A DNA stretch of 60,857 nucleotides, filler included, from an uncultured bacterium (GTDB lineage: Bacteria; Hinthialibacterota; Hinthialibacteria; Hinthialibacterales; Hinthialibacteraceae), in the NCBI GenBank assembly GCA_964449065.1. It is 6 parts of 6 records of this genome, joined end to end, with 100 filler letters (N's around TTAATTAATTAA, not from the genome) between each part and the next. Parts side by side here need not be neighbours in the genome. Positions count along the whole stretch, not along the records: positions 30,823 to 40,878 come from CAYVAZ010000189.1; 5 more parts are not named here. One strand, written 5' to 3'. A program made the translations under genes and the position numbers. The notes beneath the pieces are model-generated. The model worked only from the letters and a program-made list of their open reading frames with translations. It had not been told where the DNA came from and searched no databases. Of the stretch, positions 1-60,857 are shown in pieces. The number at the start of each line of letters is the position of its first letter. The stretch's first letter is position 1.

Positions 1-280
1 ACGAGCGAGCGCAAGGTATAGTCGAATCAATTATGTGATTGGAGTGATTTTATGGTCTTGGTTAAATTGGATATCGCAGTAGTAGATCAAATATGGATGA
101 GCGAGATAAGCGAGGAATGGTTATGGTTACTGTGGGGTATGGTAATTAAATGCGAAGTGATTTCACTTAAAACGGAACTAAGTCGCCAAAAATCCAACTT
201 TTCGTCCATTTGATGACTATGTGATGACACCACTGAAAATCACAGAAAACATAAAAATCATAAGTCAAGTAAAATCAACC

Positions 281-324
281 CGCGCCGGGAGGGACTCGAA
301 CCCCCAACCGCCTGATCCGAAGTC
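281..324 (-). tRNA. 3' half of a tRNA-Arg(TCG) gene (anticodon loop to acceptor stem); probable att-site remnant, not a functional tRNA
   Basis: Minus strand reads GACTTCGGATCAGGCGGTTGGGGGTTCGAGTCCCTCCCGGCGCG: anticodon loop CT-TCG-GA, T-arm with GTTCGAG, 3' acceptor strand. No D-arm or 5' acceptor strand upstream and no encoded CCA. Confidence 0.85.
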
Positions 325-497
325 GTATAAGTCAAGTATTTGAAGCATGTTGTAATATCAAGAAAGATAACGCAACCTGCTGAAATTGCTTCTGTTACTC
401 CTCCTGTATATTACACTCCTACCTATGCAAAGTCTTGCAATAAAACGCCATTTTCTCCCAGTGGGCTTCCACAATCTGTCCACACCTGGAGGAATTC

Positions 498-935
498 ATG
501 AAAAGAGTATCACTATTCAAACGAGGTCTTACCTGGTGGGTATATTACCGCATCCAGGACCAGCGTGTAAGAAAAAGTTTAGAGACTCATAATAAGAAAA
601 TCGCTCAACGAAAAGCCGAAATCATTGAACAAAAACTTATCAATAATGAACTGAAAGCATTTAAAGGGAGATTGAAACTTTCAGCATTCTGGGACAAATA
701 CCTTCCTCATGCTCAAGCGAACAAACGGCCAAAGACGGTTGATACCGAAACAAGAAATTGGAAGGTGTATTTAAAATGGGTAACTGACCAAAATATTCGC
801 TATATGGATCAAGTCACTCAATCAATGGTTGATTCTTTTAGTTTTTATTTGTTGGCTTTACCAGCCAGCGTTCTTTATCTGCTTGCCACCACCGCTGAAC
901 TTTCTCTTTGTTACTCATGCCAGGTTGATCCTTAA
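498..935 (+). pseudogene. N-terminal fragment of a phage-type tyrosine integrase (arm-binding + SAM-like domains; no catalytic domain)
   Basis: LFKRGLTWWVYYRIQDQRVRKSLET..KKIAQRK then YL..AQANKRPKTV..E is typical of integrase N-termini. Plausible similarity stops near 840, where a convergent gene overlaps. Adjacent to the tRNA fragment. Confidence 0.75.
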
Positions 936-1533
936 AGCGCTTGTTAAATTCCCCATCAGTCAAATGATCAATAACAGGGATAAAATTCTCATCACCTTGA
1001 TTAATCTTTTCCATTACTTTTGGCAGTAATCGAATTCCCAGGTGCTTTATCTTGGTGAGCAATTCTTGTTTTTCTTCCGGCTTAGAAGATTGCTGGTAGG
1101 AAGCGTATAAAGCATTAAATGTTTCAATGTCTTGCTCTTCCCCATTTTCCCACCAATCAATGTATGTATAAAAGAGCGTTTTTTCTCTCTTCATTATTTC
1201 CCATCGAATTTCATCCTCAAATCTTTTTTTACTTATTTTTTTTACTGCGCTCTTAAAACAAGCACCTTCTAATCCTCTACCAACTTTAGGCATATCTTCA
1301 ACGAAAAACGGGATTACTTGAGCCTTGTAATCCATCAACTTTTGGAAAGATTTTAGTTTCATATATGGTTCTAGCGATGAACTAACACTAACACGGAAAT
1401 CGTTTTGTATTTCCTGCTTCCAATCTTCAACTAATGTTTCAAATACAGATTTAGTTAGTGCTTTTTCAGGGCTTTGGGCGGACAGAGGTAAGCAAATAAA
1501 AATCAATAAGAAAAAGATAGTTAAGTTTTTCAT
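838..1533 (-). CDS. Secreted hypothetical protein, predicted helical
   Basis: 231-aa ORF with signal peptide (MKNLTIFFLLIFICLPLSA) and purine-rich RBS; last gene of a three-gene minus-strand run. Confidence 0.75.
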   Translation of the reverse strand: MKNLTIFFLLIFICLPLSAQSPEKALTKSVFETLVEDWKQEIQNDFRVSVSSSLEPYMKLKSFQKLMDYKAQVIPFFVEDMPKVGRGLEGACFKSAVKKISKKRFEDEIRWEIMKREKTLFYTYIDWWENGEEQDIETFNALYASYQQSSKPEEKQELLTKIKHLGIRLLPKVMEKINQGDENFIPVIDHLTDGEFNKRFKDQPGMSNKEKVQRWWQADKERWLVKPTNKN

Positions 1534-1551
1534 GGTTCTCTCCTTGTTTTT

Positions 1552-2145
1552 CTATGTTGCATAATTGCCGTAACATTTGCAGATGTCTCCATATTCTCCA
1601 CCCTCTAATTCACTAGAGCCATGTCTTATCCTTACTTCATGACCTATTTTACTTTCAAAACTACCACCAACTTTTCTATCAGCATGTGTTGGCGTTCCAT
1701 TCTTACAATACAATCGAACCGTAACAACTGAAGAATCACAATCATCCCATGGATAAAGACCATAATTTGCATAATATTGAGTGAAATCACTTACTTCCAT
1801 AACACCATCGTCATCACCTGCTTCATCAACTTCCTCCCATTTCCAGCTATTCGTTATTCCTACACTCCATGCAATGCAATTATAAACAGGTAGGTCTCCA
1901 TCTTCAGGTGTTCTTTCACCAGTCACACATGCAGGTAAACTTAGGTTCGGGAATAAAGAGGGAAAGCCATTGTTCACATCGTTTTCTCTCGCATTGGTAC
2001 ATCTTATGCAACCTGATCCACACGGAGGAGCAGGTGGCGCTGCTTTCAACTCAATTGTATCTGAAAGTATTATTACAAATAAACTCGAAACCATGAGGCA
2101 CGTTGCGAATAAGAATTTCTTTCTGATTAAATTCAAACTCATCAT
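1552..2145 (-). CDS. Secreted Cys-rich protein with YNCIAWS...THA...SKxG motifs (possible papain-like Cys/His fold)
   Basis: Hydrophobic N-terminus; motifs YNCIAWS, PTHADRK, FESKIG, GGEYG; several additional Cys. Confidence 0.6.
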   Translation of the reverse strand: MMSLNLIRKKFLFATCLMVSSLFVIILSDTIELKAAPPAPPCGSGCIRCTNARENDVNNGFPSLFPNLSLPACVTGERTPEDGDLPVYNCIAWSVGITNSWKWEEVDEAGDDDGVMEVSDFTQYYANYGLYPWDDCDSSVVTVRLYCKNGTPTHADRKVGGSFESKIGHEVRIRHGSSELEGGEYGDICKCYGNYAT

Positions 2146-2157
2146 TAATTCCTTCCG

Positions 2158-3552
2158 TTATTTTGCAGTATATTCAATTTCTTTTTTTGCTTGGTCTGCA
2201 TAAGTATTTAGAGGGTATTTCTCAATGATTAATTCAAATTCAGATAATGCTTTCTCGATCTTACCCAGATGAATTAGTGCACGTCCCCGCCAAAAATATG
2301 CGCTCGCTATGTTCTCTTCGACTTGATAACCAAATTGATATTGGGGATCCCGAAAGAAATCAATAAACATCGTATAATTGCTTATGGCTTCATCATATTT
2401 CCCTAAAACAAACAAACTGTAGGCTTTCAGTTGATATGCAGAACCAATGACAGAACGGTGATCCGAGTCAATGAATTCATCTAAAATGTCATCGCAGGCT
2501 TCAATTGTTTTTTCATAGTCTTTATGCTCGCCCTCGAAATATGACTCTGCAACGATCAGACTGGCGCGGCTGCGGATATAACTATTTGCGTTTGGATATT
2601 CAGATAACAATGATTTGCCCAGTTCAGCTACTTCCACGAATCCTTCTAAATCCATACGGGCTAACTCGAGCGAAATCCCTAATAAATTTAACTTCGCCCG
2701 GATTGCTAGCTCGCTGTTTGGATAATGTTCAATGAATGACTCATACGCCTGTTTGGCTTTTTCAACCTGGTAGCGATGATGGCCGCGATAGGTCAGGTGA
2801 TATTGGGTCGCAGCGATATGATAGGCGGCTTCTTCCGCGTGTTCGGAATTTGGAAAGCGTTCCAAAAAGGTTTTGTATGCTTCAATCGCAGAGTCATACG
2901 CCAGTTCTTCTTCGGGTGCGGCTTGGCGCTTATAGTTTCCGCTGGTTTCCGGCAGGCGCTGTTTCGAGCGCATCAAGCCTTCTAAGTAATAGGTCTTTGC
3001 TAACCACAGTTGGGCTTCTTCCGCCTCGACTGGGTCGGGGCTGCGTTCCGCCAGTTGAACCATCGCCTGGATTTGCGGCGTCAATGCAGCGACCAAGTCT
3101 GAGGTTTTGGCGTCCGGTTGCATTTCGGTATTTTTAACGTAATTCACCGCCGTTGACATTTTGGAATGCAATTGTCCACGGTCGCCCAAGCGTTCGGGCA
3201 GCCCGCCCATCGCGTGGAGCGCCTTCTGGGTTTTGAGTTCTCTCACGCGAAGCCCTTTGGCGCTCATTTCTTCCGTCTGCATTTCGACGGGCAACACATG
3301 GCGCCAGCGTTGATTCCAGGCTTCGTTGTTGCCTTCCGGCAGCGCATCTTCAAAGTCGTCAAACCAACCCGAAACCACGACAAACTTTCCGCGATAGAGG
3401 ACGATGTCGCTCCCTTCGGTTTGCAGTTCCATTGCGCCTTCTTCCGTATCTGTCGCGGCAATGATAGTGCGGTAGGCGGTAATGGTACGCGCTTCGCTTG
3501 TGAGCGGAAGCGCGAAAAGCGCAAGAATAATTATGGAGGCGGGTTTTATCAT
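2158..3552 (-). CDS. Secreted tetratricopeptide-repeat (BamD/CpoB-like repeat) protein
   Basis: Signal peptide MIKPASIIILALFALPLTSEA with GGAG RBS; repeated F.E.FPNS / YPNS..A motifs and AYFWRG..L TPR units. Confidence 0.8.
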   Translation of the reverse strand: MIKPASIIILALFALPLTSEARTITAYRTIIAATDTEEGAMELQTEGSDIVLYRGKFVVVSGWFDDFEDALPEGNNEAWNQRWRHVLPVEMQTEEMSAKGLRVRELKTQKALHAMGGLPERLGDRGQLHSKMSTAVNYVKNTEMQPDAKTSDLVAALTPQIQAMVQLAERSPDPVEAEEAQLWLAKTYYLEGLMRSKQRLPETSGNYKRQAAPEEELAYDSAIEAYKTFLERFPNSEHAEEAAYHIAATQYHLTYRGHHRYQVEKAKQAYESFIEHYPNSELAIRAKLNLLGISLELARMDLEGFVEVAELGKSLLSEYPNANSYIRSRASLIVAESYFEGEHKDYEKTIEACDDILDEFIDSDHRSVIGSAYQLKAYSLFVLGKYDEAISNYTMFIDFFRDPQYQFGYQVEENIASAYFWRGRALIHLGKIEKALSEFELIIEKYPLNTYADQAKKEIEYTAK

Positions 3553-3593
3553 AATTTGCTCCTGGTATTGCAATATTGAGCGGTTTGATTCAA

Positions 3594-3620
3594 TTAATCA
3601 AATTTACTAAATTTGATTAA
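3594..3620. promoter_or_regulatory. Perfect palindrome with 13-bp arms, operator-like
   Basis: TTAATCAAATTTA-C-TAAATTTGATTAA, immediately downstream of the predicted -10 of the TPR operon. Confidence 0.6.
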
Positions 3621-3625
3621 ATAAG

Positions 3626-3655
3626 ACCATATCACCCCCCCCCCTTTGTTGTCAA
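3626..3655 (-). promoter_or_regulatory. Sigma70-type promoter with a G10 tract in the spacer
   Basis: Minus strand: TTGACA (3655-3650), 18-nt spacer containing G10 (3644-3635), TGn-TATGGT (3631-3626). Confidence 0.6.
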
Positions 3656-3729
3656 CAAAAATTTGCAAAATAAAATATTAGACTTTTATTAGGGCGTTCA
3701 GGGCGGCGAGGCAAGGCCGAATGAAATGA

Positions 3730-4260
3730 GGGCAGGCCTTTGAGCCCGTCTACGCAGGCGATGAAGACATCGTTGACGCCGCGGTTCTTGAGTTCGGTGA
3801 TGACGCTCAGCCAGAATTTCGCGCCTTCGGCATTCGCGATCCACAGTCCTAAGAGTTCTTTCTCGCCGTCCAGATTGACGCCCAGCGCCAGGTAAACCGT
3901 CTTGTTGCGCACTCGCCCGTCTTGGCGGCTTTTGACCACGATGCCGTCCAAAAAGACGATGGGATAGACGCTGTCCAACGGTCGGCTTTGCCACGCCTTC
4001 ACATCGTCCAGCACGGCGTCGGTGACCTCACTGATGAGACCTTCCGAAACCTCCACGCCGTAGATCTCTTCCAGGTTGCTTTGGATGTCGCGTACGCTCA
4101 TTCCGCGCGCATAAAGAGCGACGATTTTGTCGTCGAAGCCGTCGAAGCGTTTCTGGCGCTTAGGAAGAATCTTGGGTTCGAAGCTGCCGTTGCGGTCGCG
4201 CGGCGTTTGAATGTCGATGGCTTCATCCCGAGTCAGTACCGTCTTTTTGCCGTGTCCATC
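3730..4260 (-). mobile_element. Internal fragment of an IS256-family transposase, truncated at both ends
   Basis: GHGKKTVLT...[10 protein letters not shown]...[15 protein letters not shown]...[17 protein letters not shown]...[33 protein letters not shown] are canonical IS256 motifs; no start, C-terminus or terminal repeats seen. Confidence 0.92.
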
Positions 4261-4286
4261 TTCCTATTCGGCCAATCGAAAACGCT

Positions 4287-7200
4287 TCAATTTTCAAACT
4301 TCAAAAACACAGGATTCTGGTTGACCGCTTCAACTGCCCCCAACGACGAATGATGCACCACCGGCGGAATGATGAAGTGAGCATTGTCCGAACCATCAAT
4401 AACAGGCGAAATCGGTTCGGACGTGAGTTGAACCCATCTCACATGCTCGTGAGTATAGGGCGGCTGAAAGATGAATTTATAAAGATGCGCCGGGCCAGGG
4501 TTGTCTGCGTTGACAGTGAAGCTCATTTCACGCGGCTGCGCCTCGTAGAAATCTTCGGTGCTGTTGATATACCTCCACATCGCACCCCAGCGGGTTCCCT
4601 CTTCGGTTTTCCAGCCGCATCTCATCACCCGTTCCTCAGATAACCCTTGAACCGGTTCTGAATAGTTCGGAAACCAAATTGGGCTTCCCTGACCCAAGCC
4701 AAGTCCCGAAGGGGCATCGCCGGGGTTGGAATGCAAAATCTGGCCGACTTTTTGAATCGCCCGCGGAACGATCGCGCCGTTCTCGTTTCGAAACCAACCC
4801 GTGTCGAAAAACTCCTTACTGCTAATGTGATGGACCCAATACATGCTGTATAGCCATGTCGAGCCTTGTCTGCTTCGCATGGTGGCATCCATCAAAGTCC
4901 GGCGCATGTAATAAACCGCCTGGGTCATTTCATTGGCGCCAAAACATCCATATCGGCTATCTGGATCAGGGCTGAAGCCATATTCGAGGTTCACATAGTC
5001 TGGCTGATATCCGTAGGCATTACAAATATTATCAAGGGTATCAAGACGGTGAATCCACTCTCGGCTTTCAAACTCGTCCACCAAACCTTCGGGTGGAACT
5101 TTACCTGTATACCCATGAATAGAGATCGCTTCAGGAAGAGCGTCGATATCATTGTCTGTATCTTCGAGAACGCCCTGAATAAATCCGTTCAAATAGGCGC
5201 GCGACCAAATGCCATTGTTTTCAAGCCATTGGTTAGAGATGCCGGGGTTGTCGTCGCCTCCGGTAAAATCAAGCGCTCTATGGTTTTCAACACTACCGCT
5301 ATAAAACGCCAAATTTGGCCAGCGAGGTTTGACCGAATTTCGGGCAGCCAGATAATACGCAGAAAAATCACGGCCCGCAAAAAGTTGGTCTTTCTCTTCA
5401 TAGCCCCACTTGCCGTCTTCTTCATTGCCAATTTGTAAACCAATGACGGTTTCACCGACTGTGCCCGGCAATGCGGTTTCAATCATCTCCAACCTGCGTT
5501 GAATCCATGCAGCAAACCCCTGAGGGATGCAATCATAGCGGCGGCTAAACTGCCGAGCGTCTGGGTCCTTCCACCACAAATCCAAGTTCCACCAGCAGGC
5601 GTCGCAACAGGGTTCGCCAGAGTAACCACAAAGCCCAATCGAGCAGTCGATGTCATAGAGTAAATTGTTTACCCCGAAAACCATGATCACTTTCATGTTT
5701 TTCACTTTGGCTTTGTGAATCATGCGAATGTTATCGGCGGGCGATTCCTGAGCGAAATACCGAATGACGTGATAATTATCTGTTTTCATCTGGTCTAAGA
5801 CCAAACCGAGGTTTGATCCAAAAATATTTGACTGTACGGCTGCCCCAAATTGTAGTTCGCCCGGTGGTGGCAGCGTCGGCGTTGGAGTGGGGGCCGACGG
5901 CGCGTCGCCAGTTTCCATTACGACGCGAAAACCGAGAGTCGACCCTTTGAACGTAGAGTTGAGTTTTTCACGGGCAGCACTGCGACACCCTTCACGGGAG
6001 CCTTGCCAAAAACCGCCGCGGGCCGGGTGTATTTGTTCATCCATAAACCCAAACGGGGCAAATTTTTCACTGTCGGTGTAATCACGAGAAAAATCGAGGC
6101 ACCATTCTAACACGTTGCCACTCATGTCATGCAGGTTCCAGCGATTGGGTGATAGAGACCCGACGGGATGGGTTTTGTCGTTGCCTTCGTTGAAAAACTG
6201 CCATGCGTATTGATTGATATCGTCGAGGCTGTCGCCCCAATAAAACCGGGTATGCGAACCAGCGCGACAGGCGTACTCCCACTCGGCTTCAGTCGGCAGG
6301 CGAAAGCGCCGTCCGGTCAGTTCTGACAGGTTCTGAGTAAATTCCTGCACGTCAAACCAGTCAACCGTCTCAACGGGCAGGTCAGGGTTCCCTCGAAACT
6401 GTGACGGGTTCGTGTTCATGACGGCTGTCCATTGCGCCTGAGTGATCTCAAAAACGCCCATATAAAATTCGTCGGGAATGGTCACGACGTGGCGCGGCTC
6501 TTCCGATTGCTCGCGTGCGGCGTCAGAGACATCGCTGCCCATACGAAACGTTCCTGCAGGCAAACGGATTAAACGAAGAGACTTTGCACTGGCTTCTAAA
6601 CCATCCAGCGGGATCGTCACTAGATCGCCTGCTTCAGAATCTTGGGGTGGTAATGTCGGTGTTGGAGTTGGCGTCGGCAAGACTGAGTCGGCGTCCAATA
6701 CAATTCGCAACCCGACGCTGAGAGTTCGAAAGCCCGGTTCGAGTGGGTCTCGGGCTGCGCTGCGGCAACCATCGGGAACCGACTGCCACCATCCGCCGCG
6801 TATAATGCGCTGGGTTCCGGTCTCAGGCCCGGCGGGATCAATCAGATCATTTCCTGTGTATGGACCATACCAGTCAGTACACCACTCGAACAGATTTCCG
6901 CCCATGTCAAACAGGCTCCAGGCGTTCGGCGCCTTACTGCCCACGGCCTGAGACTGGTTGTTAGAATTAAAGAGATACACTGCATGTTGATCTATTAACG
7001 ACGCGTCTCCCCAATAGTAGTCCGTTTGCGTCCCTGCACGACAAGCGTATTCCCATTCGGCTTCGGTGGGTAAGCGAAACTGCCCAAATCCACGTTCGCT
7101 CAAACTCGACAAAAAAGCCTGCGCATCGCTATACGCGACCGAATCTACTGGCAGGTTTGGGCCGCCCTGGTTGACGGATGGGTTCTCCCCCAACACCGCC

Positions 7201-7739
7201 TGCCATTGGGCTTGCGTTACTTCATGTGAACTCATCCAGAACGAACGGCTGATCGTCACAGAGCGTTGTGGGGATTCGTCTCCCTCAGCCCCACCCATAA
7301 TAAAAGTTCCAGAGGGAATATAAGCCATGACAAGTGGGTTGGCGCCATTGGGCATGCCAGCCAACTGGATTTCAATGGTCTCTCCAGGGTTCGGCGCCGG
7401 CGTCGCAGTATGAGTAGGCTCTGGCGTCGGCGTCTCGGTCGGCAGAGGCGTCTCGGTCGATGTAGGAGGAACTGGAGTGAATGTGGGGCTTGGGGTTATT
7501 GTTGGCGTTATAGTCGGCGGAGCTGGCGTGTAAGTGGGCGCCGGGGTCGGCGTCGGCGGAGGCAAAAAGACAATTTCTGGTGCTTGACCAATCTTGTATA
7601 TTTCGCTGACTTGGCCCTCTGAATGAAACTCATCAATCCAGATCCCCATGACCAAATCAATGGTTGGCGATGTGAACGAAAACAATGCAATAGCCGCCGC
7701 TATGAAAAATAAAGAAACAATGATTAATGAACGCTTCAT
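4287..7739 (-). CDS. Secreted or membrane-anchored protein: Pro/Thr linker, two FGE-sulfatase-like (SUMF1/CLec-fold) domains, C-terminal clan GH-A-like TIM barrel
   Basis: Two RLPTEAEWEYACRAG...DM.GN..EWC.D...RGG.W...G.R.V units; C-terminal LQIGNEE, ISIHGY, VNLEYG. ATG at 7739 overlaps the upstream TGA (ATGA). Confidence 0.8.
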   Translation of the reverse strand: MKRSLIIVSLFFIAAAIALFSFTSPTIDLVMGIWIDEFHSEGQVSEIYKIGQAPEIVFLPPPTPTPAPTYTPAPPTITPTITPSPTFTPVPPTSTETPLPTETPTPEPTHTATPAPNPGETIEIQLAGMPNGANPLVMAYIPSGTFIMGGAEGDESPQRSVTISRSFWMSSHEVTQAQWQAVLGENPSVNQGGPNLPVDSVAYSDAQAFLSSLSERGFGQFRLPTEAEWEYACRAGTQTDYYWGDASLIDQHAVYLFNSNNQSQAVGSKAPNAWSLFDMGGNLFEWCTDWYGPYTGNDLIDPAGPETGTQRIIRGGWWQSVPDGCRSAARDPLEPGFRTLSVGLRIVLDADSVLPTPTPTPTLPPQDSEAGDLVTIPLDGLEASAKSLRLIRLPAGTFRMGSDVSDAAREQSEEPRHVVTIPDEFYMGVFEITQAQWTAVMNTNPSQFRGNPDLPVETVDWFDVQEFTQNLSELTGRRFRLPTEAEWEYACRAGSHTRFYWGDSLDDINQYAWQFFNEGNDKTHPVGSLSPNRWNLHDMSGNVLEWCLDFSRDYTDSEKFAPFGFMDEQIHPARGGFWQGSREGCRSAAREKLNSTFKGSTLGFRVVMETGDAPSAPTPTPTLPPPGELQFGAAVQSNIFGSNLGLVLDQMKTDNYHVIRYFAQESPADNIRMIHKAKVKNMKVIMVFGVNNLLYDIDCSIGLCGYSGEPCCDACWWNLDLWWKDPDARQFSRRYDCIPQGFAAWIQRRLEMIETALPGTVGETVIGLQIGNEEDGKWGYEEKDQLFAGRDFSAYYLAARNSVKPRWPNLAFYSGSVENHRALDFTGGDDNPGISNQWLENNGIWSRAYLNGFIQGVLEDTDNDIDALPEAISIHGYTGKVPPEGLVDEFESREWIHRLDTLDNICNAYGYQPDYVNLEYGFSPDPDSRYGCFGANEMTQAVYYMRRTLMDATMRSRQGSTWLYSMYWVHHISSKEFFDTGWFRNENGAIVPRAIQKVGQILHSNPGDAPSGLGLGQGSPIWFPNYSEPVQGLSEERVMRCGWKTEEGTRWGAMWRYINSTEDFYEAQPREMSFTVNADNPGPAHLYKFIFQPPYTHEHVRWVQLTSEPISPVIDGSDNAHFIIPPVVHHSSLGAVEAVNQNPVFLKFEN

Positions 7740-8461
7740 TGAGAAATTGTCTTCCAATCTTCGATTCTTGAATCGTGTTGTAATTGAGGGGAATGAATTT
7801 CAATCCGGTCGGCCACCATCTGGATGGGCGTTGGCGGAGCAATGGCTGAGATGGACTGAAGCATAAGCGAAATTGTGAAGTCTTTCAGTGAGACATTAAA
7901 TTCACCCAACAATATAGGTTCTTGCTCATCTTTGATTGAATAAACGGTGAGTTGCGACTTTGTTACTTCGACCTGAAACCCATAGGATTCAGCGGGGTTC
8001 ACAAGTTTTCGATTCCATTCGATCAAGTTGCCTTCTGCATCGGTTGGAATTGGAACCCCATTCTTCAACACGACGACTCGATTGATGGCTTGTTGGGTAA
8101 CCAAACATACCATGATGTGAGTGGTTCCATCATGGAACAGAAGGCCGCGGTATTGGGCGCCATTGGGAACAAACGCATATTCATTGAGCGGGTCTACATG
8201 AAGAGTCGCGCGAACATCAGCCTGTTGAAACTTTCCGTCTTCTGCCGTGCTGGGGAGGGAAACCGCGATGTTGGCGCCTTCAAGAACAAGAAATTCATTA
8301 TCGGCATAATACGCCCGCCCGGAGTCGATTTCATCAGTATTAATTTGCTGAGGAAGAGGGTGGCCTTGTGCAAATACATCGGCGCTGCCAATCAACAAAT
8401 AAACACAAGTACACAGATTGAATTCTCTAAAAAAAGAAAGTCGTATTCCCTGGGAGAACAT
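7736..8461 (-). CDS. Hypothetical, probably secreted beta-rich protein
   Basis: ORF translationally coupled to the FGE gene; hydrophobic segment ending VFA-QG; start uncertain (8461 or 8527). Confidence 0.6.
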   Translation of the reverse strand: MFSQGIRLSFFREFNLCTCVYLLIGSADVFAQGHPLPQQINTDEIDSGRAYYADNEFLVLEGANIAVSLPSTAEDGKFQQADVRATLHVDPLNEYAFVPNGAQYRGLLFHDGTTHIMVCLVTQQAINRVVVLKNGVPIPTDAEGNLIEWNRKLVNPAESYGFQVEVTKSQLTVYSIKDEQEPILLGEFNVSLKDFTISLMLQSISAIAPPTPIQMVADRIEIHSPQLQHDSRIEDWKTISQ

Positions 8462-8755
8462 ACCATCATCACCGATCTGAGAGTTCGTTTTTTTTTCAGA
8501 ACCTGCCAAATAAATACCAATAAGCATACTAGAAAAAAATGCTCTGTATTAAGAGGCTCAATTCTTAATACAGTGCATGCGTGCATTGGACTCCGTTTTT
8601 TCTCTACAGAGTCGAATGAGTCCTATCAGAATCTAGCGCTCGAAATAGAGCGGTTTATATTGAAACGCCTCGTCCAAGACATACACTTCAAGTCGGTCGA
8701 TGAGAGCAAAACGAATAGAGCAATCTTTTACGTCGTTTACACTAATATTTTGCAT

Positions 8756-9817
8756 CTAATACAGGTGCCAAAGTTTAACTTGTACCGGATTCTCTACCAC
8801 ATCAACAAACCATGAGTGTTCAATTGTTGTTCCATCAAAGTCGTCAACAGCCTGGGCTGTGACAGTGAAGGTTTCCGCAGTCTCGGGGTGAAAATCAAAC
8901 ACTCCGTCGGAGCTCGCCTCCTCCCCATTAACAAGATATCGAATTTGAACAAAGTCGTTGTCAGGATCAAAAGACTGTACCGAAAATGAAGCTGGTATGG
9001 GCGCACCCAAAACGGTATCTATGCTCATTTCTGTTGGAACAATCTCTGAAAAATAAGGAGAGCGATTCAACAGAATCGACGCACCTTCAGCGTTTGCGTC
9101 GCTCCATGCATTGCCCAGGTTGGTTTGTGCGCGGACATAAATGCGAGGATGAAAACCCTCGGGCAGCGTAGACGAATTGTATCCGTCAGAGACCAGTGCT
9201 TCTTCACCTGAATCAAAAGCCCCGTCGACTGTCCCCAAGGGGCTTCCTTCGCCAACAGGTGTATTGGGGTTTAACGTCCACTCGGCAGCCGTAATCCGCT
9301 CCTGAACGGTTTCAAACACGGCTGAGCGAGCGGCGCTCCAACGGCCATCCTGGTCGCGGGTTCTTACATAGATTGTGTTTCGTCCTTCAGGCAGCTTGCC
9401 AAAACCGCTGATTTCTGGTGAAAAGCGTTCGCGTGGCTCGTCCCACGCGCCGTCGTCGGGCGTTTCAATGGCAACCCCGTTGCCTTCGCCGGGATCATTG
9501 TTGATGAACCACTCGGCGCCGGCCAGAAATGTGTTGCCATCGACGTGCAAGTAATCAAAACTTCGCCAGTGTGACCACAAACCTTCCGCGCTACGCATAC
9601 GCACGGAAACGGTATGAAAGCCTACGGGCAAGCCGCTGTTTTCAACATCGACCGAATATTTCGTTTCACCACTCATGACCTCAGCGTCAGGAACCAATGT
9701 CATATTGAACGGTTCGCCTTCGTTGATGCGATATTGAGCCGCAACGATGCTTTGGGCGTAGACCGGAAGCATTGAAGCCAACAGAAAAAGTGTGATGCAT
9801 AAATTCAGGTTCTGCAT
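8756..9817 (-). CDS. Secreted protein with three repeated Ig-like units plus a final Ig-like domain
   Basis: Signal peptide; repeats AAQYRIN / AGAEWFINNDPGEGNG / TAAEWTLNPNTPVGEG, each followed by [ST]x[SY]VR....G.WS; ends VKLWHLY. Confidence 0.75.
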   Translation of the reverse strand: MQNLNLCITLFLLASMLPVYAQSIVAAQYRINEGEPFNMTLVPDAEVMSGETKYSVDVENSGLPVGFHTVSVRMRSAEGLWSHWRSFDYLHVDGNTFLAGAEWFINNDPGEGNGVAIETPDDGAWDEPRERFSPEISGFGKLPEGRNTIYVRTRDQDGRWSAARSAVFETVQERITAAEWTLNPNTPVGEGSPLGTVDGAFDSGEEALVSDGYNSSTLPEGFHPRIYVRAQTNLGNAWSDANAEGASILLNRSPYFSEIVPTEMSIDTVLGAPIPASFSVQSFDPDNDFVQIRYLVNGEEASSDGVFDFHPETAETFTVTAQAVDDFDGTTIEHSWFVDVVENPVQVKLWHLY

Positions 9818-9841
9818 TGTGGTTTCCCTATCCTGATAGTA

Positions 9842-10225
9842 TTAATTTGTTGCGCCGACGGCTTCGATAGTGAAAATGTCGCCCTGCTTGATCGTGCCAG
9901 GCGTCACCTTGATATCTCGAATGATCGGGGCGCCAGTCAGCGATTCGAAAAAATTAGACACATAAGGCCCGCCATAAGCGCCAATGTCATTACGAGAACC
10001 GTCTGGGTCCTCATAACGGTTCAGCGGATTGCCCATATTTCTCATCGGAGAATTGTTGAGAAGGCGGGCGTCGTTAAAAGGATCAAGAAACTGGGGGTCG
10101 ACTGACATATTGCCAGAGTTTTCTTCAAAGCCCAGATCATCAGTAATGCCAATGCCTTCAGAAATCTTTATATGACGGTCCGGCAAAAAGTCGAACATAA
10201 AATCCGAAAAAATCATACCGCTAAT
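9842..10225 (-). CDS. C-terminal part of a right-handed beta-helix-type protein (5' end lost at contig edge)
   Basis: VDPQF...NSP..N.GNP....DPDGSRNDIGAYGGP is a typical beta-helix C-terminal cap. Confidence 0.7.
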   Translation of the reverse strand: MSGMIFSDFMFDFLPDRHIKISEGIGITDDLGFEENSGNMSVDPQFLDPFNDARLLNNSPMRNMGNPLNRYEDPDGSRNDIGAYGGPYVSNFFESLTGAPIIRDIKVTPGTIKQGDIFTIEAVGATN

Positions 10226-10325
10226 NNNNNNNNNNNNNNNNNNNNNNNNNNNNNNNNNNNNNNNNNNNNTTAATTAATTAANNNNNNNNNNNNNNNNNNN
10301 NNNNNNNNNNNNNNNNNNNNNNNNN
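10226..10325. other. Artificial contig spacer
   Basis: 100-nt N run with central TTAATTAATTAA (stops in all six frames). Confidence 0.97.
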
Positions 10326-10398
10326 CAAAGCGAAGCGTAGCCCACCATGACCATCTCTGCTCACTCGATTTTAACCAACAGTCTTATTGCAACTTGGG
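10326..10398. repeat. Right end of a dispersed MITE/REP-like repeat (family B)
   Basis: AAGCGAAGCGTAGCCCACCA..ACCATCTCT.CTCACTCGATTT.AACCAACA....TTGCAACTTGG closely matches 20686-20759. Confidence 0.75.
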
Positions 10399-10471
10399 AT
10401 TATGCGCTGTGTTTATTCCAATGAAAAAGGCTCATACCGTTCCTTTTCAAAACGACCGTAACGAATAGAAA

Positions 10472-12499
10472 TTATGGGGTTGACGGAAGTACTGTACGCA
10501 AGAACAAGCCGACGGTTTGATAATAAATTTCACGGTTGGATTGCTTTTTAAAGCCATGACCTTCATCTTTGGCAAGAAGATACCATACGGTTTGACCATT
10601 ATCCCGAATGGATTGGACAATTTGTTCGCTTTCCCCGGCCGGGACGCGGGGATCGTTTAATCCTTGAGCGATTAACATCGGTTTGTTGATTGCCGCCGCG
10701 TTTGTGGTTGGAGAAATTTGATGGAGAAATTCACGCATGTCTGGATTGCTTTCGTCACCATACTCTTCCCGCCTCAGCTCGCGGCGGTATTCTTTGGTGT
10801 TTTCCAAAAAGGTAACAAAGTTGCTGATTCCTACGATTTCTATACCGGCCAGCAACCGTTCACTGTAATGAATCATAGAGGCCAGTACCATATAGCCGCC
10901 GTACGAGCCGCCCATAACAACTACGCGGGTTTCATCCAACTCCGGCTGTTCCTTGATCCAATCCAGTAACGCTCCGATATCCTTTACGGAATCTTCCCTT
11001 CGGGTTCCATTATCCAACTTTAGATAGCTTTTTCCGTAACCGTTAGACCCGCGAACATTCGGTGCCACGACCGCCATGTTTAGTTCATTTAAAAAGTATT
11101 GAAACGAACCATTAAACCTTGGACGGTATTGGCTTTCCGGCCCTCCATGGATATAGATCAATACTGGATGCGGTGCATGGGACTCCAGCACCGGTTTGTA
11201 GTAAAACGCGGGAATCGTGCGGGACGCTCCGTCTACTTCATCAAAGGTCTTGTAGTGAATCAATTCCGGTGAGACGAAATAATCCGGGTCCAAGCCGCCG
11301 GTTTCGCTGAAGGTCCACCGCTCGAAATCATCATATTTTGGGATATTGATGACATAGACATCTTCCGGGGAGGCCGGAGTATCAATGGTCAACGCCAATT
11401 TCTCCCCATCCAAACTAAAGGAGATATCTGAAATGACGCCAACTGGAACAGGAAGAGTGCCCATTTTCTGCTTATTTTTCATGTAGAGAAGGTGAAGTTT
11501 ACTCACCCCGTTTTCGTTGCTCACAAAAGCCAAATAGCGTCCATCATCCGATAGGTCAAACGACGTGATATTCCAAGGAATCTCGGTTGTGAACGAAGTC
11601 AATTCCTTTGATTCCATATCCAGCGAACGCAATTCGAGAAACTCGGAATCTTGATCGGAAATAAAGTACAATTGGTTCCCGTGCCGCGTCCATTCCGCCT
11701 GCCCGGCATACGCGATTTTTTCATCAGAGGGATTGATTTGCTTCATTTCTTTTGATTGTAAATTCAACGTGTACAAATACGACTCGTTGATGGAGACATA
11801 ATGAATCAACAACAGTTGATTGCCGTCCGGTGACCAATCCAATGGAATCCATAAACCGGAATTTTGCAGCAGCAATTCCGCTTCGCCGGGATTGTCGGTA
11901 TTCGCGATGTAAATGTCATAGTCTTTTTGGTTGCGTTTGGTGGAACTATAGACGAAGCGGTCCCCTTTTGTCGACCATACCACGCCAAGGTTTCTTGCCG
12001 TTCCATCGGTAATTTGTCTCACGTCGTTGGTGGCGGTATCCAATTGATAGATTTGATAGTTTTCCTGACCGTCTTCATCTTTGGTAAACAACAGAGTGTT
12101 CTGCGTAGCGCCGGGACAAACCGCCACGGCACTCACCGGTTCCATCGAAAAGGTATGTTGGGTCCGGGCGCCGCCCGGCATGGAAACCGAGTGAATCTGC
12201 GGAGTTTCGGCAAACCGGGTTTTTATATAAAGTTTGTTTCCTGAAGGATGCCATCCGGCTAAGGACGCAGAACGGGTATTGAGATAGGGGTGTAAGGATG
12301 TCTGGACTTTCTCCGGTATGGGAGGGATGTTTTCAAGGATAAGGTTCCCCCACTCTACCCGATTGATCTCCGTCTGATTATCAGAATGTACCGGATTAAC
12401 AATATGAGTAAACCAAAAAAAGAAAACAACACACTTCCAGTATCTACGAATCATGCAATATATTCTCATAGAAAAAAATGTTCGTTCCATTCGTAACAT
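10472..12499 (-). CDS. S9-family serine peptidase (prolyl oligopeptidase/acylaminoacyl-peptidase-like), secreted
   Basis: Beta-propeller repeats, IHGGPE, PNVRGSNGYG, GGSYGG, D-PRVP, EGHGF; true start probably slightly downstream. Confidence 0.92.
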   Translation of the reverse strand: MLRMERTFFSMRIYCMIRRYWKCVVFFFWFTHIVNPVHSDNQTEINRVEWGNLILENIPPIPEKVQTSLHPYLNTRSASLAGWHPSGNKLYIKTRFAETPQIHSVSMPGGARTQHTFSMEPVSAVAVCPGATQNTLLFTKDEDGQENYQIYQLDTATNDVRQITDGTARNLGVVWSTKGDRFVYSSTKRNQKDYDIYIANTDNPGEAELLLQNSGLWIPLDWSPDGNQLLLIHYVSINESYLYTLNLQSKEMKQINPSDEKIAYAGQAEWTRHGNQLYFISDQDSEFLELRSLDMESKELTSFTTEIPWNITSFDLSDDGRYLAFVSNENGVSKLHLLYMKNKQKMGTLPVPVGVISDISFSLDGEKLALTIDTPASPEDVYVINIPKYDDFERWTFSETGGLDPDYFVSPELIHYKTFDEVDGASRTIPAFYYKPVLESHAPHPVLIYIHGGPESQYRPRFNGSFQYFLNELNMAVVAPNVRGSNGYGKSYLKLDNGTRREDSVKDIGALLDWIKEQPELDETRVVVMGGSYGGYMVLASMIHYSERLLAGIEIVGISNFVTFLENTKEYRRELRREEYGDESNPDMREFLHQISPTTNAAAINKPMLIAQGLNDPRVPAGESEQIVQSIRDNGQTVWYLLAKDEGHGFKKQSNREIYYQTVGLFLRTVLPSTP

Positions 12500-12814
12500 G
12501 TCAGCCCTTTGAACTCGTTATCCCTCCCCAATCTTGGGCAAAGGCTTCTCTCGAATACATAGTCTTGTACAAGTTCAATTCAAACGGCCGACTTCTCATC
12601 CCGTTGCTATGTTAAATTCTTAGGCTCTAAAACCGCCGCGCTTTTTCGGCAATTGTAATTGCAAGTGATAGAACCATCATTTAGAAGGCATCATCTTTGG
12701 GAATTCCGTTCCACTCAATTCCCACGATCTGAACGCCGTACCATTGTTTAGAGAGGAAATTTTGAGCGAGTATAGCCAATTTCTTTGGAGTTGCGCTTTC
12801 AAAACATGTCCAAA

Positions 12815-13726
12815 TTATAACAAGTTATATTTCTTCTGCCAGTCTTGATTCAAATCCAGTTGACGGGCAATTTTCAGTAATTTATTTTTAAATTTTTTGT
12901 GTTCGTTCTGATAATACGTTTGTGCCGACCGTTCAAGTACCTCGATTGCTTTCTCCTCTTGATTGGTCTTGCGATAGGCTTCGGCTAAATCCAAACCGAA
13001 TTCCACATAGTTTTTGTCGTTAGAAAAGGCTTTCTCCAGATAGGGAATGGCTGTTTTGGGTTGGTCCATTTTGTTTAAATAAATATGACCCACTTGATGA
13101 TATGTGCGGGGCAGCCAAAATTTTTCCGCTTCCGATAAAGGTTTTGATTCGGCTAATTCTAATGTTTGCAGGTAATATTTTAACGCGGTCTTGTAGTCGT
13201 CTTTCTCTTTGAAGTACAAAATACCCAATTCATGCAAGGGAAAAATGCTTTTCGGAAAATCCTTCGCAAGCTGGTTAAGGATTTGTTCGGCTTTTTCATC
13301 ATTTCCTCCCATGATCCAGGGAGTCAATCGAAGGCGAACGGCTTCCCCCAAACGGGCGCGTTCCGTGGTGGGATCCAACTCCAAAGCTTTTTCATAGAGT
13401 CCAAACACTTCTCTACAATCATTAAATAAGGCCAAGTCTGATTTTCCTTGACGATGCTGATCATCCACCAAAAAGCCTTTGGTTTGAGCCAGCCAGCAGA
13501 TGTAATTTACATTCTTGGGCTCACGCTTGACGCAAAGTGAAAAGAGCTCTTCTGCGTGTTTTAACTGAAAATCAAAAAGGGCATCCTTCCCTCTTTCAAA
13601 AATAACTTGCGTATCTGTATCTGCTAATGCCGTTTGCGGTACGGATTGTTCTTCCGCATTCACTATTTGTATCGAAAAATAAATCAAACAAAGAAGCGCA
13701 TACAATACGGTAAATTTCATTTTCAT
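12815..13726 (-). CDS. Secreted TPR protein
   Basis: Signal peptide; TPR-like units (YEKALELDP, HELGILYF, HQVGHIYL, DLAEAYRK). Confidence 0.8.
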   Translation of the reverse strand: MKMKFTVLYALLCLIYFSIQIVNAEEQSVPQTALADTDTQVIFERGKDALFDFQLKHAEELFSLCVKREPKNVNYICWLAQTKGFLVDDQHRQGKSDLALFNDCREVFGLYEKALELDPTTERARLGEAVRLRLTPWIMGGNDEKAEQILNQLAKDFPKSIFPLHELGILYFKEKDDYKTALKYYLQTLELAESKPLSEAEKFWLPRTYHQVGHIYLNKMDQPKTAIPYLEKAFSNDKNYVEFGLDLAEAYRKTNQEEKAIEVLERSAQTYYQNEHKKFKNKLLKIARQLDLNQDWQKKYNLL

Positions 13727-14064
13727 AACATAACCTTTTGAAGTGAAGTTTTATTTTCTATTATATTTTTCGTAGATTTTAAAATAATTTCCCTTTAAAA
13801 CAAGTGAATTCAGCATTGGATTCCCAAAAAAATAATTCTTGAGTTAATTGTTTCGATACAATCCAAAGTAGCCATTCTTGATGCCGGTTTTCTGCGTTTT
13901 AGAGCGTTTCAAAATTGGATAGACAGAATCTGTCGTTGTTCCCCCCTTATTTAAGGGGGGTAGGCGGGATCAAAGACAATCTCTTTCTATCTCAAACCTG
14001 AATTACTCTAACGGATGCTGCAATCAGATGAAAACTTCCTTCCTTGCCCCCAAAATGTCAATAC

Positions 14065-14164
14065 NNNNNNNNNNNNNNNNNNNNNNNNNNNNNNNNNNNN
14101 NNNNNNNNNNNNNNNNNNNNNNNNNNNNNNNNNNNNNNNNNNNNNNNNNNNNNNNNNNNNNNNN
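14065..14164. other. Scaffold gap (100 N, no stop linker)
   Basis: Run of N. Confidence 0.95.
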
Positions 14165-14576
14165 ATACCCCAAAATCAAAGAACGCTGCTGCCAAATTGA
14201 CCGCTGATAGTTCGCAATTAGAACAGTATGCACGTGATAATATTCTTATGTTTGACCGTTCGTCTTGCCCTTTGAAAGACAAACATAAAAAGTTCTTTAC
14301 GCGACAGTCACCTCAAACAATACAGTTGCACCACTGGGAGAAGGAATAAAAGATTCTCCGTGCCATTTACTTTTGCTGTATATTCCAACGGGATTACCTG
14401 TTATTGCCGGGTAAAAATGTCCAAAGAAGACACCGCCCCAGGTAGTGTAAACTCTTCAGGAAAATAATCAAAAGGTAAATTGTTGAGAAAAATCCTTAAC
14501 TGAATGGCATTGACTCCCGCTTGGTTCGGGAAGGGAAACGGCTTCAAATGGATGTTCTGTTGCTGTAAAAAAACGG

Positions 14577-15227
14577 TTACACATGAAGCGTCACGAAAAA
14601 ATCCCGTTCAATCTTCTCAATCCTGTAATCTTTCACATCCAGCGATTGCATCAAGTTTTCCAAATCTTCACGGTAATACATATTCAACTCGCAGTTGGAA
14701 AACCAGCGGTAGCGCAGTCGCCGCTGCCAGGCCAGAACCCCGCCTTCTTCCGGAAAACTAAAAACAATCTTATTCTTCGCCAAAGTTTGTAAGTGCTTGA
14801 TAAACGGGATGGGTTCCGGTATATAATCCATTACGCCCATCACTATGATGACATCAAAGCCTTCTTCGTCTTGATAGTCCATCACATCGGCGGTCTCAAA
14901 GCGGCAGCGGTCAGTCACGTTCTTTTCCTGCGCGTATTGCCGCGCGATCGATATCATATTGGAAGCAAAATCCACCCCCACCACCTCACGCGCGCCTTTC
15001 TGTGCCAACAGTACCGCGTAGTGTCCGGGGCCAGTGCCCACATCCAAAATGCGCTTATCCGCCACCGTTTCACAGGCCTCAATCGACTTCTGCATACGAA
15101 TCAACATGCTCTTGCGGAACCACTTGTCCATCAAGCGTGAAACCGCGTTGCGCTTGCCGCCGTATATTGAATCAAACTCTACCGCATACCCGTCAAACAA
15201 CTCTTTGACTGTTTGTTCATTGCTCAT
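14577..15227 (-). CDS. Class I SAM-dependent methyltransferase
   Basis: ILDVGTGPG motif I, VVGVD motif II, FDVIIVMGVMDY; overlaps the deacetylase stop. Confidence 0.9.
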   Translation of the reverse strand: MSNEQTVKELFDGYAVEFDSIYGGKRNAVSRLMDKWFRKSMLIRMQKSIEACETVADKRILDVGTGPGHYAVLLAQKGAREVVGVDFASNMISIARQYAQEKNVTDRCRFETADVMDYQDEEGFDVIIVMGVMDYIPEPIPFIKHLQTLAKNKIVFSFPEEGGVLAWQRRLRYRWFSNCELNMYYREDLENLMQSLDVKDYRIEKIERDFFVTLHV

Positions 15228-16072
15228 GGTTTTTCATCTCCATTGCGGAGGTCTTCCCGCCATTGTTGTAACGATGTAAACGAAAAGTCTTGTAGCAGCC
15301 GCCGCAGTTTTGCTTTGGTGGAATGCAAGTTTATATAACTTTTGAAATGACGGAATGTATTCATCCGCAGACGCGGCTGGTTTGGGTCGATGTCCCGCGG
15401 ATGGATATAAAACACCACCGATACCCCGTTTCGATTAAGCCGCCGCGTTTCCCGCTGAATCCACCAATACGGAAACAGCCGGAAATACCCTCCACCGCAA
15501 AAGCAATAACGCTTGCCAAAAAGAGTGGTTACCGTTATGGGATACTCTTGAATCTCCCCGTGCTTTGTTGAGACCCTATAAGGGTTCACTTCCGCGTTTT
15601 TTATCCCCCCGTGGCCGCGCGAGGCTGGGAATACCGAGCTATCGTATTTGTATCCGACTTCCGCCATGATTTCATACCCCCAAGGTGTGTTTTCCGTCAG
15701 CGAAAATCCAGGGGCACGGTAACACAATACCGGTGATTGAATTTGATCCTCGATAATGGTTTTGGCGGTTTGAATATCCTCCTTAAACTCTTCCGGCGAT
15801 TGCCGGTAAACCAACCGGTGGCTGGTACCGTGCGAGGCGATTTCATGTCCCCGCTCCTTGGCCTCTTGCACCAAATGAGGATACCGTTTCGCGATCCACC
15901 CCAAAAAAAAACAGGTGCTCTTCGCTTGCGTTTCTTCTAAAATATCCAACAAACGCGTAAAATTCGGTTCCAGCCGGCCGGGAAAAGAATCCCACTCCTC
16001 CATCTCCGGTTCGGATTCGATATCCAAAATGTGAAACCAGTCTTCTACATCAATCGTGAGTATATTTTTCAT
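15224..16072 (-). CDS. Polysaccharide deacetylase (DUF3473 / XrtA-system type)
   Basis: LTIDVEDWFH, GHEIASHGTSH, YRAPGFS, YDSSVFP, GGGYFRLFPY, FYIHP. Confidence 0.9.
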   Translation of the reverse strand: MKNILTIDVEDWFHILDIESEPEMEEWDSFPGRLEPNFTRLLDILEETQAKSTCFFLGWIAKRYPHLVQEAKERGHEIASHGTSHRLVYRQSPEEFKEDIQTAKTIIEDQIQSPVLCYRAPGFSLTENTPWGYEIMAEVGYKYDSSVFPASRGHGGIKNAEVNPYRVSTKHGEIQEYPITVTTLFGKRYCFCGGGYFRLFPYWWIQRETRRLNRNGVSVVFYIHPRDIDPNQPRLRMNTFRHFKSYINLHSTKAKLRRLLQDFSFTSLQQWREDLRNGDEKP

Positions 16073-16135
16073 AGCGGTGAAGCCATCATTTTCGTCTGCA
16101 ATACGCATACAGGATAGCCGAAAGGCGCGGGAAGT

Positions 16136-17041
16136 TTACGAGCCGAACATCCCTTTCATTTTGTTGAGGAACTTGGCCATGCGGGGCGTGGAGCCGTCGT
16201 TTCCATTGCTTCGTTTCGGCTTGGGTTCAGGCGCTTTGCCGGTCAAAGTGCATAGAACGTGTTCCATTGCCGGAAGCAATTCGGAAATATCATGGACTTC
16301 CTTCTTTCGCTTTTCAATATGCTCTTGAAACGCATGGATCGAATGCTGAATCATTTGTCCGTTCAGAGAAGCGATATCCCGTTTGGTGACCTTTTCTCTT
16401 TGCTGCACAATCCCGCACATGTCAGATATGGTTTTTACACTGCTCGGCTGGTTTAACGCGTTGGCGTCGGTAAGAAGTTTATTAAACCGCCGTTTTATCG
16501 ACGGCACTGTTTGTTCTCCCAGTTCCGTTTCCTTTTGCAGGATCGACTTTTGCATCTCCAATTGCTTGTGAGTATATTGCATATACGTTTCGACTTGATC
16601 CTGTACCTGAGTAACCGCCTTCTCCAAATTGTCCATCATCCGAACCAATTCGGTTTTCGCGTTCCGGGCAGCGTATCCATATTCAGCAAGAGATTGTTCG
16701 CGCTTGGTTAACACTTGAAACAGTGAACTTTTATCCAAAGCATTAAACTTTGACTCTTTATCTTGCGATAAAAACTCCGCCATTCTTCGAGTGGATTTTT
16801 GTGAACTGCGGCAATCCGAATACCGCACATCTTCATCAACCGCCATCAATTCAAAAGCCGCAGCAGTGTTGGATGATGAATGTTTGTGTGGATTGAAAAC
16901 TTCATCAATTGTGTCGAATACCAATCCACCCCGCTTACTCTTATCGCAGGCTTCATCCGGGGTAACCCCCGGATTTTTCTTGGAAAAATCTTCCGCCAAG
17001 GCTTGTTTAATGGCATTCGATACCTTAAGAAAGTCATTCAT
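16136..17041 (-). CDS. Hypothetical coiled-coil protein
   Basis: 301-aa ORF rich in heptad-like helices; no recognised motif. Confidence 0.7.
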   Translation of the reverse strand: MNDFLKVSNAIKQALAEDFSKKNPGVTPDEACDKSKRGGLVFDTIDEVFNPHKHSSSNTAAAFELMAVDEDVRYSDCRSSQKSTRRMAEFLSQDKESKFNALDKSSLFQVLTKREQSLAEYGYAARNAKTELVRMMDNLEKAVTQVQDQVETYMQYTHKQLEMQKSILQKETELGEQTVPSIKRRFNKLLTDANALNQPSSVKTISDMCGIVQQREKVTKRDIASLNGQMIQHSIHAFQEHIEKRKKEVHDISELLPAMEHVLCTLTGKAPEPKPKRSNGNDGSTPRMAKFLNKMKGMFGS

Positions 17042-17271
17042 ATTACTCTACTGGTAACCTTTGCAAGAAATCGAGAGTATAATGTATCCATTAAATTGCA
17101 ATTCTAACACCATATTACTTTGTTATTTTATTGAAATCGAGTTATTTAACAAGAATTATTCGCTTATTGAACCCACATAATTTCAATAAATTCGTATGAT
17201 AGACAAATTCACAATACTATTTGTAAAGATAAAATACAAATTTTCTCACCGTTCATTTTGAGGAGATCATT

Positions 17272-18387
17272 TTGATGGAAGGCCCATTATCCATAACACA
17301 GGAAGAACACGCCGAATTAATTGAATTATTGAATTTGTGTTTCCGCCAACAAGGCGGAGATATGCTGCAAGATTACCCCCGCCATGTTGGGCTTAGCAAC
17401 CAAAAAAACATTCGTGTCATAAAAGAAAATGGCAAAATTGTATCTCATATATCCACTTCGGTGCGGCCCGTTTTGCTAGGAGGCATTCCGACCTCAGTTG
17501 CCGGGGTAGGAGCCGTCGCGACCCATCCGGACGCCAGAGGAAAAGGATATGCATCCATTCTGATGAAAGACACAATCGAGCGGAGTGAACAGCAAGGCGC
17601 CGATATCATGCTGATCTCAAACGATCTCAATCTTTATCAACGGCAGCATGCCCGCTTGTGCGGCTTGTTTCCCTATATCGAAATCAAGGCCGGTCAAATC
17701 GAATCGTTAAACGGCTATCATGCCCGGCGCGCGGTACAGAACGACTTAGATCAAATTATCCGCTTGCGCAGAACTCTATCCACCCGTTATCAACTTCCCC
17801 GTGAAGACATGGAGGCGTTGATCCAACATAAGTTGGTGATGGACGAGTGGACCGAATGGTGGATGATTGAGCAGGATAACATTCCGGTGGGGTTCGGTGC
17901 CGTAAGCCGCAAAGACAACACGATAAACCTGCAAGCGTGGGCCGGGCACCCGGATGCCCTGCATTTTGGTACCGCCTTTTGGATGCGGCACTACAAAGCG
18001 GAGCTCTTCACTTTTCATGCCGTCAACACCTCTATTTTCCCTCTTCAGTGGAAACGGTTTGTCAAGGATACCGTCCTTTTTGATGGAAGCGTCATCGTAT
18101 TAAACGGCATTCGGTTTTTGGAACGGGCACGGGACTATATTGAAGAACGCATCGGCCGCAATTTATGGCTGCAGTTTCAATTGGAAGGCGACAAACAAAA
18201 ATTAACGATGAACTACCAAGATGAACGGATTTCGTTTGCCCACGGTGGAGAGATTGCCGAATGCTTTTTTGGCCTTCCTTACCGGGATGTATTGGCCGGC
18301 AAATGCAAACCCTCCACAACGATGTACAAAGTCCTGTCTAAATTCTTGCCGTTGCCTTTGGTTTGGTATGGTTTAGGGTATGTGTAA
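17272..18387 (+). CDS. GNAT acetyltransferase (Eis-like N-terminal domain)
   Basis: GVGAVATHPDARGKGYASILM acetyl-CoA-binding motif; GAGGAG RBS. Confidence 0.85.
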   Translation: MMEGPLSITQEEHAELIELLNLCFRQQGGDMLQDYPRHVGLSNQKNIRVIKENGKIVSHISTSVRPVLLGGIPTSVAGVGAVATHPDARGKGYASILMKDTIERSEQQGADIMLISNDLNLYQRQHARLCGLFPYIEIKAGQIESLNGYHARRAVQNDLDQIIRLRRTLSTRYQLPREDMEALIQHKLVMDEWTEWWMIEQDNIPVGFGAVSRKDNTINLQAWAGHPDALHFGTAFWMRHYKAELFTFHAVNTSIFPLQWKRFVKDTVLFDGSVIVLNGIRFLERARDYIEERIGRNLWLQFQLEGDKQKLTMNYQDERISFAHGGEIAECFFGLPYRDVLAGKCKPSTTMYKVLSKFLPLPLVWYGLGYV

Positions 18388-18564
18388 TTCGACAAAGAGC
18401 GTACCGCATAAACAAAAAGCGTGTAGAATATAAAGTTTGAAATGCGTTTTATTGTGAATGCAAACGTAAATCTATTTTGAACCAAAGAAAAATACGCAAT
18501 CATCGTTAAGTCCACAATGATTGAATAGGTCAAATCGGTTTTTTAAAATCTCCAGGGGGTAACC

Positions 18565-20154
18565 ATGACAGAACCGGCGGGTTATATCAATTTAGTGCTT
18601 CATGCGCATTTGCCGTTTATTCGCCATCCGGAATATGAAGAATTTTTAGAGGAAGACTGGCTGTTTGAGGCCATGACCGAAACTTATATTCCATTGCTGG
18701 ATATCTATGAGCAAATGCTGAACGACGGCACGGACTATCGGGTAACCATGTCCCTCACTCCCCCTCTGGCGGAAATGATGTCCGATCCGTTACTGCAAAG
18801 CCGCTATCAGCACGAACTCGAAAAGTATATAGAACTGGCGGATAAAGAGATTCACCGCACCCAAAAGGAAGCTCCAGAATACCACGAAGCCGCGAAAAAC
18901 CAAAAATGGATCATCGAACGCTCTTTGCGTATCTTCAATCAATACGGCAAGAATCTGGTTAACGGATTCAAGCGCTTTCAAGACGAAGGCAAGTTGGAAA
19001 TCATCACCTGCTGCGCCACACACGGATTTCTTCCCTTAATGAAGAATGAAAATGTAAAACGCGCGCAAATTCAAATCGCCAAAGCCAATTACGAAAAACA
19101 CTTCGGCCGCCCGCCGCGCGGCATCTGGCTGGCGGAATGCGCCTACGACTATGGTGTGGATGATCTTCTCGCCGAAGCAGGCATTCGCTTCTTCTTCGTC
19201 GATGCCCATGGAATTCTTTATGGTACTCCACGCCCGAAATTCGGCGTTTTTGCACCGATATTGTCCCCGTCCAATGTGGCTGTCTTCGGCAGGGATATGG
19301 AAAGTTCCAAACAAGTATGGAGCCGCGACGCCGGCTATCCAGGAGACCAATGCTACCGCGAATTTTACCGCGATTTGGGTTATGACGGTGAATACGAATA
19401 CATCAAACCGTATCTGAAAAAAGACGGTGTCCGCCGCAACATTGGGTTTAAATACCACCGCATTACCGGTGAAGTCGAACTGCACGAAAAGCAGCCTTAC
19501 CATCCCCAAGAAGCGCGTGAAAAAGCCGCGGATCACGCCGGCAATTTTCTCTTCAACCGTCAGCAGCAAATTAAGTATCTGCGGCAATTTTTTGACCGTC
19601 CACCGGTCGTCACTTCTCCGTATGACGCGGAACTGTTCGGCCACTGGTGGTTTGAGGGGCCGATGTTTATCGAATATTTTCTCCGCAAGATGCACCACGA
19701 TCAGGATGAAATTAAACCCATCACCCCCAGCGAATACTTAGAGCGTCATCCGGTGATGCAGTCCGTACAGCCCGCGCCAAGCACCTGGGGCGACAAGGGC
19801 TATTATGAAGTTTGGCTGAACGGCAGCAACGATTGGATCTACCGCCATTTTCACATCTGCGAAGACCGTATGGTTGAACTGGCACGGCAATACCCAAACG
19901 CGGACGGAATTACGGAACGGGCACTCAAACAAGCCGCCCGCGAATTGCTATTGGCCCAAAGTAGCGATTGGGCCTTTATCATGACAACCGAAACCGCCGT
20001 GCCCTACGCCAACCGCCGGGTTAAAGAACACTGCCACCGCTTTAATACCTTCTACGATCAAATCAAAGCCGGACAAATCGATGAAAGTTATTTAGCGGAA
20101 ATGGAATGGAAAGACTCCATCTTTCAGGAAATCGATTACCGGGTGTACGCGTAA
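18565..20154 (+). CDS. GH57 1,4-alpha-glucan branching enzyme (with DUF1957)
   Basis: LHAHLP, ETYIPLL, ATHGFLP, GIWLAECAY, YDAELFGHWWFEGP, LLAQSSDWAF. Confidence 0.95.
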   Translation: MTEPAGYINLVLHAHLPFIRHPEYEEFLEEDWLFEAMTETYIPLLDIYEQMLNDGTDYRVTMSLTPPLAEMMSDPLLQSRYQHELEKYIELADKEIHRTQKEAPEYHEAAKNQKWIIERSLRIFNQYGKNLVNGFKRFQDEGKLEIITCCATHGFLPLMKNENVKRAQIQIAKANYEKHFGRPPRGIWLAECAYDYGVDDLLAEAGIRFFFVDAHGILYGTPRPKFGVFAPILSPSNVAVFGRDMESSKQVWSRDAGYPGDQCYREFYRDLGYDGEYEYIKPYLKKDGVRRNIGFKYHRITGEVELHEKQPYHPQEAREKAADHAGNFLFNRQQQIKYLRQFFDRPPVVTSPYDAELFGHWWFEGPMFIEYFLRKMHHDQDEIKPITPSEYLERHPVMQSVQPAPSTWGDKGYYEVWLNGSNDWIYRHFHICEDRMVELARQYPNADGITERALKQAARELLLAQSSDWAFIMTTETAVPYANRRVKEHCHRFNTFYDQIKAGQIDESYLAEMEWKDSIFQEIDYRVYA

Positions 20155-20165
20155 AAGGAAACGGC

Positions 20166-20357
20166 ATGAAACTTCAAAAAGATAAGATCAACATAAAAAA
20201 ATTGCACGATCAAAATGACGATAATTTTGTCGATGCTTCTCCAGCAGAACGCATTGCATGTATGTGGGATTTAACGGTTGAAATTTGGTCGTTAAAGGAA
20301 AGAAAACATGTTGAATCCCGATTACAACGACATATTACAAATATTATCCGCAAATAA
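20166..20357 (+). CDS. Small hypothetical protein of the type found upstream of small nucleotidyltransferase genes
   Basis: 63 aa, SPAERI..MWDLT..W....ESRLQR; overlaps the start of the next fragment. Confidence 0.55.
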   Translation: MKLQKDKINIKKLHDQNDDNFVDASPAERIACMWDLTVEIWSLKERKHVESRLQRHITNIIRK

Positions 20358-20412
20358 TGTTCGCTTCCTTATTGTTAGTGCCTATGCATTAGAGGATTTC
20401 AGGTTTGCGTAG
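20308..20412 (+). pseudogene. Truncated nucleotidyltransferase-like gene
   Basis: MLNPDYNDILQILSANNVRFLIVSAYAL resembles the MLNPDF...V.YLVVGGYA N-terminus; stops after 34 codons next to a REP hairpin. Confidence 0.6.
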
Positions 20413-20419
20413 ACGTTGT

Positions 20420-20447
20420 GTAGGTGCACATTGCAATGTGCCCCTAC
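20420..20447. repeat. GTAG-type REP-like hairpin
   Basis: GTAGG-T-GCACATTGCAATGTGC-C-CCTAC palindrome. Confidence 0.7.
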
Positions 20448-20495
20448 GGCAAGTGCAATACCAATTCTCTGTCAATCCAAACTTGAATTGATCGA

Positions 20496-20595
20496 NNNNN
20501 NNNNNNNNNNNNNNNNNNNNNNNNNNNNNNNNNNNNNNNTTAATTAATTAANNNNNNNNNNNNNNNNNNNNNNNNNNNNNNNNNNNNNNNNNNNN
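20496..20595. other. Artificial contig spacer
   Basis: N run with TTAATTAATTAA. Confidence 0.97.
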
Positions 20596-20759
20596 GGGAG
20601 GGCGAGGCTCCCGCCGAGCCACAGGGTTTTCACCTTACCCGACACTTTTCCCCTGTCAGTGTAGTAGGGTGAAACTGTAGGGCTCCAAGCGAAGCGCAGC
20701 CCACCACAACCATCTCTTCTCACTCGATTTGAACCAACATTCCTGTTGCAACTTGGTAT
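20596..20759. repeat. Family B composite repeat (REP-like hairpins, ending TGCAACTTGGTAT)
   Basis: 25 bp at 20596-20620 identical to 60480-60504; GTAGGGTGAAACTGTAGGG similar to 28511 and 60417; right end matches 10326-10398. Confidence 0.75.
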
Positions 20760-20765
20760 TACTCT

Positions 20766-21041
20766 CTGATGTTACGCAATCCATGATTGACGATTGCTTG
20801 AAAAATGGGTTTTGTAGTGAGCCAACTATTCTTAGTCAAACGCAGTGTCTATCGTCTTCTCCATTTAGGAGAAGATAAGAGATAAGGACGATGAGAGCGA
20901 TTGCTCCCCATGACGCAGTAGCGTCATTAGAAGTTTATTCCTCCCGAACCCTCACCCCGTCCCTCTCCCGGTGGGCAAGGGCGATAGATGCAGCGAAGGA
21001 TGAGAAAAACGGGCATATCATAATGTAGTGCGTAACGTGAG
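20766..21041. mobile_element. 276-bp MITE (family A) with 13-bp TIRs and 7-bp target duplication
   Basis: CTGATGTTACGCA ... TGCGTAACGTGAG, flanked by TTACTCT at 20759-20765 and 21042-21048; homologous to 24930-25203. Confidence 0.85.
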
Positions 21042-22535
21042 TTACTCTTGCACCTGCTGTTTAAAAGCAGTTATGAATTGTGTAACGATTTCCGGGTTTC
21101 GCTCTGCAATGGATTTTGTTGGGTCGGCGGAGGATTGGATATCGTAGAGTTCGATATCTGTAAGTTGATTTCCATTGCGTTGAGCGATGAGGCGGTAACG
21201 CTGGCTGCGCATGGAGATGAAATCGTTCCAATAACTGTAAGAATACTCATTCACCTCTTCAGCGGGATTGTTGATAAGGGGAACCAAACTCTTACCGTCG
21301 ATGCTGTGCCGGGTTTTGGTGAATTCCGGTTTACATAGATCAACCAGAGTTGGGTATATATCCAACGTATCAACCAAAGCGTCACATTCCTTTCCAGCGG
21401 AATCCATTCCCGGTACACGCACCATCAACGGAGAGTGCATCGCGCGCTCAAAGGGGGTGTGCTTGCCCCACAATTGTGAATCGCCCAGATGCCAGCCGTG
21501 GTCTCCCCAAAACACAACGATGGTGTTATCAGCCAGTCCGGTTTCTTCCAACTTATCAAGCACTTTACCGATTTGGCGGTCAATATAGCGGACACAAGCA
21601 AGGTAGGCCCGGCGGGCGTTTTGTTGATCATCTTCCGCGAGCGGGTACGTCTTTTCGTAGGGCATGTCATATTTGTAGAACTCGTTACTTTTATGCCAAT
21701 GGGGCGATTCCGGCTTGTCTTGATGCGGCGCGAGAGGTACATCGATATCCTTCACTGCTTCCCAATCTTTTTTCGTGGCAACAAATGGCAAATGCGGTTT
21801 GAAAAAACCAAGACCAAGAAAAAACGGCTTCTGGCTGTCTTTTAGGGTATCGAACTGCTCCAGTGCTTCCTCGGTGAGCATGCCGTCGGGAAGGTCAGTG
21901 TCATGCTCCGCTGTAAATTCTTGCAGGTCGATATGGCCCTGGCCGTCTTCGCGGTGTTTACCGCCTTCATAGGCAAAAAAGACCCCCCATCCGCGTTCCC
22001 ACGGTCCGTAGGGGGTTGCCAGTTCATTCCAGCCATAAGGAATTTCATCGCGGCCGTCACCTTCACCGTTGTACGCGTAAACTTTGCCATCGGCAGTGTG
22101 TGACATCTTGCCGATACATACAGTATGGTAGCCGCTGCGGCGAAACTGTTCCGGCAGGGATTGCGCGCCCTCCAGCATGGTATGTAACAAGGCACTGTCT
22201 CCGCGGTAGAACGCATGGTTGTTGCGGGTAACACCGGAGTTGAGGGGAGAACGTCCTGTCAAAAGACAATAGCGGGAGGCTCCGCAGGTGGCTACTTGCA
22301 CAAAGTGGTTGGTGAAACGAAGAGACGTTTTTGAAAACGCATCAATGTTGGGCGAGATGGCATAGGGCTTTCCGTAGCAGCCTAATTCGGGGCGCAAATC
22401 ATCTACCGCGATGAAAAGTACGTTATAGCGGTTGACATCCTGTTGGCTGTCCGCGTTTGCTGCCGTCAGAGAAGACAGTAGCGCGGCGCTTGTGGTTTTT
22501 AGAAAGGTACGGCGGTTCGTAGGATTCGGCCTCAT
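21042..22535 (-). CDS. Tat-exported sulfatase (iduronate-2-sulfatase-like, S1 family)
   Basis: NRRTFLK Tat motif, NVLFIAVDDLR, CGASR, GKMSH, KPHLPF, GDHGWHLG. Confidence 0.92.
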   Translation of the reverse strand: MRPNPTNRRTFLKTTSAALLSSLTAANADSQQDVNRYNVLFIAVDDLRPELGCYGKPYAISPNIDAFSKTSLRFTNHFVQVATCGASRYCLLTGRSPLNSGVTRNNHAFYRGDSALLHTMLEGAQSLPEQFRRSGYHTVCIGKMSHTADGKVYAYNGEGDGRDEIPYGWNELATPYGPWERGWGVFFAYEGGKHREDGQGHIDLQEFTAEHDTDLPDGMLTEEALEQFDTLKDSQKPFFLGLGFFKPHLPFVATKKDWEAVKDIDVPLAPHQDKPESPHWHKSNEFYKYDMPYEKTYPLAEDDQQNARRAYLACVRYIDRQIGKVLDKLEETGLADNTIVVFWGDHGWHLGDSQLWGKHTPFERAMHSPLMVRVPGMDSAGKECDALVDTLDIYPTLVDLCKPEFTKTRHSIDGKSLVPLINNPAEEVNEYSYSYWNDFISMRSQRYRLIAQRNGNQLTDIELYDIQSSADPTKSIAERNPEIVTQFITAFKQQVQE

Positions 22536-22807
22536 TAGAAAATCGCTTTCTTGTCTTAGCTCAACAGTCAATTGATGGAGATTATTCAGTCGTTCAATAT
22601 TCTTCTCAACATCCTAATAGAAAGCAATTCATTTTACAATGATAAAAATAGGGGGGGTATTTGTTTTCGTATTGATAGAACTATTGCTAACATTTTCTAT
22701 AACGTTTTACATTTTTATGATACAATTATCAATAAAAATATGCATATTTCGCTCATCACACGGTAAAGTGTAAATTAATTTTACACTTTAGAAAGTTTAC
22801 TTGAACG

Positions 22808-24424
22808 ATGTGGATCATCCTTTCAATATCAATTTGCATAGGCGCTGCGGTTTTAGCGGCTTACTTTTTTCTAACAAGCGGACGCCCAACCCATAAACAA
22901 ATCCTAATTGATCTGGGATTAAAGCCCAATGTAGACGGCAGTTTAAAAACGGCTTTTTATAAATGGGGGTGGCGCAAACAAAATACCGAACAGGTTTGGG
23001 CGGAATATATTGTAAAAGAAGCATTTAAAAACGCTGGTATATGGTTAGCCAAAGAGGACCTTCAGTTCTTTGAAGCCGCTTGCAGAGTCAGAGAAAAAGG
23101 CAAAGACCCAAACGAAGAACAAATCTTCAAACGGGTAGATACAATCGTGAAACGGATGAATGCCGTGCGTCATACAATCATCCGTCATGTAAACGAGGTA
23201 ATGAATTTGATCAACTATACCCCTCCAAAAGAAGCGCAAGCGCTACTGGAAGAGAAAGGAATAGACGTTGAAGAAGAAACCTCCGTTATCCGGTATGGAA
23301 CGTATCATATTCGGCAGAAACTTGCGGTTTTGGGCAAGCAAGCATTAGGCTATCAAGAAGACGGTGTACCCATTATTGACCATAAAGGCAATACCCTTTA
23401 CAAAATGCATGGAATGCCATCTTGGAAGATACTGCTTTCCGTATACATTGAAGAAACCAAAAAGCGGGTGCGCAAATTAGCCCGCGGTTTAAAAGCCGGT
23501 GTTTACCGCTCCATTGAGCAGCAGTTGAAAGAAGGATTATTGTCCGATTATGAAGAAGATATCGCCAATCAACAGCAATTCACCGCATCAATGGAGAAAG
23601 AAATTCATGCCAAAACACTGGAATGCAAGATGGATGATCTCTACCGAATCGATGCGGTTTTTTATCAATGGCTGTTTGCTGACGCGATCCCCATGAATAT
23701 GGTGGACCTGAAGCGTGTGCGTAAGATGCTTTCCGGTAAAAATCTTGCCGGCCGGTTTCGGCAAATGATTATTGAGGGTATTCATCCGAAATTTGAAACA
23801 TCAAAGAAAGTGTTTGACCTTTTCCCCCGTCATGTAATCTTTTACGGAAAAGATGATTCTTCCCGGTCATTCGCCGCGGAACGATACCAGTCTCATTACA
23901 AAATTATGTTGGAAACATTCGCCCCTATATTCCGCATAGAAAACCATGACCCGGTGTTGGTGCACGTCCCGTTGAAAGAAATCAACCGGATTGCGGAAGA
24001 AGAAACGCAGCGATTACAAAAAATAGATAAATACGCTCACCTTGAAGGGGTAAAACAGGGAGAAAACCAATTTGATGTGAGTAAACTTCTCAAGTTGTTG
24101 GATTTTCAAAAGTCCTTGGCCATTCATGATAAAAGCGAAGAAATAAACAGTGGTGAAAAGAGGGGATGGCTGATCAATTATCCGGTCAGCGATGAACACC
24201 CGGAAACCTTTGCGCTGCTTGAAACGCCGCAATACAAACCGTTTAGCCGGTTTAATTGTGACAGCGCGGGCGAGATCGATTGCAAGAGCAACACGTTTCA
24301 TGCACGCAAACAGCGTGAGATATTTTTTACCCTCATATTGGATGTGCTTACCAACCGGGCGGACCTCAATAACAGCAAACATTCTTCTTTAAACAAAGAA
24401 AACACACAATCTGTAGCGGTTTAA
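22808..24424 (+). CDS. Membrane-anchored hypothetical protein with a possible degenerate adenylate-kinase-like C-terminal domain
   Basis: N-terminal TM helix; VIFYGKDDSSRSFAAERYQSHY...LVHVPLKEINR...KRGWLINYPVS parallels the Adk motif order. Confidence 0.6.
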   Translation: MWIILSISICIGAAVLAAYFFLTSGRPTHKQILIDLGLKPNVDGSLKTAFYKWGWRKQNTEQVWAEYIVKEAFKNAGIWLAKEDLQFFEAACRVREKGKDPNEEQIFKRVDTIVKRMNAVRHTIIRHVNEVMNLINYTPPKEAQALLEEKGIDVEEETSVIRYGTYHIRQKLAVLGKQALGYQEDGVPIIDHKGNTLYKMHGMPSWKILLSVYIEETKKRVRKLARGLKAGVYRSIEQQLKEGLLSDYEEDIANQQQFTASMEKEIHAKTLECKMDDLYRIDAVFYQWLFADAIPMNMVDLKRVRKMLSGKNLAGRFRQMIIEGIHPKFETSKKVFDLFPRHVIFYGKDDSSRSFAAERYQSHYKIMLETFAPIFRIENHDPVLVHVPLKEINRIAEEETQRLQKIDKYAHLEGVKQGENQFDVSKLLKLLDFQKSLAIHDKSEEINSGEKRGWLINYPVSDEHPETFALLETPQYKPFSRFNCDSAGEIDCKSNTFHARKQREIFFTLILDVLTNRADLNNSKHSSLNKENTQSVAV

Positions 24425-24452
24425 CAATACGGCCCTGTCCCTCGTTTTTCCA

Positions 24453-24818
24453 TCATCCCTTCTCCCTTAACAGTTTGATTGCGTCTTTCGCGCTGATTTC
24501 TCCCTTTTCCACACGCTCCAATATGCGGAGTTGCAGCCTCTCCGGTTCCGTGTTCTTCAAAATCTCATTCACTCTGTCCAACTTCTTACAGACAGTTGGA
24601 TACGATATCCCCTACTCTTTCTCCACATCGCGGATGTTCCCCCGGTTGCGCAAAAATACCAACACAAAATGCTGCAATTCCTCCGGCAGTTTAAAAAACA
24701 ACGGCACCGCGATTAATGAATCCACCACCGCGTCGCACTCTAAACATTGCAGCCGGGCCACCTTCATTTCCGCCCGGCAAACCGGGCAGTTATACGCAAC
24801 ATCTTTCTTCATTTTCAT
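24453..24818 (-). pseudogene. DUF2089-family Zn-ribbon/HTH protein with in-frame TAG at 24612-24614
   Basis: CPVC...CLEC...FLRNRGNIRDVEKE*GISYPTV.KKLD...ILERVEKGEISAKDAIKLL; the frame continues past the stop. Confidence 0.85.
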
Positions 24819-24929
24819 GTTTCATCCATCATAAAAGCAATAATAGTTTAACTATTTTAATATATCAATTAAAATATTGAATTTTTTGCCATGCCTATAT
24901 CCATCCATATAGACCATCTATAATCATAA

Positions 24930-25203
24930 CTGATGTTACAAAAATGCTATTTGACTTATACTTAAAAAGAATTTCGTCATAAACCGAATTTTTAAGTTAA
25001 ACGCAAGGTCTATCGTCTTCTCCCTCTGGGAGAAGATAAGAGATGAGGGCGAAGAGAGCGATTGCCCCCTTTGACGCAATAGTATTATTAGTGGTGGTTA
25101 TCACCAAAACACTCTCACCCCATCCCTCTCCCATAGGGCGAGGGCGATAGATTTAGCGAATGGTCAGAATAACGAATCTATCGTAAAGAATGCGTAACAT
25201 CTG
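24930..25203. mobile_element. 274-bp MITE (family A) with 7-bp target duplication
   Basis: CTGATGTTACAAA ... TGCGTAACATCTG, flanked by ATCATAA at 24923-24929 and 25204-25210. Confidence 0.85.
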
Positions 25204-25244
25204 ATCATAATTTCATTTGATACTTTGATTGAAGAGAGGCATTT

Positions 25245-27536
25245 ATGAAAGTAACGGTTCTGTTCCATATACTTTTGGTCGGTTTATTTTTATCTTCTTT
25301 TGCTTATGGCGAAAAAACGAAGAAGATCGATCTGGATTACATTTACAAAAAAGATGAATTGAATATCCCCCCGGTTGATCCCGATCTCCCGAAGGATTTC
25401 CAATGGTCGAACAAAGGACATCTATTAGCGTATATGGTATCGTTCGCTACCGAGGCGCCCAGTTTGACGGTATATAATCCAGCGCGGGACGCCACGATGG
25501 CCTTGGTCACACCGAACACGCTTTATATTGCTTTGCAAGAGTTAGAGAACGGCTCAAAAGAAACCCGAATCCCTAAAACACTCACAGCATCGCTTATTCT
25601 GAATAACACCGCCAATGTATCGAAAATCGAACGCTATTCTTGGAGCGAACAGGCAAACACTCTGTTGATTGATTCAGATGGTAAGCGATACAAATTCGAT
25701 CCAACCACAATGGACATTATGGAATCGCCGGTACCGAAAGAGCCTAAATTGCCGGGAGGCAAAAAACAAAATATGACCGGCTCCCCGAATGAGCGCTACA
25801 AAGCTTACATTCGTGGAAACGATCTTTGGGTGTATGACATTGAGGAAGAAAAAGAAATTCGGCTGACGGAAAGCGGCAGTGAATCGATCCTCAATGCCCG
25901 GTTAACGTGGGTGTATTGGGAAGAACTCTATCACCGGCAGGGATACCGGGGGTATTCCTGGTCTCCAGACAGCAGCAAAATCGCCTATATGCAGTTTGAT
26001 GAAACCGGGGTGTCTACCTATCCCGTCACGGATTTTTCTACCCCCATACCCACTACACGCGATATGTTTTACCCCAAAGCCGGGACAAAGAATCCAACGG
26101 TGCGGGTGGGAATCGTATCGCTATCCACCCGGCATACCGAGTGGATTGATTTGGGCGCGCCATTCGAATACATCGCCCGGTTTGGATGGTCCCCGAATGG
26201 AGACCTGCTGTTTGTGCAAACGCTAAACCGCCCGCAAAATGAACTCACGCTGCATTTTGCCGACCCGGTCACCGGCAGCAGCCGGGTAGTATTGAAAGAA
26301 ACCGATGAGGCATGGGTAAACGTGAACGGCGGGCCCTTTTTTCTTGAAAACAGTGACGATTTTTTGTGGCTGTCGGAACGCAGCGGGTTTCGACACCTCT
26401 ACCGCTATGACCGCAACGGAAAACAAAAAAAGCAACTAACCGATGGCGATTGGGAAGTGATATATGACCATTGGCGGGAGGATGAAAACTTTGTATTTGA
26501 CGAAGAACGCCAACGGGTCTTTATCAAAAGCACAAAAGAATCTCCGGTTGAGCAGCATTTGTATTCGGTATCGATGAACACGGGACGAATGAAACAAATG
26601 ACAAAGGGCAAGGGGCAGCACACTCTCGAATTTTCGCCCGATATGAAATACGCCATCAATCGTTTGCGGAGTGCGAATGTTCCTCAGCGAATTCAGGTAA
26701 TAAAGGATTCAGGAAATGCAATACGCGTTTTGGGTGAAACGACTTATGAAGACTATCATCCCTATGAGATGCAAGTTCCTGAACTGTTGGAAATCAAGGA
26801 TGACGAGGGAAATCTGTTTTACGCGAAGATGACCAAACCGCTGGATTTTGATCCCGGCAAGAAGTATCCGGTAGTTGTCTATGTATATGGCGGACCTCAC
26901 GCCCAAATCGTGCATGACGCGCCTGCATCCACACGCGACATGATGTTTGTCAATGAAGGATATATTTTGTTTTCGTTGGATAACCGCGGTTCCAAAGGCC
27001 GGGGGCATGAGTGGGAGAAAGAAATCTACAAGCGGTTTGGTACGGTTGAGTTGGATGATCAATTAACAGGAATTGAATACTTGAAAACATTGCCGTATGT
27101 GGATCCCCACCGCATAGGAATATGGGGGTGGAGTTATGGCGGATATATGACATGCATTGCCATGCTGAAGGCGCCGGATGTATTTCGTGCGGGCGCTTCC
27201 GTCGCTCCTGTGACGGATTACCGGCTGTACGATACCATCTATACAGAACGATATATGTCCACACTGCAAACGAATCCCGATGGCTACGCGGAAGCATCGG
27301 CAGTGAACTATGCGCGTCAGTTAGAAGGAGCGCTGCTTTTGGCGCATGGAATTAGTGACGACAACGTTCATGTGCAAAATATATATCACCTCGTTGACAA
27401 ATTTATTGAGGTGGATAAACAATATGAATTGTATTTATTCCCTGAGAAGGCGCATGGAATTGGGGGAAATGATGATCAGTACTTTTTATTTAAACGGATT
27501 TTGAAACATTTAAGCATCCATTTGAAGGGTGAATAA
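25245..27536 (+). CDS. Dipeptidyl peptidase IV (S9B), secreted
   Basis: WVYWEE, YPKAG..NP, VYGGP, DNRG, GWSYGG, DDNVH, HGI. Confidence 0.95.
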   Translation: MKVTVLFHILLVGLFLSSFAYGEKTKKIDLDYIYKKDELNIPPVDPDLPKDFQWSNKGHLLAYMVSFATEAPSLTVYNPARDATMALVTPNTLYIALQELENGSKETRIPKTLTASLILNNTANVSKIERYSWSEQANTLLIDSDGKRYKFDPTTMDIMESPVPKEPKLPGGKKQNMTGSPNERYKAYIRGNDLWVYDIEEEKEIRLTESGSESILNARLTWVYWEELYHRQGYRGYSWSPDSSKIAYMQFDETGVSTYPVTDFSTPIPTTRDMFYPKAGTKNPTVRVGIVSLSTRHTEWIDLGAPFEYIARFGWSPNGDLLFVQTLNRPQNELTLHFADPVTGSSRVVLKETDEAWVNVNGGPFFLENSDDFLWLSERSGFRHLYRYDRNGKQKKQLTDGDWEVIYDHWREDENFVFDEERQRVFIKSTKESPVEQHLYSVSMNTGRMKQMTKGKGQHTLEFSPDMKYAINRLRSANVPQRIQVIKDSGNAIRVLGETTYEDYHPYEMQVPELLEIKDDEGNLFYAKMTKPLDFDPGKKYPVVVYVYGGPHAQIVHDAPASTRDMMFVNEGYILFSLDNRGSKGRGHEWEKEIYKRFGTVELDDQLTGIEYLKTLPYVDPHRIGIWGWSYGGYMTCIAMLKAPDVFRAGASVAPVTDYRLYDTIYTERYMSTLQTNPDGYAEASAVNYARQLEGALLLAHGISDDNVHVQNIYHLVDKFIEVDKQYELYLFPEKAHGIGGNDDQYFLFKRILKHLSIHLKGE

Positions 27537-27623
27537 ACCGGTGAGGAACTCTTTCGAAAACGCCGCCGCGGGTGTTTAATAATTGGTTCTCAAAAGACAA
27601 TCAACGAAGGTGGAGGATACATC

Positions 27624-28247
27624 GTGGCTCTTTCCGTAAAAGAACTCGAAGACGAAATGGAAGAAATTAAGATGTTGATGAAGATATGGAATAATTTTTA
27701 TTCTGTATTGACAAAAACCTTTTACGATTCCAGTGTCGACATCAAAGAATTGGACCCTGAGTTCCAAAAAATAAAGCAGGTGATCGCCGAGCATCATAGC
27801 CACTTCATGAAACTGATTAAGAAAGATTTCCACATCGGGCAATCGGTACTCACCACCGTAAAACGAACGATTACCTTGGAAGGATTTGGAAATCTAAGTC
27901 CGTTGGAAACACGTAAAACCCTGATTGAATGGCATGATGCGAATATCTTATTGAATGAAACACTGGGATCACTGGAATGCGAGCGGGATAAGGTCTTGCG
28001 GGGACGAAGAACCGATGTCCCCAAAGATAAAGGATCCTCATCCGTTATGGACTTCTTGAAAAGCGGGACCTTTAAAAATCTGATCATCCTGATTGTGATC
28101 GTGGCATTGTTGGCGGCGTTTTACTTGAACTTCGAAGCCATTCACGGTACAGATATTTGGCAAAGTTATTTTAAATGGCTCGATGAATATTTGCAGATGG
28201 CCGGGTTCCCTATCCCGCCGGAAGTTGGAGAATCAACTGGAAATTAA
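27624..28247 (+). CDS. Hypothetical protein with a C-terminal TM helix
   Basis: GTG start with GGAGG RBS; helical domain followed by LIILIVIVALLAAFYL. Confidence 0.75.
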   Translation: MALSVKELEDEMEEIKMLMKIWNNFYSVLTKTFYDSSVDIKELDPEFQKIKQVIAEHHSHFMKLIKKDFHIGQSVLTTVKRTITLEGFGNLSPLETRKTLIEWHDANILLNETLGSLECERDKVLRGRRTDVPKDKGSSSVMDFLKSGTFKNLIILIVIVALLAAFYLNFEAIHGTDIWQSYFKWLDEYLQMAGFPIPPEVGESTGN

Positions 28248-28270
28248 TGCAGCAGAAAGATGGAAATCAC

Positions 28271-28301
28271 AAAGCCGGTAGAATACTGCCGGCTTTTTTT
28301 T
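28271..28301 (+). terminator. Rho-independent terminator
   Basis: AAAGCCGG...CCGGC followed by a T run. Confidence 0.8.
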
Positions 28302-28448
28302 CGTCTGAACAAACAAACTGAAGAGTACCGGAACACACCGAAAGTTTAGACGTGTATTTTGCTTGTTCAATCAGGAACGGTTTCATCAATCGTGGGCAAA
28401 CCAAACATCCCAGCAGGCATATGTGAGCAGGCAGCAACGAGCCGCCTT

Positions 28449-28550
28449 ATACCAAGCTGCATCTAAAAAGTGAGTGATCTTTCACGCAACCATACGGGAT
28501 CATGAAACGGTAAGGTGAAACGGCAGGGTGGCTTAAAGCGAAGCGTAGCC
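28449..28550. repeat. Family B repeat, left part
   Basis: ATACCAAGCTGCA (12/13 match to the inverse of TGCAACTTGGTAT), then ATCTTTCACGCAACCATA shared with 60378-60461. Confidence 0.7.
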
Positions 28551-28755
28551 AAGCAGCTATCTTATTGCCCCCCCGCTTTTCGTCCAACAAATAAGGAGCG
28601 CTTCATGACAATGACCTCTACATTTCAGACAAATCAAATTTATCAAAAGAAAAATTAAAATAAAATTATCTGGTTGTCGATCTAGTGAGAGACAAACGTG
28701 TCCGTTTATAATCTAACAGTTCGATGAAATGATTTTTTCAGAAGGGGAATGAAAC

Positions 28756-30519
28756 ATGGCTACTCTCGACTGGATTATGATCTTAGGCTACTTCACGGTA
28801 TTATTCGGCATCGCATGGTGGGTGATCCTCAAAAGCAAAGATACCGCGGACGATTACTTCTTGGCAGGCCGCAACCTGGGCTGGTTTATCGTCGGCGCCT
28901 CCATCTTCGCTTCCAACATCGGCTCCGAGCATTTGGTCGGTCTCGCCGGTTCAGGGACGACAAATGGGGTGACGTTTGCTCACTTTGAATTGCATGCTTG
29001 GTGTTTGTTGGTTTTGGGCTGGGTTTTCATTCCGTTTTATGCCCGTTCGCAAGTGTATACGATGCCGGAATTTTTAGAAAAACGCTACAACCCCACTGCC
29101 CGCTGGATCCTTTCCATCATCTCGTTATTCGCTTACGTCCTCACCAAAATCGCGGTCGGCATCTTCGCCGGGGGAATCGTGTTTCGCACCCTGCTGCCCG
29201 AACTTCGTCTCGATCTTGGTTTCATGATCATGGACAGTTTTTGGATCGGCTCGTTTGCGGTCATTATCTTAACCGGTCTCTATACTGTTCTGGGCGGATT
29301 GCGCGCCGTCGCCTATACCGAAGCCCTGCAAACCATTGTTTTAATTCTGGGCTCGGTTTTGGTCACCCTGTTTGGATTAAACGCGCTGGGCGGATGGAGC
29401 GAATTACGCGAAATCTGCGGCTCGGAAATGTTTAACCTGTGGAAACCGCTCATTCCGGAAGGGATGGAAGGGACGTGGGCGCCGGTGAAAGAAGAAGACC
29501 GCATTGCCTGGTACTTCAATGCCGAATTTCCTTGGGCGGGGATGTTGTTTGCCGCGCCGATCGCCGGCTTGTGGTATTGGTGTACGGATCAATACATCGT
29601 ACAGCGCGCCTTGGGTGCACCGAATGAAAAAGAAGCCCGCCGGGGCACGATTTTTGCCGCGTATTTAAAGTTGCTGCCCGTATTTATCTTTATCATTCCG
29701 GGAATGATTTGCTATGCGTTAGCGGAGAGCGGAAAAATTGAAGCACTGCGTGATGCACTCTACACGGCGGGTGAATTGGACGCGGCCAAAAGTCAGGCGG
29801 CGTTCCCATTGTTGGTGCAGCATGTGCTGCCGGAGGGAGTTCGCGGCATTGTTGTCGCGGGATTACTCGCCGCCCTAATGAGTTCACTGGCGGGTGTGTT
29901 TAACGCCTCATCCACTCTCTTTACCATGGATTTGTATTCCAAAGTCAAACCCAAAGCCACTCAGCATGAACTGGTTTGGACAGGCCGTGTCGCCACCGTT
30001 GTCATGATCATTATCGGCTTGATTTGGGTCCCCGTCATCCAAGGCGCGGAAGGCTTATATGAATATCTGCAAGGTGTACAGGGTTATCTCGCCCCGCCGA
30101 TCTTTGTCGTCTTCTTCTTGGGCGTCTTTATGAAACGGGTGAACAGCACGGGCTGTTTGGCCGCGCTGACGATTGGGTTCGCGATGGGAGTCTTTCGGCT
30201 GGCGGTTGATACCCCGGTCGCGTTAAAGGTCGCCGGGTATGAAAACGGGTATTCCGAGGGGTCGTTCTTGTGGATTATCAACAGTATTTATTTCCAATAC
30301 TACGGCTTGTTGATCTTTGTGGTGTGTTTGGTTGTCATGATTCTGTGCAGTTGGATGACGGCCGCTCCGGATTACCAAAAAATCAGCGGCTTAACCTATG
30401 CAACAGTTACAGATGAACATCGCGCGGAATCCCGAAAAAGTTGGAGCAGTGTCGACGTCGTTTCCACCATCGGCGTGCTGGTCTTTATCCTGGCCGCATA
30501 CATTTACTTTAATGGATGA
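28756..30519 (+). CDS. Sodium:solute symporter (SSS, sugar/SGLT-like)
   Basis: YFLAGR, SNIGSEH, TMPEFLEKRY, YWCTDQYIVQRAL, LAALMSSL. Confidence 0.95.
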   Translation: MATLDWIMILGYFTVLFGIAWWVILKSKDTADDYFLAGRNLGWFIVGASIFASNIGSEHLVGLAGSGTTNGVTFAHFELHAWCLLVLGWVFIPFYARSQVYTMPEFLEKRYNPTARWILSIISLFAYVLTKIAVGIFAGGIVFRTLLPELRLDLGFMIMDSFWIGSFAVIILTGLYTVLGGLRAVAYTEALQTIVLILGSVLVTLFGLNALGGWSELREICGSEMFNLWKPLIPEGMEGTWAPVKEEDRIAWYFNAEFPWAGMLFAAPIAGLWYWCTDQYIVQRALGAPNEKEARRGTIFAAYLKLLPVFIFIIPGMICYALAESGKIEALRDALYTAGELDAAKSQAAFPLLVQHVLPEGVRGIVVAGLLAALMSSLAGVFNASSTLFTMDLYSKVKPKATQHELVWTGRVATVVMIIIGLIWVPVIQGAEGLYEYLQGVQGYLAPPIFVVFFLGVFMKRVNSTGCLAALTIGFAMGVFRLAVDTPVALKVAGYENGYSEGSFLWIINSIYFQYYGLLIFVVCLVVMILCSWMTAAPDYQKISGLTYATVTDEHRAESRKSWSSVDVVSTIGVLVFILAAYIYFNG

Positions 30520-30545
30520 AAAGGAATATTGATCATAAATTGGTA

Positions 30546-30722
30546 AGGTGGGTTCGCTTAGCAACCCACCTTGTTTATACCATTTGAAATAAAAAATGTC
30601 CGTTATATTGGTAGGGTGGGGGTAGGGTGGGCTCAACACTCTTACAACCTTGATTACGCTTTATGTTAAAGCGGGTGCAAGCCTGAATCCAACCGAAAGG
30701 CTTGTGTCCGGTAGCCCACCAG
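30546..30722. repeat. REP-like hairpins at contig end
   Basis: AGGTGGGTT.GC..AGCAACCCACCT hairpin; GTAGGGTGGG twice; terminal GTAGCCCACC. Confidence 0.6.
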
Positions 30723-30822
30723 NNNNNNNNNNNNNNNNNNNNNNNNNNNNNNNNNNNNNNNNNNNNTTAATTAATTAANNNNNNNNNNNNNNNNNNNNNN
30801 NNNNNNNNNNNNNNNNNNNNNN
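30723..30822. other. Artificial contig spacer
   Basis: N run with TTAATTAATTAA. Confidence 0.97.
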
Positions 30823-30877
30823 TTTCTTGGACGGAGAAATTTATTTATTGACAAGGGGCCTTTTAATGGGCGACCCC
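30823..30877 (+). repeat. Diverged third copy of the GACCCC-ending terminal repeat
   Basis: TTTCTTGGACGGAG....TTAT..ATTGAC.AGG.GCCTTTTAATGGGCGACCCC aligns with 31732-31786. Confidence 0.8.
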
Positions 30878-30885
30878 ATATCTGT

Positions 30886-31355
30886 TCATATCTGTTTGTG
30901 TTCGTTTTTGCCCATGATGGTCCTATGACCTGAAAAAGGATAGTGGCCAACTGTTCAATATTTGACACGAGTTCTGCTCTTAAGGGATTCAGGTGGATGT
31001 ATCTTACCAGTTCAAGGAGGTAGGAATCCTCCTGGCAGAGGATGGATTTGTATCGATTCTGAAAAAGGTGACCATGCCTTTTATGTCTTCGGTTATACCG
31101 GATGGCATGACCGGTAAGCAAACGCCTCATCACCGCCGCAATCGGCTCTTGTCCGGTCTTTAGCAAGAGATGAAAATGATTGGGAATCAAAGACCACGCA
31201 TAGCATTGTGTCTTTGTTTGTTCCAGGATCAATCCAAGATTGTCTATGAAATCATAACGATCGTGATCATCATTGAACATCTTTCGGCGCTCGATGCCTC
31301 GTGCAATAATGTGGTGCAGTGCACCTTCCGTATCGATGCGTGATTGTCTTGGCAT
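30886..31355 (-). pseudogene. REP-associated tyrosine transposase (RAYT/TnpA-REP, Y1 HUH), frameshifted near 30948 and 3'-truncated
   Basis: MPRQSRID...HHIIARGIERR, NHFHLL (HUH), GHLFQNRYKS, RYIHLNP (catalytic Tyr); YPFSGH continues in another frame. Confidence 0.9.
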
Positions 31356-31444
31356 GTGAAAGGTGGTATCAACAACAACCTTTATCGTCAAGTTTAAATG
31401 TTAAGGGCGTCCCCTTTTTCCTAGAGGAAAACCTCTTTTTCCCG

Positions 31445-31690
31445 TACTGGCTAGGAAAACCTCTTGTCAGCCATGAAACGATTGTTAATTTGATTGCTGC
31501 AACTACCACCAAAAATGGTTTGAAAGTACGAGCTGAACTTGACTCTTCGCATTATCCGAAGGGGATAAAAGTAACAGATGATGATCTTAAAGCAGTACAA
31601 ATTCAGCGCAACGATTTTCACGGTGAATGGAATTATTCAATTGTCCCGGCTCCCCCATGAGTGGCCGTTTTATTATTTTACAGACCCTTA
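31445..31690 (+). mobile_element. 3' fragment of an ISAzo13-family transposase with probable right end
   Basis: W.GKPLVSHETIVNLIAATTTKNGLKVRAELD...YPKGIKV.D......I....FHGEWNYSI (stop at 31660). Confidence 0.88.
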
Positions 31691-31785
31691 GTAATGATCC
31701 AAGTGTTTTACCTCGCAAGAAAAGTACCTTTTTTCTTGAACGGAGTTCTATTATCTCTTGACGAGGACCTTTTAATGGGTGACCC
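31686..31785 (+). repeat. Left arm of a perfect 100-bp inverted repeat
   Basis: Exact reverse complement of 40636-40735 by base-by-base comparison. Confidence 0.95.
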
Positions 31786-31973
31786 CTTGTGTTTCCGCAT
31801 TTGTTTTTTCGTGGCTGTATTTGCGGCAATCCAGGTAAGCAGATATCCGTTCGCTCTATCAAGAAAAACTATATCGTTGCCAGCTTGGACTGCAATATCA
31901 TCCAGACGCTACACAGCCCCCACCACACCCTGCTTATTCCACGCCTATGTAGGCAGTCGCCTCATCAACTGCG

Positions 31974-33161
31974 TCAGATCAATTCAATTGCCAGTGCAGT
32001 AGCTTCCCCGCCGCCAAGGCACAGGCCAGCAATGCCACGTTTGAGGTCATGTTTTTTTAATGCATAGAGTAGTGTGACGATTATACGAGCCCCGGTCGCG
32101 CCAATAGGGTGTCCCATGGCACATGCTCCTCCGTTGATATTAACCTTGTCGTGTGAGATATTGAGTTCGCGCATGGCGAACATCGTGACAACGGCAAAGG
32201 CTTCATTTATTTCGTACAGATCAACGTCTTGGGTAGACCAGTTAATCTTGGCCATCAGTTTTTGGATGGCGCCGACAGGTGCTGTAGCAAACCAACGGGA
32301 TTCCTGGGCATGGGTGGCATGACCATGAATGCGGGCCAATGGCTTGAGGCCACGTTTCAACGCCTCGGACTCGCGCATAAGTACGAGGGCCGCCGCGCCA
32401 TCGGAGATGGAAGATGAGTTTGCCGCGGTCACGGTACCATCTTTTTTGAAAGCCGGTTTGAGCTTGGGAATCTTAGAGATATTGCAACGTCCGGGGGTTT
32501 CATCATCACTTACCTGCGTCTCCCCCTTACGACTCACTACTTTGACCGGTGCAATTTCATCGCGGAAGTATCCCTTGCTTACTGCACGCTGGGCACGACC
32601 TACCGATTCTGTGGCGAAAGCATCCTGTTCATCACGGGTAAAGCCATAGGTCTCGGCACACAGTTCGGCATAGGCACCCATCAGTTTACCTTCATAGGCA
32701 TCTTCAAGACCGTCATAAAACATGTGGTCGTAGAGTTGGTCGTGGCCAAGGCGGTATCCCTCGCGTGCCTTAGGCAGAATAAAGGGAGCCTTGGTCATGG
32801 ATTCCATACCGCCGGCAATGCCAATTGCAGCCGTGCCGGCAAGGATTTCGTCATGTATGATCATTGTGGTCTTCATTGCCGACCCGCACATCTTGGTAAG
32901 CGTTGAACAGGGCACCGACGTCGGCAACCCGGCGCCAAGCGCGGCCTGCCTGGCTGGCGCTTGCTTGAGGCCTCCCATTAGGCAACAGCCGAAAATCACA
33001 TCGTCAATGTCCTCTCCACGGATACCGGCTTGCTCGACCGCAGCCGAAATGGCACTTGAGCCGAGTTGCGGTGCGGTCACACTGGCGAACTGGCCTTGGA
33101 ACGAACCGACGGGGGTTCGTTTGGCGCCAACAATTACTACTAAATCATTAGGTAACGACAT
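31974..33161 (-). CDS. Acetyl-CoA C-acyltransferase (thiolase)
   Basis: KMCGS, GGMESM, NEAFA, GHPIGATG, CLGGG. Confidence 0.96.
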   Translation of the reverse strand: MSLPNDLVVIVGAKRTPVGSFQGQFASVTAPQLGSSAISAAVEQAGIRGEDIDDVIFGCCLMGGLKQAPARQAALGAGLPTSVPCSTLTKMCGSAMKTTMIIHDEILAGTAAIGIAGGMESMTKAPFILPKAREGYRLGHDQLYDHMFYDGLEDAYEGKLMGAYAELCAETYGFTRDEQDAFATESVGRAQRAVSKGYFRDEIAPVKVVSRKGETQVSDDETPGRCNISKIPKLKPAFKKDGTVTAANSSSISDGAAALVLMRESEALKRGLKPLARIHGHATHAQESRWFATAPVGAIQKLMAKINWSTQDVDLYEINEAFAVVTMFAMRELNISHDKVNINGGACAMGHPIGATGARIIVTLLYALKKHDLKRGIAGLCLGGGEATALAIELI

Positions 33162-33487
33162 AGGTTGTTTTTCCTCGAATTTATAACCGTGCTCAAGGGA
33201 GCCAGCTTATTTTACTGAAATGCGAAGGCCACCCGTCAAGGCGTATCACCTCGCCATTCAGGTATATGCTTTGGATGATGAGTTGACCCATCGCTATGTA
33301 TTCCATCCATCTGTCCATTCGTGGGTGTATCGAAACTGTTTTGTATAACTTTTGTGGAATTTCTTTTACAAAAACCTTCCTATTTCACTCATAAAATGTG
33401 AAGGTAATATTGTGTGTTCCAGAATTATCAGAACTCAGAACAATAAATCCCGTGTTTTCTACTTTATTTGGCTTTCCTTATGTGAAT

Positions 33488-34822
33488 TTAATTGACAACG
33501 AAAGTTGGCAACCAAGTGATTGTTTGAGGAAAAAGAACGAAAATGGTTAAGCCAAATAGCATAAGGAGGACAAAAGGAAATATTCCTTTATAGATATCTA
33601 TGGTTTCAACACCTTTCACCCCAATTCCTCTTAAATAAAATAGTGCATATCCGAATGGAGGTGTCAAAAAAGAGGCTTGGAGATTTACCGCCATTATTAC
33701 TACAAACCAGATTTTGTCAAAGCCAAGTTCGGAAGCAATTGGTAGAAATAGAGGGAAGCAGATGAGAACGATGCCGATCCAATCGATAAACATGCCCAAC
33801 AGGAAGACGATAACCTGCATAACTATAAAAGTACCCCATTTGCCGAGCCCCAGACCTAAAACGAAGTTTGTGACCACCTCTCCGCCTCCATTGCCTAGGA
33901 ACACACCCGTGAAGCAAGTTGCACCCACCAACACAATTAACACCATGGCTGATGTATTGGCCGTTTTTACGATTGTCTGCACGAGAGTTTGCCAGGAAAA
34001 TTTTCCGTAGGCAACCACCATCAGGAAGGCAAGAAATGCCCCTCCTCCAGAAGCCTCGGTCGGGGTGGCAATTCCAGCAAACAAGGTCCCTAAAACCCCC
34101 GCAACCAAGATTACAGGAGGAACCAATGATTTGAGGACCATTAAGATAATCTGTTTCTTTGAAACTTGATCAAGTTCATCCTTGCTAATTGGAGGGCCTA
34201 GTTCAGGATTTTTGAAGCAGCGAATAGCAATATAAGTTGTATATAAACTGGCTAATATAAAGCCTGGAATCATGGCACCGGCAAACAATTTCCCCACGGA
34301 AAGGGATGCCTCACTACCCATAACAACAAGCATAATGCTGGGTGGTATAAGTATACCAAGAGTTCCTCCCGAACAGATGGTACCGCAGGACATCTGCTTG
34401 TCATACCCATACCGAAGCATCATTGGGAGGCCTAAGAGTCCCATCGTAACGACAGATGCTCCAATCACTCCTGTACAAGCTGCAAAAATGGTACATACAA
34501 GAATCACGGTTATTCCGAGACCGCCTCGAATGGGTCCTAACAAGTAGCGCAAGGCTATAAAAAGTTCTTCAGTAACCCCCGATCGATCAAGGAACTGGGC
34601 CATAAAGATAAAGAGAGGAATCGCCAGTAGGACATAATTGTTCATTGTGCCATATATTCTATTGGGGAATAACGCAAATATGTCTGGGCCCCAGCTTCCA
34701 ATCAATCCAAAAATTACACTTAAACCTCCAAGTACGAATGCCAAAGGGTGCCCCGTTAGAAGACCAATGAAAAGGCCGCCGAACATCAAAACAACCAACC
34801 ATTCAGGTGATAATTCTATCAT
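33488..34822 (-). CDS. dctM: TRAP transporter large permease
   Basis: LLAIPLFIFM, GTLGILIPPSI, ATPTEA, LTPPFG. Confidence 0.93.
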   Translation of the reverse strand: MIELSPEWLVVLMFGGLFIGLLTGHPLAFVLGGLSVIFGLIGSWGPDIFALFPNRIYGTMNNYVLLAIPLFIFMAQFLDRSGVTEELFIALRYLLGPIRGGLGITVILVCTIFAACTGVIGASVVTMGLLGLPMMLRYGYDKQMSCGTICSGGTLGILIPPSIMLVVMGSEASLSVGKLFAGAMIPGFILASLYTTYIAIRCFKNPELGPPISKDELDQVSKKQIILMVLKSLVPPVILVAGVLGTLFAGIATPTEASGGGAFLAFLMVVAYGKFSWQTLVQTIVKTANTSAMVLIVLVGATCFTGVFLGNGGGEVVTNFVLGLGLGKWGTFIVMQVIVFLLGMFIDWIGIVLICFPLFLPIASELGFDKIWFVVIMAVNLQASFLTPPFGYALFYLRGIGVKGVETIDIYKGIFPFVLLMLFGLTIFVLFPQTITWLPTFVVN

Positions 34823-34823
34823 G

Positions 34824-35327
34824 TTATTTATCTCCCTTCAGGAAAGCTATTTTTTTTGCAACTTCTGACAGTCCTTGCAAAAACAAAAGGATAAAGGCAA
34901 GAAATATTACTGTTTTTATAGGATACGTGGGGCCGCCATAAACGCTCATACTGGTCTCCTTTATGGCCCATGATTTGGCGGCAAAAAAATATCCCTGCCA
35001 GATACATACCAGCGTAAACGGAAAGAAAAAAACGACGTAGGCGAAAATGTCCACAATCGCTTTATTTTTAGGTGAAAAATGATAGGTGGCTATATCAACA
35101 GACACATGTGAATTGTGAAGCAAGGCATAGCCAGCAATAATCATGAAATACAATCCAAATAGTTGAGTAGTCACCTCAAAACCCCATATAGTTGGGCTAT
35201 TAAAACCCACCCGCATAATGACCTCCAAAACCGCAAGTAAGGTTATAACAGCTATCACCCAGCCAACGACCCTGCCTACCCACTCATTTAGGTTGTCAAT
35301 ATATTTGGAGAATTTCATCATACACAT
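34824..35327 (-). CDS. dctQ: TRAP transporter small permease
   Basis: Four TM helices, EVIMR..FNSPTIW, HVSVDI; lies between dctP and dctM. Confidence 0.9.
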   Translation of the reverse strand: MCMMKFSKYIDNLNEWVGRVVGWVIAVITLLAVLEVIMRVGFNSPTIWGFEVTTQLFGLYFMIIAGYALLHNSHVSVDIATYHFSPKNKAIVDIFAYVVFFFPFTLVCIWQGYFFAAKSWAIKETSMSVYGGPTYPIKTVIFLAFILLFLQGLSEVAKKIAFLKGDK

Positions 35328-35479
35328 CCTGGTTGGAATACTTCATCTGAAGCGCAATAGACACGGACAGGCTTTGACAAAATACCCAAATTTTCAAAAT
35401 CATGAAATATTGTTCTCTCAGGAGGGATATGTCCAGCACACCCCTCCATGAAGATTGCTTTATTTAACGCCTTTCACTA

Positions 35480-36601
35480 TTATTTTATAGCTTCTTTTAT
35501 TGCATTCAAGTCGGGAGGTGTGGCTATATTCCGGCCATGGGAGAATGGATCTGAAATAGAACGCCACTTCCCAAAATCCTGCAAAAACTTATATTGGGAA
35601 TAGGCAATTTTAGCAAATAGTGGATTATTTTCACATGATTCCAAAGTGTGTCTGTTAACTAGTTTCTGTATTTTCTCGATATCTTCATCACCAAGTTTAG
35701 TAATTTCGATCCCTTTGTCCAAAAATGTTTGAACAGCAGCAATATTGTTATATTCAAAGAAAGTATAGGACCAAAGAAAATTGGCCATTGCTGCAGTTTT
35801 CAGCATCTCTTTATGCTCAGGACTAAATTCATCCCATACTTTCTTGTTAATAAGAACACTAAAAATGGCGCCAGTTGCATGCCATGAAGGGGACGCCCAA
35901 TATTTAGTGATCTCCTGAAATCCCATATTCACATCAACACTCGGAATATTGTACTCAGCGGCATCAATTACTCCCTTTTCCAAAGCTTGATAGACTTCCG
36001 AACCTGCAAGATTGACTTGCACGCCGCCTAAATCTTTTAACACTTTTCCTTGTAACTTTCCGCCCATTCTTATCTTCATTCCTTTAATATCTTCAATGGA
36101 ACGGATAGGCTTGTTACCCCGAATTCCAGATTCAGATCCATGCCCACCAAAGGGCAAAGCAACAAGACCGAAATTACCATACGCTTCTTGTATAAGATCA
36201 AATCCTCCTCCTTGATATATCCAGAGCATATAATCATTGATTGATAAACCTAGAGGCTGTGACCCAATGATATTAAATGCCTCATCTTTACCTGGCCAGT
36301 AACCTCCCCAGTCTCCTCCCATATCGAGTGTGCCATTTGCAACTGTGTCAAATAGCTCAAACGCTGGAACCATGGTTCCACCATCGAAAAATTTAATTTG
36401 GAAATTGTCACCACCCATACTATTGACAAGTTTCACGAAGTGGCGGTCAACTTCGATCAATTCAATTCCTGATGACCAGACAGAACTCATCTTTAATCGG
36501 ATTTTTTTATTTTTTTCAGCAGCACTGATTGGAGCTACCTGCCAAATAAGAAAACTTACTAAGATAACTGGTAACATCTTTAAAAAAATAACCTTTTTCA
36601 T
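35480..36601 (-). CDS. dctP: TRAP substrate-binding protein (TakP/monocarboxylate-like)
   Basis: Signal peptide, FDTVANGTLD, DIKGMKIRMGG, EVYQALEKGVIDAAEY. Confidence 0.92.
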   Translation of the reverse strand: MKKVIFLKMLPVILVSFLIWQVAPISAAEKNKKIRLKMSSVWSSGIELIEVDRHFVKLVNSMGGDNFQIKFFDGGTMVPAFELFDTVANGTLDMGGDWGGYWPGKDEAFNIIGSQPLGLSINDYMLWIYQGGGFDLIQEAYGNFGLVALPFGGHGSESGIRGNKPIRSIEDIKGMKIRMGGKLQGKVLKDLGGVQVNLAGSEVYQALEKGVIDAAEYNIPSVDVNMGFQEITKYWASPSWHATGAIFSVLINKKVWDEFSPEHKEMLKTAAMANFLWSYTFFEYNNIAAVQTFLDKGIEITKLGDEDIEKIQKLVNRHTLESCENNPLFAKIAYSQYKFLQDFGKWRSISDPFSHGRNIATPPDLNAIKEAIK

Positions 36602-36842
36602 ATTGAACGTCTCCTTTGCTCAGAAAAATGATAGTTCATTTTGCTTTGATACTACCTCAAATGCAACCGCCAACAATATAATTTTGATAAATTACAGCCT
36701 AATACACTCCTCTTTTCATGTACTCCTCCTTTTAAATATAAAATACCATGCGTGTCGCATTTGTATTTCCCTAAAGACAGGAAAAGAAATACATAGACAG
36801 TTTATATGACACCTCTTTTCTTATTGCTCAATGATTTAAAGA

Positions 36843-37637
36843 TCATCCCCTTGATCCAATCCGCAATCCGCCATGGATAAAATACACATCTCCAGCCAGA
36901 GCTTCATTTCGGTATAATTCTCCGACCAAAGAGGCAAATTCTAAAGGATCAATCAATCGTCCTATGGGCACATCCAATAGAATCTTCTCAAGGGCTTTCT
37001 GGTTCATACCTTTAGCCATTGCAGTATTGCAATAACCAGGTGCAACCGCCACACAGCGGATTCGGTTTGAAAGGCCACGCCGGAAAAATTCTGCAGTAAT
37101 AACTTTTGGCAGAACGGACATCGCTGCCTTAGAAGATGAATAGTTAATCTGGCCTGCTGTTCCCAGTGATCCCGTTGAAGAAACTAAGCATATGAGCCCT
37201 TTGCAACTATTGTTGATCATACGTTCAGAACACTCGCGTATCGTTAGAAAAACGCCGGTTAAATTGATATCAATAACTTTTTGAAAATCCTCAAGAGACA
37301 TTTTTTTTGTGATTTTGCCTGATTCTCGATTAGGAGAAACCATGAGGCGATCTTTGATAATGCCAGCAAAGGGTGCCACAAGATTAATTTTACCGAATTT
37401 TTCAATCGCTACGTCAGCAAGTTTCGAACAATCCAATTCATTTGTTACATCACAAGCTATTGAAAAAGAGTCTCCTTTTGGTGCGCTAATTTTTTTCTCT
37501 GCTTGTTCCAATGCCTCAAGAGCGATATCGGCTAAAACTACTTTACCTCCATTCCTTATCCAGTAATTGGCAACTTCTAAACCAAGACCAGAACCACCGC
37601 CAGTAATAACAGCAACTGAATCTTTTATTTCTAACAT
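36843..37637 (-). CDS. SDR oxidoreductase (3-oxoacyl/3-hydroxyacyl-CoA reductase-like)
   Basis: TGGGSGLG, AGI, YSSSK. Confidence 0.92.
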   Translation of the reverse strand: MLEIKDSVAVITGGGSGLGLEVANYWIRNGGKVVLADIALEALEQAEKKISAPKGDSFSIACDVTNELDCSKLADVAIEKFGKINLVAPFAGIIKDRLMVSPNRESGKITKKMSLEDFQKVIDINLTGVFLTIRECSERMINNSCKGLICLVSSTGSLGTAGQINYSSSKAAMSVLPKVITAEFFRRGLSNRIRCVAVAPGYCNTAMAKGMNQKALEKILLDVPIGRLIDPLEFASLVGELYRNEALAGDVYFIHGGLRIGSRG

Positions 37638-37764
37638 CTTGTTTCCCTATGCAAGTTTTAGGCAAAGGTCATACTCTGCATTTAAGCGGGAGATCACTTT
37701 TTCATAATCCCATCATTAATTTAAGCCTTTAACAGGCATTGCCCGATTCCAATTAGAGTTTTCC

Positions 37765-38913
37765 TTATTCCGACGCTATACGTAAAATTTCATCCTGGTG
37801 TTGCCCGAGAGCAGGTGGAATCCCTGGGTTTCCAGGTGTTTTGGAAAATTTTATTGCAGTTCCTCTTATCTTAAGTTTCGGCACGGTTTTAGAGAAAGGT
37901 ACATCGACTTCCACTATGGTTTTTCTTTCATTCAAATGAGGATCTTCGACAACTTCTTTCACTGTTCTGACCCTTGCGCAGGGAATACTGTTTTTTATCA
38001 GCAGCTTTTCCAATTTGTTTAGGTCTTCAAACGAATTCACCCATTCATCAATGATAGGTATCAGTTCCTTCTGATTTAAATTTCGTTCCGCAACTGATGC
38101 AAATTTAGGATCGTTTGCAAGCTCTGGTCTGCCCATCAAAGAAGTTAAAGTGTTCCATAATTTAGGATTCAACGCTGCAAGCATCATCCCTTCAGATTTT
38201 TGGCCAAAAATTCCATACGGGGTCAAAATATTACTGTGATTACCATTTCTTGTCGTATCATTACCGGTCGAAGCTACTTCAAAACAGTCAATCTGCATGG
38301 TCATACATTCGAGAAGAGAAACATCAATAAATTGCCCCTCTCCTGTACGGCCTCGATGAAACAACGCTGCTGAAATGCCACCAAAAGCGTGATAAGCCGT
38401 AGTATTATCTGCCACGGCTGGCCCTAATCTCATTGGAGGACCATCTGGGAACCCTGTAATATCCATAACCCCGCTCAAGGCTTGGGCAATAAGGTCATAT
38501 CCTGACCTATCTCTATAAGGACCAGTTTGCCCATAAGCTGACACTGAACACATGATAATTGATTTGTTTAATTTGCATAATTCATCATAAGCTAAATTAA
38601 TCTTACTCATTACCCCAGGCCTGAAGCTTTCCACTAAAACATCCGATTTTTTAACCAGCTTTCGAAGAACTGCCATATCAGATTTATCTTTGAAATCTAG
38701 AACAATTGATTTTTTGCCACGGTTGGCTTGGACGAACAAGCTACTTGTTGCTTCACCAATCTGCACAGGCCAAGCTCTGGAATCGTCTCCGACCACAGGC
38801 CTCTCTACTTTAATAACTTCTGCACCAAAATCTGCCAACATTGCCGTCGCTATAGGACCGGCCAGATTGTTTGTCAGGTCGAGGACTCTGATTCCTTCAA
38901 ATATTTGAGCCAT
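37765..38913 (-). CDS. CaiB/BaiF family III CoA-transferase
   Basis: GIRVLDLT..LAGP, LADFGAEVIKVE, NRGKKSI, GYD..AQA.SG, PPALGQH. Confidence 0.94.
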   Translation of the reverse strand: MAQIFEGIRVLDLTNNLAGPIATAMLADFGAEVIKVERPVVGDDSRAWPVQIGEATSSLFVQANRGKKSIVLDFKDKSDMAVLRKLVKKSDVLVESFRPGVMSKINLAYDELCKLNKSIIMCSVSAYGQTGPYRDRSGYDLIAQALSGVMDITGFPDGPPMRLGPAVADNTTAYHAFGGISAALFHRGRTGEGQFIDVSLLECMTMQIDCFEVASTGNDTTRNGNHSNILTPYGIFGQKSEGMMLAALNPKLWNTLTSLMGRPELANDPKFASVAERNLNQKELIPIIDEWVNSFEDLNKLEKLLIKNSIPCARVRTVKEVVEDPHLNERKTIVEVDVPFSKTVPKLKIRGTAIKFSKTPGNPGIPPALGQHQDEILRIASE

Positions 38914-38962
38914 TGAATATATTTCTCCGTTTGTTGAATTTTAATACAATTTCTCCATGTGC

Positions 38963-38978
38963 AGCAATAACCGTGCCA
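38963..38978 (-). promoter_or_regulatory. Sigma54 -24/-12 promoter of the CoA-transferase operon
   Basis: Minus strand TGGCAC-GGTTA-TTGCT, matching consensus, ~50 nt upstream of the ATG; a divergent enhancer-binding protein gene is adjacent. Confidence 0.88.
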
Positions 38979-39222
38979 TACGCTCATCAGGTGTTAACCT
39001 GTTATACTTCAAACTGCTTTGACACTACTCAAATTTCTAAAAAATCCCGTCACCAAAATCATTTAAACATTACAATAGAGGGAAGGTGAATTAAGAACCA
39101 TAAAATTGAATTTGTTGAGTAAACAACATTTCAGGATGTGGGGCAGTGTGTCACTTTGTGTTGCATTCGCTTGTTTCGCACGCTACACTATGACACAAAA
39201 CAACACAAATAGAGAGGCAAGT

Positions 39223-40605
39223 ATGGCTAATGATAGATCCGATGAAATCACATTTAATAATCTCAAGGATATTTTCGATTGTCTCACTGATGCTGTAATC
39301 GTATTGGATAAAAATGCCAAATTAGTCATGGTGAATCCAATCTTTTGCAAGTTGATAGGGACAACTATTGGAAAATGTATTGGTAGAGAGACAAAAGACC
39401 TCATCTCAGAAGGTTTATACGATCGAAGCGTTGTTTACGAGACAATCGAGACAGGCAAAGAGGTGACTGGAATTGTCAATACTGGCGGCGGAGTGGAGCT
39501 TCTCTCTCGCTCCCGAATAGTCTACGACAACGAAGGTAAAATAAAATTCGTAGTAGTGACATCAACACCTGTATCAGTTTTAAAAAGTCTACAAATAGAG
39601 TTTAAAAGGCAGCAGAATTTACCCGACGAGTATTTAACAGATTTGAAGTGCCTGCGAAACCATCTCCAATTTGATGACGATTTCATCTTTGAAAGCCGAG
39701 AAATGAAAAACCTTCTAAATGTAGTCAAGAGAGTAGCCCCACTCGATTTTACCGTACTAATCACCGGAGAATCCGGAGTGGGAAAGGAAATCTTGGCAAA
39801 GACGATTCATAAAAACAGCAATAGAGGAAACACTTTTGTTCCTGTCAACATCCCGGCAATTTCCGACAACCTTTTTGAAGCGGAACTATTTGGATACAAA
39901 GAAGGTGCTTTTACAGGAGCCCTGCGAGGGGGAAAAATAGGTCTTTTTGAGGTTGCACAGGGAGGAACTCTTTTCCTTGATGAGGTTGGGGATATTCCCT
40001 ATCCAATGCAGGTAAAAATTCTTAGATCCATTGAAAATGGTGAAATTACTCGGGTAGGGTCTACTGAAATTACAAAACTTGACTTTAGAATCATTGCAGC
40101 TACAAACAGAGATCTTAGAAAAATGGTAAAGGAAGGAAGCTTTCGAGAAGATTTATTTTATAGATTAAATGTTGTTCCAATAGATATTAAACCTCTCCGG
40201 GAAAGGCATGAAGATATAGAGCCTCTTTGCAACTATTTCATGCAAAACATTAATGATAAGAACAAATTAAACAAATATCTTTTAGCTAATTCACTAGATG
40301 AATTAAAGAAATACAGTTGGCCTGGGAATATACGGGAACTCAGAAATATTTTAGAAAGGCTGGTAACCCAATCTGATGAAAATTATATAACCCAAAAAGA
40401 GGTAAAATCAGTCCTCTGCTTTTCAATTGATGACAACTCGGCGCTTCAAGATGACGGCGTAACTATGTCAGCACTGGAAGAATATGAAGCTTTTGAACAT
40501 TCAAAAATTTTGACAGCCCTCAAGCGAACTGGTGGCAACAAATCAAAAGCGGCAAAGCTACTTGGGACGAGTAGAAGCACATTGTACAGGAAATTAAAAA
40601 GGTAG
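39223..40605 (+). CDS. PAS-domain sigma54-dependent transcriptional activator (Fis HTH)
   Basis: GESGVGKE, GAFTGA, LFLDE, FREDLFYRLNV, WPGNIREL, NKSKAAKLLG.SRSTLYRK. Confidence 0.95.
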   Translation: MANDRSDEITFNNLKDIFDCLTDAVIVLDKNAKLVMVNPIFCKLIGTTIGKCIGRETKDLISEGLYDRSVVYETIETGKEVTGIVNTGGGVELLSRSRIVYDNEGKIKFVVVTSTPVSVLKSLQIEFKRQQNLPDEYLTDLKCLRNHLQFDDDFIFESREMKNLLNVVKRVAPLDFTVLITGESGVGKEILAKTIHKNSNRGNTFVPVNIPAISDNLFEAELFGYKEGAFTGALRGGKIGLFEVAQGGTLFLDEVGDIPYPMQVKILRSIENGEITRVGSTEITKLDFRIIAATNRDLRKMVKEGSFREDLFYRLNVVPIDIKPLRERHEDIEPLCNYFMQNINDKNKLNKYLLANSLDELKKYSWPGNIRELRNILERLVTQSDENYITQKEVKSVLCFSIDDNSALQDDGVTMSALEEYEAFEHSKILTALKRTGGNKSKAAKLLGTSRSTLYRKLKR

Positions 40606-40635
40606 GAACAAACAGAACAAACAGAAGAACAAACA
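40606..40635 (+). repeat. Three GAACAAACA copies abutting the inverted repeat
   Basis: 40606-14, 40615-23, 40627-35. Confidence 0.85.
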
Positions 40636-40735
40636 GGGTCACCCATTAAAAGGTCCTCGTCAAGAGATAATAGAACTCCGTTCAAGAAAAAAGGTACTTT
40701 TCTTGCGAGGTAAAACACTTGGATCATTACTAAGG
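40636..40735 (-). repeat. Right arm of the perfect 100-bp inverted repeat
   Basis: Reverse complement of 31686-31785. Confidence 0.95.
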
Positions 40736-40756
40736 TTACCAGTGACTCCGATTTGC

Positions 40757-40851
40757 GGTACGGTGCGGTACTTGGTACGGGGTCGGGCCACGCTAAATCT
40801 CTTGGTACGGCTTGGTACGGGGTGGTACGGGGTCGGGCCACGCTAAATCTC
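40757..40851 (+). repeat. Stuttered repeat: six GGTAC units and a 29-bp duplication containing GGGGTC
   Basis: TGGTACGGGGTCGGGCCACGCTAAATCTC at 40773-40801 and 40823-40851. Confidence 0.85.
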
Positions 40852-40878
40852 AGTATTTACGAAATTATCCCCCGCAGA

Positions 40879-40978
40879 NNNNNNNNNNNNNNNNNNNNNN
40901 NNNNNNNNNNNNNNNNNNNNNNTTAATTAATTAANNNNNNNNNNNNNNNNNNNNNNNNNNNNNNNNNNNNNNNNNNNN
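40879..40978. other. Artificial contig spacer
   Basis: N run with TTAATTAATTAA. Confidence 0.97.
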
Positions 40979-43739
40979 AGACGGCGGATTGGTGTTTTGC
41001 GATATCGAAAACAACAAGCTGAAGAAGGTGCGCACCAACGGTACCGTCATCACAATTGCCGGAACGGGGGTTCCCGGCGGCAGCGGTGACGGCGGACCGC
41101 CATCGTTCGCGCAATTGAACACACCGGTGGATGTGGAAATTGATCAAATTACGCAGAGCATTTATATCGCAGAGCGTTTGGGGCCGCGTATTCGGCGGAT
41201 TCGCAACGGGGTCATCACTACCATTTACAACCAAACGATTAATCCCAATTTTACCAGCCCGCGAGGCTTGGCATTATTTGAGGATATTTTTCTCTATTTT
41301 TCCAGTGATGATCATTTTATCCGCCGCCTGAACTTGATTGACGGAGGGGCGGAAGTTGTGGCGGGTACCGGTTCCCCAGGATTTGATGGGAACGGCGGAC
41401 CGGCGCACTTGGCCAGGATTAATTTACCCATTGGGATGGATGTAGATGAAGAGGGCGATTTGTACTTTGCCGATTCTTCTAATCATGCCGTCCGCTTTGT
41501 GAGTATCCCGGGGTCGGATGTGGTTCCCACGCCAAGACCGACTGCCACGCCAACGCCAACGCCTACGATCACTTTAACGCCGACAGCAACACCAACGCCG
41601 ACACCGCGGTTGATTCAACGCACGCCCACGCCGACACCGTTTTTGACAGCCACCCCGACCGCAACCCCAACAGGGCTGCCGGAAGGGCAACTGGCGCCTC
41701 CAATTCCATCGCAGGATTCTGATGGGCCGAACGATGTGTTTTGGACCAGGGAAACCGAAGTCTTTGTGCCCGAGCCGGTGGATAGCGAGAAGGTGATGAT
41801 TGTTCTTGCCGGGGGTGAGAACGGAAGAGATACTTTCTTGACGCTGGATACGATTGATTTGGAAATCACTCATCCTGATGGAAGTACGGCAATTGAATCA
41901 ATCGTATTCGCGGATCAAACCTCGATGGAGCCGGTCGACTTAACCAACAGTTTTGCGCAAGGCAGAAATTCGGTTTCTGTAACATTAACTGACTCAAAGG
42001 GATCGGGTCATGCGACGACACCATTGTATATCGTGGTCTTCTCCGCCCCGGAATTGAAGGACATCCCGGACATTCGCGGGTTGGTTGGCGAGCGGATTGT
42101 GGATGTGTATCAAATCGAAGATTATTTTTCCGACCGCGACACACCGATTGACGACGTGACATTTACGATAACGACGACGAATCCGCAGTTAAATTTAGAG
42201 ATCGGGCCGCGGCGGTCGGTTACCGTTAACGCAATAGACCGGCCGGGTGATGCTACGTTTTCGGTTCGGGTTAATGACGGGATCTTTGATGTGTCGGAAG
42301 AGGTGCATGTGAAACGGTCAACCTTTTTGTTTGAAGAATTTCAATTGGAACCCGCACCGCTTTTGGGAGACTTTGCGTTTCTATCATCCACCAATTTGCA
42401 GACGTTGTTAAACCCACCGGACGCGAATTTGGGGAATGTGCCGTTTGAGACTCAATTTGCCACCGGCACGGGCTTAAAAGCGGCGCATGTAGCACATGGA
42501 CAGACCTTTCTGTTTCCGGAGTTTCCCGGCGGATTGGTGGTAGAGCCTGTGGATGTTTCGCTGGTAGGACAGCGGGACACGAGCATTGTGGAAAATGTGG
42601 ATGATTATGATGGGTTGATTGTTACTACTTCATCCGTGTTTACACCGGGAAACGGAAGCCCGGACCGCAACTTTAATTTTAGCGCGGAAACGCTGGGGCA
42701 AACCAACTGGTTTGTGAGTTCGATTTCAACCGGAACAATTGAGCTGGATAGCATTCCGCCGGATCCGGTGCCGGCGATTACCGATGGATTTGGTGCGGTA
42801 TTGAGAGTGAATCCTGGTGAATTGGCCATTCTGCAAAGCGATTTTATTGATCTGCCGCCCGGGCCGGCAAGGATATCGGTTTGGTTTGCCGTGGAAAATT
42901 TTGGATTTAATGACGCCGATGTGCCGGAAATTACACTGGCATTGGGTGAAGACAGCAACAACATCAGTTTTTCCAGAATTCGCAACGCGGAAATTAAAGG
43001 GAAGAGCGTCTATCAGTTTTTAAGCACAACATACGACGTTTTAGAAGAAGATGTGAGCGCGTTTTTTATTGTGAACGGGATTCAACAATCGGGTACGGTT
43101 GAGGTTTATCTGGATAATGTTCGAGTGTTTCCCATGCCGCGGGATATTGACCGGGCGTTGGGGATTCCCGAACTGCCGGTTGAATTTGATGGTACGTTTG
43201 AAAGCGTCATTCGCGGATTGGGCGACTTTTTTAATGTGGATGAAAGTTTGACAATCGGCGGGCAGGCATCTTTAACCCAAGAGGTCAACCGGACACAAAC
43301 GCCGACCGGTTTGCGTAAATCATTGCTGATGGAGTTAATCGAGCCGGAATCCTCCGTGCGGGTGGAAGTGGGACCGACATTTGTTGACGAAAGCGTATAT
43401 CCCGGATTTATTTCCGCACGCGCGTATTTGAATGCGGTGGTGGAAGGCAGCGGGGTATCTGCATTGGCGATATTAAATGAAAACCATGAAGTGGTGACGT
43501 TTACCGCGAACAATCGGCTGCCTACCGATCAAGATACTTGGCATGAGATTACGGCAACTGGATATTTTTCCGTGCAGGGAGAACCACCGTTGGTTATTTT
43601 GCAGAACCTTAACCAGCGTGGCGTGTTTCCGGGAGTATTTCGAGACGGCGCATCTGTGGCGGTCGATGACATCACGATAGAGGCGAAACAGGACAGCAGG
43701 CACTTTTGGGACCAAAAACGGTTGCCGAAATTGCGTTAA
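40979..43739 (+). CDS. Large extracellular protein (5'-partial): NHL beta-propeller, Pro/Thr linker, Ig-like and jelly-roll/CBM-like domains
   Basis: TIAGTG..G.SGDGGP...AQLN.P repeats, GDLYFADSSNHAVR, (PT)n, and YLDNVRV / VDDITI jelly-roll ends. Confidence 0.8.
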
Positions 43740-43944
43740 AAGGCAAAAAAACACTTGTAATATATTCTTGTTTATCTTATACTTACATTAAAATTATTTT
43801 GATTTTGCTTTAAGGTTATTTTTGCCGTACCGATATTGATACTATGTGATATCATGCAAGCACGGGCGTAAGCCCCGGTCGATATGTAATGTACTAAGTG
43901 ATATAAATTAAGGTTTGCCATGCAGCTAAAGGGGTGCCGGGAAC

Positions 43945-44262
43945 ATGGAACACGATGGAATATACTTGAACTTAAGTTCGGATGAAGGGCCGTTTCAGGT
44001 CCAATTATCAAACCCATGTATTTTCGATATAGAATCGGAAGTAGGGTTGGTATCGCTTATTCTTGATAAGCAGTATCCGCAGTATTTGATTATTCATATC
44101 GACAATGAGCCGCGCAAGTGTGTTGGGCTGCATGAGTTCAACCTCGAGTTTAAAGAAGATGAGGAGGTAAAAGAATTCTTGCAGACGGTATCCACCTCCG
44201 AATTTTTCGATGAGATCATCGAAGACGAGAAAAGCATGAACGACGGCTGGGCCGCGCTGTAA
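43945..44262 (+). CDS. Small acidic hypothetical protein
   Basis: 105-aa ATG ORF; no recognised motif. Confidence 0.6.
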   Translation: MEHDGIYLNLSSDEGPFQVQLSNPCIFDIESEVGLVSLILDKQYPQYLIIHIDNEPRKCVGLHEFNLEFKEDEEVKEFLQTVSTSEFFDEIIEDEKSMNDGWAAL

Positions 44263-44389
44263 GAATAAACGGCTGCCACATTGTATTTTGTAATACCAAT
44301 TGCAATTTGGTTTTCCAACAATGAAATTTCTACTCATTCAAAAAATGAATGTCTGATGTGATCTGTACTTTCTATCCAAGGCATCAACA

Positions 44390-45911
44390 CTACCCTTCAT
44401 ACTTTTTATTAAAGACAGGAAGTTTTCTAAGATCTTTGTAGGTAACTTTTCCAGTCTTACGATTGAAAAGAACAACGCTTTGTGCAGCACGTACCCCTGT
44501 ATAAAAACCATAGTCAAGGATCAAAGCAAGGTATTTTCGTCCCGCTTCTTTAATGGTGATACCTTCATTAATCACGTGAAGAAGGCGAAGGTCAACAAGG
44601 GTTTGTACATCTTGAAATAAGGTGTCATTCGTCTTGATTTCAACTAAAAAAGCGTTTTTTCGATGTTGTTTGACGCAAAACTCTCTAATCTCTTCCAAAA
44701 GTGCTTCCAAAGAATGAGTATCACCGGAAACTTCTGACTCTAATTCGCGAAGTTTCGTGTTAATCGCCTCGGAAGCAGCGGTGTTGACATCAGAAACAGA
44801 TACTCTTTGTTTACCAGACAATGTAGCTTTCGTCATAGCCTGTGAGAATAAATTGAGAGCATCTCTTGGAACTCCAGCAGCAACCCACGTCAAACGTGGG
44901 ATAACATCTGAACTTGTACAGAGACTTCTAATAGAAGGAATGCCGCAGTACCTTGCATGAGAGTCTAAGATCGCTTCAATGTGTTGAGCCGCTTTGTCAG
45001 GGGACGTAAGGTTATAATCCAATCGGATGAGTTGTACATCATGATGTATCTGCAAACCTTGCTTTGTCTTAGGATCAAACGGTTTTGTCAGCGTTTCGAT
45101 CGCAGACATTTTCAGGAAAATTTTGTTTCCCCTACCCACGGCATAGAGTATATCGAGCAATCGAGGTTGCAGTTCCATATTAAGCACATGGATGTCATCC
45201 AAAAATATAAACAATTCTTTCCCTTGATCTGCAAAACTTGATAGAAGTCTCCGTATAACCGGCAGCTGTTTCCTTATTGTTTCCTCTTCTAAATCGGGCT
45301 GTTTCAATTTCGTCAATAGATCTTGGAATCCTTGCTTTATTCCAATTGTATTTGATGTTTTTTCAAGAACTTCACAAATCACATCAGATAATACAGAAAC
45401 ATCATTTCTTCGAGCATAAACTTGCATGTCTATCCAAACCGATTGGCGGGATAATTCATCTTGAGTTTGTAAAACATATAAAAGTAGTGTTGATTTACCA
45501 GCCCCCCCTCCTGCCAAATACAATGTGGTTGGCGGATGCAGCAATCTGCTCTTCTGCGCCTGCTACGGACTGAGTATATCTAGAAAGAAAATCTCCTTCC
45601 TGGAAACTATAACGGTTGATATTTAAACTCTCTGATAATGTTTGCAGGAGAAGTTTACCTTCTGCCTCTTGTAGGAGGTTGCTTCCTGATTTTTTAACAA
45701 GTGTTACTAATGGAGTCCCAGACTCATCGCTGCTAAAACGGCTTAGCACTTGATTAAGTATAGTGAATAAACGTTCTGTGGGATTGGCTACCTTGAGCAA
45801 AAGTACATCACTTTCCTCCCTTTCACGTAATTCAGACGGTATATTGGAAAGACCGGATTTTTTTTCAAATTCGATTTTAATTTGGTTAAATACTGAATCC
45901 ATTGTTTTCAT
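44390..45911 (-). pseudogene. P-loop ATPase (ORC/Cdc6- or STAND-like with winged-helix tail), split by a +1 frameshift in a G7 tract within Walker A
   Basis: HIVFGRRG | AGKSTLL joins if one G is removed at 45502-45508; Walker B FIFLDD; AAGVPRDALNLF; LVDLRLLH...LDYGFY. Confidence 0.85.
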
Positions 45912-45919
45912 GTTTTACC

Positions 45920-46417
45920 TCACACATTCATGCCTCTTCCTTTGAGATAATTCCTCACATCTTTTAGAAATTCAGAAACCAGTACGGTGGTACTCGAAGA
46001 ACCAAGTACTAAGTCTTTTGCTTTAGAGATGTGGTCATAGTCGCACGTATTTCTGTCCCCTCTTAAAACATTCAACTGGATTTGATAGGTCGAACGATTA
46101 GGAAAGTCTTGGGGGAGATTCTCAAATATTCTATAATGATCTTTTATATCAGTCGAGTACTCACCTTTTACATAAAGACACACTGCACGTCCAGCGTTGT
46201 ATGCGGCATAATAAAGGCGGGATATTTTTTGACGCCAATGAGGGGCTGTTTGCTTTTGTGCAAAACGAAAATGTTGTTCAGCAAGTGAAAGTAATCCAAT
46301 AACATTCACTTCTATCTCAGATTCTATTTAATCTAATGCTGTGGAATCAATTATTCCAGTCAGGTTTTCTTTCACTTTCCGCACATTACCAATATTTAAT
46401 AAATGCGGTGATTTCAT
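45920..46417 (-). pseudogene. HEPN-domain protein with in-frame TAA at codon 30 (46328-46330)
   Basis: ISRLYYAAYNA and RGDRNTCDYD are HEPN-like; ATG at 46417 is in frame with the 129-aa ORF. Confidence 0.75.
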
Positions 46418-46500
46418 AATAGCGACAAATAAATCCTTTCGGTCAAACAGTATTCATTTCCAATAAACAATCTGTAAAACATACACCTTGGAAATGTGCC

Positions 46501-46574
46501 TGATATGTGATGAGTGATATGTGATGAGTGATGAGTGATGAGTTTTTCCATTGATTCACTCATCACTCGTCACT
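46501..46574. repeat. Heptamer tandem repeats with inverted partner
   Basis: Six TGATATG/TGATGAG units (46501-46542), then CACTCATCACTCGTCACT. Confidence 0.85.
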
Positions 46575-46579
46575 GTTAT

Positions 46580-47755
46580 TTACATATCCACCCAAACGTT
46601 ACCGTTGTTATGGCTCTCTACGGATTTCTCAATAAAATAAATCCCCATGCGGCCGTCTTCAACCGTGGCATACTTCGAGCCGTCATGCTTGCTGTAGTTG
46701 CCCGCTTGATAGGCGCGCACATCGGCTTCAAAGCAGCGGTGCAAACGCGCAAACGCGTCATGAAACGCTTCCGGGTGGCCCGCCGGAACGGTCGGTTCGC
46801 CCATTAAATCTTCGGGCAGATCGCCTAAGAAACCGTCATTGGCAGAAACCGCTCCACGGAAGTAAGTGCGGTCCGGTTGATCGGTCAAATGCACGGTTAA
46901 TTCTTCTGGAAACTCCTGCCGCCAAGTTAACGTTCCTTTGGAACCGTTGACTTCAAGACCTAAATCGTTCTTATGACCGATGGCGATTTGCGTGGCGCGT
47001 ACTAGCCCTTTTCCACCGTTATCCAGTTCACAATACACGGTAAAACTGTCATCCAGCTGGCGTCCTGAAACAAAGGTTTCCATGTGGCCTTGAACGCGCT
47101 TGATTTCGCGGCCGGTCACATACCGCATTTGCATCAAGGCATGGGTTCCGATATCCCCGCCGCAGCAGCTGGCTCCCGCTTTTTTGGGGTCCACCCGCCA
47201 TTCGGCTTGCTGCAAGCCGGTGTCTTCCGTTCGGTCTGCCAGCCAGCCCTGCAGATAGTAGGCATCCACCCAGCGCACCTCGCCAATCAAGCCGGATTGC
47301 ACGATATGGCGGCTCAAGCGGCTCGACCAATGGCCCAAATAGGTATGCGCCACACAAAATGGAATATTCTTCTCGTTAACGATTTTTACCAACTCATCGG
47401 ATTCACTGAGTTGCACGGTCAGCGGCTTTTCACAAAATACCGGAATCCCCCGTTCCAGCGCTTTTTTTGCTGGATCATAGTGCACAAAGTTGGGCGTGAC
47501 GATTAGCACATAATCGATGCGGTCGTCTTCCGGCCGCTTCATTTCTTCGTCCAGCATCTCGTCATAACTGCCATACCCGCGGATGGGATATGCCCAATCC
47601 TTGGCGAATTGCCTTGATTGCTCCGGGTCGGGATGCAGCGCCCCCGCGGTCACGCGGCGGGTGCCGTCAAAGTGAATGGCTTTTTGGTGTGGATTGACGA
47701 TAAACGCCGCCCCTCCGCCACCGATCAATCCTACCTGTAAAGGTCGCTTCGACAT
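46580..47755 (-). CDS. Gfo/Idh/MocA oxidoreductase
   Basis: GLIGGG, IVTPNFVH, CEKP, YLQGWL, GDIGTHA. Confidence 0.93.
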   Translation of the reverse strand: MSKRPLQVGLIGGGGAAFIVNPHQKAIHFDGTRRVTAGALHPDPEQSRQFAKDWAYPIRGYGSYDEMLDEEMKRPEDDRIDYVLIVTPNFVHYDPAKKALERGIPVFCEKPLTVQLSESDELVKIVNEKNIPFCVAHTYLGHWSSRLSRHIVQSGLIGEVRWVDAYYLQGWLADRTEDTGLQQAEWRVDPKKAGASCCGGDIGTHALMQMRYVTGREIKRVQGHMETFVSGRQLDDSFTVYCELDNGGKGLVRATQIAIGHKNDLGLEVNGSKGTLTWRQEFPEELTVHLTDQPDRTYFRGAVSANDGFLGDLPEDLMGEPTVPAGHPEAFHDAFARLHRCFEADVRAYQAGNYSKHDGSKYATVEDGRMGIYFIEKSVESHNNGNVWVDM

Positions 47756-47968
47756 GAATAAATCTCCTTTCTACGCTTCATAAGTTTCAATCAAATCAAT
47801 GGAGTAAGGGAAGGGACTTCAACCGCATACGCGGAACAAATTGGAATGTATTCCCCCCATTCAAACGATTTCCATAACGGTATTATGACAACGCTTTCCC
47901 CGTTTGGAAACGTGTATGGATGGATTTAAACCAAGATCAGTTGAGAGACAGTCGCGAATCGATGGCAT

Positions 47969-48343
47969 TTAAATTTGTTCATTTTTCAGTGGATTTAGAA
48001 GATTGATTTTCTCTATCCATTTAAAATCCACTTCATTATTTGTAACAAGAGTGAGGTCATGAACAATTGCTGTTCCAGCAATTAAGGCATCTCCCAATGC
48101 CATTTTTCTTTCTTGCCGAAGAGATACCGCTTGTTCAAGTACATTTTGGGATAGTGGAAGAATACGAACTAATTCAAATAGTTTTTCAAACTTATTCCGT
48201 TTTTCAATAGATAATTTATGATATCCAAGTACTTCCACATAACTAACAGCAGAAACAAAAGGATTTTGATCATCAATAAACTTTCGTAGATTTTGATGAT
48301 ATGGGAGTATTGAATAAATTATTATATTGCTATCAATCAGCAT
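47969..48343 (-). CDS. vapC: VapC-like PIN-domain toxin
   Basis: MLIDSNIII...S.VSYVEVLG...LGDALIAGTA...LVTNNE.DF. Confidence 0.9.
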   Translation of the reverse strand: MLIDSNIIIYSILPYHQNLRKFIDDQNPFVSAVSYVEVLGYHKLSIEKRNKFEKLFELVRILPLSQNVLEQAVSLRQERKMALGDALIAGTAIVHDLTLVTNNEVDFKWIEKINLLNPLKNEQI

Positions 48344-48345
48344 GA

Positions 48346-48612
48346 TTAATCCCGAAATGGAAGTGGACGGTCTTTTCGGATTTCTCGCTGCCATTCCACA
48401 GGATCATCGATTTCCGCAAAGGCATTGGATGCGGCCAGATCTTCCAAGCATTCTAAAATTGACATATTGTTGGAAACATTTTTTTTTACTTTGGGTTTCT
48501 CTTCAACAATCACTTCCACTTTAACCGGATGATTTTGATCCGATTCCGGTGCATCCGCAATCCAATCCAACTGATTGCCTTTCAAAACTGCTTTATAGGT
48601 TTTCGTCATCAT
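48346..48612 (-). CDS. Putative antitoxin of the PIN toxin
   Basis: TYKAVLKG..L.W N-terminus, IDDPVEWQREIR C-terminus; directly upstream of vapC. Confidence 0.7.
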   Translation of the reverse strand: MMTKTYKAVLKGNQLDWIADAPESDQNHPVKVEVIVEEKPKVKKNVSNNMSILECLEDLAASNAFAEIDDPVEWQREIRKDRPLPFRD

Positions 48613-48617
48613 GACCC

Positions 48618-48872
48618 TCAATTATTTTTATGACTGGCATTCATGATCGTCATCCCAACGATTTCTTGATCATCCTTATGGATAAGTATATCTTCTTCCG
48701 CCTCGATTGTCTCTTTTGCCCGTTGAGGCCGGCGAAAACTGAAATACAGAACATCGGCTTCCTTGTCATAATCCATCCAAATGTGCTCTACCGGCAATTT
48801 AACAATATCCGATGCCATAGATAAACAGTTCCGCAAAAATAATTGAGTATCTAATGCTGGTGTTGATGCCAT
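48618..48872 (-). CDS. DUF2283-family protein (putative antitoxin)
   Basis: YDKEADVLYFSF...IVGMTIMNAS. Confidence 0.85.
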   Translation of the reverse strand: MASTPALDTQLFLRNCLSMASDIVKLPVEHIWMDYDKEADVLYFSFRRPQRAKETIEAEEDILIHKDDQEIVGMTIMNASHKNN

Positions 48873-49156
48873 ATTATTTCACCCTTCGGCTTCTTGGATA
48901 AAAAGTAAGCGGTAATTACAAATCCATCATCTTTGGAAACCTCTTTATAAATGACGATTAACCATTTACGCTTTGATAAAGACTGAACAGCCTTTAATGA
49001 TCCATGATTTGCTTGAAAAATGTAATCTGGATTTTCTATTGTTTCCAATACTTCATGAAAATAACTTGCCATGTAATCATGGTTTTCGATGATATGATAC
49101 CATCGCTCATATGTTAATCGTATAGGAACATTATTGATGGAATATGCTATATTCAA
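48851..49156 (-). CDS. Putative RelE/BECR-fold toxin paired with DUF2283
   Basis: IRLTYERWYHIIENH...TIENPD...VIYKE...GFVITAYF. Confidence 0.7.
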   Translation of the reverse strand: MNIAYSINNVPIRLTYERWYHIIENHDYMASYFHEVLETIENPDYIFQANHGSLKAVQSLSKRKWLIVIYKEVSKDDGFVITAYFLSKKPKGEIIWHQHQH

Positions 49157-49165
49157 TGCGAACGA

Positions 49166-49897
49166 TCACTCCATCGCGTAATCCACCGTCACAACGGCTG
49201 TGATTTTCTTATCAATAGACGACACATCATCCGATACCTCTTCCGATATGCTGCTCGAATCGCCCGACCGCACGCTAAACACGCCCTGCCGTGCCGCGCG
49301 CAATACCCCCAAATTCACCCCGCTGCCTTCCGCCAGGGTCTTGGCGCGCTCGCGCGCGTCTTTGGTGGCGTCAATCAGCAGTTGGCTTTTCAAGTCATTC
49401 ACGCCGGTATAATAATAGCGCGGCATATTCGCCTGCACATTAATCCCCTCGCCGATTAAATCCGATATTTCTGTTGAGATGGATTGGAGGTTATACACAT
49501 CGCCGGATTTCACCTCAATATTCTGCGTGATCTCATACGCCTCAATCTCACTGGTTTCCCGGCCCGTATCCGTCCGCTTCATCTGTTGATACACATACAC
49601 CGATTGCATATTGATTTCATCGTCGGTCACCCCTTTTTCGATCAGATATTCTTTCACTCTTTTGCGGTGGTTAGCCAACTCATCATACGCATCCGCCCGC
49701 ACTGCCTGCCGGGTTGTGATCGTGATATTCCAAATTGCCAGGTCGGATTCCACCTGCGTTTCTGAATACCCCCGCACTTTAATGATCTGATTTGCCAGTT
49801 TGATATCCCGCAGCGTATCCGTCACCAAATACGCCGAGATCACAATCGCCAACCCCAAGAACAACCCAAACCAGATCAACCCTTTGCCGTTTTGCAT
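49166..49897 (-). CDS. SIMPL (DUF541) domain protein
   Basis: N-terminal TM, IKVRGYSE..V.SDLA.W, ATKDARERAKTLA, A.QGVF, IDKKI.AVVTVDY. Confidence 0.88.
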   Translation of the reverse strand: MQNGKGLIWFGLFLGLAIVISAYLVTDTLRDIKLANQIIKVRGYSETQVESDLAIWNITITTRQAVRADAYDELANHRKRVKEYLIEKGVTDDEINMQSVYVYQQMKRTDTGRETSEIEAYEITQNIEVKSGDVYNLQSISTEISDLIGEGINVQANMPRYYYTGVNDLKSQLLIDATKDARERAKTLAEGSGVNLGVLRAARQGVFSVRSGDSSSISEEVSDDVSSIDKKITAVVTVDYAME

Positions 49898-49912
49898 GAT
49901 GTACTCTTCTTT

Positions 49913-50071
49913 CTATTTGATAATTAAATATTCTTTTAAAGTTATCCTAAGCGTCTCCAACAGTTCCTCTTTCGTTGGTTCCTGGCAATTCACTCCAGGG
50001 ATTTCTTCAATCCAACCGATCCACCATCTGTCTTTCTGCTGAATCAATGTGGTATACGTTGACGAATTCAT
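49913..50071 (-). pseudogene. Short or truncated HicB-like antitoxin (52 aa; below the ORF track cutoff)
   Basis: MNSSTYTTLIQQKDRWWIGWIEEIPGVNCQEPTKEELLETLRITLKE; no hicA seen. Confidence 0.75.
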
Positions 50072-50098
50072 GAACATCGCTCCATTTTATAGTTTGAT

Positions 50099-50407
50099 TT
50101 AGTCCAACCTTGATTTCAATCTGTTCACCCAATTCATCCGCTCATGCAGCACCGCGATGATTACCGGTATATTATGCTCATTATGTTTAAAGAAAATATA
50201 ATGATGTTCGCACTTTAATGACTTCAATCCTTCGCGAATGGAATCGAAAGTTTTCCACAACGCTTTATCCCGGTGAATCTTTGAGCATGATTCTTCTAGC
50301 AAATCAAGATAACGATTGGCTTGGTTTTGCCCCCATTTTTTATAGGTATAATGCCAAATCTCGTCAAAATCTCTCTCGGCTGCGGGTGTTAGAATATATG
50401 GTTTCAT
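50099..50407 (-). CDS. parE: ParE/RelE-family toxin
   Basis: YILTPAAERDFDEIWHYT..KWG..QA..Y...HHYIFF....IIAVLHERM. Confidence 0.9.
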   Translation of the reverse strand: MKPYILTPAAERDFDEIWHYTYKKWGQNQANRYLDLLEESCSKIHRDKALWKTFDSIREGLKSLKCEHHYIFFKHNEHNIPVIIAVLHERMNWVNRLKSRLD

Positions 50408-50676
50408 TGGTTAGATGCGTATTTTACTTGGGCTTCTTCTTTGATTTGTTGAATTGTTTTGTTGGAATATTCTTTTCTCTCGGCTTCCTCGATCCGCGGC
50501 CGCAAAAATTTCGCCAATTCCTGCATGGCTTCTTCTTCGTCTGGAGTTAATCTTTCTTGTTGAGGTTGAAGTGTGGATTCCAATATATACTCTTCTACAC
50601 TCAGCCGGTGAAATTCCGCCATTGCTTTCAATTGATCATGCTGTTCGGATGTGATTTCTAGCGTTACCTTAGGCAT
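50404..50676 (-). CDS. RHH-type antitoxin of the ParE toxin
   Basis: MPKVTLEITSEQHDQLKAMA....SVEEYILE; stop overlaps the toxin start. Confidence 0.75.
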   Translation of the reverse strand: MPKVTLEITSEQHDQLKAMAEFHRLSVEEYILESTLQPQQERLTPDEEEAMQELAKFLRPRIEEAERKEYSNKTIQQIKEEAQVKYASNQ

Positions 50677-50871
50677 AATGGGCCTCTTCATCGATTATTT
50701 TTGGTATAATAGTACCATCATTGCTGGATGGTGACAATTCAAATTAAAAAAATGTATTTTGAATGCAATCCATGAATTGGTACATCCACTTCCATTTTCC
50801 AGCCTGATTTTTATGATGATGAAAATGATTACATCGAATTTAAAATACATTAGATAAATACGATTGGGAGA

Positions 50872-50971
50872 NNNNNNNNNNNNNNNNNNNNNNNNNNNNN
50901 NNNNNNNNNNNNNNNTTAATTAATTAANNNNNNNNNNNNNNNNNNNNNNNNNNNNNNNNNNNNNNNNNNNN
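50872..50971. other. Artificial contig spacer
   Basis: N run with TTAATTAATTAA. Confidence 0.97.
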
Positions 50972-51193
50972 CACGAGTTGAGCACCCTGGACCCGAAGCG
51001 ACGACTCGGATTCCTTCGATCGATCAGATCTCCAGGCGAGCAGGTACAGCACGGCGAACAGCAACGGGCTCAAGGCGAGTGCAAGGAGCATGTCCATGCC
51101 CAGCAGCATCGACAACAACCCTGGATAAATGCTCGCCAAAAGCGACCCGAGACAACCCGTCAGGAATACCGTCCCCAGGATTCGGGCAACCAT
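50972..51193 (-). CDS. Partial small membrane protein (high-GC chimeric segment)
   Basis: GGAGGAG RBS, two hydrophobic helices, runs off the contig end. Confidence 0.5.
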
Positions 51194-51215
51194 CGTCTCC
51201 TCCCGATGGACGCGA

Positions 51216-51555
51216 TCATCCCCCGTACGCTCCGTACTGCTTCAAGCCTCGCTTATATAACCACCGGCAGAGCACCAGGAAGAACCCCACCCAGAACACT
51301 TCCAGCGCCAGGCCCATCACCAGGTCCCAGCCCTTCACCTTCTCCAGGAAGATGACCGCCGGGAAGTACGCCATGTACTGAAACGGCAAGAGCTTCAACA
51401 GCCCCGCCCAGAAGGGCGGCAGGAAGTCGAGCGGTAGCATCTGGCCGGAGATGAAGAAGTTCAGCGTCATCACGATCCAGAGGATCGATGTGATCTCCAG
51501 GAACCTGAACCCCACCATCCCCACGCTCGCCTCGAAGAAGAAGCCGATGAACCAG
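51216..51555 (-). CDS. C-terminal fragment of an ABC-2-type permease
   Basis: FISGQMLPLDFLP..W..LL.LLPF.Y..YFP..IFL...RGLKQYGAYGG. Confidence 0.8.
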
Positions 51556-51770
51556 AGCACGAGCCCCGCGACGCGCACGCGCCGGCCTTGCGGGCACCGG
51601 TCTTCGCTGCGCAGATTGGAGGCCCCGATCACGCGGCGCTCGCGCAGGTCGTCGCGCAGGAAGGCGATGGGGTCGTCCTTGAGTGAGAGCCCCGTCGACG
51701 CGTAGTCGTGGAGCGTGCGCACGGGCGCGGGGATGCGCGATCCGTCCTGGTCGGCCTGCAGCAGGTCGTT
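51556..51770 (-). CDS. Internal fragment of an error-prone DNA polymerase DnaE2-like gene
   Basis: DYASTGLSLKDDPIAFLRDDL......GRRVRVAGLVL (start of the OB domain). Confidence 0.75.
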
Positions 51771-51965
51771 CCGGCGCTCGGGCGGGCTGACGATCCGCCG
51801 GCCGGACGGGCGGGGGCTGCCGTTCGCCGCGGACCCTCCCGCGGACCAAGAGCCGTCGGCGCGGCCGCTGCCGCCGCGCCGTCGCTCTGCGGCCGGGCCA
51901 GCGGAGTGCCCGGGCCAGAAGCCCGACAGCGCGCGCCGCAGGGCCTCGATCCGGGTCGCCTCGGC

Positions 51966-53529
51966 GATTTTGGCCAGTCCGGTGATGGCTTGCCAGGTAC
52001 CATAGATGTAGTTTACGCCCCAGCGGCCGTACCAGGAACCGTCTTTTTCTTGCTGGCCTGCCAAGTATTTGATTGCCCGTTCCGCCGGTGAAAAGGATTT
52101 GTCATAGCCCATATAGCCCAGCATTTCTAAGATGCGTCCGGTAATATCGGCACAGCTGGAATCGAGCAGGGCGTTGTGATCGGCGAAGGGAATGTTGTTG
52201 AGGATTTCTTTGTTGTTGTCCACATCAAACGCGCCCCAGCCTCCGTCCGAACTTTGCATGGAAAGCAGCCATTCCAGACCGCGTTTTAATACGATTTGCT
52301 GTTTTTTTGCGTCTGGGGTTTTGGCTCCATGTATCGCCATCAAAACCATTGCGGTGTCGTCGGTATCGGCGTAATAATCATTGTCAAACTCAAAGGCCCA
52401 TCCACTGGTAGGTCCATAGGGGTTTTTAATCTGCCAATCGCCGCGGATGGTGATTTCCTGCTTCATCAGCCATTCGGCCGCTTGGGCGACATGGGGATCA
52501 TCGGCAGCCATGCCGGAACGCTTCAGCGCCGCGGTTGCGATTGCGGTATCCCACACTGGAGAGAAGCAGGGTTGAAACCACAAGCGGTCTTCTTCTTCTA
52601 CCATTAGGTCCATAAATTCATCGACGGCGTTTTGATAGACCGGGTCGTCTTGTTTATAGCCGATGCAGTCCAACGCGATAATGGCGTTCATCATGGCGGG
52701 ATAGATCGCGCCCAACCCCCCGCCGCGGTTGATGTGTTCCAACATCCAGTGTTCGGCACGGCGCAGGGATTCCCGCCGGGTACACGGTGCAATGAACCGG
52801 TTGGAGTGGNNNNNNNNNNTAGATCGCTTCCATGGTGATGAAGAACGTGCGCCACGAGAAGGCATCCCGGAATCCGGTTCGCTGTTTGGAGCCGGGAAGC
52901 CACCAGGTGCTGCAATCGACATGTTGAGGAGGTGTTTTTACCGGCTGCATCGTCCAGATGATGCACATGGGGACCAAGATGGCGCGCGACCAGGATGAGA
53001 TTTCGTATATGTTAAAGTAAAACGAGATGGGCAAGAACATCAACTCCGGTGGTATCGCGACCAGTTTGTTCCAGGGGTATTGTCCGAATAGGCCCAAATA
53101 GAATCGTGTGTAACTGTTGACGGCGGCCAATCCACCCAATTCAAGAATCTTCTTTTCGGCTTTTTTAAGTGGTTCTTCGTCGCGGTTCATGCCGGCAAGT
53201 TGCAGGGCAAACGCGCATTTGACGGTAGCGTTCAGTTCGCTGGGGCCGCCGTGGTATATGCTCCAGCCGCCCTCTTCTAATTGGGTATCCAATATCCACC
53301 GAACGGCTTTTTGTTGTTTCACCGCATCCACTTGATTGATGTAATGCACCAAGAACAAATAGTCAGCAACAAGCGTACTGTCGGCCTCTAAAGGGAAATG
53401 CCAATATCCGGTGGATTTCTTGATCGTAAGAAAATAGTTATGCGACTGTTTTATAGCAGATTGAACTTTTGAGATGTCAAAAAAAGAAGGTGCGGCATCA
53501 CCATGCGCAGATGTGGATTCTAAGACCAT
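51966..53529 (-). CDS. shc: Squalene-hopene cyclase (10-N gap at 52810-52819; 3' end replaced by chimeric sequence)
   Basis: QW repeats (QLEEGGW, QSSDGGWGAFD, QEKDGSWYGRWGVNYIYGT), DTDDTA (DxDD), SSWSRA, QPCFSPVWDT. Confidence 0.93.
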
Positions 53530-53697
53530 GTTTTCCCCTTATACCCTCCGAATACCAAATGAAGTCGTTATATTGTTGTTGAATTTTTAACAGAGTCAAG
53601 TGAAGAAGATACAAACACTTAGTGCCATTTGTTTATTCAGTGTACCACAGGAAAGAATTTTTTTTAAAAAATGGTAGTTTTTCTTTGGATGCAGCGA

Positions 53698-53728
53698 GAA
53701 AAGAGGGGCGCTTTTAACCCCTCTTTTC
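53698..53728 (-). terminator. Intrinsic terminator after peroxiredoxin
   Basis: GAAAAGAGGGG...CCCCTCTTTTC hairpin. Confidence 0.7.
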
Positions 53729-53748
53729 ATGTGGGTTCACTCCAAGCA

Positions 53749-54312
53749 TTAAACTTCCAATAACTTATCGCCTTTTTTCCAGCCGCAGGGTTTGAGGCCT
53801 TCGGTTTGGAGAGCGTCTAAGACGCGCAGAACTTCATCGACACTGCGGCCGACATCCAAATCCGTGATGTAGATGAAGCGGATGTTTTGGTCGGGATCGA
53901 TGATGAAGGTGCCGCGGTAGGTTGCGCCTAAATCTTCTTTGAGAATGCCGTAATCCCTTGCGATGGATTTGGTGAAATCCGCGATTAAGGGAATCTTCAA
54001 GTCTTTCAATTCAGGATGGCTTGTGCACCAGCCAAGGTGAGAAAACTTGCTGTCGGTGCTGCCGCCGATGACCTGGCAGCCGCGTTCTTCAAACTCTTTG
54101 CTGCGGTCGCTGAACTGCACGATCTCTGTGGGGCAGACAAAGGTAAAATCCAGCGGGTAGAAAAACAGACATACCCATTTGCCTTTGTAATCACTCAATG
54201 AAATTTGTTTAAAATCTTTACCGTCCAAGGCATCGACTGTGAATGCCGGTGCCGGTTGACCGATTTGTACTTTGCAGCATTTGGATGAATCGCAACTTCC
54301 TTGTTCTGCCAT
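53749..54312 (-). CDS. ahpC: Peroxiredoxin (AhpC/Prx1)
   Basis: FYPLDFTFVCPTE, RGTFIIDP, GRSVDEVLR. Confidence 0.92.
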   Translation of the reverse strand: MAEQGSCDSSKCCKVQIGQPAPAFTVDALDGKDFKQISLSDYKGKWVCLFFYPLDFTFVCPTEIVQFSDRSKEFEERGCQVIGGSTDSKFSHLGWCTSHPELKDLKIPLIADFTKSIARDYGILKEDLGATYRGTFIIDPDQNIRFIYITDLDVGRSVDEVLRVLDALQTEGLKPCGWKKGDKLLEV

Positions 54313-54459
54313 AATACCTCTCCTTTGCATTTAATTTGTAGATGAATTGTCCATTTCAATTCTGCCGCGTATTTTTGCCTTACAAGCAGGAAAAACAAGT
54401 GCAGGTCAAAGCCTAACTTGACCGGACGGCTTGTTGCATGAATGGAGATAGACAACCGT

Positions 54460-55791
54460 TTATAGTCGGTACGGTTTCCGTTGCTCTCTGTCTAAATACG
54501 TGTTGGCTTCCGGGTCGTTGACGAACTGTTCCTTCTCCGCGTCCCACTCTAATTTCCGTCCGACATGCCCGCAGATATTGGCGATGTGGCAGACGGTGAC
54601 AGAACGGTGTCCGGTTTCGGCGTTGGAAATCGGCTGTTCGCGGGTTTTGACGCAATCCACCCAGTTTTGCATGTGGTTGTTGCTTTCATAAAGGCGGATA
54701 TCGCTGGAACGCAGCGGTTCGTTAAAGAGATCCTCCGGATCGGAGGATTTTTTTCCACGGGTGCACCAGATGCTGCCTTTGGTTCCTTTGAATGTGACGC
54801 CGCCTTTGAGGCCGTTGCCGAATTTGACAAGGACGCCGTTCGGGTAGGTAAAGGTAAAATTAAATCCGGTAAAGGTGGTATAAAAGCCGGGTTTGGTTTC
54901 GGCTTTGCCTTCGACAAAACGCGGGCCGGAGCGGTCCATCCCTAGACCCCATTGGGTAATGTCTAAATGGTGGGCGCCCCAATCGGTAACCATGCCGCCG
55001 GAGTAATCGAAAAACCAACGGAAGGTGACATGACAGCGCAATGGGTTGTAGGGATTGTAAGGAGCCGGTCCAAGCCACTTTAGCCAGTTCAGTCCAGGCG
55101 GCACCGGTTCGTTGGGAACGCGTTCGGTTTGCGGGGCGCCGCCGATGCCGACTTCGACTTCTTTGACTTCACCGATGCGGCCGTTGCGAACATATTCACA
55201 GGCGGTTAAAAACTCATTGGCGGAACGCTGCTGTGTTCCGGTTTGAAAAATGCGTCCGGTCTCGCTCGCGGTATCGGCGATGGCGCGGCCTTGCTTGATG
55301 GTGAGGGACAATGGCTTTTCACCGTAGACATCTTTTCCGGCTTGCATTGCGTCTATGTAGAGTTTCGCGTGCCAATGATCCGGGACGGCGATGATCACCG
55401 CGTCAATGTCTTTGCGTTCCAACATGCGTTCATAATCGGCATATGCTTCCACCGCTTTTTCGGGCATGGAGACACGTTTCATTTGGCTGCCGCCGCCTTC
55501 AATCCACTTGCGGTCAACGCCTTCATGTCCGTCTAAAAACCCCTGCGCGTGAAGCAGATAGGGACGGTCTACATCAGCCAGAGCGGCGATTTGAATGTTG
55601 GGATTGCGGTAGGCTTGTTCCATGAGTTGAAAGCCGCGCCATCCCAGACCAATCATTCCGATGTTTAACTTCTCACTGGGTGCCTCTTGCCCTAATACAT
55701 AACTGGGGATGATCGAGGGAGCGGCAAAAGCACCGGCTATCACTGTGGATTGCTTGAAAAATTGTCTGCGGTTCACTTGTATCGGATTCAT
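54460..55791 (-). CDS. Tat-exported Gfo/Idh/MocA oxidoreductase
   Basis: NRRQFFK, IGLG.RG, PDHWH, EKPL, GTQQRS, DWGAHHLD. Confidence 0.93.
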   Translation of the reverse strand: MNPIQVNRRQFFKQSTVIAGAFAAPSIIPSYVLGQEAPSEKLNIGMIGLGWRGFQLMEQAYRNPNIQIAALADVDRPYLLHAQGFLDGHEGVDRKWIEGGGSQMKRVSMPEKAVEAYADYERMLERKDIDAVIIAVPDHWHAKLYIDAMQAGKDVYGEKPLSLTIKQGRAIADTASETGRIFQTGTQQRSANEFLTACEYVRNGRIGEVKEVEVGIGGAPQTERVPNEPVPPGLNWLKWLGPAPYNPYNPLRCHVTFRWFFDYSGGMVTDWGAHHLDITQWGLGMDRSGPRFVEGKAETKPGFYTTFTGFNFTFTYPNGVLVKFGNGLKGGVTFKGTKGSIWCTRGKKSSDPEDLFNEPLRSSDIRLYESNNHMQNWVDCVKTREQPISNAETGHRSVTVCHIANICGHVGRKLEWDAEKEQFVNDPEANTYLDREQRKPYRL

Positions 55792-55963
55792 AACAACATA
55801 CCTCTTTACTTTTTTTCGAAATTGAAACGGATAACATAACGTTACACTGTCATTGAACTCTTTATATAGGTTTCCGTAAAGGTATTATGTCCCAATTTAC
55901 AGAAAAATCAGTATGTTCTGTTTCCAGCTGTTATGATTTCGTTACAAGAATGATGCGGCTGTG

Positions 55964-55992
55964 TTGACAAACGCATTGCGACTGGATATCAT
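55964..55992 (+). promoter_or_regulatory. Sigma70 promoter of the secE-nusG operon
   Basis: TTGACA-17 nt-TATCAT. Confidence 0.7.
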
Positions 55993-56080
55993 TTACCGCT
56001 GTCCCCGACTCTGTTGGGGGCTTTTCATTTTAGACAGGATTTAAAATTACAGAAAGCACAAAAAAATTACGGTTGGGATC

Positions 56081-56320
56081 ATGGGTGAAAGTTTACTGAA
56101 ACGTACGATCGAAGCTCTTCGGGGTTCAAAGTTTGTCGAAACAAAAGTGGGAGAATTCTTTTTCGGCGTTTTAACGGAATTGGATACTGTTACCTGGCCG
56201 ACAAAACAAGAAGTGTACAATTCCACGGTTGTTGTTTTGGTGGCCGTAACATTCTTTTCACTCTACAGCGCATTGTGGGAAGTGATTATGAGCATGGTAA
56301 AAAATTATATGTTTAACTAA
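56081..56320 (+). CDS. secE: Preprotein translocase subunit SecE
   Basis: EL..VTWPTKQE...ST.VV plus TM helix; upstream of nusG. Confidence 0.92.
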   Translation: MGESLLKRTIEALRGSKFVETKVGEFFFGVLTELDTVTWPTKQEVYNSTVVVLVAVTFFSLYSALWEVIMSMVKNYMFN

Positions 56321-56389
56321 TGCGAGTTGCTTAAATCAAAACATGCACAATATTTTAAATTAGTTATAGAGAGATGCAGGTTGTACGGA

Positions 56390-56932
56390 ATGGCAAAAAA
56401 CTGGTACGTTGTTCATACCCAAGCGAGTTTGGAAAATAAGGTGAAGGAAAGCATTGAATCCGCTGTCCGCGCCGAAGGTATGGATGACCGTATCTCTCAG
56501 GTGTTGATTCCTACGGAAGAAGTGGTAGAAATACGGGATGGAAAACGATCGGTTTCAACCCAAAAAATGTTTCCGAACTATGTCATCGTTGAGATGGATT
56601 ATGACGATGAAACCTGGGCGTTTATTAAAGACATTCCCGGTGTGACGGGGTTTGTCGGTCCGGGAAAGAAACCGGTTCCATTGTCGGATGAGGAAGTACA
56701 GAATATTCAAACTCATCTGGATAGCACGGACGAAAAGCCGCGTCCGAAAATTATGTTTGAAACCGGCGAAACGGTGAAAGTTATTGATGGTCCCTTTTTC
56801 AACTTTACCGGATATGTTGCGGAAATTAACGAAGAACGAGGCCGGTTGAAAGTGATGGTGGATATTCTCGGACGGTCCACGCCGGTGGAATTGGATTTTT
56901 TGCAGGTGGAAAAGGCAACGGAAGAATCGTAA
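56390..56932 (+). CDS. nusG: Transcription termination/antitermination factor NusG
   Basis: WYVVHT, FP.YV.VEM, PGVTGFVG, KOW GPF..F.G, GRSTPVELDF. Confidence 0.97.
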   Translation: MAKNWYVVHTQASLENKVKESIESAVRAEGMDDRISQVLIPTEEVVEIRDGKRSVSTQKMFPNYVIVEMDYDDETWAFIKDIPGVTGFVGPGKKPVPLSDEEVQNIQTHLDSTDEKPRPKIMFETGETVKVIDGPFFNFTGYVAEINEERGRLKVMVDILGRSTPVELDFLQVEKATEES

Positions 56933-56985
56933 TCAATTGATAGAGACGTAACAGAAATCACCGAAGTGGAGACAGGAATAGAACA

Positions 56986-57417
56986 ATGCCGCCAAAAAAA
57001 GAGACCGCACAAATTAAATTGCAGGTTCCCGCCGGACAAGCCAATCCGGCTCCTCCTGTTGGCCCGGCGCTGGGGCAGCATGGGATCAATATCATGGATT
57101 TCTGCAATCAGTTTAACGAGAAAACCAAAGAACAAGCCGGTATGATCATTCCCGTCATCATCTCGGTATTTAGCGACCGGTCGTTTACGTTTATCACCAA
57201 AACCCCGCCCGCGCCCGTCTTGTTAAAAAAAGCGGCGAACATTGACCGCGCCTCCGGCGTGCCGAACCGGGAAATCAAAGGCAAGGTTACCCGGGAGCAA
57301 GTAGAAGAAATCGCCAAAATCAAATTGCAAGACTTAAATGCCAACGATATAGAAAACGCGTCGCGAATGATCGCCGGTACAGCGCGTTCTATGGGAATCG
57401 AGGTGGTAGAAACATGA
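56986..57417 (+). CDS. rplK: 50S ribosomal protein L11
   Basis: [32 protein letters not shown]. Confidence 0.98.
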
Positions 57418-58130
57418 GTATTCACGGAAAACGGTACAAAAACATTGCCGAAACAATCGACCGCACCAAAGAATATCCGTTGGGTGAGGCGATTGAATTG
57501 GTCAAGAAAAACGCGAGCGCTAAGTTTGATGAAACCATCGAACTTCATATGAATATGGGATTGGATGTAAAAAAACCCGAACAACAACTGCGTGGAACCG
57601 TTTCGCTGCCGCATGGCACAGGAAAGACCGTGCGGGTTGCGGTATTTGCGGAAGGCGACAAAGCCAAAGAAGCGGAAGACGCCGGCGCGGATGTTGTGGG
57701 CAGCGATGACCTGGCCAAAAAAATCAGCGAGGGATTTTTGGACTTTGATATCGCGATTGCGGCGCCTGATATGATGCGCAATGTCGGAAAATTGGGTAAG
57801 GTTCTCGGGCCGCGCGGGTTGATGCCAAACCCCAAAACCGGAACCGTCACCAACGACATCGCCAAAGCGGTGGAAGAATTTAAAGCCGGTAAATTGGAAT
57901 ACCGCACCGATAAAGGCGCCGGAATCCACATGCCGGTCGGCAAGGCTTCATTTGATCAAGCCAAGTTGAAAGACAATATCATGAAATTGATTGATACGAT
58001 TCAACGCGCGAAACCCTCTGCCGCCAAAGGGAAATACATTTTATCTATTTATTTAAGTTCTACGATGGGAACAGGAATCCGCATTGATGTCAACTCTTTG
58101 CGTGAAGAATCCGCGCAGAAAGCCGCCTAA
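57414..58130 (+). CDS. rplA: 50S ribosomal protein L1
   Basis: [29 protein letters not shown]. Confidence 0.98.
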
Positions 58131-58175
58131 CTCTCTGGAGAATGGTATCGAGTAAAGAGCATCAAAAATAGAACG

Positions 58176-58310
58176 CAATCGATTGAAGACAGCCGGTACC
58201 TGTTTTTAGGGTAAATCCTGCCGAGATTGATGCCGAATCAACAAGCCGCGGTCGCGGTTTGCTTTTAGTTGATTACATAACGGCTCACTCTCGCGGGTGG
58301 GCCGTTTTTT
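58176..58310 (+). ncRNA. Ribosomal protein L10 leader with attenuator-like hairpin
   Basis: GAAGACAGCCGGT....TAAATCCTGCCGAG core closed by CAATC/GATTG, then AACGGCTCAC...GTGGGCCGTTTTTT. Confidence 0.7.
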
Positions 58311-58327
58311 ATTGGAGCCGCACGAAT

Positions 58328-59008
58328 ATGACAATGGTCGATGAAAAAATTGTTTATTTAGTCCGGCATGGGCAAACCGAATTCAACAAGCATAAACGCT
58401 TGCAGGGTTGGAAGGATTCCCCCTTGTCGGATGAAGGGAAAGAGCATTCCCGGATAATGGGAGATGCGCTGAAGCGCTTCACCTTCTCGCAGGTGTGGGT
58501 CAGCCCGTTGGGACGCGCCCGGCAAACCGCTGATATTATGCGGGAATCCATGGGCTTTGAGTATGATGTGACGGACGATTTGCGCGAAGTCTCGTTCGGC
58601 GATTGGGAAGGATTTACGTTACCGGAGATCGATGAGAAATATCCCGGTCAGTGGGATTCCCGCCAGAACGACAAATGGAACTATCGGCCTCCCGGTGGCG
58701 AATCGAATAAAAACGCGGTTGCGCGTGCCATTCGCATAAAAAACCGCATTGAAGAAACAGTCAGGAAACATCCGGTTTTGATCATCGCGCATTTCGCGAT
58801 CAACCGGCTGATCATTTCGCAGTGTATCGGGTTGCAGCCGGAGGAAGTAATGCGGATGAATGTGCCGCACACCATTCTCTACCGCTTGCGGTATGAACGC
58901 GACGAATGGCGGGTGGCATGGCAAATGGCGGATCAGCTGCAAGAGGGTTTTCAAGAAGGTTGGCTGCCGCAGTATCAATCGGAGAATCAATTGATTCCAA
59001 AATATTAA
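58328..59008 (+). CDS. Histidine phosphatase (phosphoglycerate mutase family)
   Basis: LVRHGQT, SPLGRARQTA, LRE..FGDWEG, PGGES, IIAH. Confidence 0.93.
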   Translation: MTMVDEKIVYLVRHGQTEFNKHKRLQGWKDSPLSDEGKEHSRIMGDALKRFTFSQVWVSPLGRARQTADIMRESMGFEYDVTDDLREVSFGDWEGFTLPEIDEKYPGQWDSRQNDKWNYRPPGGESNKNAVARAIRIKNRIEETVRKHPVLIIAHFAINRLIISQCIGLQPEEVMRMNVPHTILYRLRYERDEWRVAWQMADQLQEGFQEGWLPQYQSENQLIPKY

Positions 59009-59030
59009 GCTGAAAAAAGATTGGAGGTGA

Positions 59031-59573
59031 GTGGCATTGGTTTTAACGAAATCGCAAAAGGTGGATTTGGGAAACGATTACAGCAACGTTCTAAACAATA
59101 CTTCCGGCTTGGTGGTATTTGACTATAGCGGGTTAAGCGTTTCAGACTTTGAAAATTTGCGTAGTAAAGTGCGGGAAAAAGGCGCGAATATGCGCGTGGT
59201 CAAGAACCGCGTGTTTCGCCACGCGATTCAAGAGCGGCCGTACAACAAAATGAGTGAGTCTTTGGAAGGACCGACCTGTGTTATTTTTGCTGGAGACGAT
59301 CCGGTTGCCCCTGCGAAGACGCTAGTGGAATTTCAGAAAGAGCATGACTTCCTCAACATCAAGTGCGGGATGGTCAATGAAGACTATCTGGACAGCGAAC
59401 AAGCGGTGGCGTTATCCAAAATTCCATCCGAGCAGGAACTACGCGCGAAGATATTGGGCGGCATCAAAGCCCCGGCAAGCAATCTATTGGGTATGTTCAA
59501 AGGCATGCATCAAAAACTGCATGGTCTCATGACAGCCTACGCGGACAAATTGGAACAAGAAGGCGCGGCATAG
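59031..59573 (+). CDS. rplJ: 50S ribosomal protein L10
   Basis: DYSGLSV...LR, VVKNR, L.GPT, LSKIPS..EL.AK.LG; GGAGG RBS. Confidence 0.96.
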   Translation: MALVLTKSQKVDLGNDYSNVLNNTSGLVVFDYSGLSVSDFENLRSKVREKGANMRVVKNRVFRHAIQERPYNKMSESLEGPTCVIFAGDDPVAPAKTLVEFQKEHDFLNIKCGMVNEDYLDSEQAVALSKIPSEQELRAKILGGIKAPASNLLGMFKGMHQKLHGLMTAYADKLEQEGAA

Positions 59574-59637
59574 GCCTAAGATGTAAACGAAATCAAATCA
59601 AATCAAAAATAAAACAACATGGTTAGGAGACAACAAA

Positions 59638-60021
59638 ATGGCAAGCGAAAAAGTATCAGCAATTCTAGAAGACATCGGCGGATTGACTCTGCTGGAAGCC
59701 AAGGAATTGGCGGATGAATTTGAAGAAAAGTTTGGGGTAACCGCTGCGGTACCAATGGCGGGTATGCCAATGGCAGCCGGCGGTGGTGAAGCCGAAGCCG
59801 CTGCGGAACAAACCGAGTTTGACGTGGTCTTAGCGGGCGTCGGTTCCCAAAAAATCAAGGTCATTAAAGTGGTACGCGAAATCACCGGTCTGGGTCTGAA
59901 AGAAGCCAAGGAATTGGTGGACAACGCTCCGAAGCCGGTCAAAGAAGCCGCCGGCAAAGAAGAAGCCGAAGAAATTAAAGGCAAATTGGAAGAAGTCGGC
60001 GCTACCGTAGAAGTAAAGTAG
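59638..60021 (+). CDS. rplL: 50S ribosomal protein L7/L12
   Basis: [35 protein letters not shown]. Confidence 0.98.
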
Positions 60022-60047
60022 TGCGGATTGGTTTACACTGAATCGCG

Positions 60048-60077
60048 AAAGGCGAAGGGGCATCCCTTCGCCTTTTT
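60048..60077 (+). terminator. Rho-independent terminator after rplL
   Basis: AAAGGCGAAGGG-GCAT-CCCTTCGCCTTTTT. Confidence 0.88.
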
Positions 60078-60188
60078 AATAGTGGGTAGATGAAGTTCAT
60101 AGAATCCCAAACTGCATAGAAAAAGTGATACCACTTCCAATAAATAATAACTGATAAGCGCGGCGTAAGCCCAGCAAAAGGAAGATGT

Positions 60189-60504
60189 CATACGAATTGC
60201 AAATAGGAACACCGGGTAAAAAAACTCAAACCATGTGCAGGCAAGATGCCTACACTACAACGATTCTTAGGCTGGTTGTAGTGCAGTCGTCCCGCCTGAG
60301 AATGCCGTTTTCTCAGAAATCCAAATTGCAATTGGTATTAAGTATTCAATATGCAGCAATCTCAACTTACATAGGTATGAGTTATCTTTCACGCAACCAT
60401 ATGGGATAATGGAACTGTAGGGTAAAACTGTAGGGTGGCTCATAGCGAATCGAAGCACACCATTCGCGCAAGCAACCCTGGGAGGGCGAGGCTCCCGCCG
60501 AGCC
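60189..60504. repeat. Cluster of MITE/REP-like repeats (family C element ~60189-60340; family B 60378-60504)
   Basis: CCAAATTGCAATTGGTATTA (60321-40) is the exact inverse of 44291-44310; internal CACTACAA/TTGTAGTG hairpin; family B motifs follow. Confidence 0.65.
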
Positions 60505-60857
60505 GGAAGTACCGTTCATTTCAATTCAAACTTATTTTTGACAAAGCCGCTACAAATAAGAAAAGAGCCCCAAATGGGCGCCCTGATATAACCCAAGGCA
60601 ACGCCCGTTAATCCTAAAAAAAGCAGTTGATATTGAAAAGTATGCCATAACTTTTTGAACATAATAGAATTATGAAATGCGGAGCAGTTGAAAAATAATC
60701 ACCAAAAGGGTGAGAGCGGTCAATCGTAGAATTTCTTGAATTCGTTGGACTTATCACTCGTCACTCCTAAGAAACACTTTGTTTCTTCGTAATTGGTCAC
60801 CCGTTTGAAGAGAGATTTCCCCTCCCAAGCCTGGGAGGGGTTAGGGGAGGGATGATC

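Follow-up and report, generated by a model that had tools for sequence, protein, structure and literature searches.

The two arms of the inverted repeat that bounds an 8.85-kb gene cassette are almost certainly right-end stubs of an IS110-family element of the IS1111 group. They lie in a window of 60,857 nucleotides (the whole stretch of DNA analysed), on the 10,056-bp contig C189, which occupies window positions 30823-40878 between N-spacers. As stated in a preliminary description of this DNA, the 100 bp at positions 31686-31785 are the exact reverse complement of those at 40636-40735; with the extension, the match is 108 nt at 97%. About 92 of the 100 bases of each arm correspond to an IS1111-group right end, and just the 6-7 innermost bases form the tip of a terminal inverted repeat (TIR) of a TIRtron, the target of the IS element. 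Each arm comprises a stub, a 3-nt extension, a TG core and the TIR tip. The contig carries the following features, for which the nhmmer right-end profile was built without any window sequence.

30823..30870 (+): third copy, a related IS1111-group right end cut by the contig start (nhmmer E 4.5e-11)
30871..30877 (-): TIR tip with CG core (GGGGTCG type), core and tip as in element L258
30878..30897 (no strand): short tandem junction tract; RAYT homology ends at about 30898 (duplication test)
30898..31355 (-): TIRYT (RAYT-like Y1 HUH) pseudogene (PF01797 E 2e-11; L011 gene 91% identical)
31390..31414 (-): left TIR of the TIRtron itself (GGGGAC type), found on both sides of the L011 gene
31415..31445 (no strand): junction tract duplicating ISAzo13 sequence (sequence)
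31446..31687 (+): ISAzo13-family transposase 3' remnant and right end (PF07592 E 6e-19)
31688..31779 (+): left arm, IS1111-group right-end stub with -35 box, sub-terminal IR and 3-nt extension (nhmmer E 1.4e-15; alignment)
31780..31786 (-): TG core and TIR tip (GGGGTCA), G-run toward the cassette
31974..33161 (-): thiolase, GC 0.54 (Pfam)
33207..33291 (-): probable frameshifted 3' remnant of a second gene, putatively an SDR by a motif in its translation
33488..36601 (-): TRAP transporter dctM, dctQ and dctP (Pfam)
36843..38913 (-): SDR and CoA-transferase III (Pfam)
38964..38978 (-): sigma54 -24/-12 promoter motif (regex match)
39106..40605 (+): PAS/sigma54 activator (Pfam), its stop abutting the junction tract
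40606..40635 (no strand): junction tract, three 9-nt copies (sequence)
40636..40641 (+): TIR tip and core, G-run toward the cassette
40642..40765 (-): right arm, IS1111-group right-end stub that exceeds the left one in length (nhmmer E 1.1e-15)
40779..40878 (+): two TIR-like ends in tandem (GGGGTCGG type), with tracts, cut off by the contig end

The length of 100 bp is no unit of the arm, because an ISAzo13 remnant bounds the left arm and the right copy aligns further. The ISAzo13 3' remnant terminates on the outer edge of the left arm, and its relatives terminate on TTAG (those of L010 and C11 likewise end before it); an ISAzo13 junction forms the outer edge that the arms share. The right copy extends about 25 bases past this edge and can be aligned to the full element L102 across about 130 nt. 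An assignment of the arm as a 100-bp MITE was rejected: a MITE would carry TIRs at both of its ends, whereas each arm has a single end and adjoins other elements at its outer edge. The 3-nt right extension and the sub-terminal IR are seen in all three window copies. The diverged third copy, also pointed out before, shares 80% identity across 56 bp and lies directly against the truncated RAYT; interrupted by the contig start, it extends further in two run X1 records and has another inner flank in X1 and X2 records. The guide of L258, which shares its core and tip, reads TGGCC, and GGGGTCG-type TIRs also occur at 40779 and 40829. These two ends have other upstream flanks in X1 and X2, a similar stub-tract-end pattern is found in L215, and no gene belonging to them was seen.

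In metagenomes, the same end leads via a non-coding region of 430-620 nt to an IS110 transposase. This long region, downstream of the transposase, spans 372-734 nt in 39 elements, and a transposase with DEDD (RuvC-like) and Transposase_20 domains was found in all four of four relatives bearing the arm-type end. The transposase and guide region of the arm element are absent from the window, and the source assembly contains no IS transposase of the arm type and no second TIRYT. Among 42 metagenome ends with the arm motif and at least 700 nt inside, 9 lead to an IS110 transposase and 33 are stubs; lengths of 100-160 nt are uncommon among stubs (7 of 88). On the left side, a TG core and a conserved 7-nt extension precede the sub-terminal IR (2-4 mismatches of 12) in the 19 of 39 elements where this end was located, the 7-nt spacing being imposed by the script and the TG and consensus extension not being forced. 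Joined IS ends would form TTGACA-17 nt-GATAAT, a predicted junction promoter. G510 carries four copies whose ends and profile score agree, L116 has a short IS stub inside its right TIR, and L104 harbors an identical inward-facing pair, as in the window, around 1.2 kb. Viral contigs yielded no IS relative and no right-edge TIR, plasmids yielded no match to the arm, and the IS protein was found in none of five named-locus genomes at 1e-60.

Guide segments of the relatives, from the region lost from the window stubs, match both target strands, with the top-strand match first. Guide loop 1 matches its own target on the left at 85 of 95 positions in 19 elements (shuffle mean 41.7, reached by 0 of 20,000 shuffles; 70 of 80 against 33.5 for unique pairs), and the guide matches on the right at 166 of 180 positions in 36 elements (118.2 shuffled; 73 of 85 against 43.5 for unique pairs), all shuffles ignoring the relatedness of the elements. 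The targets match TIRs flanking TIRYT genes in L222, L223, L224, L227 and L232, and a sister clade has other targets and changed guides. RNA guidance is seen as covariation in relatives and is predicted for the window's element. The relatives' guide RNA also has a second tandem target-type loop before the donor-type region, and some have three. The second loop is clear by eye in 26 rows of the 39-element alignment; a loose regex, false hits included, returned 36 of 39, with 60 of 90 matches against 38.1 shuffled. In 3 of 14 full-length copies, a TIRYT gene follows the IS left end at 49-60 nt. Because the other 11 lack an adjacent TIRYT and certain sites diverge (ACACC, ACATA), it is a motif that is targeted, and not solely intact TIRtrons.

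The window RAYT is a broken TIRYT (probably of subclass 2.1) with its own, different TIR. It keeps the first ~150 of ~333 codons, with a 1-nt frameshift near 30945; the Y1_Tnp domain and the left TIR are present and the C-terminus is lost. The flank of this gene, where a REPtron would have GTAG-footed REP hairpins, is accounted for as a TIR. Its intact homologue in L011 is a 333-aa gene with a full TIR pair. Bac_DnaA_C, the C-terminal HTH, scores above cut-off in L116 and below it in L073, and is unreported for L011. A TIRtron has the G-run at its outer terminus and its TIR pair closely around a gene of ~1 kb (43 of 53). The cassette shows the opposite layout, with the G-runs innermost. The proposed co-occurrence of arm ends with TIRYT did not hold, with a TIRYT gene directly inside only 2 of 123 metagenome ends carrying the motif, and on this count the arms were rejected as TIRtron right TIRs. 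A TIR-punctuated toxin-antitoxin array was observed in L073, its ~0.7-kb units lying between TIRs of one direction.

The cassette itself is ordinary, and its mobility is not supported here. Pfam searches confirmed the reported content (thiolase, DctM/Q/P, SDR, CoA-transferase III and sigma54 activator) and the lack of a transposase inside, and the reported sigma54 promoter is present as a motif. The cassette is probably a mosaic, because the GC of the thiolase departs from that of the other genes (0.39-0.44). Only short conserved bits of it were found in 40 relatives; a DctP donor was not identified among 301 genomes of G041's order (best match 54%), and the five cassette proteins tested are singletons whose sole occurrence is on C189. 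This contig has a foreign composition (TNF rank 9 of 237; GC 0.42 vs 0.47) and looks foreign to its bin or mis-binned. Since the G-runs face the cassette, opposite to TIRtron geometry, the cassette is likely a passive flank outside the TIR ends and not cargo, and its carriage by the arms is unlikely.

We consider it reasonably probable that two IS1111 elements inserted independently, in opposite orientation, into TIRtron end repeats and were then pruned, a weaker step than the identity of the arms. The G-rich TIR tips would already have faced the gene cluster before IS insertion. The DEDD recombinase would use an RNA from the long right end, pairing with both strands of GGGGTCA-type TIRs, where a circular IS intermediate would insert. 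ISAzo13 would then have landed 98 bp into the left copy, and incoming TIRtron ends would have removed the outlying sequence at either side; short tandem tracts would remain, with the cassette as a passive flank within a TIRtron hot spot. Pruning by TIRYT is a putative step; IS-plugged ends show hardly any excess of tracts (21 vs 14 of 107). That stubs are the norm (33 of 42) was counted in favour of this route, whereas the cuts to 98 and ~125 nt would be coincidental under it and better explained by a copied end. Such copying is a possible but doubtful alternative, in which a single IS insertion gave one plugged TIR end (tip and ~125-nt stub) that TIRYT-type processing copied to both sides. 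Plugged ends with flank are indeed tandemly duplicated in L234, L244, L246, L096, L171 and L203, those of L201 form a 52-bp two-ended palindrome, and a mini-TIRtron of ~100 bp is copied 560 bp apart in L012. Both arm cuts lie at similar depth, and the plugged end resembles a GGGGAC-type TIR, which is the similarity noted earlier between the arm end and the RAYT 5' flank. However, no kilobase-distant inverted copy was seen except in L104, which two full IS copies fit equally, and the two arms have different inner flanks.

The preliminary description, in which the arms are cis ends of a RAYT-type system that captured or moves the whole operon, mostly fails and is partly supported. The RAYT belongs to a TIR-flanked class and the arm tips are TIR tips, but the 100-bp identity belongs to the IS, whose copies it dates rather than an operon capture. 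The counter-reading offered there, ends of a known DDE IS, comes close: these are IS ends, of a DEDD type instead. Operon capture is quite improbable. Both sides of the cassette adjoin TIR tips, with 30 nt between the activator's stop and the right tip; L073 has gene arrays delimited by TIRs; and the foreign composition of the contig and the absence of the cassette from 40 relatives, short conserved bits apart, would fit. Yet the geometry is inverted with respect to TIRtrons, the L073 units are short and between same-direction TIRs, most of the arm consists of IS DNA, the TIRYT nearby is broken and has a different TIR, and the cassette looks mosaic, with singleton proteins confined to C189. 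A collapsed or mis-joined repeat is extremely unlikely. Depth is low (about 6 and 4) and no record bridges the right arm among the X1/X2 matches listed, but one X2 record (30964-32038, zero differences) bridges the left arm and both its flanks, X1 records break off 30 nt inside the left arm from both sides, as for a two-copy repeat, and the right copy continues as IS sequence. Arm copies are confined to C189 in the source assembly (515 contigs, 5.2 Mb), and nothing resembling this stretch was found among the other stretches of DNA compared. The X1/X2 contigs revealed no joints, circles, inversions or empty-site alleles at the arms, and no empty site, circle or second cassette copy was found there or in the relatives' genomes. 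A broader scenario is unlikely, in which TIRtrons would be HUH-driven, integron-like gene stackers, as in the L073 array, preyed on by an IS1111 clade whose guide RNA would cover TIR variants with two or three tandem target loops and whose right end rebuilds a TIR-like tip; plugged ends would stay usable by TIRYT and such ends would have brought in or bounded the operon.

The value of the locus lies in the element behind the arms, not in the cassette. An IS1111 clade that is widespread and directed at the repeats of TIRtrons would extend the target classes (REP, attC and Tn21 TIRs) by a predicted one, TIRtron TIR tips, and would provide naturally occurring pairs of guide and target for a programmable recombinase of small size. 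A single RNA would reach two targets if the second loop works, and we found no description of such an RNA in the texts searched. The stubs, tracts and arrays are concrete substrates for TIRYT, a common HUH class.

Composite transposons of the Tn5/Tn10 type have two copies of one IS flanking a gene block. The window likewise has two inverted copies of one IS around a gene block, but both left ends are lost. ISGsu4-family IS110 transposases, so named in the annotation of plasmid matches, share ~48% identity with the L156 transposase along the entire length and are too distant to be the same element as the arm IS. Like the TIRtrons and TIRYTs of Di Nocera 2013 (PMC3733652) and subclass 2.1 of Quentin 2018 (PMC6006769), the window has a RAYT with a 25-bp TIR, a G-rich TIR start, and solo and clustered TIRs. 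In the available parts of these two papers, TIRtrons enclose their gene only, no TIRYT activity is reported, and IS-plugged tips, junction tracts and cassette-like arrays were not found described. According to the available parts of PMC11187229 and PMC11208160, IS4321/IS5075 (Tn21 TIRs), ISPa11 (REP) and ISKpn4/ISPst6 (attC) are IS1111-group elements whose seekRNA or bridge RNA targets repeats of other elements. The arm element and its relatives share with these a DEDD and Transposase_20 protein of ~339 aa, sub-terminal IRs, 7/3-nt extensions, a long downstream non-coding region with the top-strand match 5' of the bottom-strand match, a junction promoter (predicted here) and a target in another element's repeat. 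They differ in targeting the GGGGTC(A/G) tip of TIRtron TIRs and in showing, in the relatives, a tandem series of two target-type loops (three in some) ahead of the donor-type region; the window keeps stubs only. By the orientation rule in the available part of PMC11208160, two IS110 copies in inverted orientation should invert the block between them and not excise it.

The window consists of six contigs with N-spacers between them; both arms and the cassette lie on a single one of these, the 10,056-bp C189, covering 30823-40878. Along their 100 bp the arms (31686-31785 and 40636-40735) are perfect reverse complements of each other, as the preliminary description had stated, and seven genes of its cassette were borne out by Pfam. 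Pfam also found a Y1 transposase fragment on C189 and, between the RAYT gene and the left arm, the C-terminus of an ISAzo13 transposase that had been missed. In the 515-contig assembly the arm has one copy beyond the pair, the diverged third copy at the start of C189. One contig from sequencing run X2 spans the left arm and both its flanks; contigs from run X1 end 30 nt within this arm, coming from either side. The two runs are samples from a single study, one of them possibly the source.

An 18-nt motif from the arm matched at least 122 metagenome stretches, giving at least 123 ends. Among the 123 ends listed, the inner side is constant and the outer flanks vary. The arms had been proposed as cis ends of a RAYT-type system, a link not borne out by co-occurrence: a TIRYT gene (a RAYT-like Y1 HUH transposase) is present anywhere in the locus at 8 of these ends and directly inside at just 2. 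The conserved arm sequence runs instead into a gene for a ~339-aa protein, which has both IS110 domains in all four cases tested and shares ~48% identity with plasmid proteins that carry an ISGsu4-family annotation. Where at least 700 nt were available inside a listed end (n = 42), 9 reach the IS110 gene and 33 are stubs. We assembled 39 right ends from metagenome elements and from sister elements in genomes of the phylum and order of genome G041. They read sub-terminal inverted repeat, 3 nt, 2-nt core, target; the left ends, located in 19 elements, read target, TG, 7 nt, inverted repeat. Such sub-terminal repeats with 7-nt and 3-nt extensions are hallmarks of the IS1111 group according to portions of PMC11187229 and PMC11208160. 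A right-end profile made without window DNA recovered the left arm, the right arm and the third copy (E = 1e-15, 1e-15 and 5e-11, respectively).

The sequence beside these elements takes the form of GGGGTCA-type repeats, which are the TIRs flanking TIRYT genes in five loci (L222, L223, L224, L227, L232). Of 14 full copies, 3 have their IS left end 49-60 nt ahead of a TIRYT start; the other 11 have no TIRYT gene adjacent. In locus L116, the right TIR of a TIRYT keeps a short IS stub. Directly 3' of the transposase stop, a hairpin loop carries two 5-nt segments matching the element's own target. With L260 excluded as a duplicate, together with rows lacking flank or guide, the left guide gave 85/95 matches in 19 elements (shuffle mean 41.7) and the right guide 166/180 in 36 elements (shuffle mean 118.2); none of 20,000 shuffles reached either value, statistics that are inflated by relatedness of the elements. 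Unique guide-target pairs gave 70/80 and 73/85, respectively. A separate clade with other targets shows correspondingly changed guides. Element L258 shares the CG core of the third copy, and its guide agrees with the type of end present at 40779 and 40829. The sister clade L249-L257 is retargeted to TG-CCANN sites, and its donor-type region has changed together with the two bases that follow the core (AC to CC), L161 being an exception.

In L092, L102, L140, L154, L156, L234, L241 and others, two target-type guide loops stand in tandem ahead of the donor-type region, within 250 nt downstream of the transposase stop. The right-end alignment shows the second loop in 26 of its rows, and L234 and L241 have a third. 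A consensus fold of five elements has two separate stems. In L102, L238 and L242 the first loop is a poorer match to the actual target than the second.

The broken RAYT gene has ends of its own. Among its best 80 relatives in the genomes examined, 58 are full-length (325-345 aa); a left TIR was located for 53 of these, and in 43 of the 53 the partner TIR adjoins the stop codon and the G-run lies on the outside. By this organization the window RAYT fits the TIRtron/TIRYT type of Di Nocera 2013 (PMC3733652, seen in part), equated with subclass 2.1 in the portion of Quentin 2018 consulted (PMC6006769). It is frameshifted, stops near codon 150 and is 91% identical to the gene of locus L011. Since both L011 TIRs equal window 31390-31413, the motif 5' of the window gene, previously taken as arm-like, is that gene's own TIR; it differs from the arms.

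Most likely, two TIR tips facing the gene cluster would already have been present, the same IS would have entered both by RNA-guided recombination, and subsequent insertions would have pruned both IS copies. The main rival is that one IS-plugged end (a TIR tip joined to an IS right-end stub) was copied. By either route the cassette falls outside these ends. At L201:301-352, IS-plugged tips make up a 52-bp palindrome, and at the right ends of L234, L244 and L246 they are tandemly duplicated along with the adjoining flank, a pattern also shown by TIRtron ends.

On the two-insertion route, the 100-bp length would reflect later truncation. ISAzo13 relatives end immediately before TTAG and the window ISAzo13 does likewise, so that an ISAzo13 junction forms the outer edge of the left arm. 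The right copy aligns over ~130 nt to the full element L102, its extension on its own outscoring 97% of shuffles, and is followed by a tract and two TIR-like ends. Outward from the cassette, both sides are nested ends, each truncating the preceding element. Short tandem tracts lie in the window at:
30878-30897, short tandem tract
31415-31445, short tandem tract
40606-40635, short tandem tract
40757-40828, short tandem tract
They occur at 5 of 6 window ends and at 29/107 TIRtron ends vs 7/107 controls; at IS-plugged ends the figures are only 21 vs 14. They are possibly a footprint of TIRYT activity. Tracts also stand just outside the TIRs of L021, L070, L078 and L088.

The cassette contig looks foreign to the bin or mis-binned, because C189 is an outlier in tetranucleotide frequency (rank 9 of 237 contigs) and GC (0.42 vs 0.47), neither such an IS110 element nor another TIRYT was found in the host assembly, the cassette was not found in 40 relatives beyond short conserved stretches, and all five cassette proteins tested are singletons. 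The contig (30823-40878) may be mis-binned. Sigma54 is present in the bin. The cassette is likely a mosaic; a probable broken SDR tail (33207-33291) lies upstream of the high-GC thiolase. GTAG-type repeats of families D3, D4, D11 and D14, which lie near contig ends and share flanks, are apparently REP-like elements of the bin itself:
10328-10409, GTAG-type repeat
20596-20768, GTAG-type repeat
28471-28549, GTAG-type repeat
60378-60504, GTAG-type repeat

The proposed RAYT-type capture of operons survives in part: TIR ends may stack small modules, to judge from the sequences of two loci, with a geometry and scale differing from that proposal. L073 is an integron-like array, in which same-direction TIRs ~700 bp apart surround PemK, HigB/A, ParE and PIN toxin-antitoxin modules (1-8700) and several TIRYT genes adjoin. 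L104 (1-1385) shows the arrangement of the arms again, with a pair of identical IS-plugged ends turned toward each other across 1.2 kb. The two small ORFs in between look toxin/immunity-like by eye, the second having no Pfam match. In the literature searched we found neither TIRtron TIRs as a target class for such IS nor, in text including part of the review PMC13604230, a description of the second target-type loop. A similar gene association was reported for picocyanobacteria, without causal support in the part of that source seen (10.1101/2020.03.09.984088), and the mechanism itself has been known since 2024.
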